Shown piece by piece: positions 1-32,775 of a stretch of 32,775 nucleotides of DNA; the stretch's first letter is position 1; every line of letters begins with the position of its first letter. The position numbers were made by a program, and so were the translations under genes. This DNA is from Patescibacteria group bacterium (GTDB taxonomy: Bacteria; Patescibacteriota; Minisyncoccia; Minisyncoccales; PWPS01). Where the stretch lies: NCBI GenBank assembly GCA_034661095.1, contig JAYEKQ010000044.1, forward strand, positions 1-32,775, in the 5' to 3' direction. Under the pieces are notes generated by a model. That model had not been told where the DNA came from. It worked only from the letters and a program-made list of their open reading frames with translations, and searched no databases.

Positions 1-1060
1 CTCTTTTAGGCTCTTCTTTCTCCTTTTCTTCCATTAATTCTTCTGCAAAAAAATCTGTTTCGCATCCTGTTGCAAGAATTGAAACTCTAACTTTATCTTT
101 ATATTTAGCTTTCTGTTTTATTCCAAGAATAACTTTCGCATCTCCCCCTGTATATTCATAAATATTTTCAGAGATAGATGAGATGTCAGTTAATCCGATA
201 TCTCTTCCTCCAGTAATATTAAAAAGCATTCCTTTAACATTACTTATCGTATATGAATAAAGCGGATTAGTAACGACTCTTCTTACTATTTCTTTTGCTC
301 CATCATCAAGATTTCCTTCTATTGTATTTAAATAAGTTATCTTTCTTGGACCTTTTTTGTTTTCAAGAACAGTTCTTACATCAGCAAAATCAATATTTAT
401 CAATCCAGTATCATATATTGTTTCAACCAATCCTTCTAAACTTTCTGCTAAGTTTTTGTTCATTACTGCTAGCGCTTCTTTTAAAGGAGTGTTTTTATCA
501 ACCAGTTCAAATATCTTCTCGTTTGGAAGAATTGTAATCGCATCTAAAAAGGGGCTTGTTTCTTTTACTGCTTTTTTTGCAATATTCATCTTCTTGTCTC
601 CTTCAAAAGAAAAAGGAAGAGTGAAAACTCCGTAAACCAATGCTCCTTCTTCTTTTGCGCAAGAAGCAAAAACAGGAAGTGCTCCTGATCCAGTTCCTCC
701 TCCAAGAGAAGCGACAAAGATAATAATATCTTGATCCTTAAAAATAGTTCTTGCTTCTTCAATGTCTTCTTCTGCTGCCTTCTTTCCTAATTCTGGATTC
801 ATTCCTGTTCCAAGCCCTCCTGTGATCTGACCGCCAAAAGATAGTCCTTTTATTTTTTTCTCTTTTACAACCTCATTAACAGCACGAGAATCAGTATTTA
901 AAACAGCAAACAAGACTTTTTTCAACGAAGAAGATATACTAGAAACAATGAGTCCTCCTCCACCTCCAACGCCAACCACTCTTATCTTTATTTCTTTGAT
1001 TGGCTCTTCTTCTACCTCCCTCTTCTTCTTTGTTTTAATTATTTTTTGTTGCTTGCTCAT
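1..1060 (-). CDS. ftsZ: Cell division GTPase FtsZ, C-terminal end cut by the window edge
   Basis: Absent from the ORF track because it has no in-window stop. Manual translation from the ATG at 1058-1060 gives MSKQQKIIKTKKKREVEEEPIKEIKIRVVGVGGGGG. The tubulin signature SLGGGTGSGALPVFA is encoded around 661-720. Confidence 0.9.
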   Translation of the reverse strand, partial: MSKQQKIIKTKKKREVEEEPIKEIKIRVVGVGGGGGLIVSSISSSLKKVLFAVLNTDSRAVNEVVKEKKIKGLSFGGQITGGLGTGMNPELGKKAAEEDIEEARTIFKDQDIIIFVASLGGGTGSGALPVFASCAKEEGALVYGVFTLPFSFEGDKKMNIAKKAVKETSPFLDAITILPNEKIFELVDKNTPLKEALAVMNKNLAESLEGLVETIYDTGLINIDFADVRTVLENKKGPRKITYLNTIEGNLDDGAKEIVRRVVTNPLYSYTISNVKGMLFNITGGRDIGLTDISSISENIYEYTGGDAKVILGIKQKAKYKDKVRVSILATGCETDFFAEELMEEKEKEEPKR

Positions 1061-1105
1061 CTTCTTTTTTTTATGTTTTTATAATAAAATGTCCTCTATT
1101 TTTTC

Positions 1106-1114
1106 AGTATAACA
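1106..1114 (-). promoter_or_regulatory. Extended -10 promoter (TGTTATACT) upstream of ftsZ
   Basis: Minus strand reads TGTTATACTGAAAAAATAG, 45 nt upstream of the ftsZ ATG. It nearly matches the hpf upstream sequence TGCTATACTGAAAATATTAC at 26336-26344. Confidence 0.4.
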
Positions 1115-1122
1115 CACAATTA

Positions 1123-2103
1123 CTAATTATCAATTTTCTTCTCCTTAAGATTAATCAACTCTCCTAGTATTTTTTTAACTTCTTTTAAGCTTTCTTCTTC
1201 AAGAACTGAAACTGCAACAACATCTTTATTTTTTCTTTTCAGTTCTTTTTTTATATTCTCAACTCTTCCTTCTGAAACCTCATCCTTTTTACTAATAATA
1301 ATGTACTCTTTTTTTTCAACAAGAAGTGGACTGTGATTCTCCAGCTCTCTTCTTATGATAAGATAATCATTAGTTGGTGTCGCTGAAGAAGCAGAAATAA
1401 GATGAAACAAAACCTTTGTTCTTTCTATATGTCGTAAAAACTTAATTCCCAACCCTTTTCCTTCTGAAGCACCTTCAATTAATCCCGGAATATCAGCAAG
1501 CACTAGTTCGTAATAAGCACCAAGACTTGGTTCCAAGGTTGTAAAAGAGTAATTTGCTACTTTACTTTTTGCTCTTGTCAGTTCGTTGATTAAACTTGAC
1601 TTGCCAACATTTGGAAGTCCTATCAAACCTACATCCGCAATCATTTTCAATTCAAGACGAACTCTGACTTGCTCTCCTTCTTTCCCGTATTCAAACTCTC
1701 TCGGAGTAGTATTTGTTGAAGATCTAAATTGAAAATTACCCCTTCCTCCCCTTCCTCCTCGTGCGATGAGAACTTCCTCTTCAATCTTTTTTACCTCTTT
1801 TGTTGTCTTCTTCTTTAAGTCGTGAATAACCGTTCCTACTGGAACATTTAAATAGATATCCTTCCCACTTACTCCGTGCTTAAAATATGTTCCTCCGTTT
1901 TTTCCATCTTCTGCTTTAATCTTTTTTTGAAATCGAAAAAACTTTAAAGCTCCAATATCAGAAACCCCAACAACATAAACACTTCCTCCTCTTCCTCCGT
2001 CTCCTCCAGTAGGTCCTTGCTCTCTTTTATTTTTATTAAAATAAACACTACCATCTCCTCCTTTCCCCGCTGTAATATTTATTTTTACATCATCTATAAG
2101 CAT
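1123..2103 (-). CDS. obg: GTPase Obg/CgtA (short form, 326 aa)
   Basis: Glycine-rich Obg fold at the N-terminus (AGKGGDGSVYF, GGDGGRGGSVYV). G domain with GLPNVGKSSL and DIPGLIEGA. Confidence 0.93.
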   Translation of the reverse strand: MLIDDVKINITAGKGGDGSVYFNKNKREQGPTGGDGGRGGSVYVVGVSDIGALKFFRFQKKIKAEDGKNGGTYFKHGVSGKDIYLNVPVGTVIHDLKKKTTKEVKKIEEEVLIARGGRGGRGNFQFRSSTNTTPREFEYGKEGEQVRVRLELKMIADVGLIGLPNVGKSSLINELTRAKSKVANYSFTTLEPSLGAYYELVLADIPGLIEGASEGKGLGIKFLRHIERTKVLFHLISASSATPTNDYLIIRRELENHSPLLVEKKEYIIISKKDEVSEGRVENIKKELKRKNKDVVAVSVLEEESLKEVKKILGELINLKEKKIDN

Positions 2104-2129
2104 AATTTAATAATTAGAAAATGGTTGTA

Positions 2130-2233
2130 TGGAAAATGGAAAATGGAGAAAGGTTGAGAAAATAGAAGATAGAAAATGGATAAAACCTAATTTCTAATTT
2201 CTATCTTCTATACTATTTTCTATTTTCTATACA
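2130..2233. repeat. In-phase degenerate 7-bp arrays forming an AT-rich imperfect inverted repeat
   Basis: TGGAAAA TGGAAAA TGGAGAA AGGTTGA GAAAATA GAAGATA GAAAATG GATAAAA (2130-2185), mirrored by TTCTAAT TTCTATC TTCTATA CTATTTT CTATTTT CTATACA (2192-2233). The stretch at 2158-2175 is largely complementary to 2199-2220. Confidence 0.6.
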
Positions 2234-2241
2234 ACTATTCT

Positions 2242-2291
2242 CCTTATGTCCGACCTATGGATTTTTGTTTTTTCCATAGGTGTCACCTATG
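2242..2291. repeat. Two hairpin modules of the CCATAGG-N5-CCTATGG family
   Basis: ccttatgtccgacctatgg is a degenerate copy of the 25826-25844 hairpin and is followed by atttttgtttttt. It is followed by ccataggtgtcacctatg and then acattttgt. Confidence 0.7.
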
Positions 2292-2307
2292 ACATTTTGT
2301 ATTATCT

Positions 2308-3351
2308 TCATATCTTAAATAGCATAACATCTCCGTCTTTTACGATGTAGTCCTTTCCTTTGTCTTGAGATTTTCCGCTTTGTCTTGCTCCACTCCACCC
2401 TTCACACTGAACAAAATCATTATAAGAAATAACTTCTGCGCGAATAAACTTTTCTTGAAAATCACTGTGTATTCTTCCTCCCGCAACAGGTGCAGAAGAT
2501 CCTTCTTTGACTGTCCAACTTCTGCTTTCTTCTTTTCCAGAAGTGAAAAAAGATATCAGGTTCAGTGAGCGGTAACTTTCTTTTATCATCTTGCTAAGTC
2601 CACTTTCTTTTATTCCAAACGAAGCAAGATAACTTTTTGCTTCTTCTTGGGGCAAATCAGCAAGCTCAGCTTCTATTTTAGCATTCATCAACAGGTATCC
2701 ATCTTCTTCGGAAATTTCATTTTTATCAACATTTTTGACATAAATAATCGGTTTAAATGTTAAAAAATTAAACTCTTTAATTGCCTCTTTCTCTTTTTCT
2801 TCCAGTTGTAGATCATACAAAAGATTTTCTTGTTCCAAAAATGTTTTTGCTTTTTCTAATGTTTCTACTTTAAGTTTAATTTCTTTATCACCTGTTCTTA
2901 GTTCTTTTTTTAATCTGTTGGTTGCTTTTTCTACTAACTGTAAATCAGAAGCAATTAGCTCAATGTTTACTGTTTCTTGATCTTTCTTGAAGTTAACTTC
3001 TCCATCAACATGAAAAATATCTTTATCTTCAAAATCACGAAGAACCTCTACAATAGCATCAACCTCTCTTATGTTTGATAGAAATTTGTTTCCTAGTCCT
3101 TTTCCTTGATGAGCGTCAGCAATAAGACCAGCAATATCAATAAATTCTATTGTAGTGTGAACTGTTTTTTCTGAACAAGAAATAGAAGACAACTTCTCTA
3201 ATCTCTCATCAGGAACTTCAACCACTCCAACATTCGGATCAATTGTGCAGAATGGATAATTCTGTATATCTACTTGCTTCTTTGTTATTGCTTTAAAAAG
3301 AGTTGATTTTCCAACATTCGGAAGTCCAACTATTCCAACTTTAAATGACAT
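2308..3351 (-). CDS. ychF: Ribosome-binding ATPase YchF
   Basis: MSFKVGIVGLPNVGKSTLF P-loop and NYPFCTIDPNVGVV. The C-terminal TGS-like region contains RSWTVKEGSSAPVAGGRIHSDF. Confidence 0.93.
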   Translation of the reverse strand: MSFKVGIVGLPNVGKSTLFKAITKKQVDIQNYPFCTIDPNVGVVEVPDERLEKLSSISCSEKTVHTTIEFIDIAGLIADAHQGKGLGNKFLSNIREVDAIVEVLRDFEDKDIFHVDGEVNFKKDQETVNIELIASDLQLVEKATNRLKKELRTGDKEIKLKVETLEKAKTFLEQENLLYDLQLEEKEKEAIKEFNFLTFKPIIYVKNVDKNEISEEDGYLLMNAKIEAELADLPQEEAKSYLASFGIKESGLSKMIKESYRSLNLISFFTSGKEESRSWTVKEGSSAPVAGGRIHSDFQEKFIRAEVISYNDFVQCEGWSGARQSGKSQDKGKDYIVKDGDVMLFKI

Positions 3352-3388
3352 ATTAAGGATAAGTGTTAAAAGGTGTACTGAATAAATG

Positions 3389-3459
3389 CTGCTGGGCTAG
3401 GATTCGAACCTAGATTAATGGAGCCAGAACCCATCGTCCTACCATTAGACGACCCAGCA
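3389..3459 (-). tRNA. tRNA-Gln (anticodon CUG)
   Basis: Hand-folded cloverleaf: TGCTGGG TC GTCT AATGGTA GGAC G ATGGG TTCTGGC TCCAT TAAT CTAGG TTCGAAT CCTAG CCCAGCA G. It has the U1:A72 pair and G73 discriminator typical of bacterial tRNA-Gln. CCA is not encoded. Confidence 0.9.
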
Positions 3460-3470
3460 ATGACAAAGTG

Positions 3471-3693
3471 AATTTTCAATTTTCTAATTTTTAAAAATAT
3501 TCTTGTCATTCTGAACGAAGTGAAGAATCTCTTGGTTTCTGCAATAATAATGGGATTCTTCACTACGCTTTGCTCCGTTCAGAATGACAAAGAGGGCAGA
3601 AATTTCCATAGGTGTCACCTTTCCATAGGTGACACCTATGACATTTTGTTTGAGTTATTTGGAAATTGGAAATTTGGTGCTTCATTGAAAATT
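3471..3693 (+). repeat. Composite intergenic repeat, copy 1 (AT leader, ~85-nt long palindrome, CCATAGG hairpin, 7-bp array)
   Basis: Near-identical to 6939-7144 apart from about 7 substitutions and an extra 17-nt internal duplication (tgtcacctttccatagg). The long palindrome gtcattctgaacgaagtgaagaatc ... gattcttcact ... cgttcagaatgac spans 3506-3588. Confidence 0.85.
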
Positions 3694-4600
3694 ACTTAAG
3701 ATATCTGTTTGCTGCAATTAAGCTTGATAACACTCCTAGCACTATTCCTGTTCCTAAGTGAATGATTATGATTAGTGGCATCATTTCAAAGACATATCGG
3801 TTAATGTCAATGTCAATTGATATATCATAAGGACTAACAAGTAGGTATCCCCCTGGGAAAAGAAGAATGAAAGAAAGAACTGTAGCGGCTAATCCCATTA
3901 AAACTCCTTGAACAATAAATGATCCTTGAATAAAAGCATTAGAAGAGCCAACTAATTTCATTACACGAATTTCTTCTCTCATCTCATAAATTGCTAACTT
4001 CACTGTGTTGTAAACAAGAAGAATTGAAATTATTCCCATTATTATCACTAAAACTAATCCCACTTTTCTTGCATTATCAGTAAAAGAAAATATTCCTTCA
4101 ATAACTTCTTGACGATGATAAAAATCAACACTATTAACAATTGCAGAGTAGTTATTTTCTAAAAAATCTGATACTTGCTGATATATATAGGGATCATCTG
4201 CTTTAATACTCAGTGAAGAAGGAAAAGGATTTCCAACTTCTTCCAGTGATTCCATTACCGATGATCTATCTCCAAATCTTCTGATAAAAGCTGTTTTTGC
4301 TTCTTCTTTTGATGTGTATTTTATGCTTGTTATTTCAAAAGCTCCTTCTATCTCTTTTTGAACTTCAAGAATTTCTTCTTCAGATGCTGATAACTGAAAA
4401 TCAATTGTTATATCCGCCTTTTCTTTAACGCTGTCTATAATATCTTCTGTTATTGCTCCTATTATAAAGATTGAAGTTGCCATTATAATAACAACTGTTA
4501 AAACAAAAACCGCTACAAAAGAAATTCCTTTTTCTCTATAAAAATTATCCCATCCCAAACGGATCATTCTTTTAAATGAATTTAAAAAAATATTTTTCAT
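3692..4600 (-). CDS. ftsX: Cell division permease FtsX
   Basis: FtsX-like topology, directly downstream of ftsE. I start it at MKNIFLNSFKRMIRLGWDNF (ATG 4598-4600), 1 nt after the ftsE stop. The tracked ORF start at 4648 would overlap ftsE by 47 nt. Confidence 0.85.
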   Translation of the reverse strand: MKNIFLNSFKRMIRLGWDNFYREKGISFVAVFVLTVVIIMATSIFIIGAITEDIIDSVKEKADITIDFQLSASEEEILEVQKEIEGAFEITSIKYTSKEEAKTAFIRRFGDRSSVMESLEEVGNPFPSSLSIKADDPYIYQQVSDFLENNYSAIVNSVDFYHRQEVIEGIFSFTDNARKVGLVLVIIMGIISILLVYNTVKLAIYEMREEIRVMKLVGSSNAFIQGSFIVQGVLMGLAATVLSFILLFPGGYLLVSPYDISIDIDINRYVFEMMPLIIIIHLGTGIVLGVLSSLIAANRYLK

Positions 4601-4601
4601 A

Positions 4602-5297
4602 TTACAATATAAATTTACCTTGGTTAGAATCACTTGCCACCTTTCCATCCCTAATTGTTATAACTCTTCTTCCAACACTATTAACAATGTCTTTATTGTG
4701 AGTTGCTAATATGATTGTTGTTCCTGCTTTGTTTATCTCAAGCAACAAGCTTAAAACATCTCTTGCGTTGTAAGGGTCAAGATCTCCTGTTGGTTCATCA
4801 GCAAGAATAACCTCTGGATCATGAATTAAAGCACGAGCAATAGCAGTTCTTTGTTTCTCTCCTCCAGATATCTGATGAGGAAATTGAAAAGCCTGTTTTT
4901 CAAGCCCAACTGTACTTAACGCCTTTGGAACAACCCTTGCTATTTCTTCATCAGAAGAACCAGTAACTTCCATCGCATAAGCAATATTTCCATAAACTGT
5001 TTTTGAAGAAAGTAACTTGTAATCCTGAAAGATAGTTCCAATCCTTCTTTTTATTCGATGTGAATTATTAACTGACGCTTTGTGAATATTTATTCTATCA
5101 AAGAAAACTTCACCACTTGTTGGTTTCTCTTCTCCTAAAAGAAGATTTAAAAGAGTTGTTTTTCCCGCTCCTGATCTTCCAACTAAACATATAAAATCTC
5201 CTTTACTCAATCTGAAAGAAACATCCTCTAACACAACCCGTTCCTCTTTATTCAAATAAGGAGGATATATCTTAGTCACTTTGTTAAAAAATATCAT
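4602..5297 (-). CDS. ftsE: Cell division ABC ATPase FtsE
   Basis: Walker A GRSGAGKTTLL, ABC signature ISGGEKQR, Walker B ILADEPTGDLD. Paired with ftsX. Confidence 0.92.
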   Translation of the reverse strand: MIFFNKVTKIYPPYLNKEERVVLEDVSFRLSKGDFICLVGRSGAGKTTLLNLLLGEEKPTSGEVFFDRINIHKASVNNSHRIKRRIGTIFQDYKLLSSKTVYGNIAYAMEVTGSSDEEIARVVPKALSTVGLEKQAFQFPHQISGGEKQRTAIARALIHDPEVILADEPTGDLDPYNARDVLSLLLEINKAGTTIILATHNKDIVNSVGRRVITIRDGKVASDSNQGKFIL

Positions 5298-5310
5298 ATA
5301 TTGATAATTA

Positions 5311-6397
5311 CTAATTATTTAACAGATCAAGATTACCATCTAGAACTTCATCAACATTTGTCGTTTCATTTTTTGTTCTTAAATCTTTTACTAGTTTATA
5401 GGGATGTAAAACATAATTCCTAATCTGATTTCCCCATCCTGTTCCACTCATCTCTCCTTTTGCTTTTTCTTCTTCTCTTTTTTCGTTATCTTCTTTTATC
5501 TTTTCAAGTTTTGACTGTAAAATACTCATTGCTATTCTTCTGTTCTCACCTTGTTTTCTTTCATTTTGAGAACTAACTACTACTCCTGTTGGAATATGAG
5601 TTATTCTTATTGCACTTTCTCTTTTGTTTACATTCTGTCCTCCTGGTCCTGAAGATTTAAATGTATCAATTTTCAGATCTTCTTCTTTTATAACAACTGC
5701 TTTGTCTGATCTTTTTATAGCTGGAAAAACTTCAACTTGAGCAAAGGAAGTATGCCTTGCTCCTCCTGAAGAAAAAGGTGATTTTCTTACTAATCGGTGT
5801 GTTCCACTTTCATCCTTTAAAATTCCAAAAGCATATCCTCCCTTCACTTCAAAGACAATCTTCTTAATTCCACTTCTTCCTTCTGGTCCACCACTTTCCC
5901 CATCAGAAGTATATATTACTTTTATTTGAAAGTTTTTTCTTTCTGCATATCTTTGATACATTCTAAAAAGCATCGCTACAAAATCCTCAGCATCTCTTCC
6001 TCCTGCTCCCGACTGGATCTCCATTATAGCATCATTTTTATCAAACTTTCCTGATAGAAAAATTTTAAACTCTTCTTTTTTTATTTCTTCTTTTACTTCT
6101 TCTAAATTGTTAGCAAGATCCTCTTTCATTTTATCATCTTCTTTGAAATTTTCATACATCTCTCTTATCTCTTTCAACTTGCTTTTTAAGCAACTAACAG
6201 TGTTAACTTCTTCCTGAAGGGAACTCAACTCTTTCTGTTTTTCTACTGCGTCCTTCTGATTACTAATCCAAATTTCTTTACTTGAAACTTCTTCTTCAAG
6301 CTCTTTAATCCTTTTTTTCTTCTCTTCAACATCAAAGACACTCCTCCATATGGAGGACTTTCTCTTTTGTTTCTTGTATTTCTTTTTCTATATCCAT
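5311..6397 (-). CDS. prfB: Peptide chain release factor 2 with programmed +1 frameshift
   Basis: Frame-0 leader MDIEKEIQETKEKVLHMEECL (6397-6335) ends at CTT TGA (TGA at 6332-6334). A +1 shift continues DVEEKKKRIKELEEE into the tracked ORF 5311-6228. SPF (VRKSPFSSG) and GGQ (SGPGGQNVNK) motifs are present. GGAGGAG lies 3 nt upstream of CTT. Confidence 0.93.
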
Positions 6398-6403
6398 AAT
6401 TGT

Positions 6404-6438
6404 ATTGTCAAATGTTAATTGTCAATTGTTAAATGTCA
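6404..6438 (-). promoter_or_regulatory. Five in-phase 7-bp repeats carrying three TTGACA hexamers, directly upstream of prfB
   Basis: Plus strand reads attgtca aatgtta attgtca attgtta aatgtca. Minus strand reads TTGACAtttaacaaTTGACAattaacatTTGACAatacaattATG, with TACAAT adjacent to the start codon. Confidence 0.5.
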
Positions 6439-6443
6439 AATAG

Positions 6444-6515
6444 AGCCGATGGTCGGAGTCGAACCGACGGCCTACTCTTTACGAGAGAGTTGCTCTGCCA
6501 CTGAGCTACATCGGC
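6444..6515 (-). tRNA. tRNA-Thr (anticodon CGU)
   Basis: Hand-folded cloverleaf: GCCGATG TA GCTC AGTGGCA GAGC A ACTCT CTCGTAA AGAGT AGGCC GTCGG TTCGACT CCGAC CATCGGC T. Confidence 0.9.
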
Positions 6516-6525
6516 CTGCTCCTTA

Positions 6526-6891
6526 TTAAAACAAATTCTTGAAAAATCCTTTCTCTTCTTCTAATTCTTCTTCGTTTTCTTTTACTTCTTCCACTAAAAC
6601 ATCTTCATCTTCTCTTACTATTATAAAAATTCTTTCTCCTTCTTTTTTTAAGAGAAGCTGTTCTCTTGCAATTCTTTCAATTTCTTGATCAATGTTCATT
6701 TCTTCTTCTTTTTCTTTAGCAATCTCCATTTCTTCTTCTAACACCTCCAATTCTTGTTTTGCATCAAGAAAATAACTTTTAATCTCTCTTCTTTCTTTAT
6801 AAAGATTAATGTTAAAGAAGGTGAGCAAAGAAACAACAGCAAAAAGAAAAATAAAAAAAAGAATCCTTTTCCGACTTTTATTAACTGTCAT
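6526..6891 (-). CDS. Septum formation initiator family protein (FtsB/DivIC-like)
   Basis: A single N-terminal TM (ILFFIFLFAVVSLLTFF), a coiled coil, then the family-typical IERIAREQLLLKKEGERIFII motif. Confidence 0.75.
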   Translation of the reverse strand: MTVNKSRKRILFFIFLFAVVSLLTFFNINLYKERREIKSYFLDAKQELEVLEEEMEIAKEKEEEMNIDQEIERIAREQLLLKKEGERIFIIVREDEDVLVEEVKENEEELEEEKGFFKNLF

Positions 6892-6938
6892 TTTTTAATT
6901 ATATCTTATATTTTAATCAAACTCAAAACAATAATTAA

Positions 6939-7144
6939 AATTTTCAATTTCCTAATTTTTAAAAATATTCTTGTCATTCTGAACGAAGTAAAGAATCTCT
7001 TGGTTTCTGCAATAATAATGGGATTCTTCACTATGCTTCACTCCGTTCAGAATGACAAAGAGGGCAGAAATTTCCATAGGTGACACCTATGACATTTTGT
7101 TTGAGTTATTTGGAAATTGGAAATTTGGTCATTCATTGAAAATT
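6939..7144 (+). repeat. Composite intergenic repeat, copy 2
   Basis: Aligns end to end with 3471-3693 in the same orientation. It lies between the lepA stop and the divIC-like start. Confidence 0.85.
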
Positions 7145-7176
7145 TTATAATATAATTTTTCCCTAATGTCAAAACA

Positions 7177-8976
7177 CTATTTATTAAACACCTTGAAGTA
7201 TGCTTCTTCGGGAATGTTTACCCTTCCTTCTTTTTCTAGTCTCTTTTTTCCTTTCTTTTGTTTTTCAAGTAGTTTCCTCTTTCTTGTGATGTCTCCTCCG
7301 TAGAGAGGGGCAGTTACATCTTTTCTTCTTGCTTTAATTGTCTCTCTTGCAATTATTTTTCCTCCTACTCTTGCTTGAAGTGCTACTGCAAACTGCTGTG
7401 ACGGAATAACTTCTTTCAACTTAGCAACTGTTTTTTTCCCTTCCTGAAACGCTTCATCACGAGCAACAACAACTGAAAAAGCTTCATCAACTTTATGTGC
7501 TATTAAAATTTCCATCTTTACAAGATCTCCTGGATAAAATCCTTCTAACTTGTATCCAGCAGAGGCATATCCTTGAGTAGCACTCTTCAAATTATCATAA
7601 AAGTTAATTATCATTTTTCTTAAAGGAGCTCTATAGACAACAAGCACTCTGTTTGAAGATATATACCTTGTATCAAGATAAATTCCCCTTAAAGTTGCTA
7701 AAACTTCATTAACTTTACCAAGAGTATTTTCAGGAGTTATTATCTCAATTTTTGCCCACGGTTCTTTTGTCTCAGCAACTGCACTCTGATCTGGCCAATC
7801 AGAAGGTGATTGAATTTCTATCTCTTCTCCCCCTTTCATCTTTGCAATAAAAGCAACTGTTGGCGCTGATATAATAAGGTCAATGTCATATTCTCTTGAT
7901 AGCCGTTGAGAAATTATTTCAGAATGGAGAGATCCAAGAAATCCGCAACGAAATCCTCTTCCAAAAACTTGTTTAAATTCTGGAGTAAAAGTAAAAGCAG
8001 GATCAGTTAATTTTATCTCAAGAAGAGCGTTATAAAAGTTAAGATAATCTTCTGGATATCGCGGATAAAAACTACTAAAAACCATTGGATGAGGTTCTTT
8101 ATATCCTGGAAGAGGAAGAATATCATCTCCTCTCTTATAAATTGTGTCTCCTGACTTAACAACTCCAACTTCTTTAATTCCGGTAGCAATATATCCTATA
8201 TCACCAGCAGAAATTTTATTTTGTGGAGTGTGCTTTGGAGAAAAAAATCCAACTTCTTTTACTTCACCGTCACTATTAGAAGCAAAAAGAGAAATCTTTT
8301 CTTTATTGTTAATCTCACCCTCTACAACCCGAATATGGGCAATTATTCCTTTGTAAGCATTAAATTCTGAGTCAAAAACAAGAGCCCTAAATAGCTTCTT
8401 TTCTTCTTTTGAAGGTGCAGGAATTTTTTCAACAACAGCATCTAGCACTTGTTCAATATTAACTCCTTCTTTTCCAGATATTTTTATAATATCTTCTTTT
8501 TTAACATCAAGAGTTTGAACCATCTCTTCTTCAACTTCTTCTATCTTTGCTCCATCAAGATCAATCTTGTTTATAATTGGAATTATTTTAAAGTTATCTC
8601 CCTTCTTCTTTGCAAGATCAAAATTAGCAAGCGTTTGCGCCTGAACTCCTTTTGTAGCATCAACAAGAAGCACTGCTCCTTCAACTGCTTCTAATGAACG
8701 AGAGACTTCATAAGAAAAATCAACATGCCCTGGGGTGTCTATTAGATTTAAAATATAATCCTCTTTTTCTTTTCCATATCTGTAAATCATTCTAACTGGA
8801 CGAAGTTTAATTGTTATTCCTCTTTCTCTTTCCAATTCCATATCATCCAAAAACTGATCTTGCATATCTTTTTTTAAAACTGTTTTTGTCACTTCCAAAA
8901 AACGATCAGCAAGCGTTGATTTTCCAGCATCAATATGTGAAATTATACAAAAATTTCTTGTTTTGTTTTTATTCAT
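7177..8976 (-). CDS. lepA: Translation elongation factor 4 (LepA)
   Basis: NFCIISHIDAGKSTLADRFLE, DTPGHVDF, NKIDL and the LepA C-terminal domain. 599 aa. Confidence 0.95.
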   Translation of the reverse strand: MNKNKTRNFCIISHIDAGKSTLADRFLEVTKTVLKKDMQDQFLDDMELERERGITIKLRPVRMIYRYGKEKEDYILNLIDTPGHVDFSYEVSRSLEAVEGAVLLVDATKGVQAQTLANFDLAKKKGDNFKIIPIINKIDLDGAKIEEVEEEMVQTLDVKKEDIIKISGKEGVNIEQVLDAVVEKIPAPSKEEKKLFRALVFDSEFNAYKGIIAHIRVVEGEINNKEKISLFASNSDGEVKEVGFFSPKHTPQNKISAGDIGYIATGIKEVGVVKSGDTIYKRGDDILPLPGYKEPHPMVFSSFYPRYPEDYLNFYNALLEIKLTDPAFTFTPEFKQVFGRGFRCGFLGSLHSEIISQRLSREYDIDLIISAPTVAFIAKMKGGEEIEIQSPSDWPDQSAVAETKEPWAKIEIITPENTLGKVNEVLATLRGIYLDTRYISSNRVLVVYRAPLRKMIINFYDNLKSATQGYASAGYKLEGFYPGDLVKMEILIAHKVDEAFSVVVARDEAFQEGKKTVAKLKEVIPSQQFAVALQARVGGKIIARETIKARRKDVTAPLYGGDITRKRKLLEKQKKGKKRLEKEGRVNIPEEAYFKVFNK

Positions 8977-10598
8977 AATTTGTTTAGTGATCTAACCACC
9001 TCCTTAAGTTCTAAAGAATTTACTAACTTTAATGCCAAAAAATACATCACTCCTCCAACTAAAACTGAAATAGAAGTCGTAAGTAAAACTGCGAAAAAAG
9101 TGGTTAAGTGAAAAATATTTTCAATAAAAATTCTTGTTATATAAACAAAAACTCCCATTACTAACGAGGCAAAAACAGTTCTAATAATACAATTCTTTAT
9201 TCTTGGATTATAAAAATCAACCATCTTTTTCTTGAAAAAGTGAACAAGAAGAATCAGGTGTAAAATAGATGAAACAAAAATTGATAATGGAAAAGCAACA
9301 ACTTCAATCTCTTTTATTGATTCTAATCTTAAAACAAGTGACAAAAAGTCGTTAAACACTCCCCCACTTTGAATAATCCAGATAAAGAAGAAGGCAAGAA
9401 TAATGTTAGTTCCCATCGCAAACAAAGAAATTGCCACTGGTGTTTTTGTGTCTTGAAAAGAGAAAAAAGCGCGAACAATAATGTGAATAATTGCTCCCGC
9501 AAAGAATGCAAAAGAAAAAATACCAAGACAAGCAGCAGTAAGTTGTGTTTCTCTCCATCCAAAATTTTCTACTCCTAAAACAAGACGAACAATGTGAGCA
9601 CGAAGAAGAAAAACAATAACACTTGCTGGAATTATAAAAAATAAAACTTGGCAAATTACTTTTGAAAAACTTTCTGCAAACTGTTTTTTCCGTTTTTGAG
9701 CGACGGAACGAGAAAAAGCAGGAAAAGCAGCAATAGCAAAAGCAACACCAACAATTCTTATTGGAAAAGATTGAAAATTATTAGCAAGATTGAAAATAGA
9801 AATACTACCAGCAGTTAGCAAAGATGCCAACGCAGTAATAATAATAATGTTTATCTTTGCTGAAGCCTGTCCAATTATTCTTGGAATCATTAGAAAAAAA
9901 ACTTTATGAAGCTCTTTCTGTTTCAAATCAATAAATGGTTTATATGAAAAACCAGCAAAATATGCTGGGGGAATCTGAACCGCTAAGTGCAAAACAGCTC
10001 CAAAAATAACTCCATACGCTACTCCAACAAGTCCAAAGTGAGGAGCAAGAAAAATAATTCCTGATATGATTCCGATATTGTAAAATATCGGAGCAAGTGA
10101 GTATGCTAAAAATCTTTCAAAGTATTGCAAAAAACCAGAAAATAAACTTGATGCCCCTAGAATAATCGGACTAGCAAGCATTAACCTTGTTAGAAAAATT
10201 GTTTCTTTTAGTTCTTCCCCCGAAAAACCAGGAACAATAAATTTTATAATAAAAGGAGTTATAAAAAAAAGAACAGCGCAAATTAAAAAAAGTACTACTA
10301 AAAGAACATTCATTATATTGCTCGCCAATCTTAATCCTTCTTCTTTTGATTTTTCAAAAACACTTGAAAAAACAGGAAGAAAAACAGCAACAATTCCTCC
10401 AGTTATAAGTATTCCGTATATAAAATCAGGAATTCTGAAAGCAGCAAAATAAACATCAAGTTCTCCAACTGGAAAGTGAGTTACTAAAAGACGATCCCTC
10501 AATAATCCAAGAACGGCACTTACTCCTGTTGAAAAAGCAATTAGTACCGCTGAAAAAGTTATCGTCTTTGATCGTAAATTTATAATTTTTTTTATCAT
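8973..10598 (-). CDS. murJ: Lipid II flippase MurJ (MviN family)
   Basis: Polytopic MviN/MurJ-like protein. I start it at MIKKIINLRSKTITFSAVL (ATG 10596-10598), because the tracked N-terminal extension to 10679 runs into the RNase P RNA gene. It overlaps the lepA start by 4 nt. Confidence 0.85.
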   Translation of the reverse strand: MIKKIINLRSKTITFSAVLIAFSTGVSAVLGLLRDRLLVTHFPVGELDVYFAAFRIPDFIYGILITGGIVAVFLPVFSSVFEKSKEEGLRLASNIMNVLLVVLFLICAVLFFITPFIIKFIVPGFSGEELKETIFLTRLMLASPIILGASSLFSGFLQYFERFLAYSLAPIFYNIGIISGIIFLAPHFGLVGVAYGVIFGAVLHLAVQIPPAYFAGFSYKPFIDLKQKELHKVFFLMIPRIIGQASAKINIIIITALASLLTAGSISIFNLANNFQSFPIRIVGVAFAIAAFPAFSRSVAQKRKKQFAESFSKVICQVLFFIIPASVIVFLLRAHIVRLVLGVENFGWRETQLTAACLGIFSFAFFAGAIIHIIVRAFFSFQDTKTPVAISLFAMGTNIILAFFFIWIIQSGGVFNDFLSLVLRLESIKEIEVVAFPLSIFVSSILHLILLVHFFKKKMVDFYNPRIKNCIIRTVFASLVMGVFVYITRIFIENIFHLTTFFAVLLTTSISVLVGGVMYFLALKLVNSLELKEVVRSLNKL

Positions 10599-10608
10599 AT
10601 CCGTACCC

Positions 10609-11010
10609 TTAAGTCCAAGCAGGATCGTAAGCCGAATTCTGTTACCTTGAGAGATCTCTCTCTGCAAGACGGCAATCATTTATCTGGGATTAGTGTTACC
10701 ACTAACCTCTAGCGGATTACCCTACTAATCTTGATTAGTATGTTTACCCTTGCACCCAGGTAGGAATTTAGCCGTTTCAGCTGGATCTTTAATATAACCC
10801 AGATCACCTCACTAAAACTCTTTCAAGTTTCGCAAGGTGCCTTGATTCTTACGAATCTAGGCGTTTCTGTTCGCATCCCTAATCTCACGATCGACGGGAA
10901 TTACCCGCTACCCTTTTAAGGTGACCCCACCTTAATGAGTGTTCGGACTTTCCTCTCTCATGGGGTATAAACACCCCAAGAAAGCAATTGCCTCGCCTGC
11001 TCGGACTTAA
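10609..11010 (-). ncRNA. rnpB: RNase P RNA, bacterial type A
   Basis: Minus strand carries GAGAGGAAAGTCCGAAC (P4 5' strand) and GGTAACAGAATTCGGCTTAC (P4 3' strand). It also has AAAGGGTAGCGGGTAATTCCCG and a P1 pairing of AAGTCCGAGCAGG with CCTGCTTGGACTT. The region is visibly more GC-rich than its flanks. Confidence 0.9.
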
Positions 11011-11072
11011 AAGTGCGGAACAACCCAATTATACTGACACAAACAAGCACTTCTATCAAGGTTAAAACACTT

Positions 11073-11255
11073 CTACATCTCCGTCTGATTCACTAAAAAA
11101 TAAACAACATAAACACTGAAAACAACAAATACGAACAGTAAAAAATACAAGTAATCAGAAAAAAAATCATGCCACTGAACTCCAACAAAAATTCCTAAAC
11201 AAAGAACAGCCACTTCATAAATAAACAACTGCCACCAACTAATTTTAAAATTCAT
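11073..11255 (-). CDS. Hypothetical small membrane protein (60 aa, two predicted TM segments)
   Basis: ORF only. It has two hydrophobic stretches and no recognisable family. Confidence 0.3.
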   Translation of the reverse strand: MNFKISWWQLFIYEVAVLCLGIFVGVQWHDFFSDYLYFLLFVFVVFSVYVVYFLVNQTEM

Positions 11256-11264
11256 AAATCATCT

Positions 11265-11295
11265 CCCTATGTCCATCCCCAGGTTGGACATAGGG
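11265..11295. repeat. 11-bp-stem hairpin (ccctatgtcca / tggacataggg)
   Basis: Perfect inverted repeat just downstream of the CAP-domain gene stop. The T-rich run (gtttatttt) is on the plus-strand side. Confidence 0.6.
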
Positions 11296-11297
11296 GT

Positions 11298-12131
11298 TTA
11301 TTTTAAACCTTTGCTTCTTAAGCATTCTTGTCTTTCTTTTACCTTTTTATTGTAGTTATTTATCATCTGAGTTATCTCATTTACTATTCCATTGTATTCT
11401 ACTATTGAGTTGTCGCATCTTTCTGCTTTTTGATTATACTCTTCTCCGGTCTTATCTTCCATATTATCAATTTCAATTTTCAACTGGTCTATCTCATCTT
11501 TTAATCCCTTAACAATGTTTCTTTTTTCTTCTATTGCAACTTCTAACTGATCATCTACGACTGGACAGATTGAGAAAGGAGCCCCAAAAACCTGAACTGC
11601 AATCCATGTTTCTCTTCCTTCATAATAATCTTTTTTAACTGCAACTCCGATCTCAGTATAAACTTCATTTAGTATATTTTCTCGGTGGCCATCACTGTTC
11701 ATCCATGCTTCAAGTAGTTCTTCATCATCTTCATAAGGACCAATTGCTAAGTTGTCTCCAATAAAAAGATACTCATACCCTTCTTCTTTGGCAATGTCGT
11801 TAACTCCGTCTCCGTCAGGTGATATGTGAGCAAAATACCCTTCTCTGAACATATTTTCTAGCTTTAACATCGCTATTCTGTTAAGATCTTCGTTTTCTTG
11901 AAGAGTATTCATTAAAAAAAGCTCTCTCTGTTTGTTTGTTTCCGTTACCACTCCATTATGAGTTAAAAATCCCTCTTGATCAGTGCTTCCTTTTACAATC
12001 GGAGAAAGAAAAGATGGTTCTCCTATTTGATTTTCATTTTTTTCACTCGTACTTCCTAAAAAGAAAAATAATACTCCTGTCAAAACAACAAAAGTTGTCC
12101 ATAAAAAAACAGATCTTGTTTGGATATTCAT
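11298..12131 (-). CDS. Membrane-anchored CAP/SCP (YkwD-like) domain protein with C-terminal coiled coil
   Basis: N-terminal TM, then a CAP-domain-like core (GYFAHISPDG, WMNSDGHRENILNEVYTEIGVAV). Confidence 0.7.
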   Translation of the reverse strand: MNIQTRSVFLWTTFVVLTGVLFFFLGSTSEKNENQIGEPSFLSPIVKGSTDQEGFLTHNGVVTETNKQRELFLMNTLQENEDLNRIAMLKLENMFREGYFAHISPDGDGVNDIAKEEGYEYLFIGDNLAIGPYEDDEELLEAWMNSDGHRENILNEVYTEIGVAVKKDYYEGRETWIAVQVFGAPFSICPVVDDQLEVAIEEKRNIVKGLKDEIDQLKIEIDNMEDKTGEEYNQKAERCDNSIVEYNGIVNEITQMINNYNKKVKERQECLRSKGLK

Positions 12132-12140
12132 ATTTTTTAA

Positions 12141-12176
12141 TTTCTAAAGATTGTTTAGTTTATATCTTCCCACCTT
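12141..12176 (+). repeat. Extra partial copy of the 3' arm of the 270-nt element
   Basis: tttctaaagattgtttagtttatatcttcccacct is about 31/35 identical to 12411-12446. It abuts and is complementary to the element's 5' arm. Confidence 0.7.
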
Positions 12177-12446
12177 AGGGTGAGAAGACATAAGCTAAAT
12201 AATCTTTAGCGAAATCAATTTTATTCATATTCAAGGTGCGAGGAGTGGAGCGATATGACAATATCGTGAACAACGAGCAACGCAGAATATGGATAAAATT
12301 GATCCGCCCTACGGGAAGCTCAAAAATATGCTGTCTGCTTCGTTTCTTCTCCTCAATGTAGCTAGACGCTACCTTTCGTCGTCGTGCCTCGCATACAGTA
12401 TATTTTTGAGCTTCTAAAAATTGTTTAGCTTATGTCTTCCCACCCT
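12177..12446 (+). repeat. Structured ~270-nt non-coding element, copy A (candidate ncRNA or MITE)
   Basis: Homologous to 28895-29161 in the opposite orientation. Terminal ~26-bp stem pairs 12178-12204 with 12418-12445. P2 pairs 12217-12233 with 12285-12301. P3 pairs 12315-12334 with 12395-12414. Internal hairpin at 12251-12266. Confidence 0.75.
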
Positions 12447-13175
12447 TATCCTTTTAAGAGAATAAAGGATAGCTCCTGAGTTTAATAATCTTCCTGTTCT
12501 ATCGGCAATGCTCCTTATATAGCAACCACTAGAACAATGAACTTTAATTTTAATAATTAAATACTTTTTGTTATCTTCTTCTTTCTGAAAAACATTTCTC
12601 CACTTTTCAATTATCTCTTCTTGACGAAAATCACCCTTAACGCTTCTTATTTTTTCTTCTATCTTTTTTTCTAAAAATTTCTTTTCTACTTTTATCTTAT
12701 CTAAAATTTCCAAAGAGTAAATAGCAGTTTTTTTGTCAGGAAGTTCAACTTCTTCTAATCTTTCTTGTCGAGCCCACCAAAAAAGAGGTTTTCCTTTATA
12801 CCTGTAGCTTGAAAAAAATGGTGGCTTAAAAATAAAATCACCCTCAAAGCTTTTTAAAACTTTTTCAACTTCTTCTTCTTCTTCAAAAAAGTCTTTATCT
12901 TTTTTTTCAGCAATGCCAAGTATGTCAAAAGAGTCAGAAGAGAAGCCAAAAAGAACTTCCGCTTCATACTCTTTGTCAAGTTTTAAAAAGTGTTTAAACT
13001 TTTTTAAACTATCTCCAACTATAATTAAAATAACTCCCTCTGCCATCGGATCTAATCTTCCCGCATAAGCAATTTTTTTATCTTGAAACTCAGGGTGTTC
13101 TTTTTTTAGTTTTTTTATAACATCTAGTGGAGACAATCCTATTGGTTTGTATAATGGAAAAATTTCTTTAGTCAT
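12414..13175 (-). CDS. truB: tRNA pseudouridine(55) synthase TruB
   Basis: YAGRLDPMAEGVILI catalytic-Asp motif and TruB-family layout. The last ~10 codons are encoded by the 3' arm of the 270-nt element. Confidence 0.85.
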   Translation of the reverse strand: MTKEIFPLYKPIGLSPLDVIKKLKKEHPEFQDKKIAYAGRLDPMAEGVILIIVGDSLKKFKHFLKLDKEYEAEVLFGFSSDSFDILGIAEKKDKDFFEEEEEVEKVLKSFEGDFIFKPPFFSSYRYKGKPLFWWARQERLEEVELPDKKTAIYSLEILDKIKVEKKFLEKKIEEKIRSVKGDFRQEEIIEKWRNVFQKEEDNKKYLIIKIKVHCSSGCYIRSIADRTGRLLNSGAILYSLKRIRVGRHKLNNF

Positions 13176-13183
13176 TAACTATT

Positions 13184-13867
13184 TTAATCGTTAATTACTG
13201 CCCTAATTCCAATCCTTCCTTCAATACTTCCTGGAGGCCAACAAGTCATAACAACTAACTCTTTTTTGTTTTCTTCATGGAAAATAGAAACAACATCTTC
13301 TCCCACTTCATATATCTCTTTTCCAATCTCTTCATCAATAACAGTGTAGTTATGTATTTTATTGTTATAACAAATCTCTATAACATCTCCCTCTTTCAGT
13401 TTATCTATCTCAGTAAAAATACGATCATATCTAATATCAGGCCATCCTGAAGGAGCAGAATGTCCTAAAAGAATAGACAACCCTTCTTCTCCCGGATAAG
13501 CAGAGTAAGAAAAATGAACTACTCCTCTGTTTAGTGCTTCTTTGTAACCACTACCATAAGGACTATAACTCTCAACAACCGGCGCTTGAATAGAGATAGC
13601 GTTTATTGTTACCTGATTTTCATCACAGTGATTATTTTCATTCTCGTCTTCGCCCTCCTCTTTTTCTGTTTCTTCTGCTTCAAATTCATCTTTAATACTA
13701 CTAATTTTATAGTGAACAATATCTGGAACAGATCTAATAAAAACAGGAATTTTTAGCATTTGATTAAAGTTAACAACAACCATAAAAAAAATAAAGATAA
13801 CCATTAGTATCCTTGCAAGAATTTTATCTTTTTTCGTAAAAAAGTTTTCTTCTTTTTTCGTACTCAC
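13184..13867 (-). CDS. Sortase family transpeptidase (GTG start)
   Basis: N-terminal TM, LLGHS histidine motif, VVMTCWPPGS catalytic-Cys motif and a downstream Arg (RIGIRAV). Confidence 0.75.
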   Translation of the reverse strand: MSTKKEENFFTKKDKILARILMVIFIFFMVVVNFNQMLKIPVFIRSVPDIVHYKISSIKDEFEAEETEKEEGEDENENNHCDENQVTINAISIQAPVVESYSPYGSGYKEALNRGVVHFSYSAYPGEEGLSILLGHSAPSGWPDIRYDRIFTEIDKLKEGDVIEICYNNKIHNYTVIDEEIGKEIYEVGEDVVSIFHEENKKELVVMTCWPPGSIEGRIGIRAVIND

Positions 13868-13873
13868 ATTATA

Positions 13874-13902
13874 ATTATAGCATTATTTATAAGATTTCGT
13901 AA
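13874..13902 (-). promoter_or_regulatory. Promoter TTACGA-N17-(TGc)TATAAT for the sortase-truB unit
   Basis: Minus strand reads TTACGAaatcttataaataaTGcTATAATtataatGTG. A second TATAAT abuts the GTG start. Confidence 0.45.
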
Positions 13903-13910
13903 TACATCAG

Positions 13911-13960
13911 TTCCCCGAGGGTCTTCCCCGAGGGTCTTCCCCGAGGTCTCACCTCGGGAA
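13911..13960. repeat. Tandem 13-nt repeat ending in a CCCGAGG hairpin
   Basis: ttccccgagggtc occurs twice, followed by ttccccgaggtctcacctcgggaa. The hairpin cccgagg tctca cctcggg spans 13940-13958. Its loop is the reverse complement of the loop at 23020-23038 and 31807-31825. Confidence 0.8.
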
Positions 13961-13972
13961 ACTGCGATAAAG

Positions 13973-14422
13973 TTAAAATAACTTGTTATCTTCTTGCTTC
14001 TTCTCATCGTCTAGTACTTGATTAACCATACGATCAGCGTCTTTGTTTTTACTTCTAACAACATGCTTAATTTTAAAACTTTTAAAATTAAGGCGAGCGT
14101 TCCAAAGTTTAAGAAATAGTGGTTGTAGTTTCTCATTCTCAACCTTATATTTTCCTTGCATCTGCTTTGCCAAAAGCTCTGAATCAACGCAAAGCGTTAA
14201 TTCTGCTTCTTTGGCGAGTCGCTTTCCAAAGGATGCTTTAAATTTTTCCAATCCAAAAATAGCGGCCATATATTCTGCTTCGTTGTTTGTTAGATTGTCG
14301 CCTAGATACTTTCCATACTCTTTCATCTTCTCTCCTTTTTCATTGCAAATAACTGCTCCTGCTCCTGCTGGACCAGGATTTCCTCTTGCGCCCCCGTCAG
14401 TAAATATAATTATTTTTTTCAT
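13973..14422 (-). CDS. rnhA: Ribonuclease HI
   Basis: FTDGGARGNPGPAGAGAVI, NNEAEYMAAIFGLE, DSELLAKQMQGKYKV and NKDADRMVN carry the DEDD residues. Confidence 0.88.
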   Translation of the reverse strand: MKKIIIFTDGGARGNPGPAGAGAVICNEKGEKMKEYGKYLGDNLTNNEAEYMAAIFGLEKFKASFGKRLAKEAELTLCVDSELLAKQMQGKYKVENEKLQPLFLKLWNARLNFKSFKIKHVVRSKNKDADRMVNQVLDDEKKQEDNKLF

Positions 14423-15531
14423 ATATATAGGGAGTTATTAATCAAACACTTTTTAAATTCTTCTAAATTATCTTCTTTTAATCTAAACCCAGCAGCTGGA
14501 GCGTGTCCTCCAAAGTTTTCTAAAAGATGTTTGCACTTCTTCATCATATCAACAGCATCATCTCCAAAAGGAACTCTAACTGAACCACGAGCATATCCAT
14601 TTTCAACAATATATATAAAAACTGGCTTCTTGTGTTTTCTTATTACTCTTGTTGCTACTGTTCCCGTTAGAAAAGGAGGAAAGTTTCCTTTCATAAAAAT
14701 AATCGGTTCATCTGGTAAAATTTCTTTTTCTATTTCTTCTTCTGCCTTTTTTATAAGAATCTGCCTTTCTTTATAGTAATCTTTTAATTCTTCTGCTATT
14801 TCTTTTGCTTTCTCTTCTTTTTTTTCTATTAAAAAATGATACCCAGTAGTTGTTTTTTCAAGATGCCTTGTGTTGTTTAATAAAAAAACCGCTTTCTCAA
14901 TAAGTTTCTCTTCAGAAAGATTTTTCTTTAAGATTTTTAACCCTAAATTAACTGGATTTTTTAATGATTCAAGTCCCTTTTTAATAATTTTAAGATTATC
15001 TCCTTCTTTTGGCATCATATCTGCAAATGTAGCAAGAGTGGTTAACTCCAAAAATTCTCTTTCTTTTTCAGAAAACTTTTCTTTTAATATCTCCTTAGAT
15101 AACTTATAAACAATTCCTGCGTTCGCCATCTTCTTGAAAGGATAATTGTCATCTTCCTGCATCGGATCAAGTATCAACGATGCTTCTGGAAGTCTATCGT
15201 GGGTTTGGTGATGATCAATAACAATAACTTGAAACCCACTACTGTTTGCTTTTTTCACTCCCCTAAAATTTGAGATTCCACAATCCATCGTGATAAGAAG
15301 CGCTGGTGCTTCTTCCTTGATTGAATTCACTGCAACTTCAGTTAATCCTCTTCCTTCTTTCTCTATGTTATTGTTATAAACAACGCTCTTTCCTCCCAAC
15401 AAAGCGATACTTTTCTCTAACATTATCGCTGAAGTAATCCCATCTAGATCAGAATCAGAAAAAAGAACAATTTTTTCATTATTCTCCACCGCCTCCCTTA
15501 TTCTACAAGAAACTTCCTTTAAGTTTTTCAT
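14419..15531 (-). CDS. DHH/DHHA1 phosphoesterase, RecJ-like (short, 370 aa)
   Basis: DSDLDGITSAIML, LITMDCGISN, VIVIDHHQ and GGHAPAAGF motifs. Its stop overlaps the rnhA start by 4 nt. Confidence 0.8.
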   Translation of the reverse strand: MKNLKEVSCRIREAVENNEKIVLFSDSDLDGITSAIMLEKSIALLGGKSVVYNNNIEKEGRGLTEVAVNSIKEEAPALLITMDCGISNFRGVKKANSSGFQVIVIDHHQTHDRLPEASLILDPMQEDDNYPFKKMANAGIVYKLSKEILKEKFSEKEREFLELTTLATFADMMPKEGDNLKIIKKGLESLKNPVNLGLKILKKNLSEEKLIEKAVFLLNNTRHLEKTTTGYHFLIEKKEEKAKEIAEELKDYYKERQILIKKAEEEIEKEILPDEPIIFMKGNFPPFLTGTVATRVIRKHKKPVFIYIVENGYARGSVRVPFGDDAVDMMKKCKHLLENFGGHAPAAGFRLKEDNLEEFKKCLINNSLYI

Positions 15532-15580
15532 TATAAATAATAATAAATTTTTAATTTTTAAATGTTAAACTACAAACTGG

Positions 15581-15601
15581 ATTCCCAGTCAAGCTGGGAA
15601 T
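15581..15601. repeat. Hairpin attcccag tcaa gctgggaat downstream of pgk
   Basis: Inverted repeat. Related arms (tcccag ... ctgggaat) occur at 25769-25812. Confidence 0.6.
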
Positions 15602-15613
15602 GACAGTCAATGG

Positions 15614-16684
15614 TCAAGCAAGTGCTTTTATTCCTGGCATTTGTTTTTCAGTTAGATAAGCCAGCATCGCTCCTCCTCCAGAAGAAACTAGATCCATCTT
15701 ATCAACAACTTTTAATTTTTGCAAAGCATAATTTGTTTCACCACCACCACAAACCTTAAATGCTGATGAATTACTAGCAATATATTTTCCAATCTCTTCT
15801 GTTCCTTTGTGAAAAGGTTTTTTTTCAAAAAATCCAAGAGGTCCTGCCCAAATAATAGTTTTTGCTTTTTTAATAATATCACCATAAACCTTAACTGTTT
15901 CTGGTCCTATGTCAAAAATATCTTCATAATTTTGAACATCACTTACCGCAATTTTCTTTATTTTTCTCTTGTCATAAACAACTCCATCGGTTGGTAAATA
16001 AAGATTTTTAGAAGTGAAAAGTTTTGAACCCATAAAAGAGTTGGCAACCTTTCCTCCAAGAAGAACTGTGTACTTTTTTTTCAAAAAATAATCTATCGCT
16101 CCTGCTTTTGATTCAATTTTTGCTCCCCCAATCAAAACAACCACTGGTTTCTTGGGTCTTTTTATAATCTTATTCAAGGCATCAACTTCCTTCTCCATAA
16201 GAAGCCCCATTACTGACGGCAAAAAGAAAGGAATTTGAAAAATAGAAGCATGTTTTCTGTGAGAAACAGTAAAGGCATCATTTACAAAAAAATCACCTAA
16301 AATTGCTAGTTTCTTTCCGAAAGCTTTGCTATTTTCTTCCTCTTCCTTGTAATTACGAAGATTATTTAAAAGAATAACACTTCCTTCTTTCATATCTTCA
16401 ATTTTCTTTTCAACTTCTTCTCCAAGACAATCATCAGCAAAATAAACTTCTTTCTTTAAAAAAGAAGATAGTGCTTTTCTTATAGCAGAAGCACCTTCTT
16501 CTTTAAAGTGACTTATCAAGATAACTTTTCCTTTTCTTTTAAGGAGATACTCAATGGTAGGAACTGCTTGTCTTATTCTAAAGTCATCAGTTATTTTTCC
16601 TTTCTCATCTAACGGAACATTAAGCCCACAACGAACTAAAATTCTTTTTCCTTTTATTTTTTTTGAAATTTGTCTTAACTTCAT
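15614..16684 (-). CDS. pgk: Phosphoglycerate kinase (short, 356 aa)
   Basis: RCGLNVPLDEKGKITDDFRIRQAVPTIEYLL N-terminus and GGGETNYAL / SSGGGAMLAYL C-terminal motifs. Confidence 0.92.
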   Translation of the reverse strand: MKLRQISKKIKGKRILVRCGLNVPLDEKGKITDDFRIRQAVPTIEYLLKRKGKVILISHFKEEGASAIRKALSSFLKKEVYFADDCLGEEVEKKIEDMKEGSVILLNNLRNYKEEEENSKAFGKKLAILGDFFVNDAFTVSHRKHASIFQIPFFLPSVMGLLMEKEVDALNKIIKRPKKPVVVLIGGAKIESKAGAIDYFLKKKYTVLLGGKVANSFMGSKLFTSKNLYLPTDGVVYDKRKIKKIAVSDVQNYEDIFDIGPETVKVYGDIIKKAKTIIWAGPLGFFEKKPFHKGTEEIGKYIASNSSAFKVCGGGETNYALQKLKVVDKMDLVSSGGGAMLAYLTEKQMPGIKALA

Positions 16685-16708
16685 TTGTAAAGCTTCATAA
16701 TAAAGTTA

Positions 16709-16740
16709 TAAAAAAGTGACAAAGGTGCAACCTTTGTCAC
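16709..16740 (-). terminator. Intrinsic terminator ending the secD-to-ATPase unit
   Basis: Perfect 10-bp stem gtgacaaagg / cctttgtcac (16716-16740), followed on the minus strand by TTTTTTATAA. The ATPase TGA stop lies inside the stem. Confidence 0.8.
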
Positions 16741-18344
16741 TTTTTCTTTTTTTGAAAAGCGCTTTTTATTGCATCTCTGAGTTTGTTTATAGAACTTTTT
16801 TTAGTTTCTTGCTCTTTCGCTAGATTAATTGCTTCACGAAAAAAGTTTTTTTCTTCTTTTGTTTCTTCCTTTTCTTTAGTTTTTTTGGTTTGTTTAATAG
16901 TTGTTTCTTTCTTTCTACAAGTTTTACAGTAAGTAGGTCTACTCCCATCAGGAAGAAAAGGAACTTTTGTTTTTTTACCGCACTTTGAACAGATAGCATC
17001 ATAAAGAACTTGCTCTTGTTGTGCTGGCTGTTCACCTTCCTTTACCTTAAAGTCTTGCAACCAACGAGAAAGCTTCTCTTCCACTTTTCTCTTGTCTTTT
17101 CCGTATCGTTCTCTGGAAGCATTTATTGCTTTTTCTGCCATATTCTCTTCTTCTACTTTAAATGGAGGAAGCGTTTTTGCTGAAAAGGGGTTTCCAGATA
17201 TTCCATCAATCATCAGTTTTGTATATATATTGTATTTTGGAAGATTAATTATATCTTCAATAGTAATATTCGTTGCAAACTCCTTCTCTAAAAGCTCTGA
17301 GTCTTTTGATCCCAATCGAAAAGCAACGATTGTTCCAACATTTCCTAAAATCGCATCTCTCATCTGACTACCTTGCCGATCTTGATCTTCAAGTTGACCC
17401 ACATACTGATGACTTAAAATTAAAGACAAACGATATTTTCTGGCTTCTGATAATATATTTATAAAAGAACGAGTTGCAAAGTTTTGAAACTCATCAATAT
17501 ACAAAAAAAAGTCTTTTCTTTCTTCTTCAGGAATCTTTACTCTCGCCATCGCTGCAATTTGTAACTTAGTAATAAGAAGAGCTCCAAGAAGCATTGAGTT
17601 GTCTTCTCCAAGTTTTCCCTTTGAAAGATCAACAATCAGTATTTTTCGATTGTTTATAATCTCTTCCATATCAATAGTTGACTTCACTTGCCCAATAATA
17701 TTTCTGATTAACGCGCTTGAAGCAAACTGTCCTACTTTGTTTTGAATTGCTGCTACTGCTTCTGTGGCATACTGCTGACTCCAAGAAGAAAACTCCTTTG
17801 TCCAAAATGCTTTCACTATTGGATCGGTTATTTTTTCAACCACTTTTTCTCTAAAAGTAGCATCAGACATCATTCTGCTTATTCCTAAAAGAGTTGAATT
17901 TGGATAATCAAGCAAAGCAAGAATCGTATTATTTAAAATATACTCCATTCTTGGTGACCAGACATCGGGCCATATCTTTTTGAAAATCCCCATCAATCCT
18001 GAAGCAACAAGGTGACGATGTTCTTTGTCCACTTCTTCCATCACATTAAATCCGATTACTTTATCAAGATCTGATGGATTAAAGTAAACTACATCACTGA
18101 TTCTTTCTTGAGGAATGTGTTTCAATAAAACTTCCGCTGCCTCACCATGAGGGTCAATAAATCCAATTCCTTCACCGTTTTTAATGTCTTGTATTGCCAT
18201 ATTTTCAAGCATTACTGACTTTCCCATTCCTGTTTTTCCAACGGAATAAAAGTGACGACGACGGTCATCTCTTTTTATTCCAAATTTCTTTTCTTGATTG
18301 CGAAAAGTAGTAACTCCAAAATATGTAATATCGTTGTTGTTCAT
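16737..18344 (-). CDS. VirD4/TraD-like (type IV coupling protein family) P-loop ATPase lacking TM segments, with C-terminal CxxC-N20-CxxC zinc ribbon and Lys-rich tail
   Basis: Walker A SVGKTGMGKS and Walker B FFLYIDEFQNF, with overall resemblance to TraD/TrwB/VirD4 NTPase domains (from memory, not searched). Tail contains CSKCGKKTKVPFLPDGSRPTYCKTC followed by K/E-rich sequence. Confidence 0.7.
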   Translation of the reverse strand: MNNNDITYFGVTTFRNQEKKFGIKRDDRRRHFYSVGKTGMGKSVMLENMAIQDIKNGEGIGFIDPHGEAAEVLLKHIPQERISDVVYFNPSDLDKVIGFNVMEEVDKEHRHLVASGLMGIFKKIWPDVWSPRMEYILNNTILALLDYPNSTLLGISRMMSDATFREKVVEKITDPIVKAFWTKEFSSWSQQYATEAVAAIQNKVGQFASSALIRNIIGQVKSTIDMEEIINNRKILIVDLSKGKLGEDNSMLLGALLITKLQIAAMARVKIPEEERKDFFLYIDEFQNFATRSFINILSEARKYRLSLILSHQYVGQLEDQDRQGSQMRDAILGNVGTIVAFRLGSKDSELLEKEFATNITIEDIINLPKYNIYTKLMIDGISGNPFSAKTLPPFKVEEENMAEKAINASRERYGKDKRKVEEKLSRWLQDFKVKEGEQPAQQEQVLYDAICSKCGKKTKVPFLPDGSRPTYCKTCRKKETTIKQTKKTKEKEETKEEKNFFREAINLAKEQETKKSSINKLRDAIKSAFQKKKK

Positions 18345-18346
18345 AA

Positions 18347-19663
18347 TTATACTGGCAAATTAGCAGGTGGCTCTTTCTTTTTTGCTTCAACTCTTGAAAT
18401 TGAAGAGTAAGGAGAAGAGTATTTTGAAGGAAAGTGATACAGGCTTGCAAGCTCTTCAGAGTTTAAAATAAAAGTTTGACCTTTTTTTGATTTAGGAAAA
18501 AATGCCGGAACTCTTCGCAAGTAGTTTCTAAAAATTTTTCTCTTTCTAACATATAATCGTCTTTCAATAAACCAAAACCAATTATACCAACCCTGACTAA
18601 TTTTAGTAATTGTTTCTTTCCATGGAGTAAGTTTATTGTGTCCATTAAACTGATTGATATAACCTATTGGTAATTTAACCCTGTTCCCTGAAAACTTTTC
18701 TTTTTTTGCAACATAAACAAAACGAATAAAACACTCATAAAGATGTTTTGATTTTTTTGCCTCAATCGCTTTTATCTTTTCTTTTTCTCCAGAAATCAGT
18801 TTCATTTCTGGAAGAGAGTCATCTTCTTTCACTTCTGGCTTAGGAGGAAATCCAATGAAAGTATTTAAAATATCTGCAAAAAATCCTAGTCCTTTTGGTT
18901 TTTCTCTTCTTCCTGCAATTTTGTTTATTTCTTTATCGGCTTTCTTGAAAAATCCTATTTCTGAATCAGCAACCGGAGTTGCACTTATTATAATCCAAAT
19001 CTGCTCTCCTTTTTCAATTCTGTTAAGACCTTCTACAAGATTTGCCATCGGATCAATCCTTTTTTCTTCTTTTATCTCTTTCTCTGTTTCAAACTCACGA
19101 TATGTTTTTATCGGATAAATATCCGTTCCAGAAATAGTAAAATCAGTCCCCCAAAGATCCCATCTTTCATTTGGAATATCAGTAGGAAGTTTTTGAGTAT
19201 AATCCTCAACTTCAAAAATTTCTGCCTCTGGGTATTCAGCATAAATACTTGACTCAAAAAGATCCCTGTCATTCACTGGGCAACGAACCAAAAAACGAGG
19301 ATTACCATCAATAGATATTACTTCAAGTGAAAATCCTGCTTCAGTTTTTCCCTTCCACCACTTGTCATACCAACTAGGGATACCATAGAGAGGCCAGAAC
19401 CCAACAATAACATTTTCCATAGCACGAATCGGTTTCTCCATATTTTGTGGAATAAAAACTTCCAACAAAATTGACTTATCATCACGAGAAATATTTCTCC
19501 AGAAGAGCCAGTGTCTTTTAACTTCTGGGATTAAAATAAAGGGAATTATGAGCCACCACCAAGTTGTAAAAATATCAAATACAATTTTAAAAAGAGGAAT
19601 TAACCCTGTAAATACCTCTGAAAAATCAGTCCATATTTTATTAAGCAATGGTATATTTTCCAT
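18347..19663 (-). CDS. Hypothetical membrane protein, partner of the T4CP-like ATPase
   Basis: N-terminal Trp-rich TM hairpin (IFTTWWWLIIPFILIP), a large soluble domain and a C-terminal ELASLYHFPS motif. Its stop is 2 nt from the ATPase start. No family recognised. Confidence 0.6.
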   Translation of the reverse strand: MENIPLLNKIWTDFSEVFTGLIPLFKIVFDIFTTWWWLIIPFILIPEVKRHWLFWRNISRDDKSILLEVFIPQNMEKPIRAMENVIVGFWPLYGIPSWYDKWWKGKTEAGFSLEVISIDGNPRFLVRCPVNDRDLFESSIYAEYPEAEIFEVEDYTQKLPTDIPNERWDLWGTDFTISGTDIYPIKTYREFETEKEIKEEKRIDPMANLVEGLNRIEKGEQIWIIISATPVADSEIGFFKKADKEINKIAGRREKPKGLGFFADILNTFIGFPPKPEVKEDDSLPEMKLISGEKEKIKAIEAKKSKHLYECFIRFVYVAKKEKFSGNRVKLPIGYINQFNGHNKLTPWKETITKISQGWYNWFWFIERRLYVRKRKIFRNYLRRVPAFFPKSKKGQTFILNSEELASLYHFPSKYSSPYSSISRVEAKKKEPPANLPV

Positions 19664-20615
19664 CAGGAGTTCTTATAAAATACTTTTTATTACTTAAATT
19701 TTGAATTATTGTATTTTTCTTTACTATTCTCTGCTTAGCAACATAAGTTATAATCTCATCTTTATAGAGAGCTCCTTCTTTTTTTAGTATCTTTCTAATA
19801 ACTTCTTTAACTTCTCCTGGAACATAGCCCCACTCAGCAAGAGCATAGACCCCTCTTCCAACAAGAACAAAAGAAGGATCTTTTATCAGTTCATTATGTG
19901 TTGTTTGTGGATTTGATTTTCCTTCAAGAGAAGCAGCGATATCTTTAAAGTGAAGAGGTTTTTTCGCTTCTTTCAAGGAAAGGTAAACTTTGTCTCTTAT
20001 TCCTTTTGGATTAACATCAGGCCACTTGTAGAGACCTAATTTTCCGTTTTTACTTTTTCCAATCTCTTTTGATGTTTCAATAATAAATAAAAGCTGATTT
20101 ATATCTATTTCTTCTTTTAATTTTTTTTTTATTTCTTCTGCTGAAAAAAGTTTTTTTTCTTTTTCAAAAATACTGTAAATTTCTTCTATTATTTTTTCTG
20201 CTTTATCTAGTTTTTCTTTATCAGTAACCCACACCACATATCTTTTTGGTGACTCGTAAACTCTTGAAAACTTTTCATCTATATTTAAAAGAAAAATAAT
20301 ATAATTTTTTTCATCATTGTTTTTAGTCAACTCTTCAAGAAAACTATCTTCTTTTCTGACTCCTCCAAACTCTTCCATCTTGTTTCTTAAAAACAAAAGA
20401 ACATCACTATACTTATCAACGCTTTTTTTGATCTTCCTTATTCCATCTCTTTCAATTTGGCGAACTCTTTCTCTGGTAATTCCATGACTCTTTCCAACTG
20501 CCTCTAGTGTTTCTCTTTTTTTTTCAAATAGACCAAACCTCTTAGAGATAATGTCTCTGGTTCTTTCTGGTAAAACAACCAGTAATTCTTTACAAATGTT
20601 TTTATAATTAAACAT
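19641..20615 (-). CDS. Sigma-70 region 4-like HTH protein with C-terminal HARE-HTH-like domain
   Basis: N-terminus RDIISKRFGLFEKKRETLEAVGKSHGITRERVRQIERDGIRKIKK resembles sigma region 4.2. C-terminus HFKDIAASL ... VLVGRGVYALAEWGY resembles a HARE-HTH / RpoE-delta N-domain. Its start is 4 nt after the secF stop. Confidence 0.6.
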   Translation of the reverse strand: MFNYKNICKELLVVLPERTRDIISKRFGLFEKKRETLEAVGKSHGITRERVRQIERDGIRKIKKSVDKYSDVLLFLRNKMEEFGGVRKEDSFLEELTKNNDEKNYIIFLLNIDEKFSRVYESPKRYVVWVTDKEKLDKAEKIIEEIYSIFEKEKKLFSAEEIKKKLKEEIDINQLLFIIETSKEIGKSKNGKLGLYKWPDVNPKGIRDKVYLSLKEAKKPLHFKDIAASLEGKSNPQTTHNELIKDPSFVLVGRGVYALAEWGYVPGEVKEVIRKILKKEGALYKDEIITYVAKQRIVKKNTIIQNLSNKKYFIRTPDGKYTIA

Positions 20616-20619
20616 ATAG

Positions 20620-21546
20620 CTAATTCTTCTTACTATTATTATGCCTTTTTATATCATTCCAGTCAAGAACAAGTGGTCCTGCAATAAATATTGAAGAGTA
20701 TGTTCCTACTGCAACACCTATTATTAAAGCTAAGGTAAAATAATATATATTACCACCTACTAAAAACAGCACAGAAAAAAGAACAAAAAGGGTAGTCAAA
20801 GATGTGCTTAAAGACCTTCCTACTACTTCATTTAAACTTTTATTAATAACTACTTCAAGCTCCCCTCTATCACTTTTTTCTTCTCTGTATTTTTCTTTTT
20901 TTCTTAAATTTTCTCTAATCCTATCAAAAATAACAACTGTGTCATTTAAAGAGTATCCAAGAGTTGTTAAAAAAGCAACAACGATTGGTACCGTAACTGG
21001 AACACTGTAAAAATATCCAAGCAGTGCAAATACTCCTGTCAAAATAAGAATATCGTGAAAAAAGGCAATTCCAGTTGCGATTACTCCATATTTCAAAGAA
21101 TTAACTGAACCATTTTTTTGTTGAAAGATAATACTAATATAGAAAATAACAAGCAGTGACGCTAATAAAATAGCAAATACTGAGTTCTTTTTAAGCTCAC
21201 TTCCAATTGTAGGTCCAATTGCTTTAAACTGTTTCACTTCAGCATTTTCTAACGCTCCTGTAATTGCTTCGTAAACCTCTTCTTCTGATTCTCTTGCTTT
21301 TATTAAAAAACCATCTTCTTCTAATGGCTGAACATTTATTTCATGAAGATTAAGCAGTTCTAATTTTTCTGCAACTTCTTCTACTGAAGGCCTGTTCTCT
21401 TGATACTCAACCTCAATAATACTTCCTCCTGAAAAGTCAATTCCAGGAACAAGTCCTAAAAAGATAACTGCAAGTAAACTCAAAAGACAAAAAGTTCCTG
21501 AAACCCAGTAATAAATATTTTTATATCTAATAAAATTTATACCCAT
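20620..21546 (-). CDS. secF: Protein translocase subunit SecF
   Basis: SecF topology and motifs (GIDFSGGS, DTVVIFDRIREN). Overlaps the secD stop by 10 nt. Confidence 0.92.
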   Translation of the reverse strand: MGINFIRYKNIYYWVSGTFCLLSLLAVIFLGLVPGIDFSGGSIIEVEYQENRPSVEEVAEKLELLNLHEINVQPLEEDGFLIKARESEEEVYEAITGALENAEVKQFKAIGPTIGSELKKNSVFAILLASLLVIFYISIIFQQKNGSVNSLKYGVIATGIAFFHDILILTGVFALLGYFYSVPVTVPIVVAFLTTLGYSLNDTVVIFDRIRENLRKKEKYREEKSDRGELEVVINKSLNEVVGRSLSTSLTTLFVLFSVLFLVGGNIYYFTLALIIGVAVGTYSSIFIAGPLVLDWNDIKRHNNSKKN

Positions 21547-22934
21547 ATTTTTCTTAATTTCAAATCCTCAAGTTTTTCACAAAAGAAAGCTCTTAACAAC
21601 ATCCTGTTAATAATCATCACCGAAAAAATACTAACTAAAATTCCTAATATTAACACTACTGCAAATCCACGGACAAAACTTGTTGTAATAAAGAAGATAA
21701 CAAAAGCGACAATCAGCGTTGTTATGTTTCCATCTCTTATTGATGACCACGCTTTCAGATAACTTTCTTCTATGCTTTTTCTTATATTACTACCCTTCTT
21801 CATCTCCTCTCTCATTCTTGATAAAACTAAAACATTGGCATCTATCGCCATTCCGATTGAAAGAATAAATCCAGCAATTCCCGAAAGAGTAAGTGTTACT
21901 CCAATTATTTTGAAAAGTGAAATCACTAAAAGCGTATAAACAAAAAGTGATATTACTGAAATAAGTCCTGACAAACGATAAACTAAAATAATAAAAATTG
22001 AAACTAATGTCGCCCCTACTAACCCTGCTTTTACAGCAAGAGCAAGGACCGTCACTCCAAGTTCAGGGCCAATGCTCTGTTGTGAAACAAGAGAAATAGG
22101 AACTGGTAGCGCTCCAATTCTTAAATCACGAGCAGTAGCATATGCTTCTTCTGCTGAAAAGTCACCACTAATCTGTGCTTTTCCTCCTGTTATTTTTTCT
22201 TGGACAACCGCTTCTTGAAGAATGCTTCCATCTAAAAATGTTGCTAGTGGCTTTCCTATATTACGGTCTGTTATCTCTTCAAAAAGCACCGCTCCTTTTT
22301 CATTAAACTCAAGAGTAATTAGCGGTTTTTGTGTTACTTGATTTATAACAACACTTGCGTCTTCAAGATGACGACCAGTAAGTCCAGTTAATTCATAGTG
22401 AGGAGTTGTTATCACTTCCCACCCTTCAATCTCTCCACTTTCTTCAACATCAAGTAAGTCTTGAAAAGTAACTTCGTTTCTTTCTTTATCAAGATACTCT
22501 TCAATCTCTTTCCATTTCTTTTCTTTTATTTCTTCTTTCTCTTCTGATATTTCTCGGAAGTCAAGAAAAGGAGTTTCTCCAATTATTTTTATCGCTTCTT
22601 CTAAATTATGCTGTCCAGGAATTTCAACTTCCAACCGATCTTCTCTTATTCGAACCGATGATTCCGTAATTCCATAAAGATTAATTCTTTTTTCAATCAA
22701 GTCACGCAAACCTTCCATTCTTTCTTCTTTTTCTCCTCCAGGGACATCTTCAAGATCTGCTTGATAGAGAAGATAAGCTCCTCCTTCAAGATCAAGTCCT
22801 AAATTAAAAGAAGACTCTTCCACTTTTGGAAAAGATTCTGGTGTTTTTTCATTAAACTGTTTAGGGAATATTATTACTCCACATAAAAATATCACTAAAA
22901 AAATAAACAGTATTGCTGTAATTTTTTCTTTCAT
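21537..22934 (-). CDS. secD: Protein translocase subunit SecD
   Basis: LGLDLEGGAYLLY periplasmic-domain start and a C-terminal six-TM SecD region (GMAIDANVLVLSRMREE). Confidence 0.92.
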   Translation of the reverse strand: MKEKITAILFIFLVIFLCGVIIFPKQFNEKTPESFPKVEESSFNLGLDLEGGAYLLYQADLEDVPGGEKEERMEGLRDLIEKRINLYGITESSVRIREDRLEVEIPGQHNLEEAIKIIGETPFLDFREISEEKEEIKEKKWKEIEEYLDKERNEVTFQDLLDVEESGEIEGWEVITTPHYELTGLTGRHLEDASVVINQVTQKPLITLEFNEKGAVLFEEITDRNIGKPLATFLDGSILQEAVVQEKITGGKAQISGDFSAEEAYATARDLRIGALPVPISLVSQQSIGPELGVTVLALAVKAGLVGATLVSIFIILVYRLSGLISVISLFVYTLLVISLFKIIGVTLTLSGIAGFILSIGMAIDANVLVLSRMREEMKKGSNIRKSIEESYLKAWSSIRDGNITTLIVAFVIFFITTSFVRGFAVVLILGILVSIFSVMIINRMLLRAFFCEKLEDLKLRKIWV

Positions 22935-22943
22935 AACTCTAAT

Positions 22944-22972
22944 AATATAACATTTTTAATCATCAATGTCAA
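22944..22972 (-). promoter_or_regulatory. Promoter TTGACA-N17-(TGt)TATATT for secD, 9 nt from the ATG
   Basis: Minus strand reads TTGACAttgatgattaaaaaTGtTATATTattagagttATG. Confidence 0.6.
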
Positions 22973-22987
22973 ATAACCATCGTTTCT

Positions 22988-23141
22988 AAAGAAAGCACGC
23001 AAAACAACACAAAACTTTTCCCGAGGTGAGACCTCGGGAACTCTCCTCTGCCATTCTGAAGGAGCGAAGCAACTGAAGAATCCCATTATCTTTGCAAAAA
23101 CCTTGAGATTCTTCGCTCCACTTCGTTCCGCTCAGAATGAC
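22988..23141. repeat. Composite repeat: AAAGAAAGC leader, CCCGAGG hairpin, ~92-nt long palindrome
   Basis: 22988-23046 aligns with 31775-31834. Hairpin cccgaggtgagacctcggg at 23020-23038. The palindrome gccattctgaagg ... ccgctcagaatgac spans 23050-23141, with its loop inverted relative to 3506-3588 and 31844-31913. Confidence 0.8.
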
Positions 23142-23152
23142 AGTGGGGTATT

Positions 23153-25687
23153 CTACTTCCCGTGACACTTTTTGAACTTCACTGGTGTTCCATCTGGGTG
23201 AGTTGCTCCACAAGGACAAGGATCGTTTCTTTTCACTCCACTAAAGTTTTTTAATTTTTCTTTTGCCGGATCTATGTTTTTTCTTATTATTATTCTAGAA
23301 CTATTTCTTGTCTTTTCTGCTTTTTTAATCTTTGTAATTCTATCAGCAATCATTGATTCAATATTCTTCATCATATTACTAAACGCAATGTGTCCCTCTT
23401 TTTTATACTCAACCAAAGGTTCTTTCTGCCCATAAGCTCTCAATCTTACTGCTTCTCTCAACTCATCCATCATTGTTAAATGATCTTTCCATAAAAAGTC
23501 CATTGTTCGTAAACAAACAAACCTTTCAACTTTCCTCATCTCTTCTCTCCCAATCTCTTTTTCTTTTTCTAAATACTCTTTTTCATCTTTTTCTTGTCTT
23601 TTTAAAACTTCAAGAATATAGGAACGAAGGCTTTTTTCTGAGTTTTCATCTTCTACTTCTGCTCTTTCAAGAACTTCATTTCTTAGTTCATAAAACTTTT
23701 TACGATGTTTAAACAAAACATCATCATACTGCATTATCTGTTTTCTGGCATCAAAGTGATGACCTTCAACTTTTTTCTGTGCTGATTGAATAATCTTTGT
23801 TATATAACCAATTCTTATCGGTTCATCGTCAGGAAGATTAAATCTTTCCATCATCGCTTGAACTTTTTCTCCACCAAAAATCCTCAACAAGCTATCTTCA
23901 AGAGAAACAAAAAACTGACTTTCTCCTGGATCTCCTTGTCTTCCACATCTTCCTCGAAGCTGATCATCAATTCTTCTTGCTTCATGTCTTTCTGTTCCTA
24001 AAACAAAAAGTCCGCCAGCTTCTTTAACTTTTTTTGATTCTTCTTCATCTGGAGGATTACCACCAAGAACAATATCAACTCCTCTTCCTGCCATATTTGT
24101 AGCCACTGTCACCGCCCCCCACCTTCCTGCTTGAGCAATAATCTCCGCTTCTTTCTCGTGGTTTTTAGCATTCAAAACATTATGCTTAACTCCTTGTCTT
24201 TTTAACATAACCGAAAGTATCTCATTCTTTTCAATAGACGCTGTTCCAATTAAAACTGGTTGTCCTTTTTCATTTCTTCTTTTAACTTCTTCAACCACTG
24301 CATCTAATTTTACTTGTTCTGTTTTGTAAACAACATCAGGGAAAGATGTTCTAATTAAATTTTTGTGAGTTGGAATTACTGCTACTTCAGTCCCGTAAAC
24401 TTTAAACAGCTCTTCTTCAGAAGAAATTGCTGTTCCAGTCATTCCTGATATTTTTTCATACATTTTAAACAAATTCTGAAAAGTAACACTTGCCATTGTT
24501 TGTGATTCTGGTCTTATCTGAACTCCTTCTTTTGCTTCAATTGCTTGATGGAGACCTCCTGACCATCTTCTTCCCGGCATAAGTCGCCCTGTAAACTCAT
24601 CAACGATAATCACTTCTCCATCTTTAACCACATAGTTAATATCTTTTTCGTATAACGGTTTTTTTGTTCCGGGATGCTTTGCTTGAGCACGAAGAGTTTG
24701 CTCTAGATAGTAAACAGAATCCATTCCTTTCTCATCATATATATTCTCAACACCAAGGATCTTCTCAACCTTCTCTACTCCTTCTTCAGTTAAAGTTACT
24801 GCTTTTTCTTTCTCGTGAACCTCATAATCACTTCCTGCTTCTAGTTTTGGAACAATTTGCGAAGAAAACTCTTTATACATCTTCTTCTTGTTTTCAAACT
24901 CTTCTTGTTCTTCTGGAACAGATATTATAAGAGGAGTTCTTGCTTCATCAATTAAAATAGAATCAACCTCATCTATCACTGCATAATTAAATCCGCGTTG
25001 AGTTTTCTTTTCAATGCTTATTGCCATATTATCTCGCAGATAATCAAACCCAAACTGATTATTTGTTCCATAAGTTATATCTACCTGATAAGCTTCTTTT
25101 CTAGTACAAGGACGAAGAAAATCTTCTTCAACATAAAACGATCCAAGAGTATCACGAACACTGTCTTTCTCTTCATCTCCTGACTTGTAATAAGGATCAT
25201 ACAAAAAAGATTGTCTATCGTTTATACAACCAATTGAAAGTCCTAAAAAGTGATAAATTTGTCCCATCCAAACTGTATCTCTTCTTGCCAAGTAATCATT
25301 GACAGTAATAATATGAACTCCTTTTTTTGTAAGTGCGTTTAAATAAACTGCAAGTGTAGCAGAAAGAGTTTTTCCTTCTCCTGTTTTCATTTCAGCTATC
25401 TTTCCTTGATGAAGAGCAATCCCTCCCATAATCTGAGAGTCGTAATGTCGCTGTCCCAAGGTTCGCTTTGCTGTTTCTCTAACCAAAGCAAATCCTTCAG
25501 ACATAACATTGTCTAAGGGTTCTCCTTTCTCTACTTTATCCTGAAGATTTTTTGCTCTTTTTTTTAAATCCTCATCAGAAATATCCTTCAGCTCTTTCTC
25601 AATATCATTAACTTCAATAACAAACGGTTCAATTGATTTCACATATTTTTCTTTGGGATCGCCAAATATTTTCTTTAAAAAAGACAT
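23153..25687 (-). CDS. secA: Preprotein translocase ATPase SecA
   Basis: 844 aa. MKTGEGKTL Walker A, DEVDSILIDEARTPLIIS, and a C-terminal zinc finger CPCGATHPDGTPVKFKKCHGK. Confidence 0.96.
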   Translation of the reverse strand: MSFLKKIFGDPKEKYVKSIEPFVIEVNDIEKELKDISDEDLKKRAKNLQDKVEKGEPLDNVMSEGFALVRETAKRTLGQRHYDSQIMGGIALHQGKIAEMKTGEGKTLSATLAVYLNALTKKGVHIITVNDYLARRDTVWMGQIYHFLGLSIGCINDRQSFLYDPYYKSGDEEKDSVRDTLGSFYVEEDFLRPCTRKEAYQVDITYGTNNQFGFDYLRDNMAISIEKKTQRGFNYAVIDEVDSILIDEARTPLIISVPEEQEEFENKKKMYKEFSSQIVPKLEAGSDYEVHEKEKAVTLTEEGVEKVEKILGVENIYDEKGMDSVYYLEQTLRAQAKHPGTKKPLYEKDINYVVKDGEVIIVDEFTGRLMPGRRWSGGLHQAIEAKEGVQIRPESQTMASVTFQNLFKMYEKISGMTGTAISSEEELFKVYGTEVAVIPTHKNLIRTSFPDVVYKTEQVKLDAVVEEVKRRNEKGQPVLIGTASIEKNEILSVMLKRQGVKHNVLNAKNHEKEAEIIAQAGRWGAVTVATNMAGRGVDIVLGGNPPDEEESKKVKEAGGLFVLGTERHEARRIDDQLRGRCGRQGDPGESQFFVSLEDSLLRIFGGEKVQAMMERFNLPDDEPIRIGYITKIIQSAQKKVEGHHFDARKQIMQYDDVLFKHRKKFYELRNEVLERAEVEDENSEKSLRSYILEVLKRQEKDEKEYLEKEKEIGREEMRKVERFVCLRTMDFLWKDHLTMMDELREAVRLRAYGQKEPLVEYKKEGHIAFSNMMKNIESMIADRITKIKKAEKTRNSSRIIIRKNIDPAKEKLKNFSGVKRNDPCPCGATHPDGTPVKFKKCHGK

Positions 25688-25760
25688 AATAATTTAAAAT
25701 TACAAATTCAAATACTTAGAATTACAAACTGGATTGCTTTATTTTGTTAAACACACTGAT

Positions 25761-25844
25761 TTCTGGACTCCCAGTTAATACTCGGTCGTAGCCAAACACA
25801 TGGCTGGGAATAAAAACTTATTTCTCCATAGGTCCGACCTATGG
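25761..25844. repeat. Two hairpin modules (tcccag ... ctggga, then ccatagg tccga cctatgg)
   Basis: Inverted repeats at 25769-25812 and 25826-25844. The second is followed by atttttgtttt on the plus strand. Confidence 0.7.
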
Positions 25845-25851
25845 ATTTTTG

Positions 25852-25952
25852 TTTTGGATTTTGAATTTTGGTGCTTGTGATTTATTTGGAATCTGGTGCT
25901 TTTCCTTTGTTTGGTCATTTATTGAAAATTGAAAATTGCCAAATTGAAAATT
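25852..25952. repeat. About 100 bp of degenerate 7-bp repeats that stay in phase
   Basis: tttggat tttgaat tttggtg cttgtga tttattt ggaatct ggtgctt ttccttt gtttggt catttat tgaaaat tgaaaat tgccaaa ttgaaaa. Confidence 0.55.
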
Positions 25953-25959
25953 TCTATTT

Positions 25960-26307
25960 TTATCCTCTCAATTTTTTTGCCTTCTGACTCCCTTTAATAC
26001 TCTGTGTTTTTGCTTTTTCTTTATGGTCCTTTATCTGTCTTTCTATCTCGTCTTTGATTTTATCAATTGATGCTTTTATTGTTTCTGAAATACTTTCCAC
26101 TGTAATTATTCTTCCAGGGATACTAAGATTAACTTTTGTTTTGAATCTTTTCCCTTTTTCTTTTTCTGGAACCTGTTCCATATCAACTTCTAGAATAAAC
26201 TTATTATTATTATCAGCAAAACTACAAGCTTTTTTAAGTTTCTTTTCAGTATAGTCTTTTATATGAGTAGTAACTTCTATGTTTTTCCCCTTTATAATTA
26301 TATTCAT
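25960..26307 (-). CDS. hpf: Ribosome hibernation promoting factor (short HPF/YfiA form)
   Basis: MNIIIKGKNIEVTTHIKDYTEKKLKK and the family layout. 115 aa. Confidence 0.88.
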   Translation of the reverse strand: MNIIIKGKNIEVTTHIKDYTEKKLKKACSFADNNNKFILEVDMEQVPEKEKGKRFKTKVNLSIPGRIITVESISETIKASIDKIKDEIERQIKDHKEKAKTQSIKGSQKAKKLRG

Positions 26308-26335
26308 AATATTAATATATTATTGTAATATTTTC

Positions 26336-26344
26336 AGTATAGCA
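26336..26344 (-). promoter_or_regulatory. Extended -10 promoter (TGCTATACT) upstream of hpf
   Basis: Minus strand reads TGCTATACTGAAAATATTAC, 28 nt before the ATG. Matches the ftsZ upstream box. Confidence 0.45.
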
Positions 26345-26352
26345 TAAAAAAC

Positions 26353-26394
26353 ATTTGATATGTGATATGTGACATGTGACCATTGACAATTGAC
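26353..26394. repeat. Six tandem 7-bp repeats immediately upstream of the hpf -10 box
   Basis: atttgat atgtgat atgtgac atgtgac cattgac aattgac. Confidence 0.7.
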
Positions 26395-26431
26395 TAAAAC
26401 CACTGTCGTTGCAAAGACTTTAAATGTCCAA

Positions 26432-26491
26432 GGTGTCACCTAGGGAAACTGCAAGGATGATGGGATTCTTCGGCTATCGTCTCAGAATGAC
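26432..26491. repeat. Truncated modules: half hairpin plus ggaaactgc junction plus the right half of the long palindrome
   Basis: ggtgtcacctagggaaactgcaaggatgatgggattcttcggctatcgtctcagaatgac. The left arm of the palindrome is missing. Confidence 0.65.
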
Positions 26492-26559
26492 AATAAGATA
26501 TCATTCCCGCAAAGCTTGTCCTTGACTCTGATCGGGAAGCAAAAATCTAGCTTTAATGT

Positions 26560-26652
26560 CATAGGTGTCACCTATGGCATTTTTTTGGATTTTGGTTATT
26601 AACGCTTATTTGGAACTCCCTAGGTCGGACCTTTTCCCTAGGTCGGACCTAG
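26560..26652. repeat. Hairpin cataggtgtcacctatg, then a tandem duplication of ccctaggtcggacc
   Basis: Hairpin at 26560-26576, then ccctaggtcggacc at 26618-26631 and ccctaggtcggacctag at 26636-26652. The murB stop codon (26649-26651) lies inside the last unit. Confidence 0.7.
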
Positions 26653-27593
26653 AGATTTTTGTTTTTGTCATTTGGATTTTGAATAATTTCCACTTCTTCC
26701 TCTAGTTCTACTTCATACTCTTCTCTTACTCTCTGTTTTACTTTCTGAATCAAACCCACTACATCTTCTCCTGATGCTTCTCCTTGGTTAATAATAAAGT
26801 TTGCGTGTTTTGAAGAAACTTCTGCTCCACCAACTTTTTCTCCCTTCAATCCGCAACTCTCAATTAAAAATCCAGCAGGGACAGATTCTTTAAACTTTTC
26901 TGCTATTTCTGGAAAATTCAATGATAAAAATTTTGTTATTTCTATATTTTTAAAAACACTTCCTGCTGATGGTTTTAATGGATGTTTCTCTCTTCTGTAT
27001 TCTAAATACTCGTTAAATTTATTATTTTCTTTTTCTTGAAAAGGAAAAATCATCTCCACTTCAACAACTATTAACTCTTTATTTTTTTTAAAAAAGCTTT
27101 CTCTATAATTAAAGTGACAATTTTTATTATCAAAAACTTGTTCTTCAAGATTATTAATATTTACTGTTTTAACTTTTTTAACATAATCACTAACTGAACT
27201 CCCAAATGCTCCTGCATTTCCTCTTACCGCCCCACCAATACTTCCAGGAACTCCGCCAGCCCACTCTAATCCTTCTCCTTTGTGCTTTTTTAATTCGTAA
27301 GACAACTTTGGAAGATAAGCTCCCGCTTCAGTAATAAGGTTAACACTATTTCCGTCTCTCTCTATTTCAAAGTTATCCATTCCTAAAAAAATAACCACCC
27401 CCTTATATCTTGAAGGAAGAATAAGATTACTTCCTCTTCCAATAATTAAAAAGGGTAGTTTTTTTTCTTTAGAAAAATCTAATCCTGTTAAAATATCTTC
27501 TTTCTTTTCTGCTTTCAAAAAGTAATCAGCAACACAATTAACTTTCATTGTGTTGTAATTCTTTAAAAGTTTGTTTTCTTCTATCTTCTTCAT
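26649..27593 (-). CDS. murB: UDP-N-acetylenolpyruvoylglucosamine reductase MurB
   Basis: FAD-binding N-domain (IIGRGSNLI, GGVPGSIGGAVRGNAGAFG) and the MurB C-domain (PSAGSVFKN). Confidence 0.92.
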   Translation of the reverse strand: MKKIEENKLLKNYNTMKVNCVADYFLKAEKKEDILTGLDFSKEKKLPFLIIGRGSNLILPSRYKGVVIFLGMDNFEIERDGNSVNLITEAGAYLPKLSYELKKHKGEGLEWAGGVPGSIGGAVRGNAGAFGSSVSDYVKKVKTVNINNLEEQVFDNKNCHFNYRESFFKKNKELIVVEVEMIFPFQEKENNKFNEYLEYRREKHPLKPSAGSVFKNIEITKFLSLNFPEIAEKFKESVPAGFLIESCGLKGEKVGGAEVSSKHANFIINQGEASGEDVVGLIQKVKQRVREEYEVELEEEVEIIQNPNDKNKNL

Positions 27594-27600
27594 TGTCTTT

Positions 27601-27629
27601 ATTATAGAGCATCAAACTCTTTTTGACAA
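27601..27629 (-). promoter_or_regulatory. Promoter TTGTCA-N17-TATAAT, 7 nt upstream of the murB ATG (candidate leaderless mRNA)
   Basis: Minus strand reads TTGTCAaaaagagtttgatgctcTATAATaaagacaATG. Confidence 0.55.
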
Positions 27630-27684
27630 AACAAAAGGCCGGAAGCGTTAACTCCAATTTTATGAGTACATGCCTTCCGACCTA
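27627..27684 (-). ncRNA. Candidate ~58-nt orphan transcript between its own promoter (TTGACA-N16-TAAAAT, 27691-27718) and a hairpin plus U-tract
   Basis: Minus strand reads TTGACAgttattttttgaagTAAAATaaggtctaggtcggaag ... cttccggccttttgttttg. The 8-bp stem pairs 27638-27645 with 27674-27681, with a 28-nt loop. Confidence 0.3.
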
Positions 27685-27784
27685 GACCTTATTTTATACT
27701 TCAAAAAATAACTGTCAACCCCTAGGAGTGCAATTTATTTTTTTGAGCTTTGTGAGGTATTCTCTAAAGGATCCTTCAGAAAGC

Positions 27785-27846
27785 AAAAAACCTCGCTCGA
27801 GTGAGGTTTTTTGCCAATTGGAGTAACCTTCTCCCACGCACTCATT
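27785..27846 (-). ncRNA. Candidate ~62-nt orphan transcript between its own promoter (TTGACT-N17-TATTAT, 27853-27881) and a bidirectional terminator
   Basis: Minus strand reads TTGACTttttttgtttttcttgtTATTATggagttaatgagtgcgtgggagaaggttactccaattggcaaaaaacctcactcgagcgaggttttttg. Terminator stem at 27791-27806. Confidence 0.35.
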
Positions 27847-27895
27847 AACTCCATAATAACAAGAAAAACAAAAAAAGTCAACCTGTGGAAAAACC

Positions 27896-27927
27896 ACAAA
27901 AAAGGCGGTGGGAGCCCTGGGCTCCCA
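27896..27927 (-). terminator. Intrinsic terminator of the 5'-3' exonuclease gene
   Basis: Minus strand reads tgggagcc cag ggctccca ccgcc TTTTTTG. GC-rich 8-bp stem about 15 nt after the stop codon. Confidence 0.8.
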
Positions 27928-27941
27928 CAGCCTAGGGATGT

Positions 27942-28838
27942 TTAGAAGAGGGAGAGGTTTTCTTTTTTTTTAATTCTTTTGATGAGAGATTTTAGTTCCA
28001 TTTTTTCAAAGAAAGCTAATCCTTTATCGTTGTATCCTTTCCACTGAAAGTTATTAATATCTAAATTCAAAGGAACATCTCTTTTAATAGTAACGAGTTC
28101 TTTACTTAAAAATGCTTCTTTTTTGTTTTGTTTTAATTTCTCTAAAACACCTTTTTTTATTTTTCCCGCCTTTGCTGTTTCTTTTTCAATCTCGTTATAA
28201 ATATTTTCAATAGAATTAAATGTTTTTATCAGTTCTATTGCTGTCTTCTCTCCAATTCCGATAACTCCTGGAATATTGTCAGAAACATCTCCCCTTAACG
28301 CCTTATAATCAATTAACTGCTGTGGTTTTAATCCGTTGTATATTTCCTGAACTTTTAAAGAATCATACACTCCCGCATCTTTTATTCCTCTCTTGAAGAG
28401 ATAAGCTGTTGTTTTTTTATCTACCAGTTGCAAAACATCCATATCTCCACTAACCACAACCGAACAAAAATCTTTTTTGTTGAAAAAAGAAACTGCTGTT
28501 CCTATTACATCATCTGCTTCAAATCCTTCTTTCTCAAGAACTGGAAGATTAAACTCTTTAATCCCTTCCTTTATTATCGGAATTTGAGCAACAAGCTCCT
28601 CTGGGGTTTTAGAACGAGTTGCTTTATACTCCCTAAACATCTTATGCCTAAAAGTTGGTGCTGGAAGATCAAAGGCAGTCACAATATAGTCAGGATTAAA
28701 ATCATTAATCGCTTTAATAAGTAGAGAAAAAAATCCGTGAACTGCGTTCACCAACTCTCCATTTTTTGTTTTTAATGGTGGAAGGGCGTAGTATGCTCTA
28801 TACATCAGAGAGCTACTATCTATTATTAAAACTTTCAT
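27942..28838 (-). CDS. Stand-alone 5'-3' exonuclease / flap endonuclease (Pol I N-terminal domain homologue)
   Basis: MKVLIIDSSSLMYRAYYALP, GFEADDVIGT, and SDNIPGVIGIGEKTA in the H3TH region. 298 aa with no polymerase domain. Confidence 0.88.
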   Translation of the reverse strand: MKVLIIDSSSLMYRAYYALPPLKTKNGELVNAVHGFFSLLIKAINDFNPDYIVTAFDLPAPTFRHKMFREYKATRSKTPEELVAQIPIIKEGIKEFNLPVLEKEGFEADDVIGTAVSFFNKKDFCSVVVSGDMDVLQLVDKKTTAYLFKRGIKDAGVYDSLKVQEIYNGLKPQQLIDYKALRGDVSDNIPGVIGIGEKTAIELIKTFNSIENIYNEIEKETAKAGKIKKGVLEKLKQNKKEAFLSKELVTIKRDVPLNLDINNFQWKGYNDKGLAFFEKMELKSLIKRIKKKENLSLF

Positions 28839-28894
28839 ATTAAAAAGAAAGAGATGGTGAAGTTAATGCTTGCACCACCTCATCTCTGTTTATA

Positions 28895-29161
28895 AGGGTG
28901 CGGAATCCGAACCAAGTAATTTTAGAAACTGATAAATGAGTTGATTTCAAGAAACGACGACGAAAGGTAGCGATAGCTACATTGAGGAGGAGTGACGCAG
29001 AAAGTAGTTTATTTATCAGCTTCCCGTAGGGCGAAACCAATTTTATCCATATTCTGTGTTGTTCGTGGACAAGATATTATTCAATATCTTTTACCACTCA
29101 CGCCTTGAATATGAATAAAATTGATTTCGCTAAAGATTACTTGGTTCGGATCCCGCACCCT
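28895..29161 (-). repeat. Structured ~270-nt non-coding element, copy B (candidate ncRNA or MITE)
   Basis: Reverse complement aligns with 12177-12446. Own terminal stem pairs 29135-29161 with 28895-28922. P3 pairs 29011-29023 with 28925-28937. Internal hairpin at 29071-29090. Confidence 0.75.
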
Positions 29162-29171
29162 TAAATAACTC

Positions 29172-29447
29172 TTACTTCTTAAGAGCATCTTTAAGGTTTT
29201 TACTAGCCTTAAATTTAGGAACTTTCATTGCTGGAATCTGTATTTTTTCTCCTGTTGCTGGGTTTCTTCCTTCTCTAGCTTTGCGTTTTGAAACGCTGAA
29301 ACTACCAAAACCAGGAAGAGCAATGGAGTCATTTTTCTTTAATACAGAAGCAATGGTACCAGTCATAGCGTCAAGAGCTTCTTTTGCCCTTGCTTTGCTA
29401 ATGTTTGCTTCTTTAGCAATTTTTTCTACAAGTTCTTGTTTATTCAT
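29172..29447 (-). CDS. hup: Nucleoid-associated DNA-binding protein HU
   Basis: MNKQELVEKIAKEANISKARAKEALDAM ... GFGSFSVSKRKAREGRNPATGEKIQIPA. Confidence 0.95.
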   Translation of the reverse strand: MNKQELVEKIAKEANISKARAKEALDAMTGTIASVLKKNDSIALPGFGSFSVSKRKAREGRNPATGEKIQIPAMKVPKFKASKNLKDALKK

Positions 29448-29502
29448 AATTTTTTTTGTTCTTATTTTAATTCGACCTTTTTAATCACTTCCTACTATTG
29501 CT

Positions 29503-29530
29503 ATTATATCACTATGCTCCATAAATGCAA
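29503..29530 (-). promoter_or_regulatory. Promoter TTGCAT-N16-(TGa)TATAAT for hup
   Basis: Minus strand reads TTGCATttatggagcatagTGaTATAATagc, 55 nt upstream of the ATG. Confidence 0.6.
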
Positions 29531-29556
29531 CAAGGAGCAAGGTTTTTTTGTTAAAA

Positions 29557-30966
29557 TTAATTATATTCTTTAATTTCTATTCCAAAAATATTATATAGAT
29601 TTTCTATTCTTGTTCTTATTTCTTCTAATGTCTCCCAAACCTCAATCCACTTCTCACTCCTATCTGGACTGCTTATCCTAGCTTCCCACATAAAAGAAAA
29701 ACTTTTTTCTGGTCCCTCAAAACCAACCACCCTTTCTCCCAAGAAAGGAATAATTGTCAACGATTCATATTTAGAATTAAACTCTTCAACTGTAATTTTT
29801 TGCTCTCCTTCCTCATTTTCTTTAATTTCTTTCAGTTCACACCTTCCTCCTTTTTCACAAATTATATAAGGGATTATGAAATCTTTTTCTGATTGGAAGT
29901 CAAGATAAAGAACTCCTTCTCCTCCAACAATTCGGTGCCAATTTCCTGCCCAGTTTTTTGTCTTATATTTTAGAGAGAAAGATTCTCTGTTTTGTGCTGA
30001 GATAAATATATTTGAATGAGAAACATTTATATTTTTCAAATTTTCATTTTTATAACAGTATTGCTCTCCATAAAAACAATCATTTAGATAAACAGCAACA
30101 ACCCAATCTTTGAAAACATCCTTAAACTTTTTATCGTAACCACCCTCCCATAAAGCAAAATCAATACTTGGAATCCCAACAAAAGATGATTTTAAAGAAC
30201 GAGAAAGAACTTCTTCTCCATAATGATCAACTAAATAGTGTCCAAAAAGATTAACTACTCCATAATCAGGACCTTGATCTGTCCAATCAGTAAGAGAAAA
30301 GTCTGGGTCGTGAAGAAAGCTGTTTACTCTTATCTCAAGATTACTTCCTTCATACACATCATTATATCCAAGCAGGGATATCATCATTTCTGCTCGTAAC
30401 TCGTTGAGCCACACTTCTTCACTTACTCTCTGTCTTTTGTTTTTTTCATTAAAAGTAACCAGATGAGTATACTCGTGAGCAAGATAACTTTTCAAGTTTC
30501 TATTTTTAATAAAATCAGTATTCACATAAACTATGTTTTTTTCATTGGAGTGTGGATACTGATAAGTAGAATACTGATCACCTGTTCTAAAGTATCCTCC
30601 TGAATCTTCTTTCATCTGATGAAAAAGAACCACTACCTTTTCTTCCTCTCCAACAACTTTGTGTTTTGGCATATCTCCTAAAAAAGATGATATCTCTGGA
30701 AATATATGCTCTTCAAACTCTTCTCCAGCTTCTTTTAAGATATCTGGTACTTCTTCTTGGTCTTCTTCTGATAACTCTCTCCACCACTGCTCTTCAATGT
30801 AAAAATAAGTGTGCTCCGTTTCTTGTTCTAAGAAAGCAGACAACTGCTCTCTCTCTTGAAAATCATAAGATAGTTCAACAAAAAAAACAGTTTTTTCTTC
30901 AGCAAAAACAACTCCTGTAAACAGAAAAGTCAAAGCCCCTCCAATTGCAATTATCTTTTTTTCCAT
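29557..30966 (-). CDS. Secreted HExxH zinc metallopeptidase-like protein
   Basis: Signal-peptide-like N-terminus MEKKIIAIGGALTFLFTGVVFAEE. LAHEYTHLV, followed about 24 residues later by LNELRAE, a gluzincin-like arrangement. No family recognised. Confidence 0.55.
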   Translation of the reverse strand: MEKKIIAIGGALTFLFTGVVFAEEKTVFFVELSYDFQEREQLSAFLEQETEHTYFYIEEQWWRELSEEDQEEVPDILKEAGEEFEEHIFPEISSFLGDMPKHKVVGEEEKVVVLFHQMKEDSGGYFRTGDQYSTYQYPHSNEKNIVYVNTDFIKNRNLKSYLAHEYTHLVTFNEKNKRQRVSEEVWLNELRAEMMISLLGYNDVYEGSNLEIRVNSFLHDPDFSLTDWTDQGPDYGVVNLFGHYLVDHYGEEVLSRSLKSSFVGIPSIDFALWEGGYDKKFKDVFKDWVVAVYLNDCFYGEQYCYKNENLKNINVSHSNIFISAQNRESFSLKYKTKNWAGNWHRIVGGEGVLYLDFQSEKDFIIPYIICEKGGRCELKEIKENEEGEQKITVEEFNSKYESLTIIPFLGERVVGFEGPEKSFSFMWEARISSPDRSEKWIEVWETLEEIRTRIENLYNIFGIEIKEYN

Positions 30967-30979
30967 ATTAAAACTTCTA

Positions 30980-31729
30980 CTAATAAATATTGCCCTGATT
31001 AAAAATAAAAATTAGTCTGTAGTAGACCCTTCCCAAGTGTTCGTGAATAGCAAGATCAGAGTTTCTTAAGTTTTGCCCGTGAGGAATAAAGTCAAAAAAA
31101 CTATATTTAAAAACTTTTCTTCCTTTAAAATCAGTTGGAGCTGGTATCGGATCTGCTCCCATTCTCTTAAACTCACTAATTGACCGCTCCATATGATAAG
31201 CAGATGTAACCAAGAAAAATGGCTCGTCACCAACAATTTTTTGAACATTTGCTACATTTTCTCTGGTGTTGTAAGACTCTCCTTCTATTGTTATTGATGA
31301 AAAATCAACTCCCCTATTGGTAAAAAAACCTCTAACTGCACTTGCTTCTCCAGATGTTGATAATATCGGATCTGTTCCTGAAACAATTATCTCCATCTCT
31401 CCCTCGGTCATATACCATATCCGTAACGCTTCGCTTCCTCGTAAAACATTACTCTCTCTTCCACCCAACAAGACAACTGTTTTTTCAGCCTTTTCAATAT
31501 CTTCCTCTGAAACAACTGTGTACTTTTCTTCAAGGGACATCATAAGATAATCACTAACTGGTGTTATTGAAAAAAGATAGTAAAAAACAAACCCTGAAAT
31601 TATAAGCGCTTCCCCTAGTTTTCCTTTTTTATTTTTAAAAAACAAGAAAAAACCAACAATAACAAACACCAAAATAAGAGTACTAGGCATTAAAAAATTT
31701 TGCACTATCTCATATATTATATTTATCAT
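30980..31729 (-). CDS. YdcF/ElyC/SanA (DUF218) family membrane-anchored protein
   Basis: Two N-terminal TM segments, VVLLGG, and FFLVTSAYHMERS, which matches the DUF218 signature. Confidence 0.7.
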   Translation of the reverse strand: MINIIYEIVQNFLMPSTLILVFVIVGFFLFFKNKKGKLGEALIISGFVFYYLFSITPVSDYLMMSLEEKYTVVSEEDIEKAEKTVVLLGGRESNVLRGSEALRIWYMTEGEMEIIVSGTDPILSTSGEASAVRGFFTNRGVDFSSITIEGESYNTRENVANVQKIVGDEPFFLVTSAYHMERSISEFKRMGADPIPAPTDFKGRKVFKYSFFDFIPHGQNLRNSDLAIHEHLGRVYYRLIFIFNQGNIY

Positions 31730-31737
31730 ATTTTATA

Positions 31738-31746
31738 ATTGTATCA
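31738..31746 (-). promoter_or_regulatory. Extended -10 (TGaTACAAT), 8 nt upstream of the ydcF-like ATG
   Basis: Minus strand reads gaTGaTACAATtataaaatATG. Confidence 0.35.
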
Positions 31747-31772
31747 TCTTTTAAATTATTTCTCCAACGCTT

Positions 31773-31913
31773 CCAAAGAAAGCGCACAAAACAACGCAAA
31801 ACTTTTCCCGAGGTGAGACCTCGGGAAACTCCCCCTCCTCATCGTCATTCTGAGCGGAACGAAGTGAAGCGAAGAATCTTATGGTTTCTGCAAGGATGAT
31901 GGGATTCTTCACT
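31773..31913. repeat. Composite repeat: AAAGAAAGC leader, CCCGAGG hairpin, left arm and loop of the long palindrome (right arm truncated)
   Basis: Aligns with 22988-23046. Hairpin at 31807-31825. gtcattctgagcggaacgaagtgaagcgaagaatcttatggtttctgcaaggatgatgggattcttcact spans 31844-31913. Confidence 0.8.
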
Positions 31914-32742
31914 GTGGGGAAATTGTCAAAACCATCTCTTTTACATAGGCGCGGACTATTCTTTTCAGATTGCTTGCTTCTTCTTTTGATATTACTATTA
32001 ACCCTTGCCTCTCTAAATCATCTCTTGTCAGTTCTCTTTCTCTTACCTCTTTGTTTTGATAATTTAAAGAAAGATAATCTATGTAAGTATTGAAATAAAA
32101 AGGATGCCATAGAAACATTGTAATCATCTCGTTAGCATCCTCTTGCGCCCTAACGGCAAGTTCTGAAATTTTATTTGGAATCTCTTTGTTGTTTTTATAT
32201 TTGTAATTTTCAGCATTCCCCCAAACAGAAAGCCCCTTCTGTGGTTTATTTTCTTTCTTGTTAACTTCCACTTCTTCTCTTCTTTTAAAACAAAAATTAA
32301 AAAGTTTACTATAACAAGAAGAAATTTCTCCTTCTAGTGACTTCTGATACCACTCTTTTGGATCTTCTGGGCTTTCTTTTGAGCAAAGATACTCTTGATA
32401 GGCGTGATTTGCCTCGTGTAAAAAGCGATACTTCTCTGTTTCCACTCCTGGAGCAGGAAAAAGATCTTCTTCTATCTCTTTATTTCTTCCCATTTTAAAA
32501 ACACAATCCTCCCACTTCTGGTGAGGCATTTCTTTTTTGGAAATAGATATTATCTTTGTGAAACTGTAATAAACAAAGCCCCAGTCCTCTTCTCTATCTT
32601 CTGTTTCTCTTATATACCCCTCTTCAATTAAAAAATTTCCCAACTTCAACTCTATGTCTTTGTTTTCGTCACCAATTCGTGCCTTTTTAGGAACATCAAG
32701 ATATTTTTTTATTTTTTGTTTTATCTTTTGTTTACTGCTCAT
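31909..32742 (-). CDS. Hypothetical cytoplasmic protein with an HExxH motif (FLHEANHAYQEY)
   Basis: ORF of 277 aa with no signal peptide and no family recognised. The last codons and stop lie inside the repeat at 31844-31913. Confidence 0.45.
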   Translation of the reverse strand: MSSKQKIKQKIKKYLDVPKKARIGDENKDIELKLGNFLIEEGYIRETEDREEDWGFVYYSFTKIISISKKEMPHQKWEDCVFKMGRNKEIEEDLFPAPGVETEKYRFLHEANHAYQEYLCSKESPEDPKEWYQKSLEGEISSCYSKLFNFCFKRREEVEVNKKENKPQKGLSVWGNAENYKYKNNKEIPNKISELAVRAQEDANEMITMFLWHPFYFNTYIDYLSLNYQNKEVRERELTRDDLERQGLIVISKEEASNLKRIVRAYVKEMVLTISPQ

Positions 32743-32775
32743 CTTGATGATAATTAAATTTAATTCTTTTTAATT

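Follow-up and report, generated by a model that had tools for sequence, protein, structure and literature searches.

The window, by which is meant the whole 32,775-nt stretch of Patescibacteria contig JAYEKQ010000044.1 analysed here, contains two copies, A and B, of a non-coding element of approximately 270 bases (Table 1). Copy A is neighboured by truB and a CAP-domain gene, and copy B by hup and a 5'-3' exonuclease gene. The genes beside copies of the element are unrelated housekeeping genes; the 53 proteins scanned from the window and from beside copies are of the same kind, a few of them lacking a Pfam match, and no transposase, reverse transcriptase or nuclease was found among them adjoining any copy. 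No associated gene was found within approximately 2.5 kb of any copy.

Several other features of the window were recorded. Matches to Rfam were limited to an RNase P RNA and two tRNAs. A second repeat family, a hairpin of approximately 95 nt (TGTCATTCTGA(A/G)CG...GAAGAATC...GATTCTTC...CGTTCAGAATGACA), is present, and a block of approximately 180 nt holding one of its copies (22975-23152) is missing from the corresponding position in the related assembly JAIPIL (L023), so that this family also appears to be mobile. Short intergenic palindromes of two related types, CCATAGGTGACACCTATGG and TTTCCCGAGGTGAGACCTCGGGAAA, recur in at least eight places, frequently next to copies of the second repeat family; they may represent a REP-like family or terminators. 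Next to a 438-aa protein without a Pfam match, whose counterpart in relatives is listed as DUF8128, lies a TraG/TrwB-like coupling ATPase that contains a treble-clef zinc finger; the synteny of this pair among housekeeping genes is kept in all relatives examined.

Table 1. Coordinates of the element copies, their parts and other features of the window.
Feature	Position	Strand	Basis or remark
Copy A, complete element (A-GGG...CCC-T)	12177..12446	+	alignment to copy B; covariance-model score 274.8 bits
Copy A flanks	TTA 12175-12177; TA 12447-12448		
Copy A P1 5' arm (terminal inverted repeat)	12177..12208	+	inverted repeat I11; P1 pairs
Copy A P2 domain	12209..12307	+	consensus structure and pair counts
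Copy A junction strand CGCCCTACGGGAAGC	12305..12319	+	invariant columns
Copy A P3 domain, long variable stem	12315..12414	+	
Copy A P3 apex, conserved, CTCCTCAATGTAGC-loop-GCTACCTTTCGTCGTCGT	12349-12385	+	
Copy A P1 3' arm	12415..12446	+	inverted repeat I11
Solo third arm, copy of the element's last ~35 nt	12140..12174	+	abuts copy A via TTA, end-to-end
Copy B, complete element	28895..29161	-	between hup stop codon and hup terminator hairpin
Copy B P1 5' arm	29133..29163	-	inverted repeat I12
Copy B P1 3' arm	28893..28923	-	inverted repeat I12
Second repeat family	3471-3620, 6939-7088, 23040-23150, 31837-31913		
Short palindromes	2275-2298, 3624-3647, 7075-7098, 13937-13963, 23017-23043, 26424-26450, 26560-26583, 31804-31830		
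RNase P RNA class A	10612-11003	-	135 bits; several helices shortened or missing
tRNA genes	6444-6515, 3389-3459	-	
TraG/TrwB-like ATPase and 438-aa protein	16737-19663		

Copies A and B align over their whole length, with long identical blocks alternating with differing stretches. All of the conserved blocks listed in a preliminary description of the two copies were present, as was the 1-nt indel between them, which falls in the loop of a small hairpin (GTAGC-loop-GCTAC). Folding of both copies reproduced the P3 stems and apical hairpins as they had been described. The terminal stem, P1, pairs as claimed and is longer than the 26 bp or so first given, extending to 33 nt in copy A (91% complementarity) and 31 nt in copy B (94%). 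Both copies adopt the same three-way junction at approximately -115 kcal/mol, with z-scores of -12.3 and -12.8 for A and B respectively against dinucleotide shuffles.

The consensus fold determined with RNAalifold from eight full copies comprises 92 pairs. P1 is formed from both ends of the element over 29-32 bp, beginning with GGG and ending with CCC, and 93.5% of its cells are paired. In P2 the lower stem is conserved and contains an invariant U·G pair; an irregular middle and a variable apical hairpin follow. The apex of P3 is conserved as CUCCUCAAUGUAGC-loop-GCUACCUUUCGUCGUCG. The junction is a 7-nt strand within the invariant sequence GCCCUACGGGAAG; the core of the junction strand, GCCCTACGGGAAG, is invariant in 17 of 17 aligned copies and occurs exactly twice in the window against 0.11 occurrences expected by chance. 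The arms of P1 are the most variable part of the element and are not themselves palindromic; the interior is the conserved part. P2 and P3 are imperfect palindromes joined by the invariant junction strand, and a single strand of either polarity therefore folds into a Y. On the opposite strand the flanks of the P3 apex, CGACGACGAAAGG and AUUGAGGAGGAG, could, as predicted from their sequence, alternate C-G pairs with tandem G·A pairs.

That the stems differ between copies and yet remain complementary was the central observation of the preliminary description, and it extends to the eight full copies. Paired cells made up 94.7% of the total, compared with 83.7% after shuffling and 35-43% when partners were slid, and 40 of the 92 pairs had changed on both sides, compared with 20 and 2-7 respectively. 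P1 has 17 doubly changed pairs and not one that varies on a single side. Many of its double changes are transversions, for which no G·U route is possible, and one-sided intermediates are almost absent. This scarcity points to upkeep of the palindromes at the level of DNA. Template switching during replication can make and repair perfect hairpins in one step, and maintain them (PMC8794818), and compensatory changes have been described in mobile DNA, both in REPINs (PMC3116915) and in the bcr1 repeat (PMC3184786).

The stems also reassort as modules. The P2 apex is of type a or b and P3 of type 2 or 3, and each of the four possible combinations is found: b,3 in copy A, a,3 in the copy of L014, b,2 in that of L013 and a,2 in copy C. 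The orthologous copies C and D differ in the whole type of the small hairpin (GTAGC/GCTAC vs GTAAT/ATTAC), and both types are also carried by non-orthologous copies. The copies are therefore mosaics, and many of the double changes are single old events spread by recombination. The covariation is inflated, much of it deriving from stem modules reassorting between copies, and this reassortment, together with the missing intermediates, fits DNA-level maintenance of palindromes at least as well as it fits selection on RNA. At locus A the arm at the end of truB, its inverted partner and the solo arm have window-specific substitutions in common; the solo arm takes no part in the fold, and the change is a concerted one at the level of DNA.

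The preliminary description took the pattern to imply selection on a three-way junction of RNA or DNA. The shared fold stands; selection on an RNA does not follow from it, the element being mobile, folding on both strands, lacking a promoter or terminator and lying in mixed orientation. The statement that it belongs to no recognised class of ncRNA was borne out by Rfam, in which no family reached its gathering score on either copy. Only sub-threshold chance matches were returned, mostly microRNA hairpins, the best permissive matches on both copies reaching 12-35 bits where the thresholds are 39-229. In and beside copies A and B, no site resembling a promoter or terminator was found. Under RNA parameters copy A folds at -115.8 kcal/mol on the strand originally described and -109.3 kcal/mol on the opposite strand, and copy B at -115.3 and -114.6 kcal/mol respectively; under DNA parameters the values for copy A are -63.0 and -62.8 kcal/mol. 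P2 is more stable on the described strand by approximately 10 kcal/mol in 12 of the 12 copies that include it, P3 favours the opposite strand by approximately 7 kcal/mol and P1 favours neither.

The ratio of G·U to A·C cells is 4:12 in P1, 23:5 in P2 and 14:3 in P3. A single column accounts for 12 of the G·U cells in P2, and another for 7 of those in P3; on our reading, the independent events fall about evenly on the two strands. Early counts from copies A and B alone had favoured the described strand as the one functional strand, a signal that was cancelled as more copies were added. Nothing in these data demonstrates a functional RNA. The element does not qualify as an independent structured ncRNA gene, since it has neither promoter nor terminator, is present in some genomes and absent from others, folds equally on both strands and carries mismatches of mixed kind.

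That the mobile unit carries a functional structured RNA, either as a scaffold or guide for a protein encoded elsewhere or in a regulatory capacity, with its junction under selection as RNA, is nevertheless conceivable, if distinctly unlikely. The invariance of the junction strand and P3 apex, the U·G pair conserved on the described strand and the greater stability of P2 on that strand are all in its favour. In outline, with a terminal stem formed from both ends, the element resembles retrons or other RNAs associated with reverse transcriptases. The contrary preferences of P1 and P3, the lack of a promoter, terminator, Rfam match or partner gene nearby, the mixed orientation relative to host transcription and the tolerance of copies within the S10 operon and between a promoter and secD all argue against it.

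The likeness to a retron msr-msd would be one of architecture only: a terminal stem of both ends whose sequence varies between copies, followed by a structured hairpin domain and a long hairpin. The element here is multi-copy and mobile, no reverse transcriptase adjoins it and Rfam gives no msr match. Sequence echoes of retron Ec86 (TAAGGGTGCG, UUAGCGA) and of the CS-6 box (TAGCGA) of plasmid single-strand origins were dismissed as short, of the wrong geometry and lacking supporting context. A tRNA-like T-arm in the arms (GGTTCG.ATCC) was likewise rejected, no T-arm fold being formed.

The two copies are almost certainly members of a dispersed, mobile, non-coding repeat. Approximately 20 full and partial copies were found in at least six genomes, all of them close relatives, with a copy length of 265-270 bp. 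A pattern scan of 185,579 species-representative genomes yielded true copies in only two assemblies, JAIPIL01, a metagenome-assembled genome (MAG) of Candidatus Paceibacterota with at least nine fragments of the element, mostly at contig ends, and CAZKZM01, a MAG with five copies. Further copies are present in L002, L004 and L050. Contig ends often fall within copies, where assemblies are broken. Pattern scanning of a metagenome collection gave no true copy and ten chance matches (L028-L037), and that of a viral collection gave none; blastn against phages and plasmids left the element unmatched, and a protein search with its longest (spurious) ORF returned nothing. A covariance model built from the eight full copies, a check proposed in the preliminary description, recovered only the copies already known when run against 300 kb of related DNA, and approximately 360 kb of related DNA contained no longer element, autonomous partner or transposase with matching ends. 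Within the reach of these searches, the family is recently active and its host range is one genus-level group of Candidatus Paceibacterota.

Relative to the flanking host genes, nine copies are antisense and five sense, as counted from ORF maps. Orthologous copies are approximately 94% identical, compared with 86% for a neighbouring gene. Either selection acting once the element was inserted or conversion by other copies could lie behind this difference, which is a point against the MITE-like reading given below.

Both filled and empty states are known for three sites. The site of copy B reads GAGTTATTTATAAAG when empty (L001, L005, L006) and, when filled, has GAGTTATTTA before and TTATAAAC after the element (AGGGTG...CACCC). 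Copy B is missing even in relatives whose HU protein is identical to that of the window, the spacer between hup and the exonuclease gene measuring only 64-93 nt in relatives, and in some relatives it is the far flank of hup that has a copy, in opposite orientation. Contigs of run SRR26901925 match the window organism. The site of copy A is empty in L040 and L048, where only 12 and 3 nt respectively separate truB from the CAP-domain gene and the core is absent. The third site is empty in L049 (GGATTTAAGAATACGG) and filled in L050, where the element (GGGTATGAG...CTCATACCC) is preceded by GGATTTAA and followed by TTAGAATACGG; the flanks of the two, which come from JGI samples 3300035545 (L049) and 3300035043 (L050), are 100% identical over approximately 400 nt. 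At a fourth site pair, between rplC and rplD (filled in L014, empty in L055), the flanks are too diverged for the junction to be read.

Two sites that are empty in the window are filled in relatives. Near 14440 a relative's copy follows a DHH-family gene, and near 22940 a relative's copy lies 4 nt past the -10 box of the secD promoter; the insertion in JAIPIL corresponds to L023:2330-2365. The promoter itself (22940-22990, minus strand) has the form TTGACA-17 nt-TATATT and is only 9 nt away from the ATG. The spacer between the RNase P RNA and murJ, in which the L050 copy lies, reads TTAAGGGTACGGAT in the window (10570-10600, minus strand) and TTAAGAATACGGAT in relatives, and this difference may be chance or a footprint.

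The empty sites of copy B and L050 have nothing arm-like, which rules out both the copying of the outer stem from each target site and insertion into existing host palindromes such as CATAGGTGACACCTATG. TA abuts 12 of approximately 19 element ends, and most ends abut TA or T-N-A. Copy B matches TA-AGGG...CCCT-TA exactly, in keeping with a duplication of TA (or TTA). For the L050/L049 pair, as for copy A, a TA duplication model is out by 1 nt, and insertion without duplication also fits both.

Insertion without duplication, following a cut beside a short T/A-rich target, would be expected of a single-strand DNA transposon resembling the IS200/IS605-derived elements or REPINs, in which an HUH/Y1 enzyme recognises the Y fold of one strand. 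Only the fold would then matter, so the stems could drift freely for as long as they paired, and the conservation of junction and loops alongside variable stems would be better explained in this way than by a MITE. The L050/L049 pair fits GGG...CCCTTA inserted after TTTAA without duplication, and copy B an insertion of AGGG...CCCTTA after TTTATA; the wobble in P2 is conserved, and the same compensatory behaviour is seen in REPINs (PMC3116915). Against these points, no RAYT or Y1 gene was seen in any locus inspected or among the 53 scanned proteins from the window and the surroundings of copies, the twin subterminal hairpins of IS200/IS605 ends are absent, the mismatches have no consistent strand bias, copies A and B, separated by 17 kb on what is apparently one replichore, are oppositely oriented, and the L050 copy is polymorphic despite missing half of the basal stem of P3. 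A transposon of this type is considered unlikely.

In palindrome-associated elements derived from IS200/IS605, recognition by fold would account for variable stems, and two of the three site pairs described here agree with insertion beside a short T/A-rich motif that leaves no duplication. IS200/IS605 elements, however, have separate left and right end hairpins whose ends do not pair with each other, and show strand and orientation bias, whereas the ends of the present element pair and neither bias is seen. REPINs are, like this element, non-autonomous and dispersed in intergenic DNA; their replicative unit is a long hairpin, compensatory changes are common and solo halves are remnants (PMC3116915). 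In a REPIN a variable spacer separates two inverted REP palindromes, which are short and conserved, and each family has a single RAYT gene; here the ends vary, the interior is conserved and the arms are not palindromic.

The polymorphic copy in L050 (4975-5296) has an additional internal 5' arm of a different lineage, similar to that of L024, and is without 12 nt of the 5' strand of P3, amounting to half of the basal stem. The extra arm and the deletion indicate recombination or template jumping between copies. As this copy is polymorphic although its P3 is damaged, an intact P3 is seemingly not needed for movement. Template jumping would also be expected of an RNA-mediated, SINE-like retroelement dependent on a reverse transcriptase encoded elsewhere, with the fold as the recognition signal of that enzyme. 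The chimeric structure of the L050 copy, junctions irregular by 1 nt and a family that evolves while keeping its structure are compatible with such an element. It is very improbable given that no reverse transcriptase lies near the copies (the sole RVT_3 match, at 13973-14422, is RNase HI), that symmetrical inverted-repeat termini and TA-type flanks are typical of DNA elements, and that a strand signal is absent.

The preliminary description held the element to be non-coding, and no ORF is indeed common to the copies; the 3' arm of copy A, however, encodes the last ten codons and the stop codon of truB (RVGRHKLNNF-stop; minus strand, 12446..12414). In L040, which has no core, truB terminates in one solo arm-like sequence (950-985; GKYKLNNF-stop), and in more distant relatives it ends in GEFKIEN-stop or GKFQL-stop. 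The truB end of L040 has a mean identity of 75% and a maximum of 85% to the arms of the element, as the arms have among themselves, and only approximately 60% identity to the native truB ends of L048, L052 and L053. Derivation of the arms from the native 3' end of truB can therefore be excluded, and an arm replaced the end of the gene in an ancestor. Thereafter either the window gained, or L040 lost, the core and the inverted arm. A second gene end has been captured in L014, where a copy (1932-2202) lies antisense between rplC and rplD in the S10 operon, a position that is empty in JAIPIL (L055); its arm gives rplC its stop codon and the start of rplD is found 10 nt (TAAAAAAAT-A) past the element.

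In the window an end-to-end arm-TTA-arm junction occupies 12154-12199, and the order at locus A is truB-arm-core-arm'-TTA-arm-CAP. This order is as expected from the crossover of a circle inside an arm, and would thus accord with a miniature integrating circle that is excised by a site-specific recombinase with abutted arms (CCC-TTA-GGG) and re-integrates at TA/TTA sites or by recombination in arm-like sequence such as the 3' end of truB. The single-arm state in L040 is also consistent with it. Such a circle is regarded as improbable: no integrase or recombinase was seen, there is just one such locus, the sites entered by copy B and the L050 copy had no arm-like sequence, and a copy landing beside an old solo arm would have left the same arrangement equally well.

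Tentatively, copies A and B are read as a MITE-like, non-autonomous DNA element that is mobilised in trans and whose terminal inverted repeat is P1. Under the definition of a MITE in PMC3184786, the element corresponds in size (below approximately 400 bp), in the lack of a transposase gene and of a conserved ORF, in its terminal inverted repeats (arms of 31-33 nt, 91-94% complementary) and in its multi-copy dispersal, with filled and empty sites in close relatives (three pairs). The bcr1 repeat of the Bacillus cereus group, for which compensatory base changes have been reported (PMC3184786), and the Correia, ERIC and Nezha elements are likewise small, non-coding and multi-copy, with inverted ends, a very stable predicted fold and sites that are filled in one close relative and empty in another. 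Unlike MITEs of the bcr1 type, which form a single hairpin or cruciform, the present element forms a three-way junction, its arms are its most variable part, its target duplication is unclean, it has no known parent insertion sequence and its host belongs to the Paceibacterota (CPR). TA-type targets are known for Correia and IS630-derived elements.

Some observations count against a transposase acting on terminal inverted repeats in double-stranded DNA. That the arms vary most is the opposite of what a sequence-specific transposase needs, and the conserved junction strand, the U·G pair of P2 and the P3 apex resemble a recognition surface on a folded single strand, which such a transposase leaves unexplained. 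The lack of a clean target-site duplication, and of an autonomous partner in the approximately 360 kb of related DNA inspected, are further points against the MITE-like reading.

A mechanism for an element that is mobile, dispersed in many copies, mosaic in its modules and without a strand signal may be outlined as follows. An enzyme encoded elsewhere in the genome would recognise the paired or inverted arms and direct insertion to TA/TWA sites in AT-rich intergenic DNA. This enzyme would most likely be a DDE-type transposase, with a single-strand-specific HUH enzyme as the main alternative, and the intermediate could be circular or tandem, as is suggested by the abutted-end junction beside copy A. 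Stem modules would be exchanged among copies by recombination. The arms could be kept matching by hairpin-templated repair or template switching, in which one arm of the palindrome is copied onto the other, and by the restriction of movement to copies whose arms still match. RNA read through a copy would fold, that fold being a by-product.

Alternatively, and with a probability that is judged to be low, the element may be defined by its shape and not by its sequence, the mover recognising a Y-shaped single strand of DNA or RNA with ends paired beside an invariant junction. Matching would then be the main demand on the arms, whose sequence would be almost free and could even comprise the terminal codons of host genes.

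On the best reading, that of a MITE-like element, the repeat is a new family of an already known type, with three unusual traits: the three-way junction, ends more variable than the interior and the capture of gene ends. A MITE from Parcubacteria or other CPR bacteria was not found in the literature searched, and the Paceibacterota, CPR bacteria with tiny genomes, gain a recently active mobile repeat. The element also offers a caution for RNA discovery, in that near-perfect "covariation" over 92 pairs arose from mobile palindromic DNA in which no preference for either RNA strand was seen. In its hosts it is found inside essential operons and has rewritten gene ends, the stop codons of truB and rplC being supplied by its arm, and as its copies break metagenome assemblies it affects the quality of the assembled genomes of this group. 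A recognisable transposase was seen near no copy, and recognition by shape, if true, would represent a mode of mobilisation undescribed for bacterial repeats, in a CPR lineage with very small genomes.

Follow-up and report, generated by a model that had tools for sequence, protein, structure and literature searches.

Coupling Proteins and T4SSs of Patescibacteria

A 2025 survey of Patescibacteria found orphan coupling-protein (T4CP) homologues in 2,918 of 3,035 genomes (96%) and VirB4 in 2,417 of the 3,035 (80%) (PMC12102498). The T4CP homologues are mostly solitary, with 148 of 5,713 located near virB4 (PMC12102498). In Southlakia epibionticum, the T4SS genes are essential and a T4CP homologue, which may not be the orthologue of the ATPase described here, is reported to be non-essential (PMC12102498).

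The locus considered here lies in a 32,775-nucleotide window of a Patescibacteria genome (contig JAYEKQ010000044.1) and comprises three genes, encoding a helix-turn-helix (HTH) protein, a membrane protein, and an ATPase. The first-pass annotation could assign it to no described system. This holds for the triad, for which no description was found in the literature, but not for the ATPase, which is among the orphan T4CP homologues already counted in Patescibacteria.

Organization of the Locus

The three genes follow secD and secF on the minus strand (Table 1) and are packed as the first-pass annotation had it, with a 4-nt gap between secF and the HTH gene, a 23-nt overlap between the HTH and membrane-protein genes, and a 2-nt gap before the ATPase gene.

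Table 1. Coordinates of genes, protein domains, and putative transcription signals in the window
Feature	Position	Strand	Description
Gene 3, ATPase	16737-18344	-	535 aa ORF
Gene 2, membrane protein	18347-19663	-	438 aa ORF
Gene 1, HTH protein	19641-20615	-	324 aa ORF
secF	20620-21546	-	ORF; usual upstream neighbour
secD	21537-22934	-	ORF; usual upstream neighbour
secD and secF as context	20620-22934	-	Context; may lie outside the functional module
Sigma-70 region 4 domain	20418-20594	-	Gene 1, residues 8-66; most like region 4 of the primary sigma factors SigA/RpoD
HARE-HTH (winged-helix) domain	19830-19976	-	Gene 1, residues 214-262; Pfam match, inside the best-conserved part of the protein
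Predicted TM helix	19526-19585	-	Gene 2, about residues 27-46; conserved WWW..LPFILW motif, then basic stretch
Predicted cytoplasmic alpha/beta domain	18398-19480	-	Gene 2, residues about 62-422; predicted VirB4 N-terminal domain fold; no Walker motifs
C-terminal tail (RVEAKK..P..LP)	18350-18397	-	Gene 2; conserved, low-confidence; corresponds to the inter-domain linker of fused homologues
T4CP-type nucleotide-binding domain	17301-18269	-	Gene 3, residues 26-348, with inserted helical (all-alpha-like) region
Walker A	18216-18239	-	Gene 3, residues 36-43; GKTGMGKS
Walker B	17490-17510	-	Gene 3, residues 279-285; FFLYIDE
CxxC-x17-CxxC treble-clef zinc finger	16908-17006	-	Gene 3, residues 447-479; zf_Tbcl_2, TIGR04272
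Lysine-rich, low-complexity C-terminal tail	16740-16907	-	Gene 3, residues 480-535; low pLDDT
Best promoter-like site of the region	22944-22972	-	TTGACA-17-TATATT, extended TG, 11/12; upstream of secD
Promoter-like site	20638-20666	-	TTGACT-17-CATAAT, 10/12; inside the secF 3' end, 23 nt upstream of the HTH start
Intrinsic-terminator-like hairpin	16711-16745	-	Overlaps the ATPase stop codon, then U run

The good promoter placed upstream of secD is indeed the best-scoring site of the region, and the strong terminator at the end of the ATPase gene corresponds to a hairpin of -22 kcal/mol (z = -6.2) with a U run behind it. The claim that the unit contains no internal promoter is overstated. Two 10/12 matches lie within it, one at the 3' end of secF and the other at 19612-19584, although promoter-like matches overall are no more frequent than chance (23 observed, 25 expected from shuffled sequences). 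Judged by its match to the consensus, the site in secF is a possible promoter for the triad alone. The five-gene transcript proposed in the first-pass annotation would instead start upstream of secD. The 3' operon boundary of this locus is not conserved, since in other genomes (loci L001 and L003) the ATPase gene is overlapped or abutted by pgk.

The flanking genes are housekeeping genes throughout, with roles in division, envelope, and translation (FtsEX, DivIC, MurJ, SecA, and SecDF), and relaxase, VirB4, pilin, and integrase genes are absent among them, as previously described. No compositional anomaly is seen in the triad, whose GC content (0.31-0.35) falls inside the range of the window (0.29-0.37).

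The ATPase

Gene 3 encodes a TrwB/VirD4-type P-loop ATPase with intact catalytic motifs and no TM segment. In Pfam, it scores above the cut-offs for TrwB_AAD_bind (38.0 bits, cut-off 20.5) and TraG-D_C (27.1 bits, cut-off 22) and below that for DUF87 (18.5 bits). The TrwB_AAD_bind alignment places residues 26-348 on profile positions 12-314 of 387. By sequence, the only matches in the PDB are TrwB (E 2.4e-6) and DotL. A Foldseek search with the structural model, which is of low confidence (pLDDT 63.6), places TrwB, DotL, and Cag-beta on top and HerA next, with VirB4 absent from the top 50 matches. Neither Pfam nor Foldseek detects an FtsK_SpoIIIE signature. More than 8,000 clusters of homologues were found.

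Both Walker motifs reported earlier are present, and in the model helices spanning residues 107-231 lie between them. Among 40 homologues, G36, K37, T38, G39, G41, and K42 of Walker A are invariant, as are D284 and E285 of Walker B and, downstream, R302, K303, Y304, R305, and Q313. The Walker A motif begins at residue 36, and the Kyte-Doolittle mean over 19 residues stays below 1.6 throughout the protein, leaving no room for an N-terminal TM domain; the earlier description of a T4CP-like ATPase without a membrane anchor is thereby borne out.

Beyond the nucleotide-binding domain, the protein carries a zinc finger (zf_Tbcl_2, 47.7 bits against a cut-off of 27; TIGR04272, 49.1 bits), in which three of the cysteines (C452, C455, and C473) are invariant among the 40 homologues and the fourth, C476, is almost so. 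Zinc binding has been demonstrated for this type of finger in small proteins of Methanosarcina mazei (PMC12704099). The lysine-rich tail that follows may bind nucleic acid.

The DUF8128 Membrane Protein

Gene 2 encodes a member of the Pfam family DUF8128 (PF26449 on homologues), with homologues in 2,798 clusters (50% identity, E <= 0.001). The protein contains 17 tryptophans (3.9%), and its AlphaFold model has a pLDDT of 81.5 and a pTM of 0.77. The TM hairpin proposed in the first-pass annotation is not apparent: only one 19-residue window, at residues of about 27-46, averages 1.6 or more on the Kyte-Doolittle scale, and the model shows one long helix over residues 5-60. On the basis of the positive-inside rule, the basic stretch behind the TM helix would place the large domain in the cytoplasm.

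This domain is predicted, on the basis of its fold, to resemble the N-terminal domain of VirB4. In Foldseek searches of the PDB, TrwK/VirB4 chains take the first 13 places (E 4e-5 to 3e-4, probability >= 0.99, and 1.0 for the match at E 4e-5), and no other P-loop protein appears among the matches, suggesting that the similarity is to the N-terminal domain. The TM-scores are low, at about 0.33, and profile alignments (hhalign) of DUF8128 with PrgJ, TrsD, and gp155 are not significant. Among the phage proteins of the BFVD, the model matches a 913-aa protein of phage JL (E 4.5e-17), gp156 (E 5.4e-17) and the VirB4-like gp155 (E 7.6e-8) of phage G, and a protein named "component of type IV transporter system".

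Residues R424, K429, P433, L436, and P437 of the C-terminal tail are invariant or nearly so, and residues 425-438 have a pLDDT below 50. In the split pair, this tail may serve as a docking peptide for the ATPase.

A Split ATPase

The 825-aa gp156 of Bacillus phage G is a collinear fusion of DUF8128 and the ATPase. Its residues 33-316 align with DUF8128 (hhalign E 5e-9, probability 95.9%) and residues of about 382-751 with the ATPase (28% identity, E 1e-35). Both proteins also match PHROG 5156 (824 profile positions), DUF8128 covering positions 76-330 and the ATPase 386-814. The pair is thus a split ATPase, with one half encoded by each gene, that combines a VirB4-like architecture with a coupling-protein-type motor. 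The earlier proposal of a split coupling protein stands insofar as the two polypeptides are pieces of one machine. Gene 2 does not supply the TM domain that a canonical coupling protein would be lacking; it provides a single-pass anchor and a domain of VirB4-NTD fold, and the pair is not a T4CP stripped of its TM domain. The unsplit relatives also have no T4CP-type N-terminal TM domain.

The nearest relatives outside Patescibacteria reside on plasmids and phages. The neighbours of the unsplit relatives suggest an affinity to T4SSs. In phage G, gp156 follows the VirB4-like gp155; the homologue on Clostridium botulinum pCLK is directly preceded by a TrbC/VirB2-family gene; and the gene preceding TP-84 gp48 has a weak TrbC/VirB2 match.

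The HTH Protein

Gene 1 encodes the probable DNA-binding protein of the triad, in which sigma region 4 is combined with a HARE-HTH winged helix. The first-pass annotation had named both domains. Sigma70_r4 is clear (50.6 bits in Pfam), and in PDB searches the region is matched with an E-value of 2.7e-9 as a single sequence and of 5.8e-15, to region 4 of RpoD/SigA, as a profile. HARE-HTH is below the cut-off in the window protein (19.1 bits against 25.9) and is recorded as a precomputed match (PF05066) on most homologues, which also carry PF04545. Domain profile searches detect no sigma region 2 or 3. The invariant columns of the protein cluster at residues 194-321. It may act as the adaptor or regulator of the triad, and it could merely regulate its own operon.

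Sigma region 4, HARE-HTH, the zinc finger, and the lysine-rich tail are elements consistent with nucleic-acid handling.

Distribution and Conservation

The triad is a conserved, core, and non-mobile three-gene module of Parcubacteria-type Patescibacteria. At least 568 species genomes, every one of them from Patescibacteria, contain a relative of DUF8128. The gene set recurs in 80 of the 80 related loci examined, far beyond chance. In counts drawn from these 80 loci, with denominators that differ by neighbour, DUF8128 is adjacent to the HTH gene in 74 of 76 and to the ATPase gene in 68 of 70, and the HTH gene directly follows secF in 54 of 64. At locus L001, the corresponding genes are annotated with the SecD/SecF Pfam families, and secA is found further upstream in many loci. 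Linkage to secDF, which had been proposed as part of the unit, is frequent and not obligatory, with the triad intact where SecDF is absent (L062, L073, L080, and L082). Linkage to pgk, DHH, and RNase H genes is about as strong, so that proximity to secDF may reflect conserved core gene order and not shared function. Neither relaxase nor T4SS genes were found in or around comparable loci, and in none of 83 loci examined does the triad sit with T4SS genes.

Median identity of the ATPase is 61%, versus 57% for SecA. Coupling proteins are not usually more conserved than SecA.

Proposed Function

The triad is probably a nucleic-acid motor that is tethered to the membrane and equipped with a DNA-binding adaptor; it may serve the chromosomal Patescibacteria T4SS or act independently of it. 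DUF8128 would tether the ATPase at the cytoplasmic face of the membrane and organize it into oligomers, presumably hexamers by analogy with TrwB. The HTH protein, the zinc finger, and the lysine-rich tail would capture nucleic acid, most likely DNA, and ATP hydrolysis would push it toward a membrane conduit encoded elsewhere. One TM helix per subunit cannot by itself make a DNA channel, a weakness of the model. The likeliest conduit would be the chromosomal Patescibacteria T4SS (VirB3-TrsD-VirB4-VirB6-VirB8), a system to which no coupling protein is linked.

A split T4SS-family ATPase serving this T4SS is the leading explanation, with about an even chance of being correct. Several observations weigh against the T4SS role: more genomes have T4CP homologues (2,918) than have VirB4 (2,417), some being listed with the former and without the latter; T4SS genes are absent from the 83 loci; the S. 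epibionticum homologue, if orthologous, is reported to be dispensable; and the ATPase is more conserved than SecA.

The wider spread of T4CP homologues than of VirB4, the lack of T4SS genes nearby, and the conservation above that of SecA lend some credit to a T4SS-independent housekeeping DNA pump, which is the strongest competitor although on balance unlikely. FtsK consists of TM, alpha-beta motor, and gamma domains, and the anchor, motor, and winged helix of the triad parallel them. The three polypeptides could be a functional analogue of FtsK/SpoIIIE, with the winged helix reading sequence, and serve to clear or segregate the chromosome during division; or they could be the cytoplasmic motor that pulls in DNA taken up through ComEC. 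This is consistent with the near-universality of the triad, its division, envelope, and translation neighbours, and the DHH/DHHA1 and RNase H genes conserved downstream, which encode nucleic-acid enzymes. However, the motor is of T4CP type without an FtsK_SpoIIIE signature, the Saccharibacterium TM7x is reported to possess FtsK, and the unsplit relatives are found in T4SS-like contexts in phages and plasmids.

It is improbable that the triad is a transcription or nucleoid machine, in which the HTH protein docks on the RNA polymerase beta-flap or on -35-like DNA and the tethered ATPase remodels transcribing DNA or holds it at the membrane, for instance to link transcription with Sec-dependent membrane insertion. 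The RNA polymerase delta subunit has the HARE-HTH fold, primary sigma factors have the region 4 most similar to that of the HTH protein, one small CxxC-x17-CxxC protein is annotated as an RNA polymerase subunit, and SecA, SecD, and SecF are encoded upstream in most loci. However, RNA polymerase is not a known target of any relative of the ATPase, a lone sigma region 4 fold is a generic HTH, and the Sec linkage is not obligatory.

Export of protein or another non-nucleic-acid substrate together with the Sec machinery, the HTH protein being solely a regulator, is slightly less probable still. DotL and Cag-beta, structural neighbours of the ATPase, are protein-delivering T4CPs, and secF is the predominant upstream neighbour; against this stand the loci without SecDF, the equal linkage to pgk, DHH, and RNase H, which probably indicates conserved core synteny, and the presence of three separate elements of nucleic-acid-binding type.

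A decayed conjugative element, prophage remnant, or MADS/HerA-type phage-defence system fixed by chance beside secDF is very improbable: PADLOC searches match the ATPase to mad8 (E 7e-19) and, with weak scores, to HerA defence models, and the HTH protein to MzaA through sigma region 4, and the nearest outside relatives are on plasmids and phages, but about 80 divergent genomes have the triad at the same chromosomal location, it is more strongly constrained than SecA, its GC content is unremarkable, no integrase, relaxase, or partner defence gene accompanies it, and the IMG/VR viral contigs yielded no relative of DUF8128.

Comparison with Known Systems

The preferred reading, a split ATPase of the T4SS family, has a parallel within Patescibacteria themselves. 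In their T4SS clusters, TrsD, a VirB4-NTD-like protein, adjoins VirB4 (PMC12102498), much as DUF8128 lies beside the ATPase here. The T4CP homologues of these bacteria are mostly solitary.

Organization of the locus

The three genes of the triad lie on the minus strand 3′ of secD-secF and encode a helix-turn-helix (HTH) protein, a membrane protein of family DUF8128, and an ATPase. The open reading frames fall exactly where the first-pass annotation had placed them, and the spacing is as claimed: a 4-nt gap separates secF from the HTH gene, the HTH and membrane protein genes overlap by 23 nt, and 2 nt separate the latter from the ATPase gene. The promoter proposed upstream of secD is the best match of the region, and the terminator-like hairpin 3′ of the ATPase gene is likewise recovered, with a U run after it. 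However, the accompanying claim that the unit has no internal promoter cannot be asserted, as two 10/12 matches are present within it. Promoter-like matches as a class are not enriched in the window (23 found, 25 expected). Because pgk overlaps or abuts the ATPase gene in two related genomes (loci L001 and L003), the 3′ boundary seen in the window is not a conserved property.

Features of the window discussed in the text (forward-strand positions)
Feature	Position	Strand	Remarks
ATPase gene	16737-18344	-	535-aa ORF
Membrane protein (DUF8128) gene	18347-19663	-	438-aa ORF
HTH protein gene	19641-20615	-	324-aa ORF
secF	20620-21546	-	ORF upstream of HTH gene
secD	21537-22934	-	ORF upstream of secF
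Best sigma-70-like promoter match of region	22972-22944	-	11/12 plus extended TG; upstream of secD
Promoter-like match	20666-20638	-	10/12; just upstream of HTH start
Promoter-like match	19612-19584	-	10/12 consensus match
Palindromic hairpin, then U run	16711-16745	-	overlaps ATPase stop codon; folding -22 kcal/mol, z = -6.2
pgk, DHH/DHHA1 protein (370 aa), RNase H	13973-16684	-	downstream of triad
Sortase	13184-13867	-
CAP (cysteine-rich secretory protein) domain protein	11298-12131	-
RNase P RNA, bacterial class A	10612-11003	-	135 bits
MurJ ORF, mechanically called	8973-10679	-
ORF, no Pfam match at E <= 0.001	29557-30966	-	469 aa
ORF, no Pfam match at E <= 0.001	31909-32742	-	277 aa
Window genes, downstream side		-	Obg, YchF, FtsE/FtsX, release factor, DivIC, LepA, MurJ, TruB, sortase, RNase H, DHH/DHHA1 protein, PGK
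Window genes, other side		-	SecA, ribosome hibernation factor, MurB, 5′-3′ exonuclease, DUF218

The GC content of the window is low (about 0.29-0.37), and all assignable genes of at least 100 aa are on the minus strand; two tRNAs and the RNase P RNA are also present. The flanks consist of housekeeping genes and the window holds no relaxase, VirB4, pilin, or integrase, in keeping with the housekeeping-only context described at first pass. The RNase P RNA overlaps ~68 nt of the 5′ end of the called MurJ ORF; thus, the true murJ start probably lies further downstream. The CAP-domain protein and the sortase may have cell-surface or host-interaction functions. Two sizeable ORFs have no Pfam match.

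The ATPase

The ATPase exceeds the Pfam gathering thresholds for TrwB_AAD_bind (38.0 bits, cut-off 20.5), TraG-D_C (27.1 bits, cut-off 22), and the treble-clef zinc finger zf_Tbcl_2 (47.7 bits), while DUF87, the HerA central domain, is sub-threshold (18.5 bits, cut-off 23.2). The Pfam profiles of VirB4-type ATPases (CagE_TrbE_VirB, AAA_10, and P-loop_TraG) are not matched. NCBIfam recognizes the CxxC-x17-CxxC domain TIGR04272, TraD models weakly and in part, and CedD weakly in the Walker A region (E 7.6e-5). The only solved structures reached by sequence are those of TrwB (E 2.4e-6, both Walker regions) and DotL; pairwise BLASTP against PcfC and PrgJ is uninformative.

The AlphaFold model is mediocre (pLDDT 63.6) and is used solely for fold-family assignment. 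In a Foldseek search TrwB nearly fills the top 30, with DotL and Cag-beta among them, and HerA, which ranks beneath the type IV coupling proteins (T4CPs), and DndH-C come after; VirB4 is absent from the top 50. Helices are modeled at residues 107-231 between Walker A and Walker B (pLDDT 51-77), a region spanned by the TrwB_AAD_bind alignment. No hydrophobic window reaches the threshold for a transmembrane (TM) segment, and Walker A already begins at residue 36. The proposal of a TM-less, T4CP-like ATPase is therefore borne out by Pfam, PDB sequence matches, fold comparison, and hydrophobicity.

Walker A (GKTGMGKS, residues 36-43), Walker B (FFLYIDE, 279-285), and the downstream EARKYRL and HQY motifs are invariant in 40 homologues, and because of this invariance we read the protein as a probably active enzyme. 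Past residue 445, the C-terminus comprises the zinc finger (447-479), whose cysteines are invariant, followed by a lysine-rich tail. Small proteins of Methanosarcina mazei with a domain of this type have been shown to bind zinc (PMC12704099).

The DUF8128 membrane protein

The membrane protein has no match in the local Pfam copy and none in the PDB by sequence. Homologues down to ~40% identity, including one at 90% identity, carry the precomputed assignment PF26449 (DUF8128). This model is apparently missing from the local copy, in which 0 of 48 aligned DUF8128 members are matched; thus, membership of the window protein is assigned by homology. The name DUF8128 is absent from the literature searched. 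The protein is Trp-rich (17 Trp) and lacks a Walker motif; its only clearly hydrophobic stretch (about residues 27-46) runs into basic residues. A TM hairpin had been suggested at first pass, but the AlphaFold model has a single long helix at residues 5-60. On the basis of the positive-inside rule, we infer an N-out/C-in orientation that would place the large domain in the cytoplasm.

The AlphaFold model, built from a 48-sequence alignment, has a pLDDT of 81.5 and a pTM of 0.77. All 13 PDB matches at E <= 0.001 are to TrwK, the VirB4 of the R388 type IV secretion system (T4SS), with E of 4e-5 to 3e-4 and probabilities of 0.99-1.0; the next match is an unrelated protein (E 0.017). No other P-loop ATPase is matched, although TrwB, HerA, and FtsK chains are in the PDB by the dozen and such chains are recovered with the ATPase model. 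To our knowledge, the VirB4 N-terminal domain (NTD) is resolved only in full-length TrwK cryo-EM structures. Since DUF8128 has no Walker motif and matches no other P-loop protein, the TrwK match must be to this domain. TM-scores are low (about 0.33) and the rmsd is 9-10 Å, and we treat the predicted likeness as fold-level similarity, not as proof of homology.

Among predicted viral structures (BFVD), the DUF8128 model matches a 913-aa protein of Bacillus phage JL (E 4.5e-17), gp156 of Bacillus phage G (E 5.4e-17, TM-score 0.49), a 551-aa protein of phage Slash (E 7e-15), gp155 of phage G (E 7.6e-8), and a phage protein named "component of type IV transporter system" (E 1e-3). The phage G gp155 is VirB4-like: it matches P-loop_TraG and AAA_10, CagE_TrbE_VirB weakly, and is a relative of pSK41 TrsE (E 1e-17). 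Comparisons of the DUF8128 alignment profile are not significant with pCF10 PrgJ/VirB4, pSK41 TrsD, phage G gp155, the 800-aa protein of the Clostridium botulinum plasmid pCLK, or the N-terminal extension of a 708-aa Bradyrhizobium T4CP-like protein. Thus, a VirB4-type NTD in the DUF8128/ATPase pair is found by fold only, in the TrwK and gp155 matches. No DUF8128 relatives are found in IMG/VR viral contigs.

Unsplit relatives in phages and plasmids

PHROG 5156 (824 profile positions, listed as "unknown function") is matched at positions 386-814 by the ATPase (E 7e-58) and at positions 76-330 by the DUF8128 protein (E 8e-4). In gp156 (825 aa), residues 33-316 align with DUF8128 columns 85-422 (hhalign E 5e-9, probability 95.9%) and residues ~382-751 with ATPase residues 35-393 (28% identity, E 1e-35). 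The junction is collinear, and the inter-domain linker of gp156 takes the place of the disordered, conserved C-terminal tail of DUF8128 plus the first 35 ATPase residues. Geobacillus phage TP-84 gp48 (754 aa) has the same pattern at weaker significance (E 1.4e-4), and full-length gp156 relatives occur on large plasmids of C. botulinum and C. sporogenes (24.5% identity over residues 29-776, E ~1e-37). The link of DUF8128 to the pCLK protein is by transitivity via gp156, since their direct profile comparison is not significant.

These collinear matches establish that the split-protein idea of the first-pass annotation is right, in that the two window proteins are halves of one protein; however, the unsplit form is not a canonical coupling protein. 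It combines a VirB4-like NTD with a motor of the coupling-protein type. In gp156 and TP-84 gp48, the N-terminal TM helix gives way to a hydrophobic segment located internally, and the pCLK protein is without such a segment. The gp156 gene lies after that of VirB4-like gp155, a TrbC/VirB2-family gene lies before the pCLK gene and overlaps it by 4 nt, and the gene in front of TP-84 gp48 matches TrbC/VirB2 weakly; no HTH partner like that of the triad lies beside any of the three.

The three loci (L088, phage G gp155-gp156; L089, TP-84 gp47-gp48; L090, pCLK 108421-111221) are small T4SS-like gene pairs in which a VirB4-like ATPase or a TrbC/VirB2-like small protein accompanies a 750-825-aa NTD/T4CP-like ATPase, and the TP-84 pair lies in the early/replication region. 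The closest plasmid-borne ATPase relatives (38% and 29% identity) stand as single genes on plasmids of Alphaproteobacteria (L084, Sulfitobacter, 99994-101181; L085, Bradyrhizobium, 150073-152199). One is beside transposases; the other, among CHAT/TPR genes, encodes a 708-aa protein with an unrelated N-terminal extension. In the plasmid collection, 459 of 633 ATPase matches are on plasmids predicted to be non-mobilizable.

The HTH protein

The HTH protein has, as first proposed, a sigma-70 region 4. It spans residues 8-66 and is nearest to those of primary sigma factors (E 5.8e-15, family profile). The second proposed domain, HARE-HTH (PF05066), is precomputed on most homologues, albeit marked "weak" in L001 and L003, but in the window protein it scores below the cut-off (residues 214-262, 19.1 versus 25.9 bits). 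The invariant residues cluster in the C-terminal part that contains the HARE-HTH region.

Distribution, synteny, and constraint

Homologues of the ATPase form more than 8,000 clusters, and identity is 60-88% for the best 120. The named best clusters, from Patescibacteria, Parcubacteria, and Nealsonbacteria, are annotated as [quoted passage not shown] or "CxxC-x17-CxxC domain-containing protein". For DUF8128 there are 2,798 clusters at 50% identity (E <= 0.001). Most of the best 150 measure about 400-580 aa, and none is as long as an ATPase fusion would be. In a scan with one genome per species, DUF8128 relatives occur in at least 568 species genomes. The best 80 of these, on which the synteny counts are based, include Nealson-, Wildermuth-, Staskawicz-, Terry-, Moran-, Komeili-, Gribaldo-, and Spechtbacteria, as well as the cultured Minisyncoccus archaeiphilus PMX.108.

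The HTH gene adjoins the DUF8128 gene in 74/76 evaluable loci and the ATPase gene does so in 68/70; thus, the triad is conserved across related genomes. Relaxase and VirB4 genes are absent from all 83 related loci. A conjugative remnant, a prophage, and a defence island are rejected on grounds of synteny, conservation, and context. The ATPase is the best conserved of the proteins compared, with a median identity to the window protein of 61%, followed by SecA (57%), RNase H (54%), SecD (44%), the HTH protein and PGK (42% each), SecF (41%), the DHH protein (40%), and DUF8128 (39%). It is notable that a conjugation-type ATPase is under more constraint than SecA. The triad is chromosomal, core, and strongly constrained.

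Several related loci depart from the common arrangement. In two genomes, a 1,164-aa ORF lies inside the triad: in M. archaeiphilus (L056:9411-12905), it is between DUF8128 and the ATPase and has a pilin-type N_methyl motif and Gly_rich_2, and in a Staskawiczbacteria genome (L072:1131-4625), it is between HTH and DUF8128 and has PG_binding_1 and a SpaA-like domain. The two ORFs thus share their length and differ in domains. A gene for S-adenosylmethionine synthetase separates secD from secF in L001 (3404-4636), and similar gaps of ~1.1 kb or more, for example in L013, L019, L020, L022, L036, L039, L060, and L078, suggest that insertion at this site is recurrent. In some loci (L003:3967-5289, L070, and L050), secF is not detected, and a 440-aa SecDF_P1_head-only protein or a very divergent secD precedes the HTH gene. 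The labels of L048, L054, and many "uncultured Candidatus Saccharibacteria" entries ("Candidatus Pacearchaeota archaeon", "Eubacteriales bacterium", or generic Saccharibacteria) look taxonomically at odds with their content. Synteny in these loci is of the Parcubacteria type, and the labels are thus likely to stem from mis-binning or generic naming.

Relation to the orphan T4CP homologues of Patescibacteria

Orphan T4CP homologues in Patescibacteria are already known. The sections covered here of a 2025 survey (Quinonero-Coronel et al., PMC12102498) report that 2,918 of 3,035 genomes contain VirD4-type T4CP homologues, 5,713 in all, of which just 148 are located near virB4; VirB4 occurs in 2,417 genomes and relaxases in only 103. 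In its Table S3, T4SS clusters read VirB3-TrsD-VirB4, with TrsD remotely similar to the N-terminal portion of VirB4, t4cp1 matches stand alone, and some genomes have a T4CP without VirB4. The survey authors raise the possibility that the orphans were exapted for other functions and note that the T4CP homologue of Southlakia epibionticum is not essential, in contrast to its other T4SS genes. Going by these sections, and in agreement with the NCBI names on ATPase homologues, the window ATPase family is almost certainly the same gene population. In the same sections, neither of the two partners (DUF8128 and HTH) is described, nor are the zinc finger, the synteny with SecDF and pgk, and the fused relatives on phages and plasmids. 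Likewise, the main text of the Southlakia paper (PMC10633639) makes no mention of VirD4, T4CP, coupling protein, FtsK, or SecDF, and that of the Minisyncoccus description (PMC12281837) none of FtsK, type IV secretion, VirD4, cell division, competence, or ComEC.

Proposed mechanism and alternatives

The triad is a split T4SS-family ATPase of VirB4-like architecture with a VirD4-like motor and a DNA-binding partner, and forms a core module in Parcubacteria-type Patescibacteria. Confidence is high for this structural description and moderate to low for the functional steps that follow, and the account as a whole has about an even chance of being correct. DUF8128 would tether and organize ATPase oligomers at the membrane, possibly hexamers by analogy with TrwB. 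The HTH protein and the ATPase tail would capture DNA, in line with the nucleic-acid-binding-type elements of the triad (sigma region 4/HARE-HTH, zinc finger, and lysine-rich tail), and ATP hydrolysis would drive it toward a conduit. The conduit is placed elsewhere in the genome because one TM helix per subunit cannot form a channel. We favour the chromosomal Patescibacteria T4SS, since the unsplit relatives keep T4SS company, that T4SS is without a linked coupling protein, and the VirB4 NTD of R388 is the part contacting VirB3 and VirB8 at the membrane.

The main alternative, in itself rather unlikely, is a housekeeping DNA pump that works independently of the T4SS: a segregation device resembling FtsK and acting at division, or an uptake motor pulling in scavenged DNA. 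Here, the VirB4-NTD-like anchor, the coupling-protein-type motor, and the sigma-r4/HARE-HTH DNA reader would form a three-polypeptide membrane-tethered pump. Such a pump better accounts for a distribution wider than that of VirB4, for the very strong conservation, and for the division, envelope, and translation neighbourhood. On the other side stand the T4SS-like gene pairs of the unsplit relatives; FtsK_SpoIIIE is not matched by the ATPase in Pfam or NCBIfam, and FtsK is absent among its listed fold matches. As to whether Patescibacteria or Parcubacteria have FtsK, the literature searched gave no usable information.

A transcription- or nucleoid-associated role exerted via the sigma-like domain is improbable. 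The closeness of this domain to primary sigma factors speaks for it. Of the sigma domains, Sigma70_r4 alone is matched, sigma regions 2 and 3 being found with neither Pfam nor NCBIfam, whose sigma models align solely via their C-terminal 50-60 residues and far below cut-offs. With regions 2 and 3 absent, the HTH protein is ruled out as a bona fide sigma factor.

Sec-linked protein export is quite improbable. The proposed secDF linkage holds in that secF is directly upstream of the HTH gene in 54 of 64 loci, but the triad is intact without upstream SecDF in four loci (L062, L073, L080, and L082), where the neighbours vary (histidine kinase, glycosyltransferase, YchF, and others) and no T4SS genes lie beside it. 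Thus, the conserved unit is the triad. The SecDF linkage is real, does not exceed the linkage to pgk, DHH, and RNase H in strength, and may reflect core synteny: pgk is next downstream of the ATPase gene in 55 of 68 loci. Of the genes in this downstream group, which are nearly as syntenic with the ATPase as secDF, those for the DHH/DHHA1 protein and RNase H encode nucleic-acid enzymes.

A mobile-element or defence remnant is highly improbable in view of synteny, constraint, composition, and missing partner genes: the ATPase matches mad8 of the anti-phage system MADS (E 7e-19) and the HTH protein matches MzaA via sigma region 4, in each case through a single domain, but partner signature genes of MADS, HerA-type, and MZA defence are absent from the window, whose neighbours are housekeeping genes.

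Patescibacteria are a very large, mostly uncultured bacterial branch whose tiny genomes are expected to keep few genes that do not matter. The ATPase is among the best conserved proteins of its neighbourhood, occurs in hundreds of species genomes, and is functionally blank. With the present analysis, the "orphan T4CP homologue" becomes a defined module in which the motor has a membrane partner of VirB4-NTD-like fold and a second partner of DNA-binding type; unsplit relatives occur in phages and plasmids of Firmicutes. Should this module act with the essential Patescibacteria T4SS, it would be the missing substrate-recruitment arm of an apparatus that epibionts need for life on their hosts. If it is instead a T4SS-independent pump, it would add an example of a conjugation motor that was domesticated to handle chromosomes, within one of the largest radiations of bacteria, and this would explain why the ATPase is conserved above SecA and spread above VirB4. 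Its partners are testable, its relatives include some in cultivable hosts, and its presence in the cultured M. archaeiphilus makes experiments possible.

Comparison with known systems

FtsK/SpoIIIE differ from the triad in combining motor, multi-pass N-terminal membrane domain, and gamma winged-helix in one protein. For a HerA, DUF87 above threshold and a HAS-barrel would be expected, whereas DUF87 is sub-threshold in the window ATPase. A conceptual parallel is pIP501 TraJ, a TM-less coupling protein brought to the membrane by the separate membrane protein TraI; there, too, a soluble T4CP-type ATPase has a separately encoded anchor, but the pair is plasmid-borne and lies inside a full conjugation operon.

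The T4CPs themselves (TrwB of R388, VirD4, DotL, and Cag-beta) share with the window ATPase the P-loop domain, with a putative inserted helical region in the latter, the TrwB_AAD_bind and TraG-D_C matches, and the Walker A/B and downstream motifs, and they include its nearest solved structures by sequence and fold. In contrast to T4CPs, the window ATPase lacks an N-terminal TM domain and a relaxase or T4SS neighbourhood, has a C-terminal CxxC-x17-CxxC zinc finger and a lysine-rich tail, is paired with a VirB4-NTD-like membrane protein, and is encoded on the chromosome, found almost throughout its lineage, and conserved very strongly.

VirB4 (TrwK of R388) and the split TrsD and TrsE of pSK41/pGO1 resemble the pair in having a membrane-associated NTD followed by an FtsK-HerA-superfamily ATPase, and TrwK is the sole fold match of DUF8128 among solved structures. 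TrsD-TrsE, like TrsD and VirB4 in the Patescibacteria T4SS, is a precedent for a separate NTD-like gene directly upstream of an ATPase gene. However, the ATPase half of the window pair is of T4CP type rather than VirB4 type, and DUF8128 has no sequence-level likeness to TrsD or PrgJ. The gp156, PHROG 5156, and pCLK "ATP-binding protein" group corresponds to an unsplit DUF8128 and ATPase, collinear with the window pair. Its members differ in being single polypeptides with no N-terminal TM helix, zinc finger, or HTH partner, and, together with TP-84 gp48, in residing on phages and plasmids, adjoining VirB4-like or TrbC/VirB2-like genes.

CedB/CedD of the crenarchaeal Ced DNA import system (Sulfolobales, PMC11868833) are likewise chromosomal and non-conjugative and combine a TM segment, a VirB4-NTD-like domain, and an FtsK-HerA ATPase to move DNA across a membrane. 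The Ced ATPases belong to the HerA/VirB4 clade and are single polypeptides that work with the CedA/CedA1 channel and pilus genes. The likeness to the window pair is architectural only; CedB/CedD are the closest functional precedent for such an architecture in non-conjugative DNA transport.
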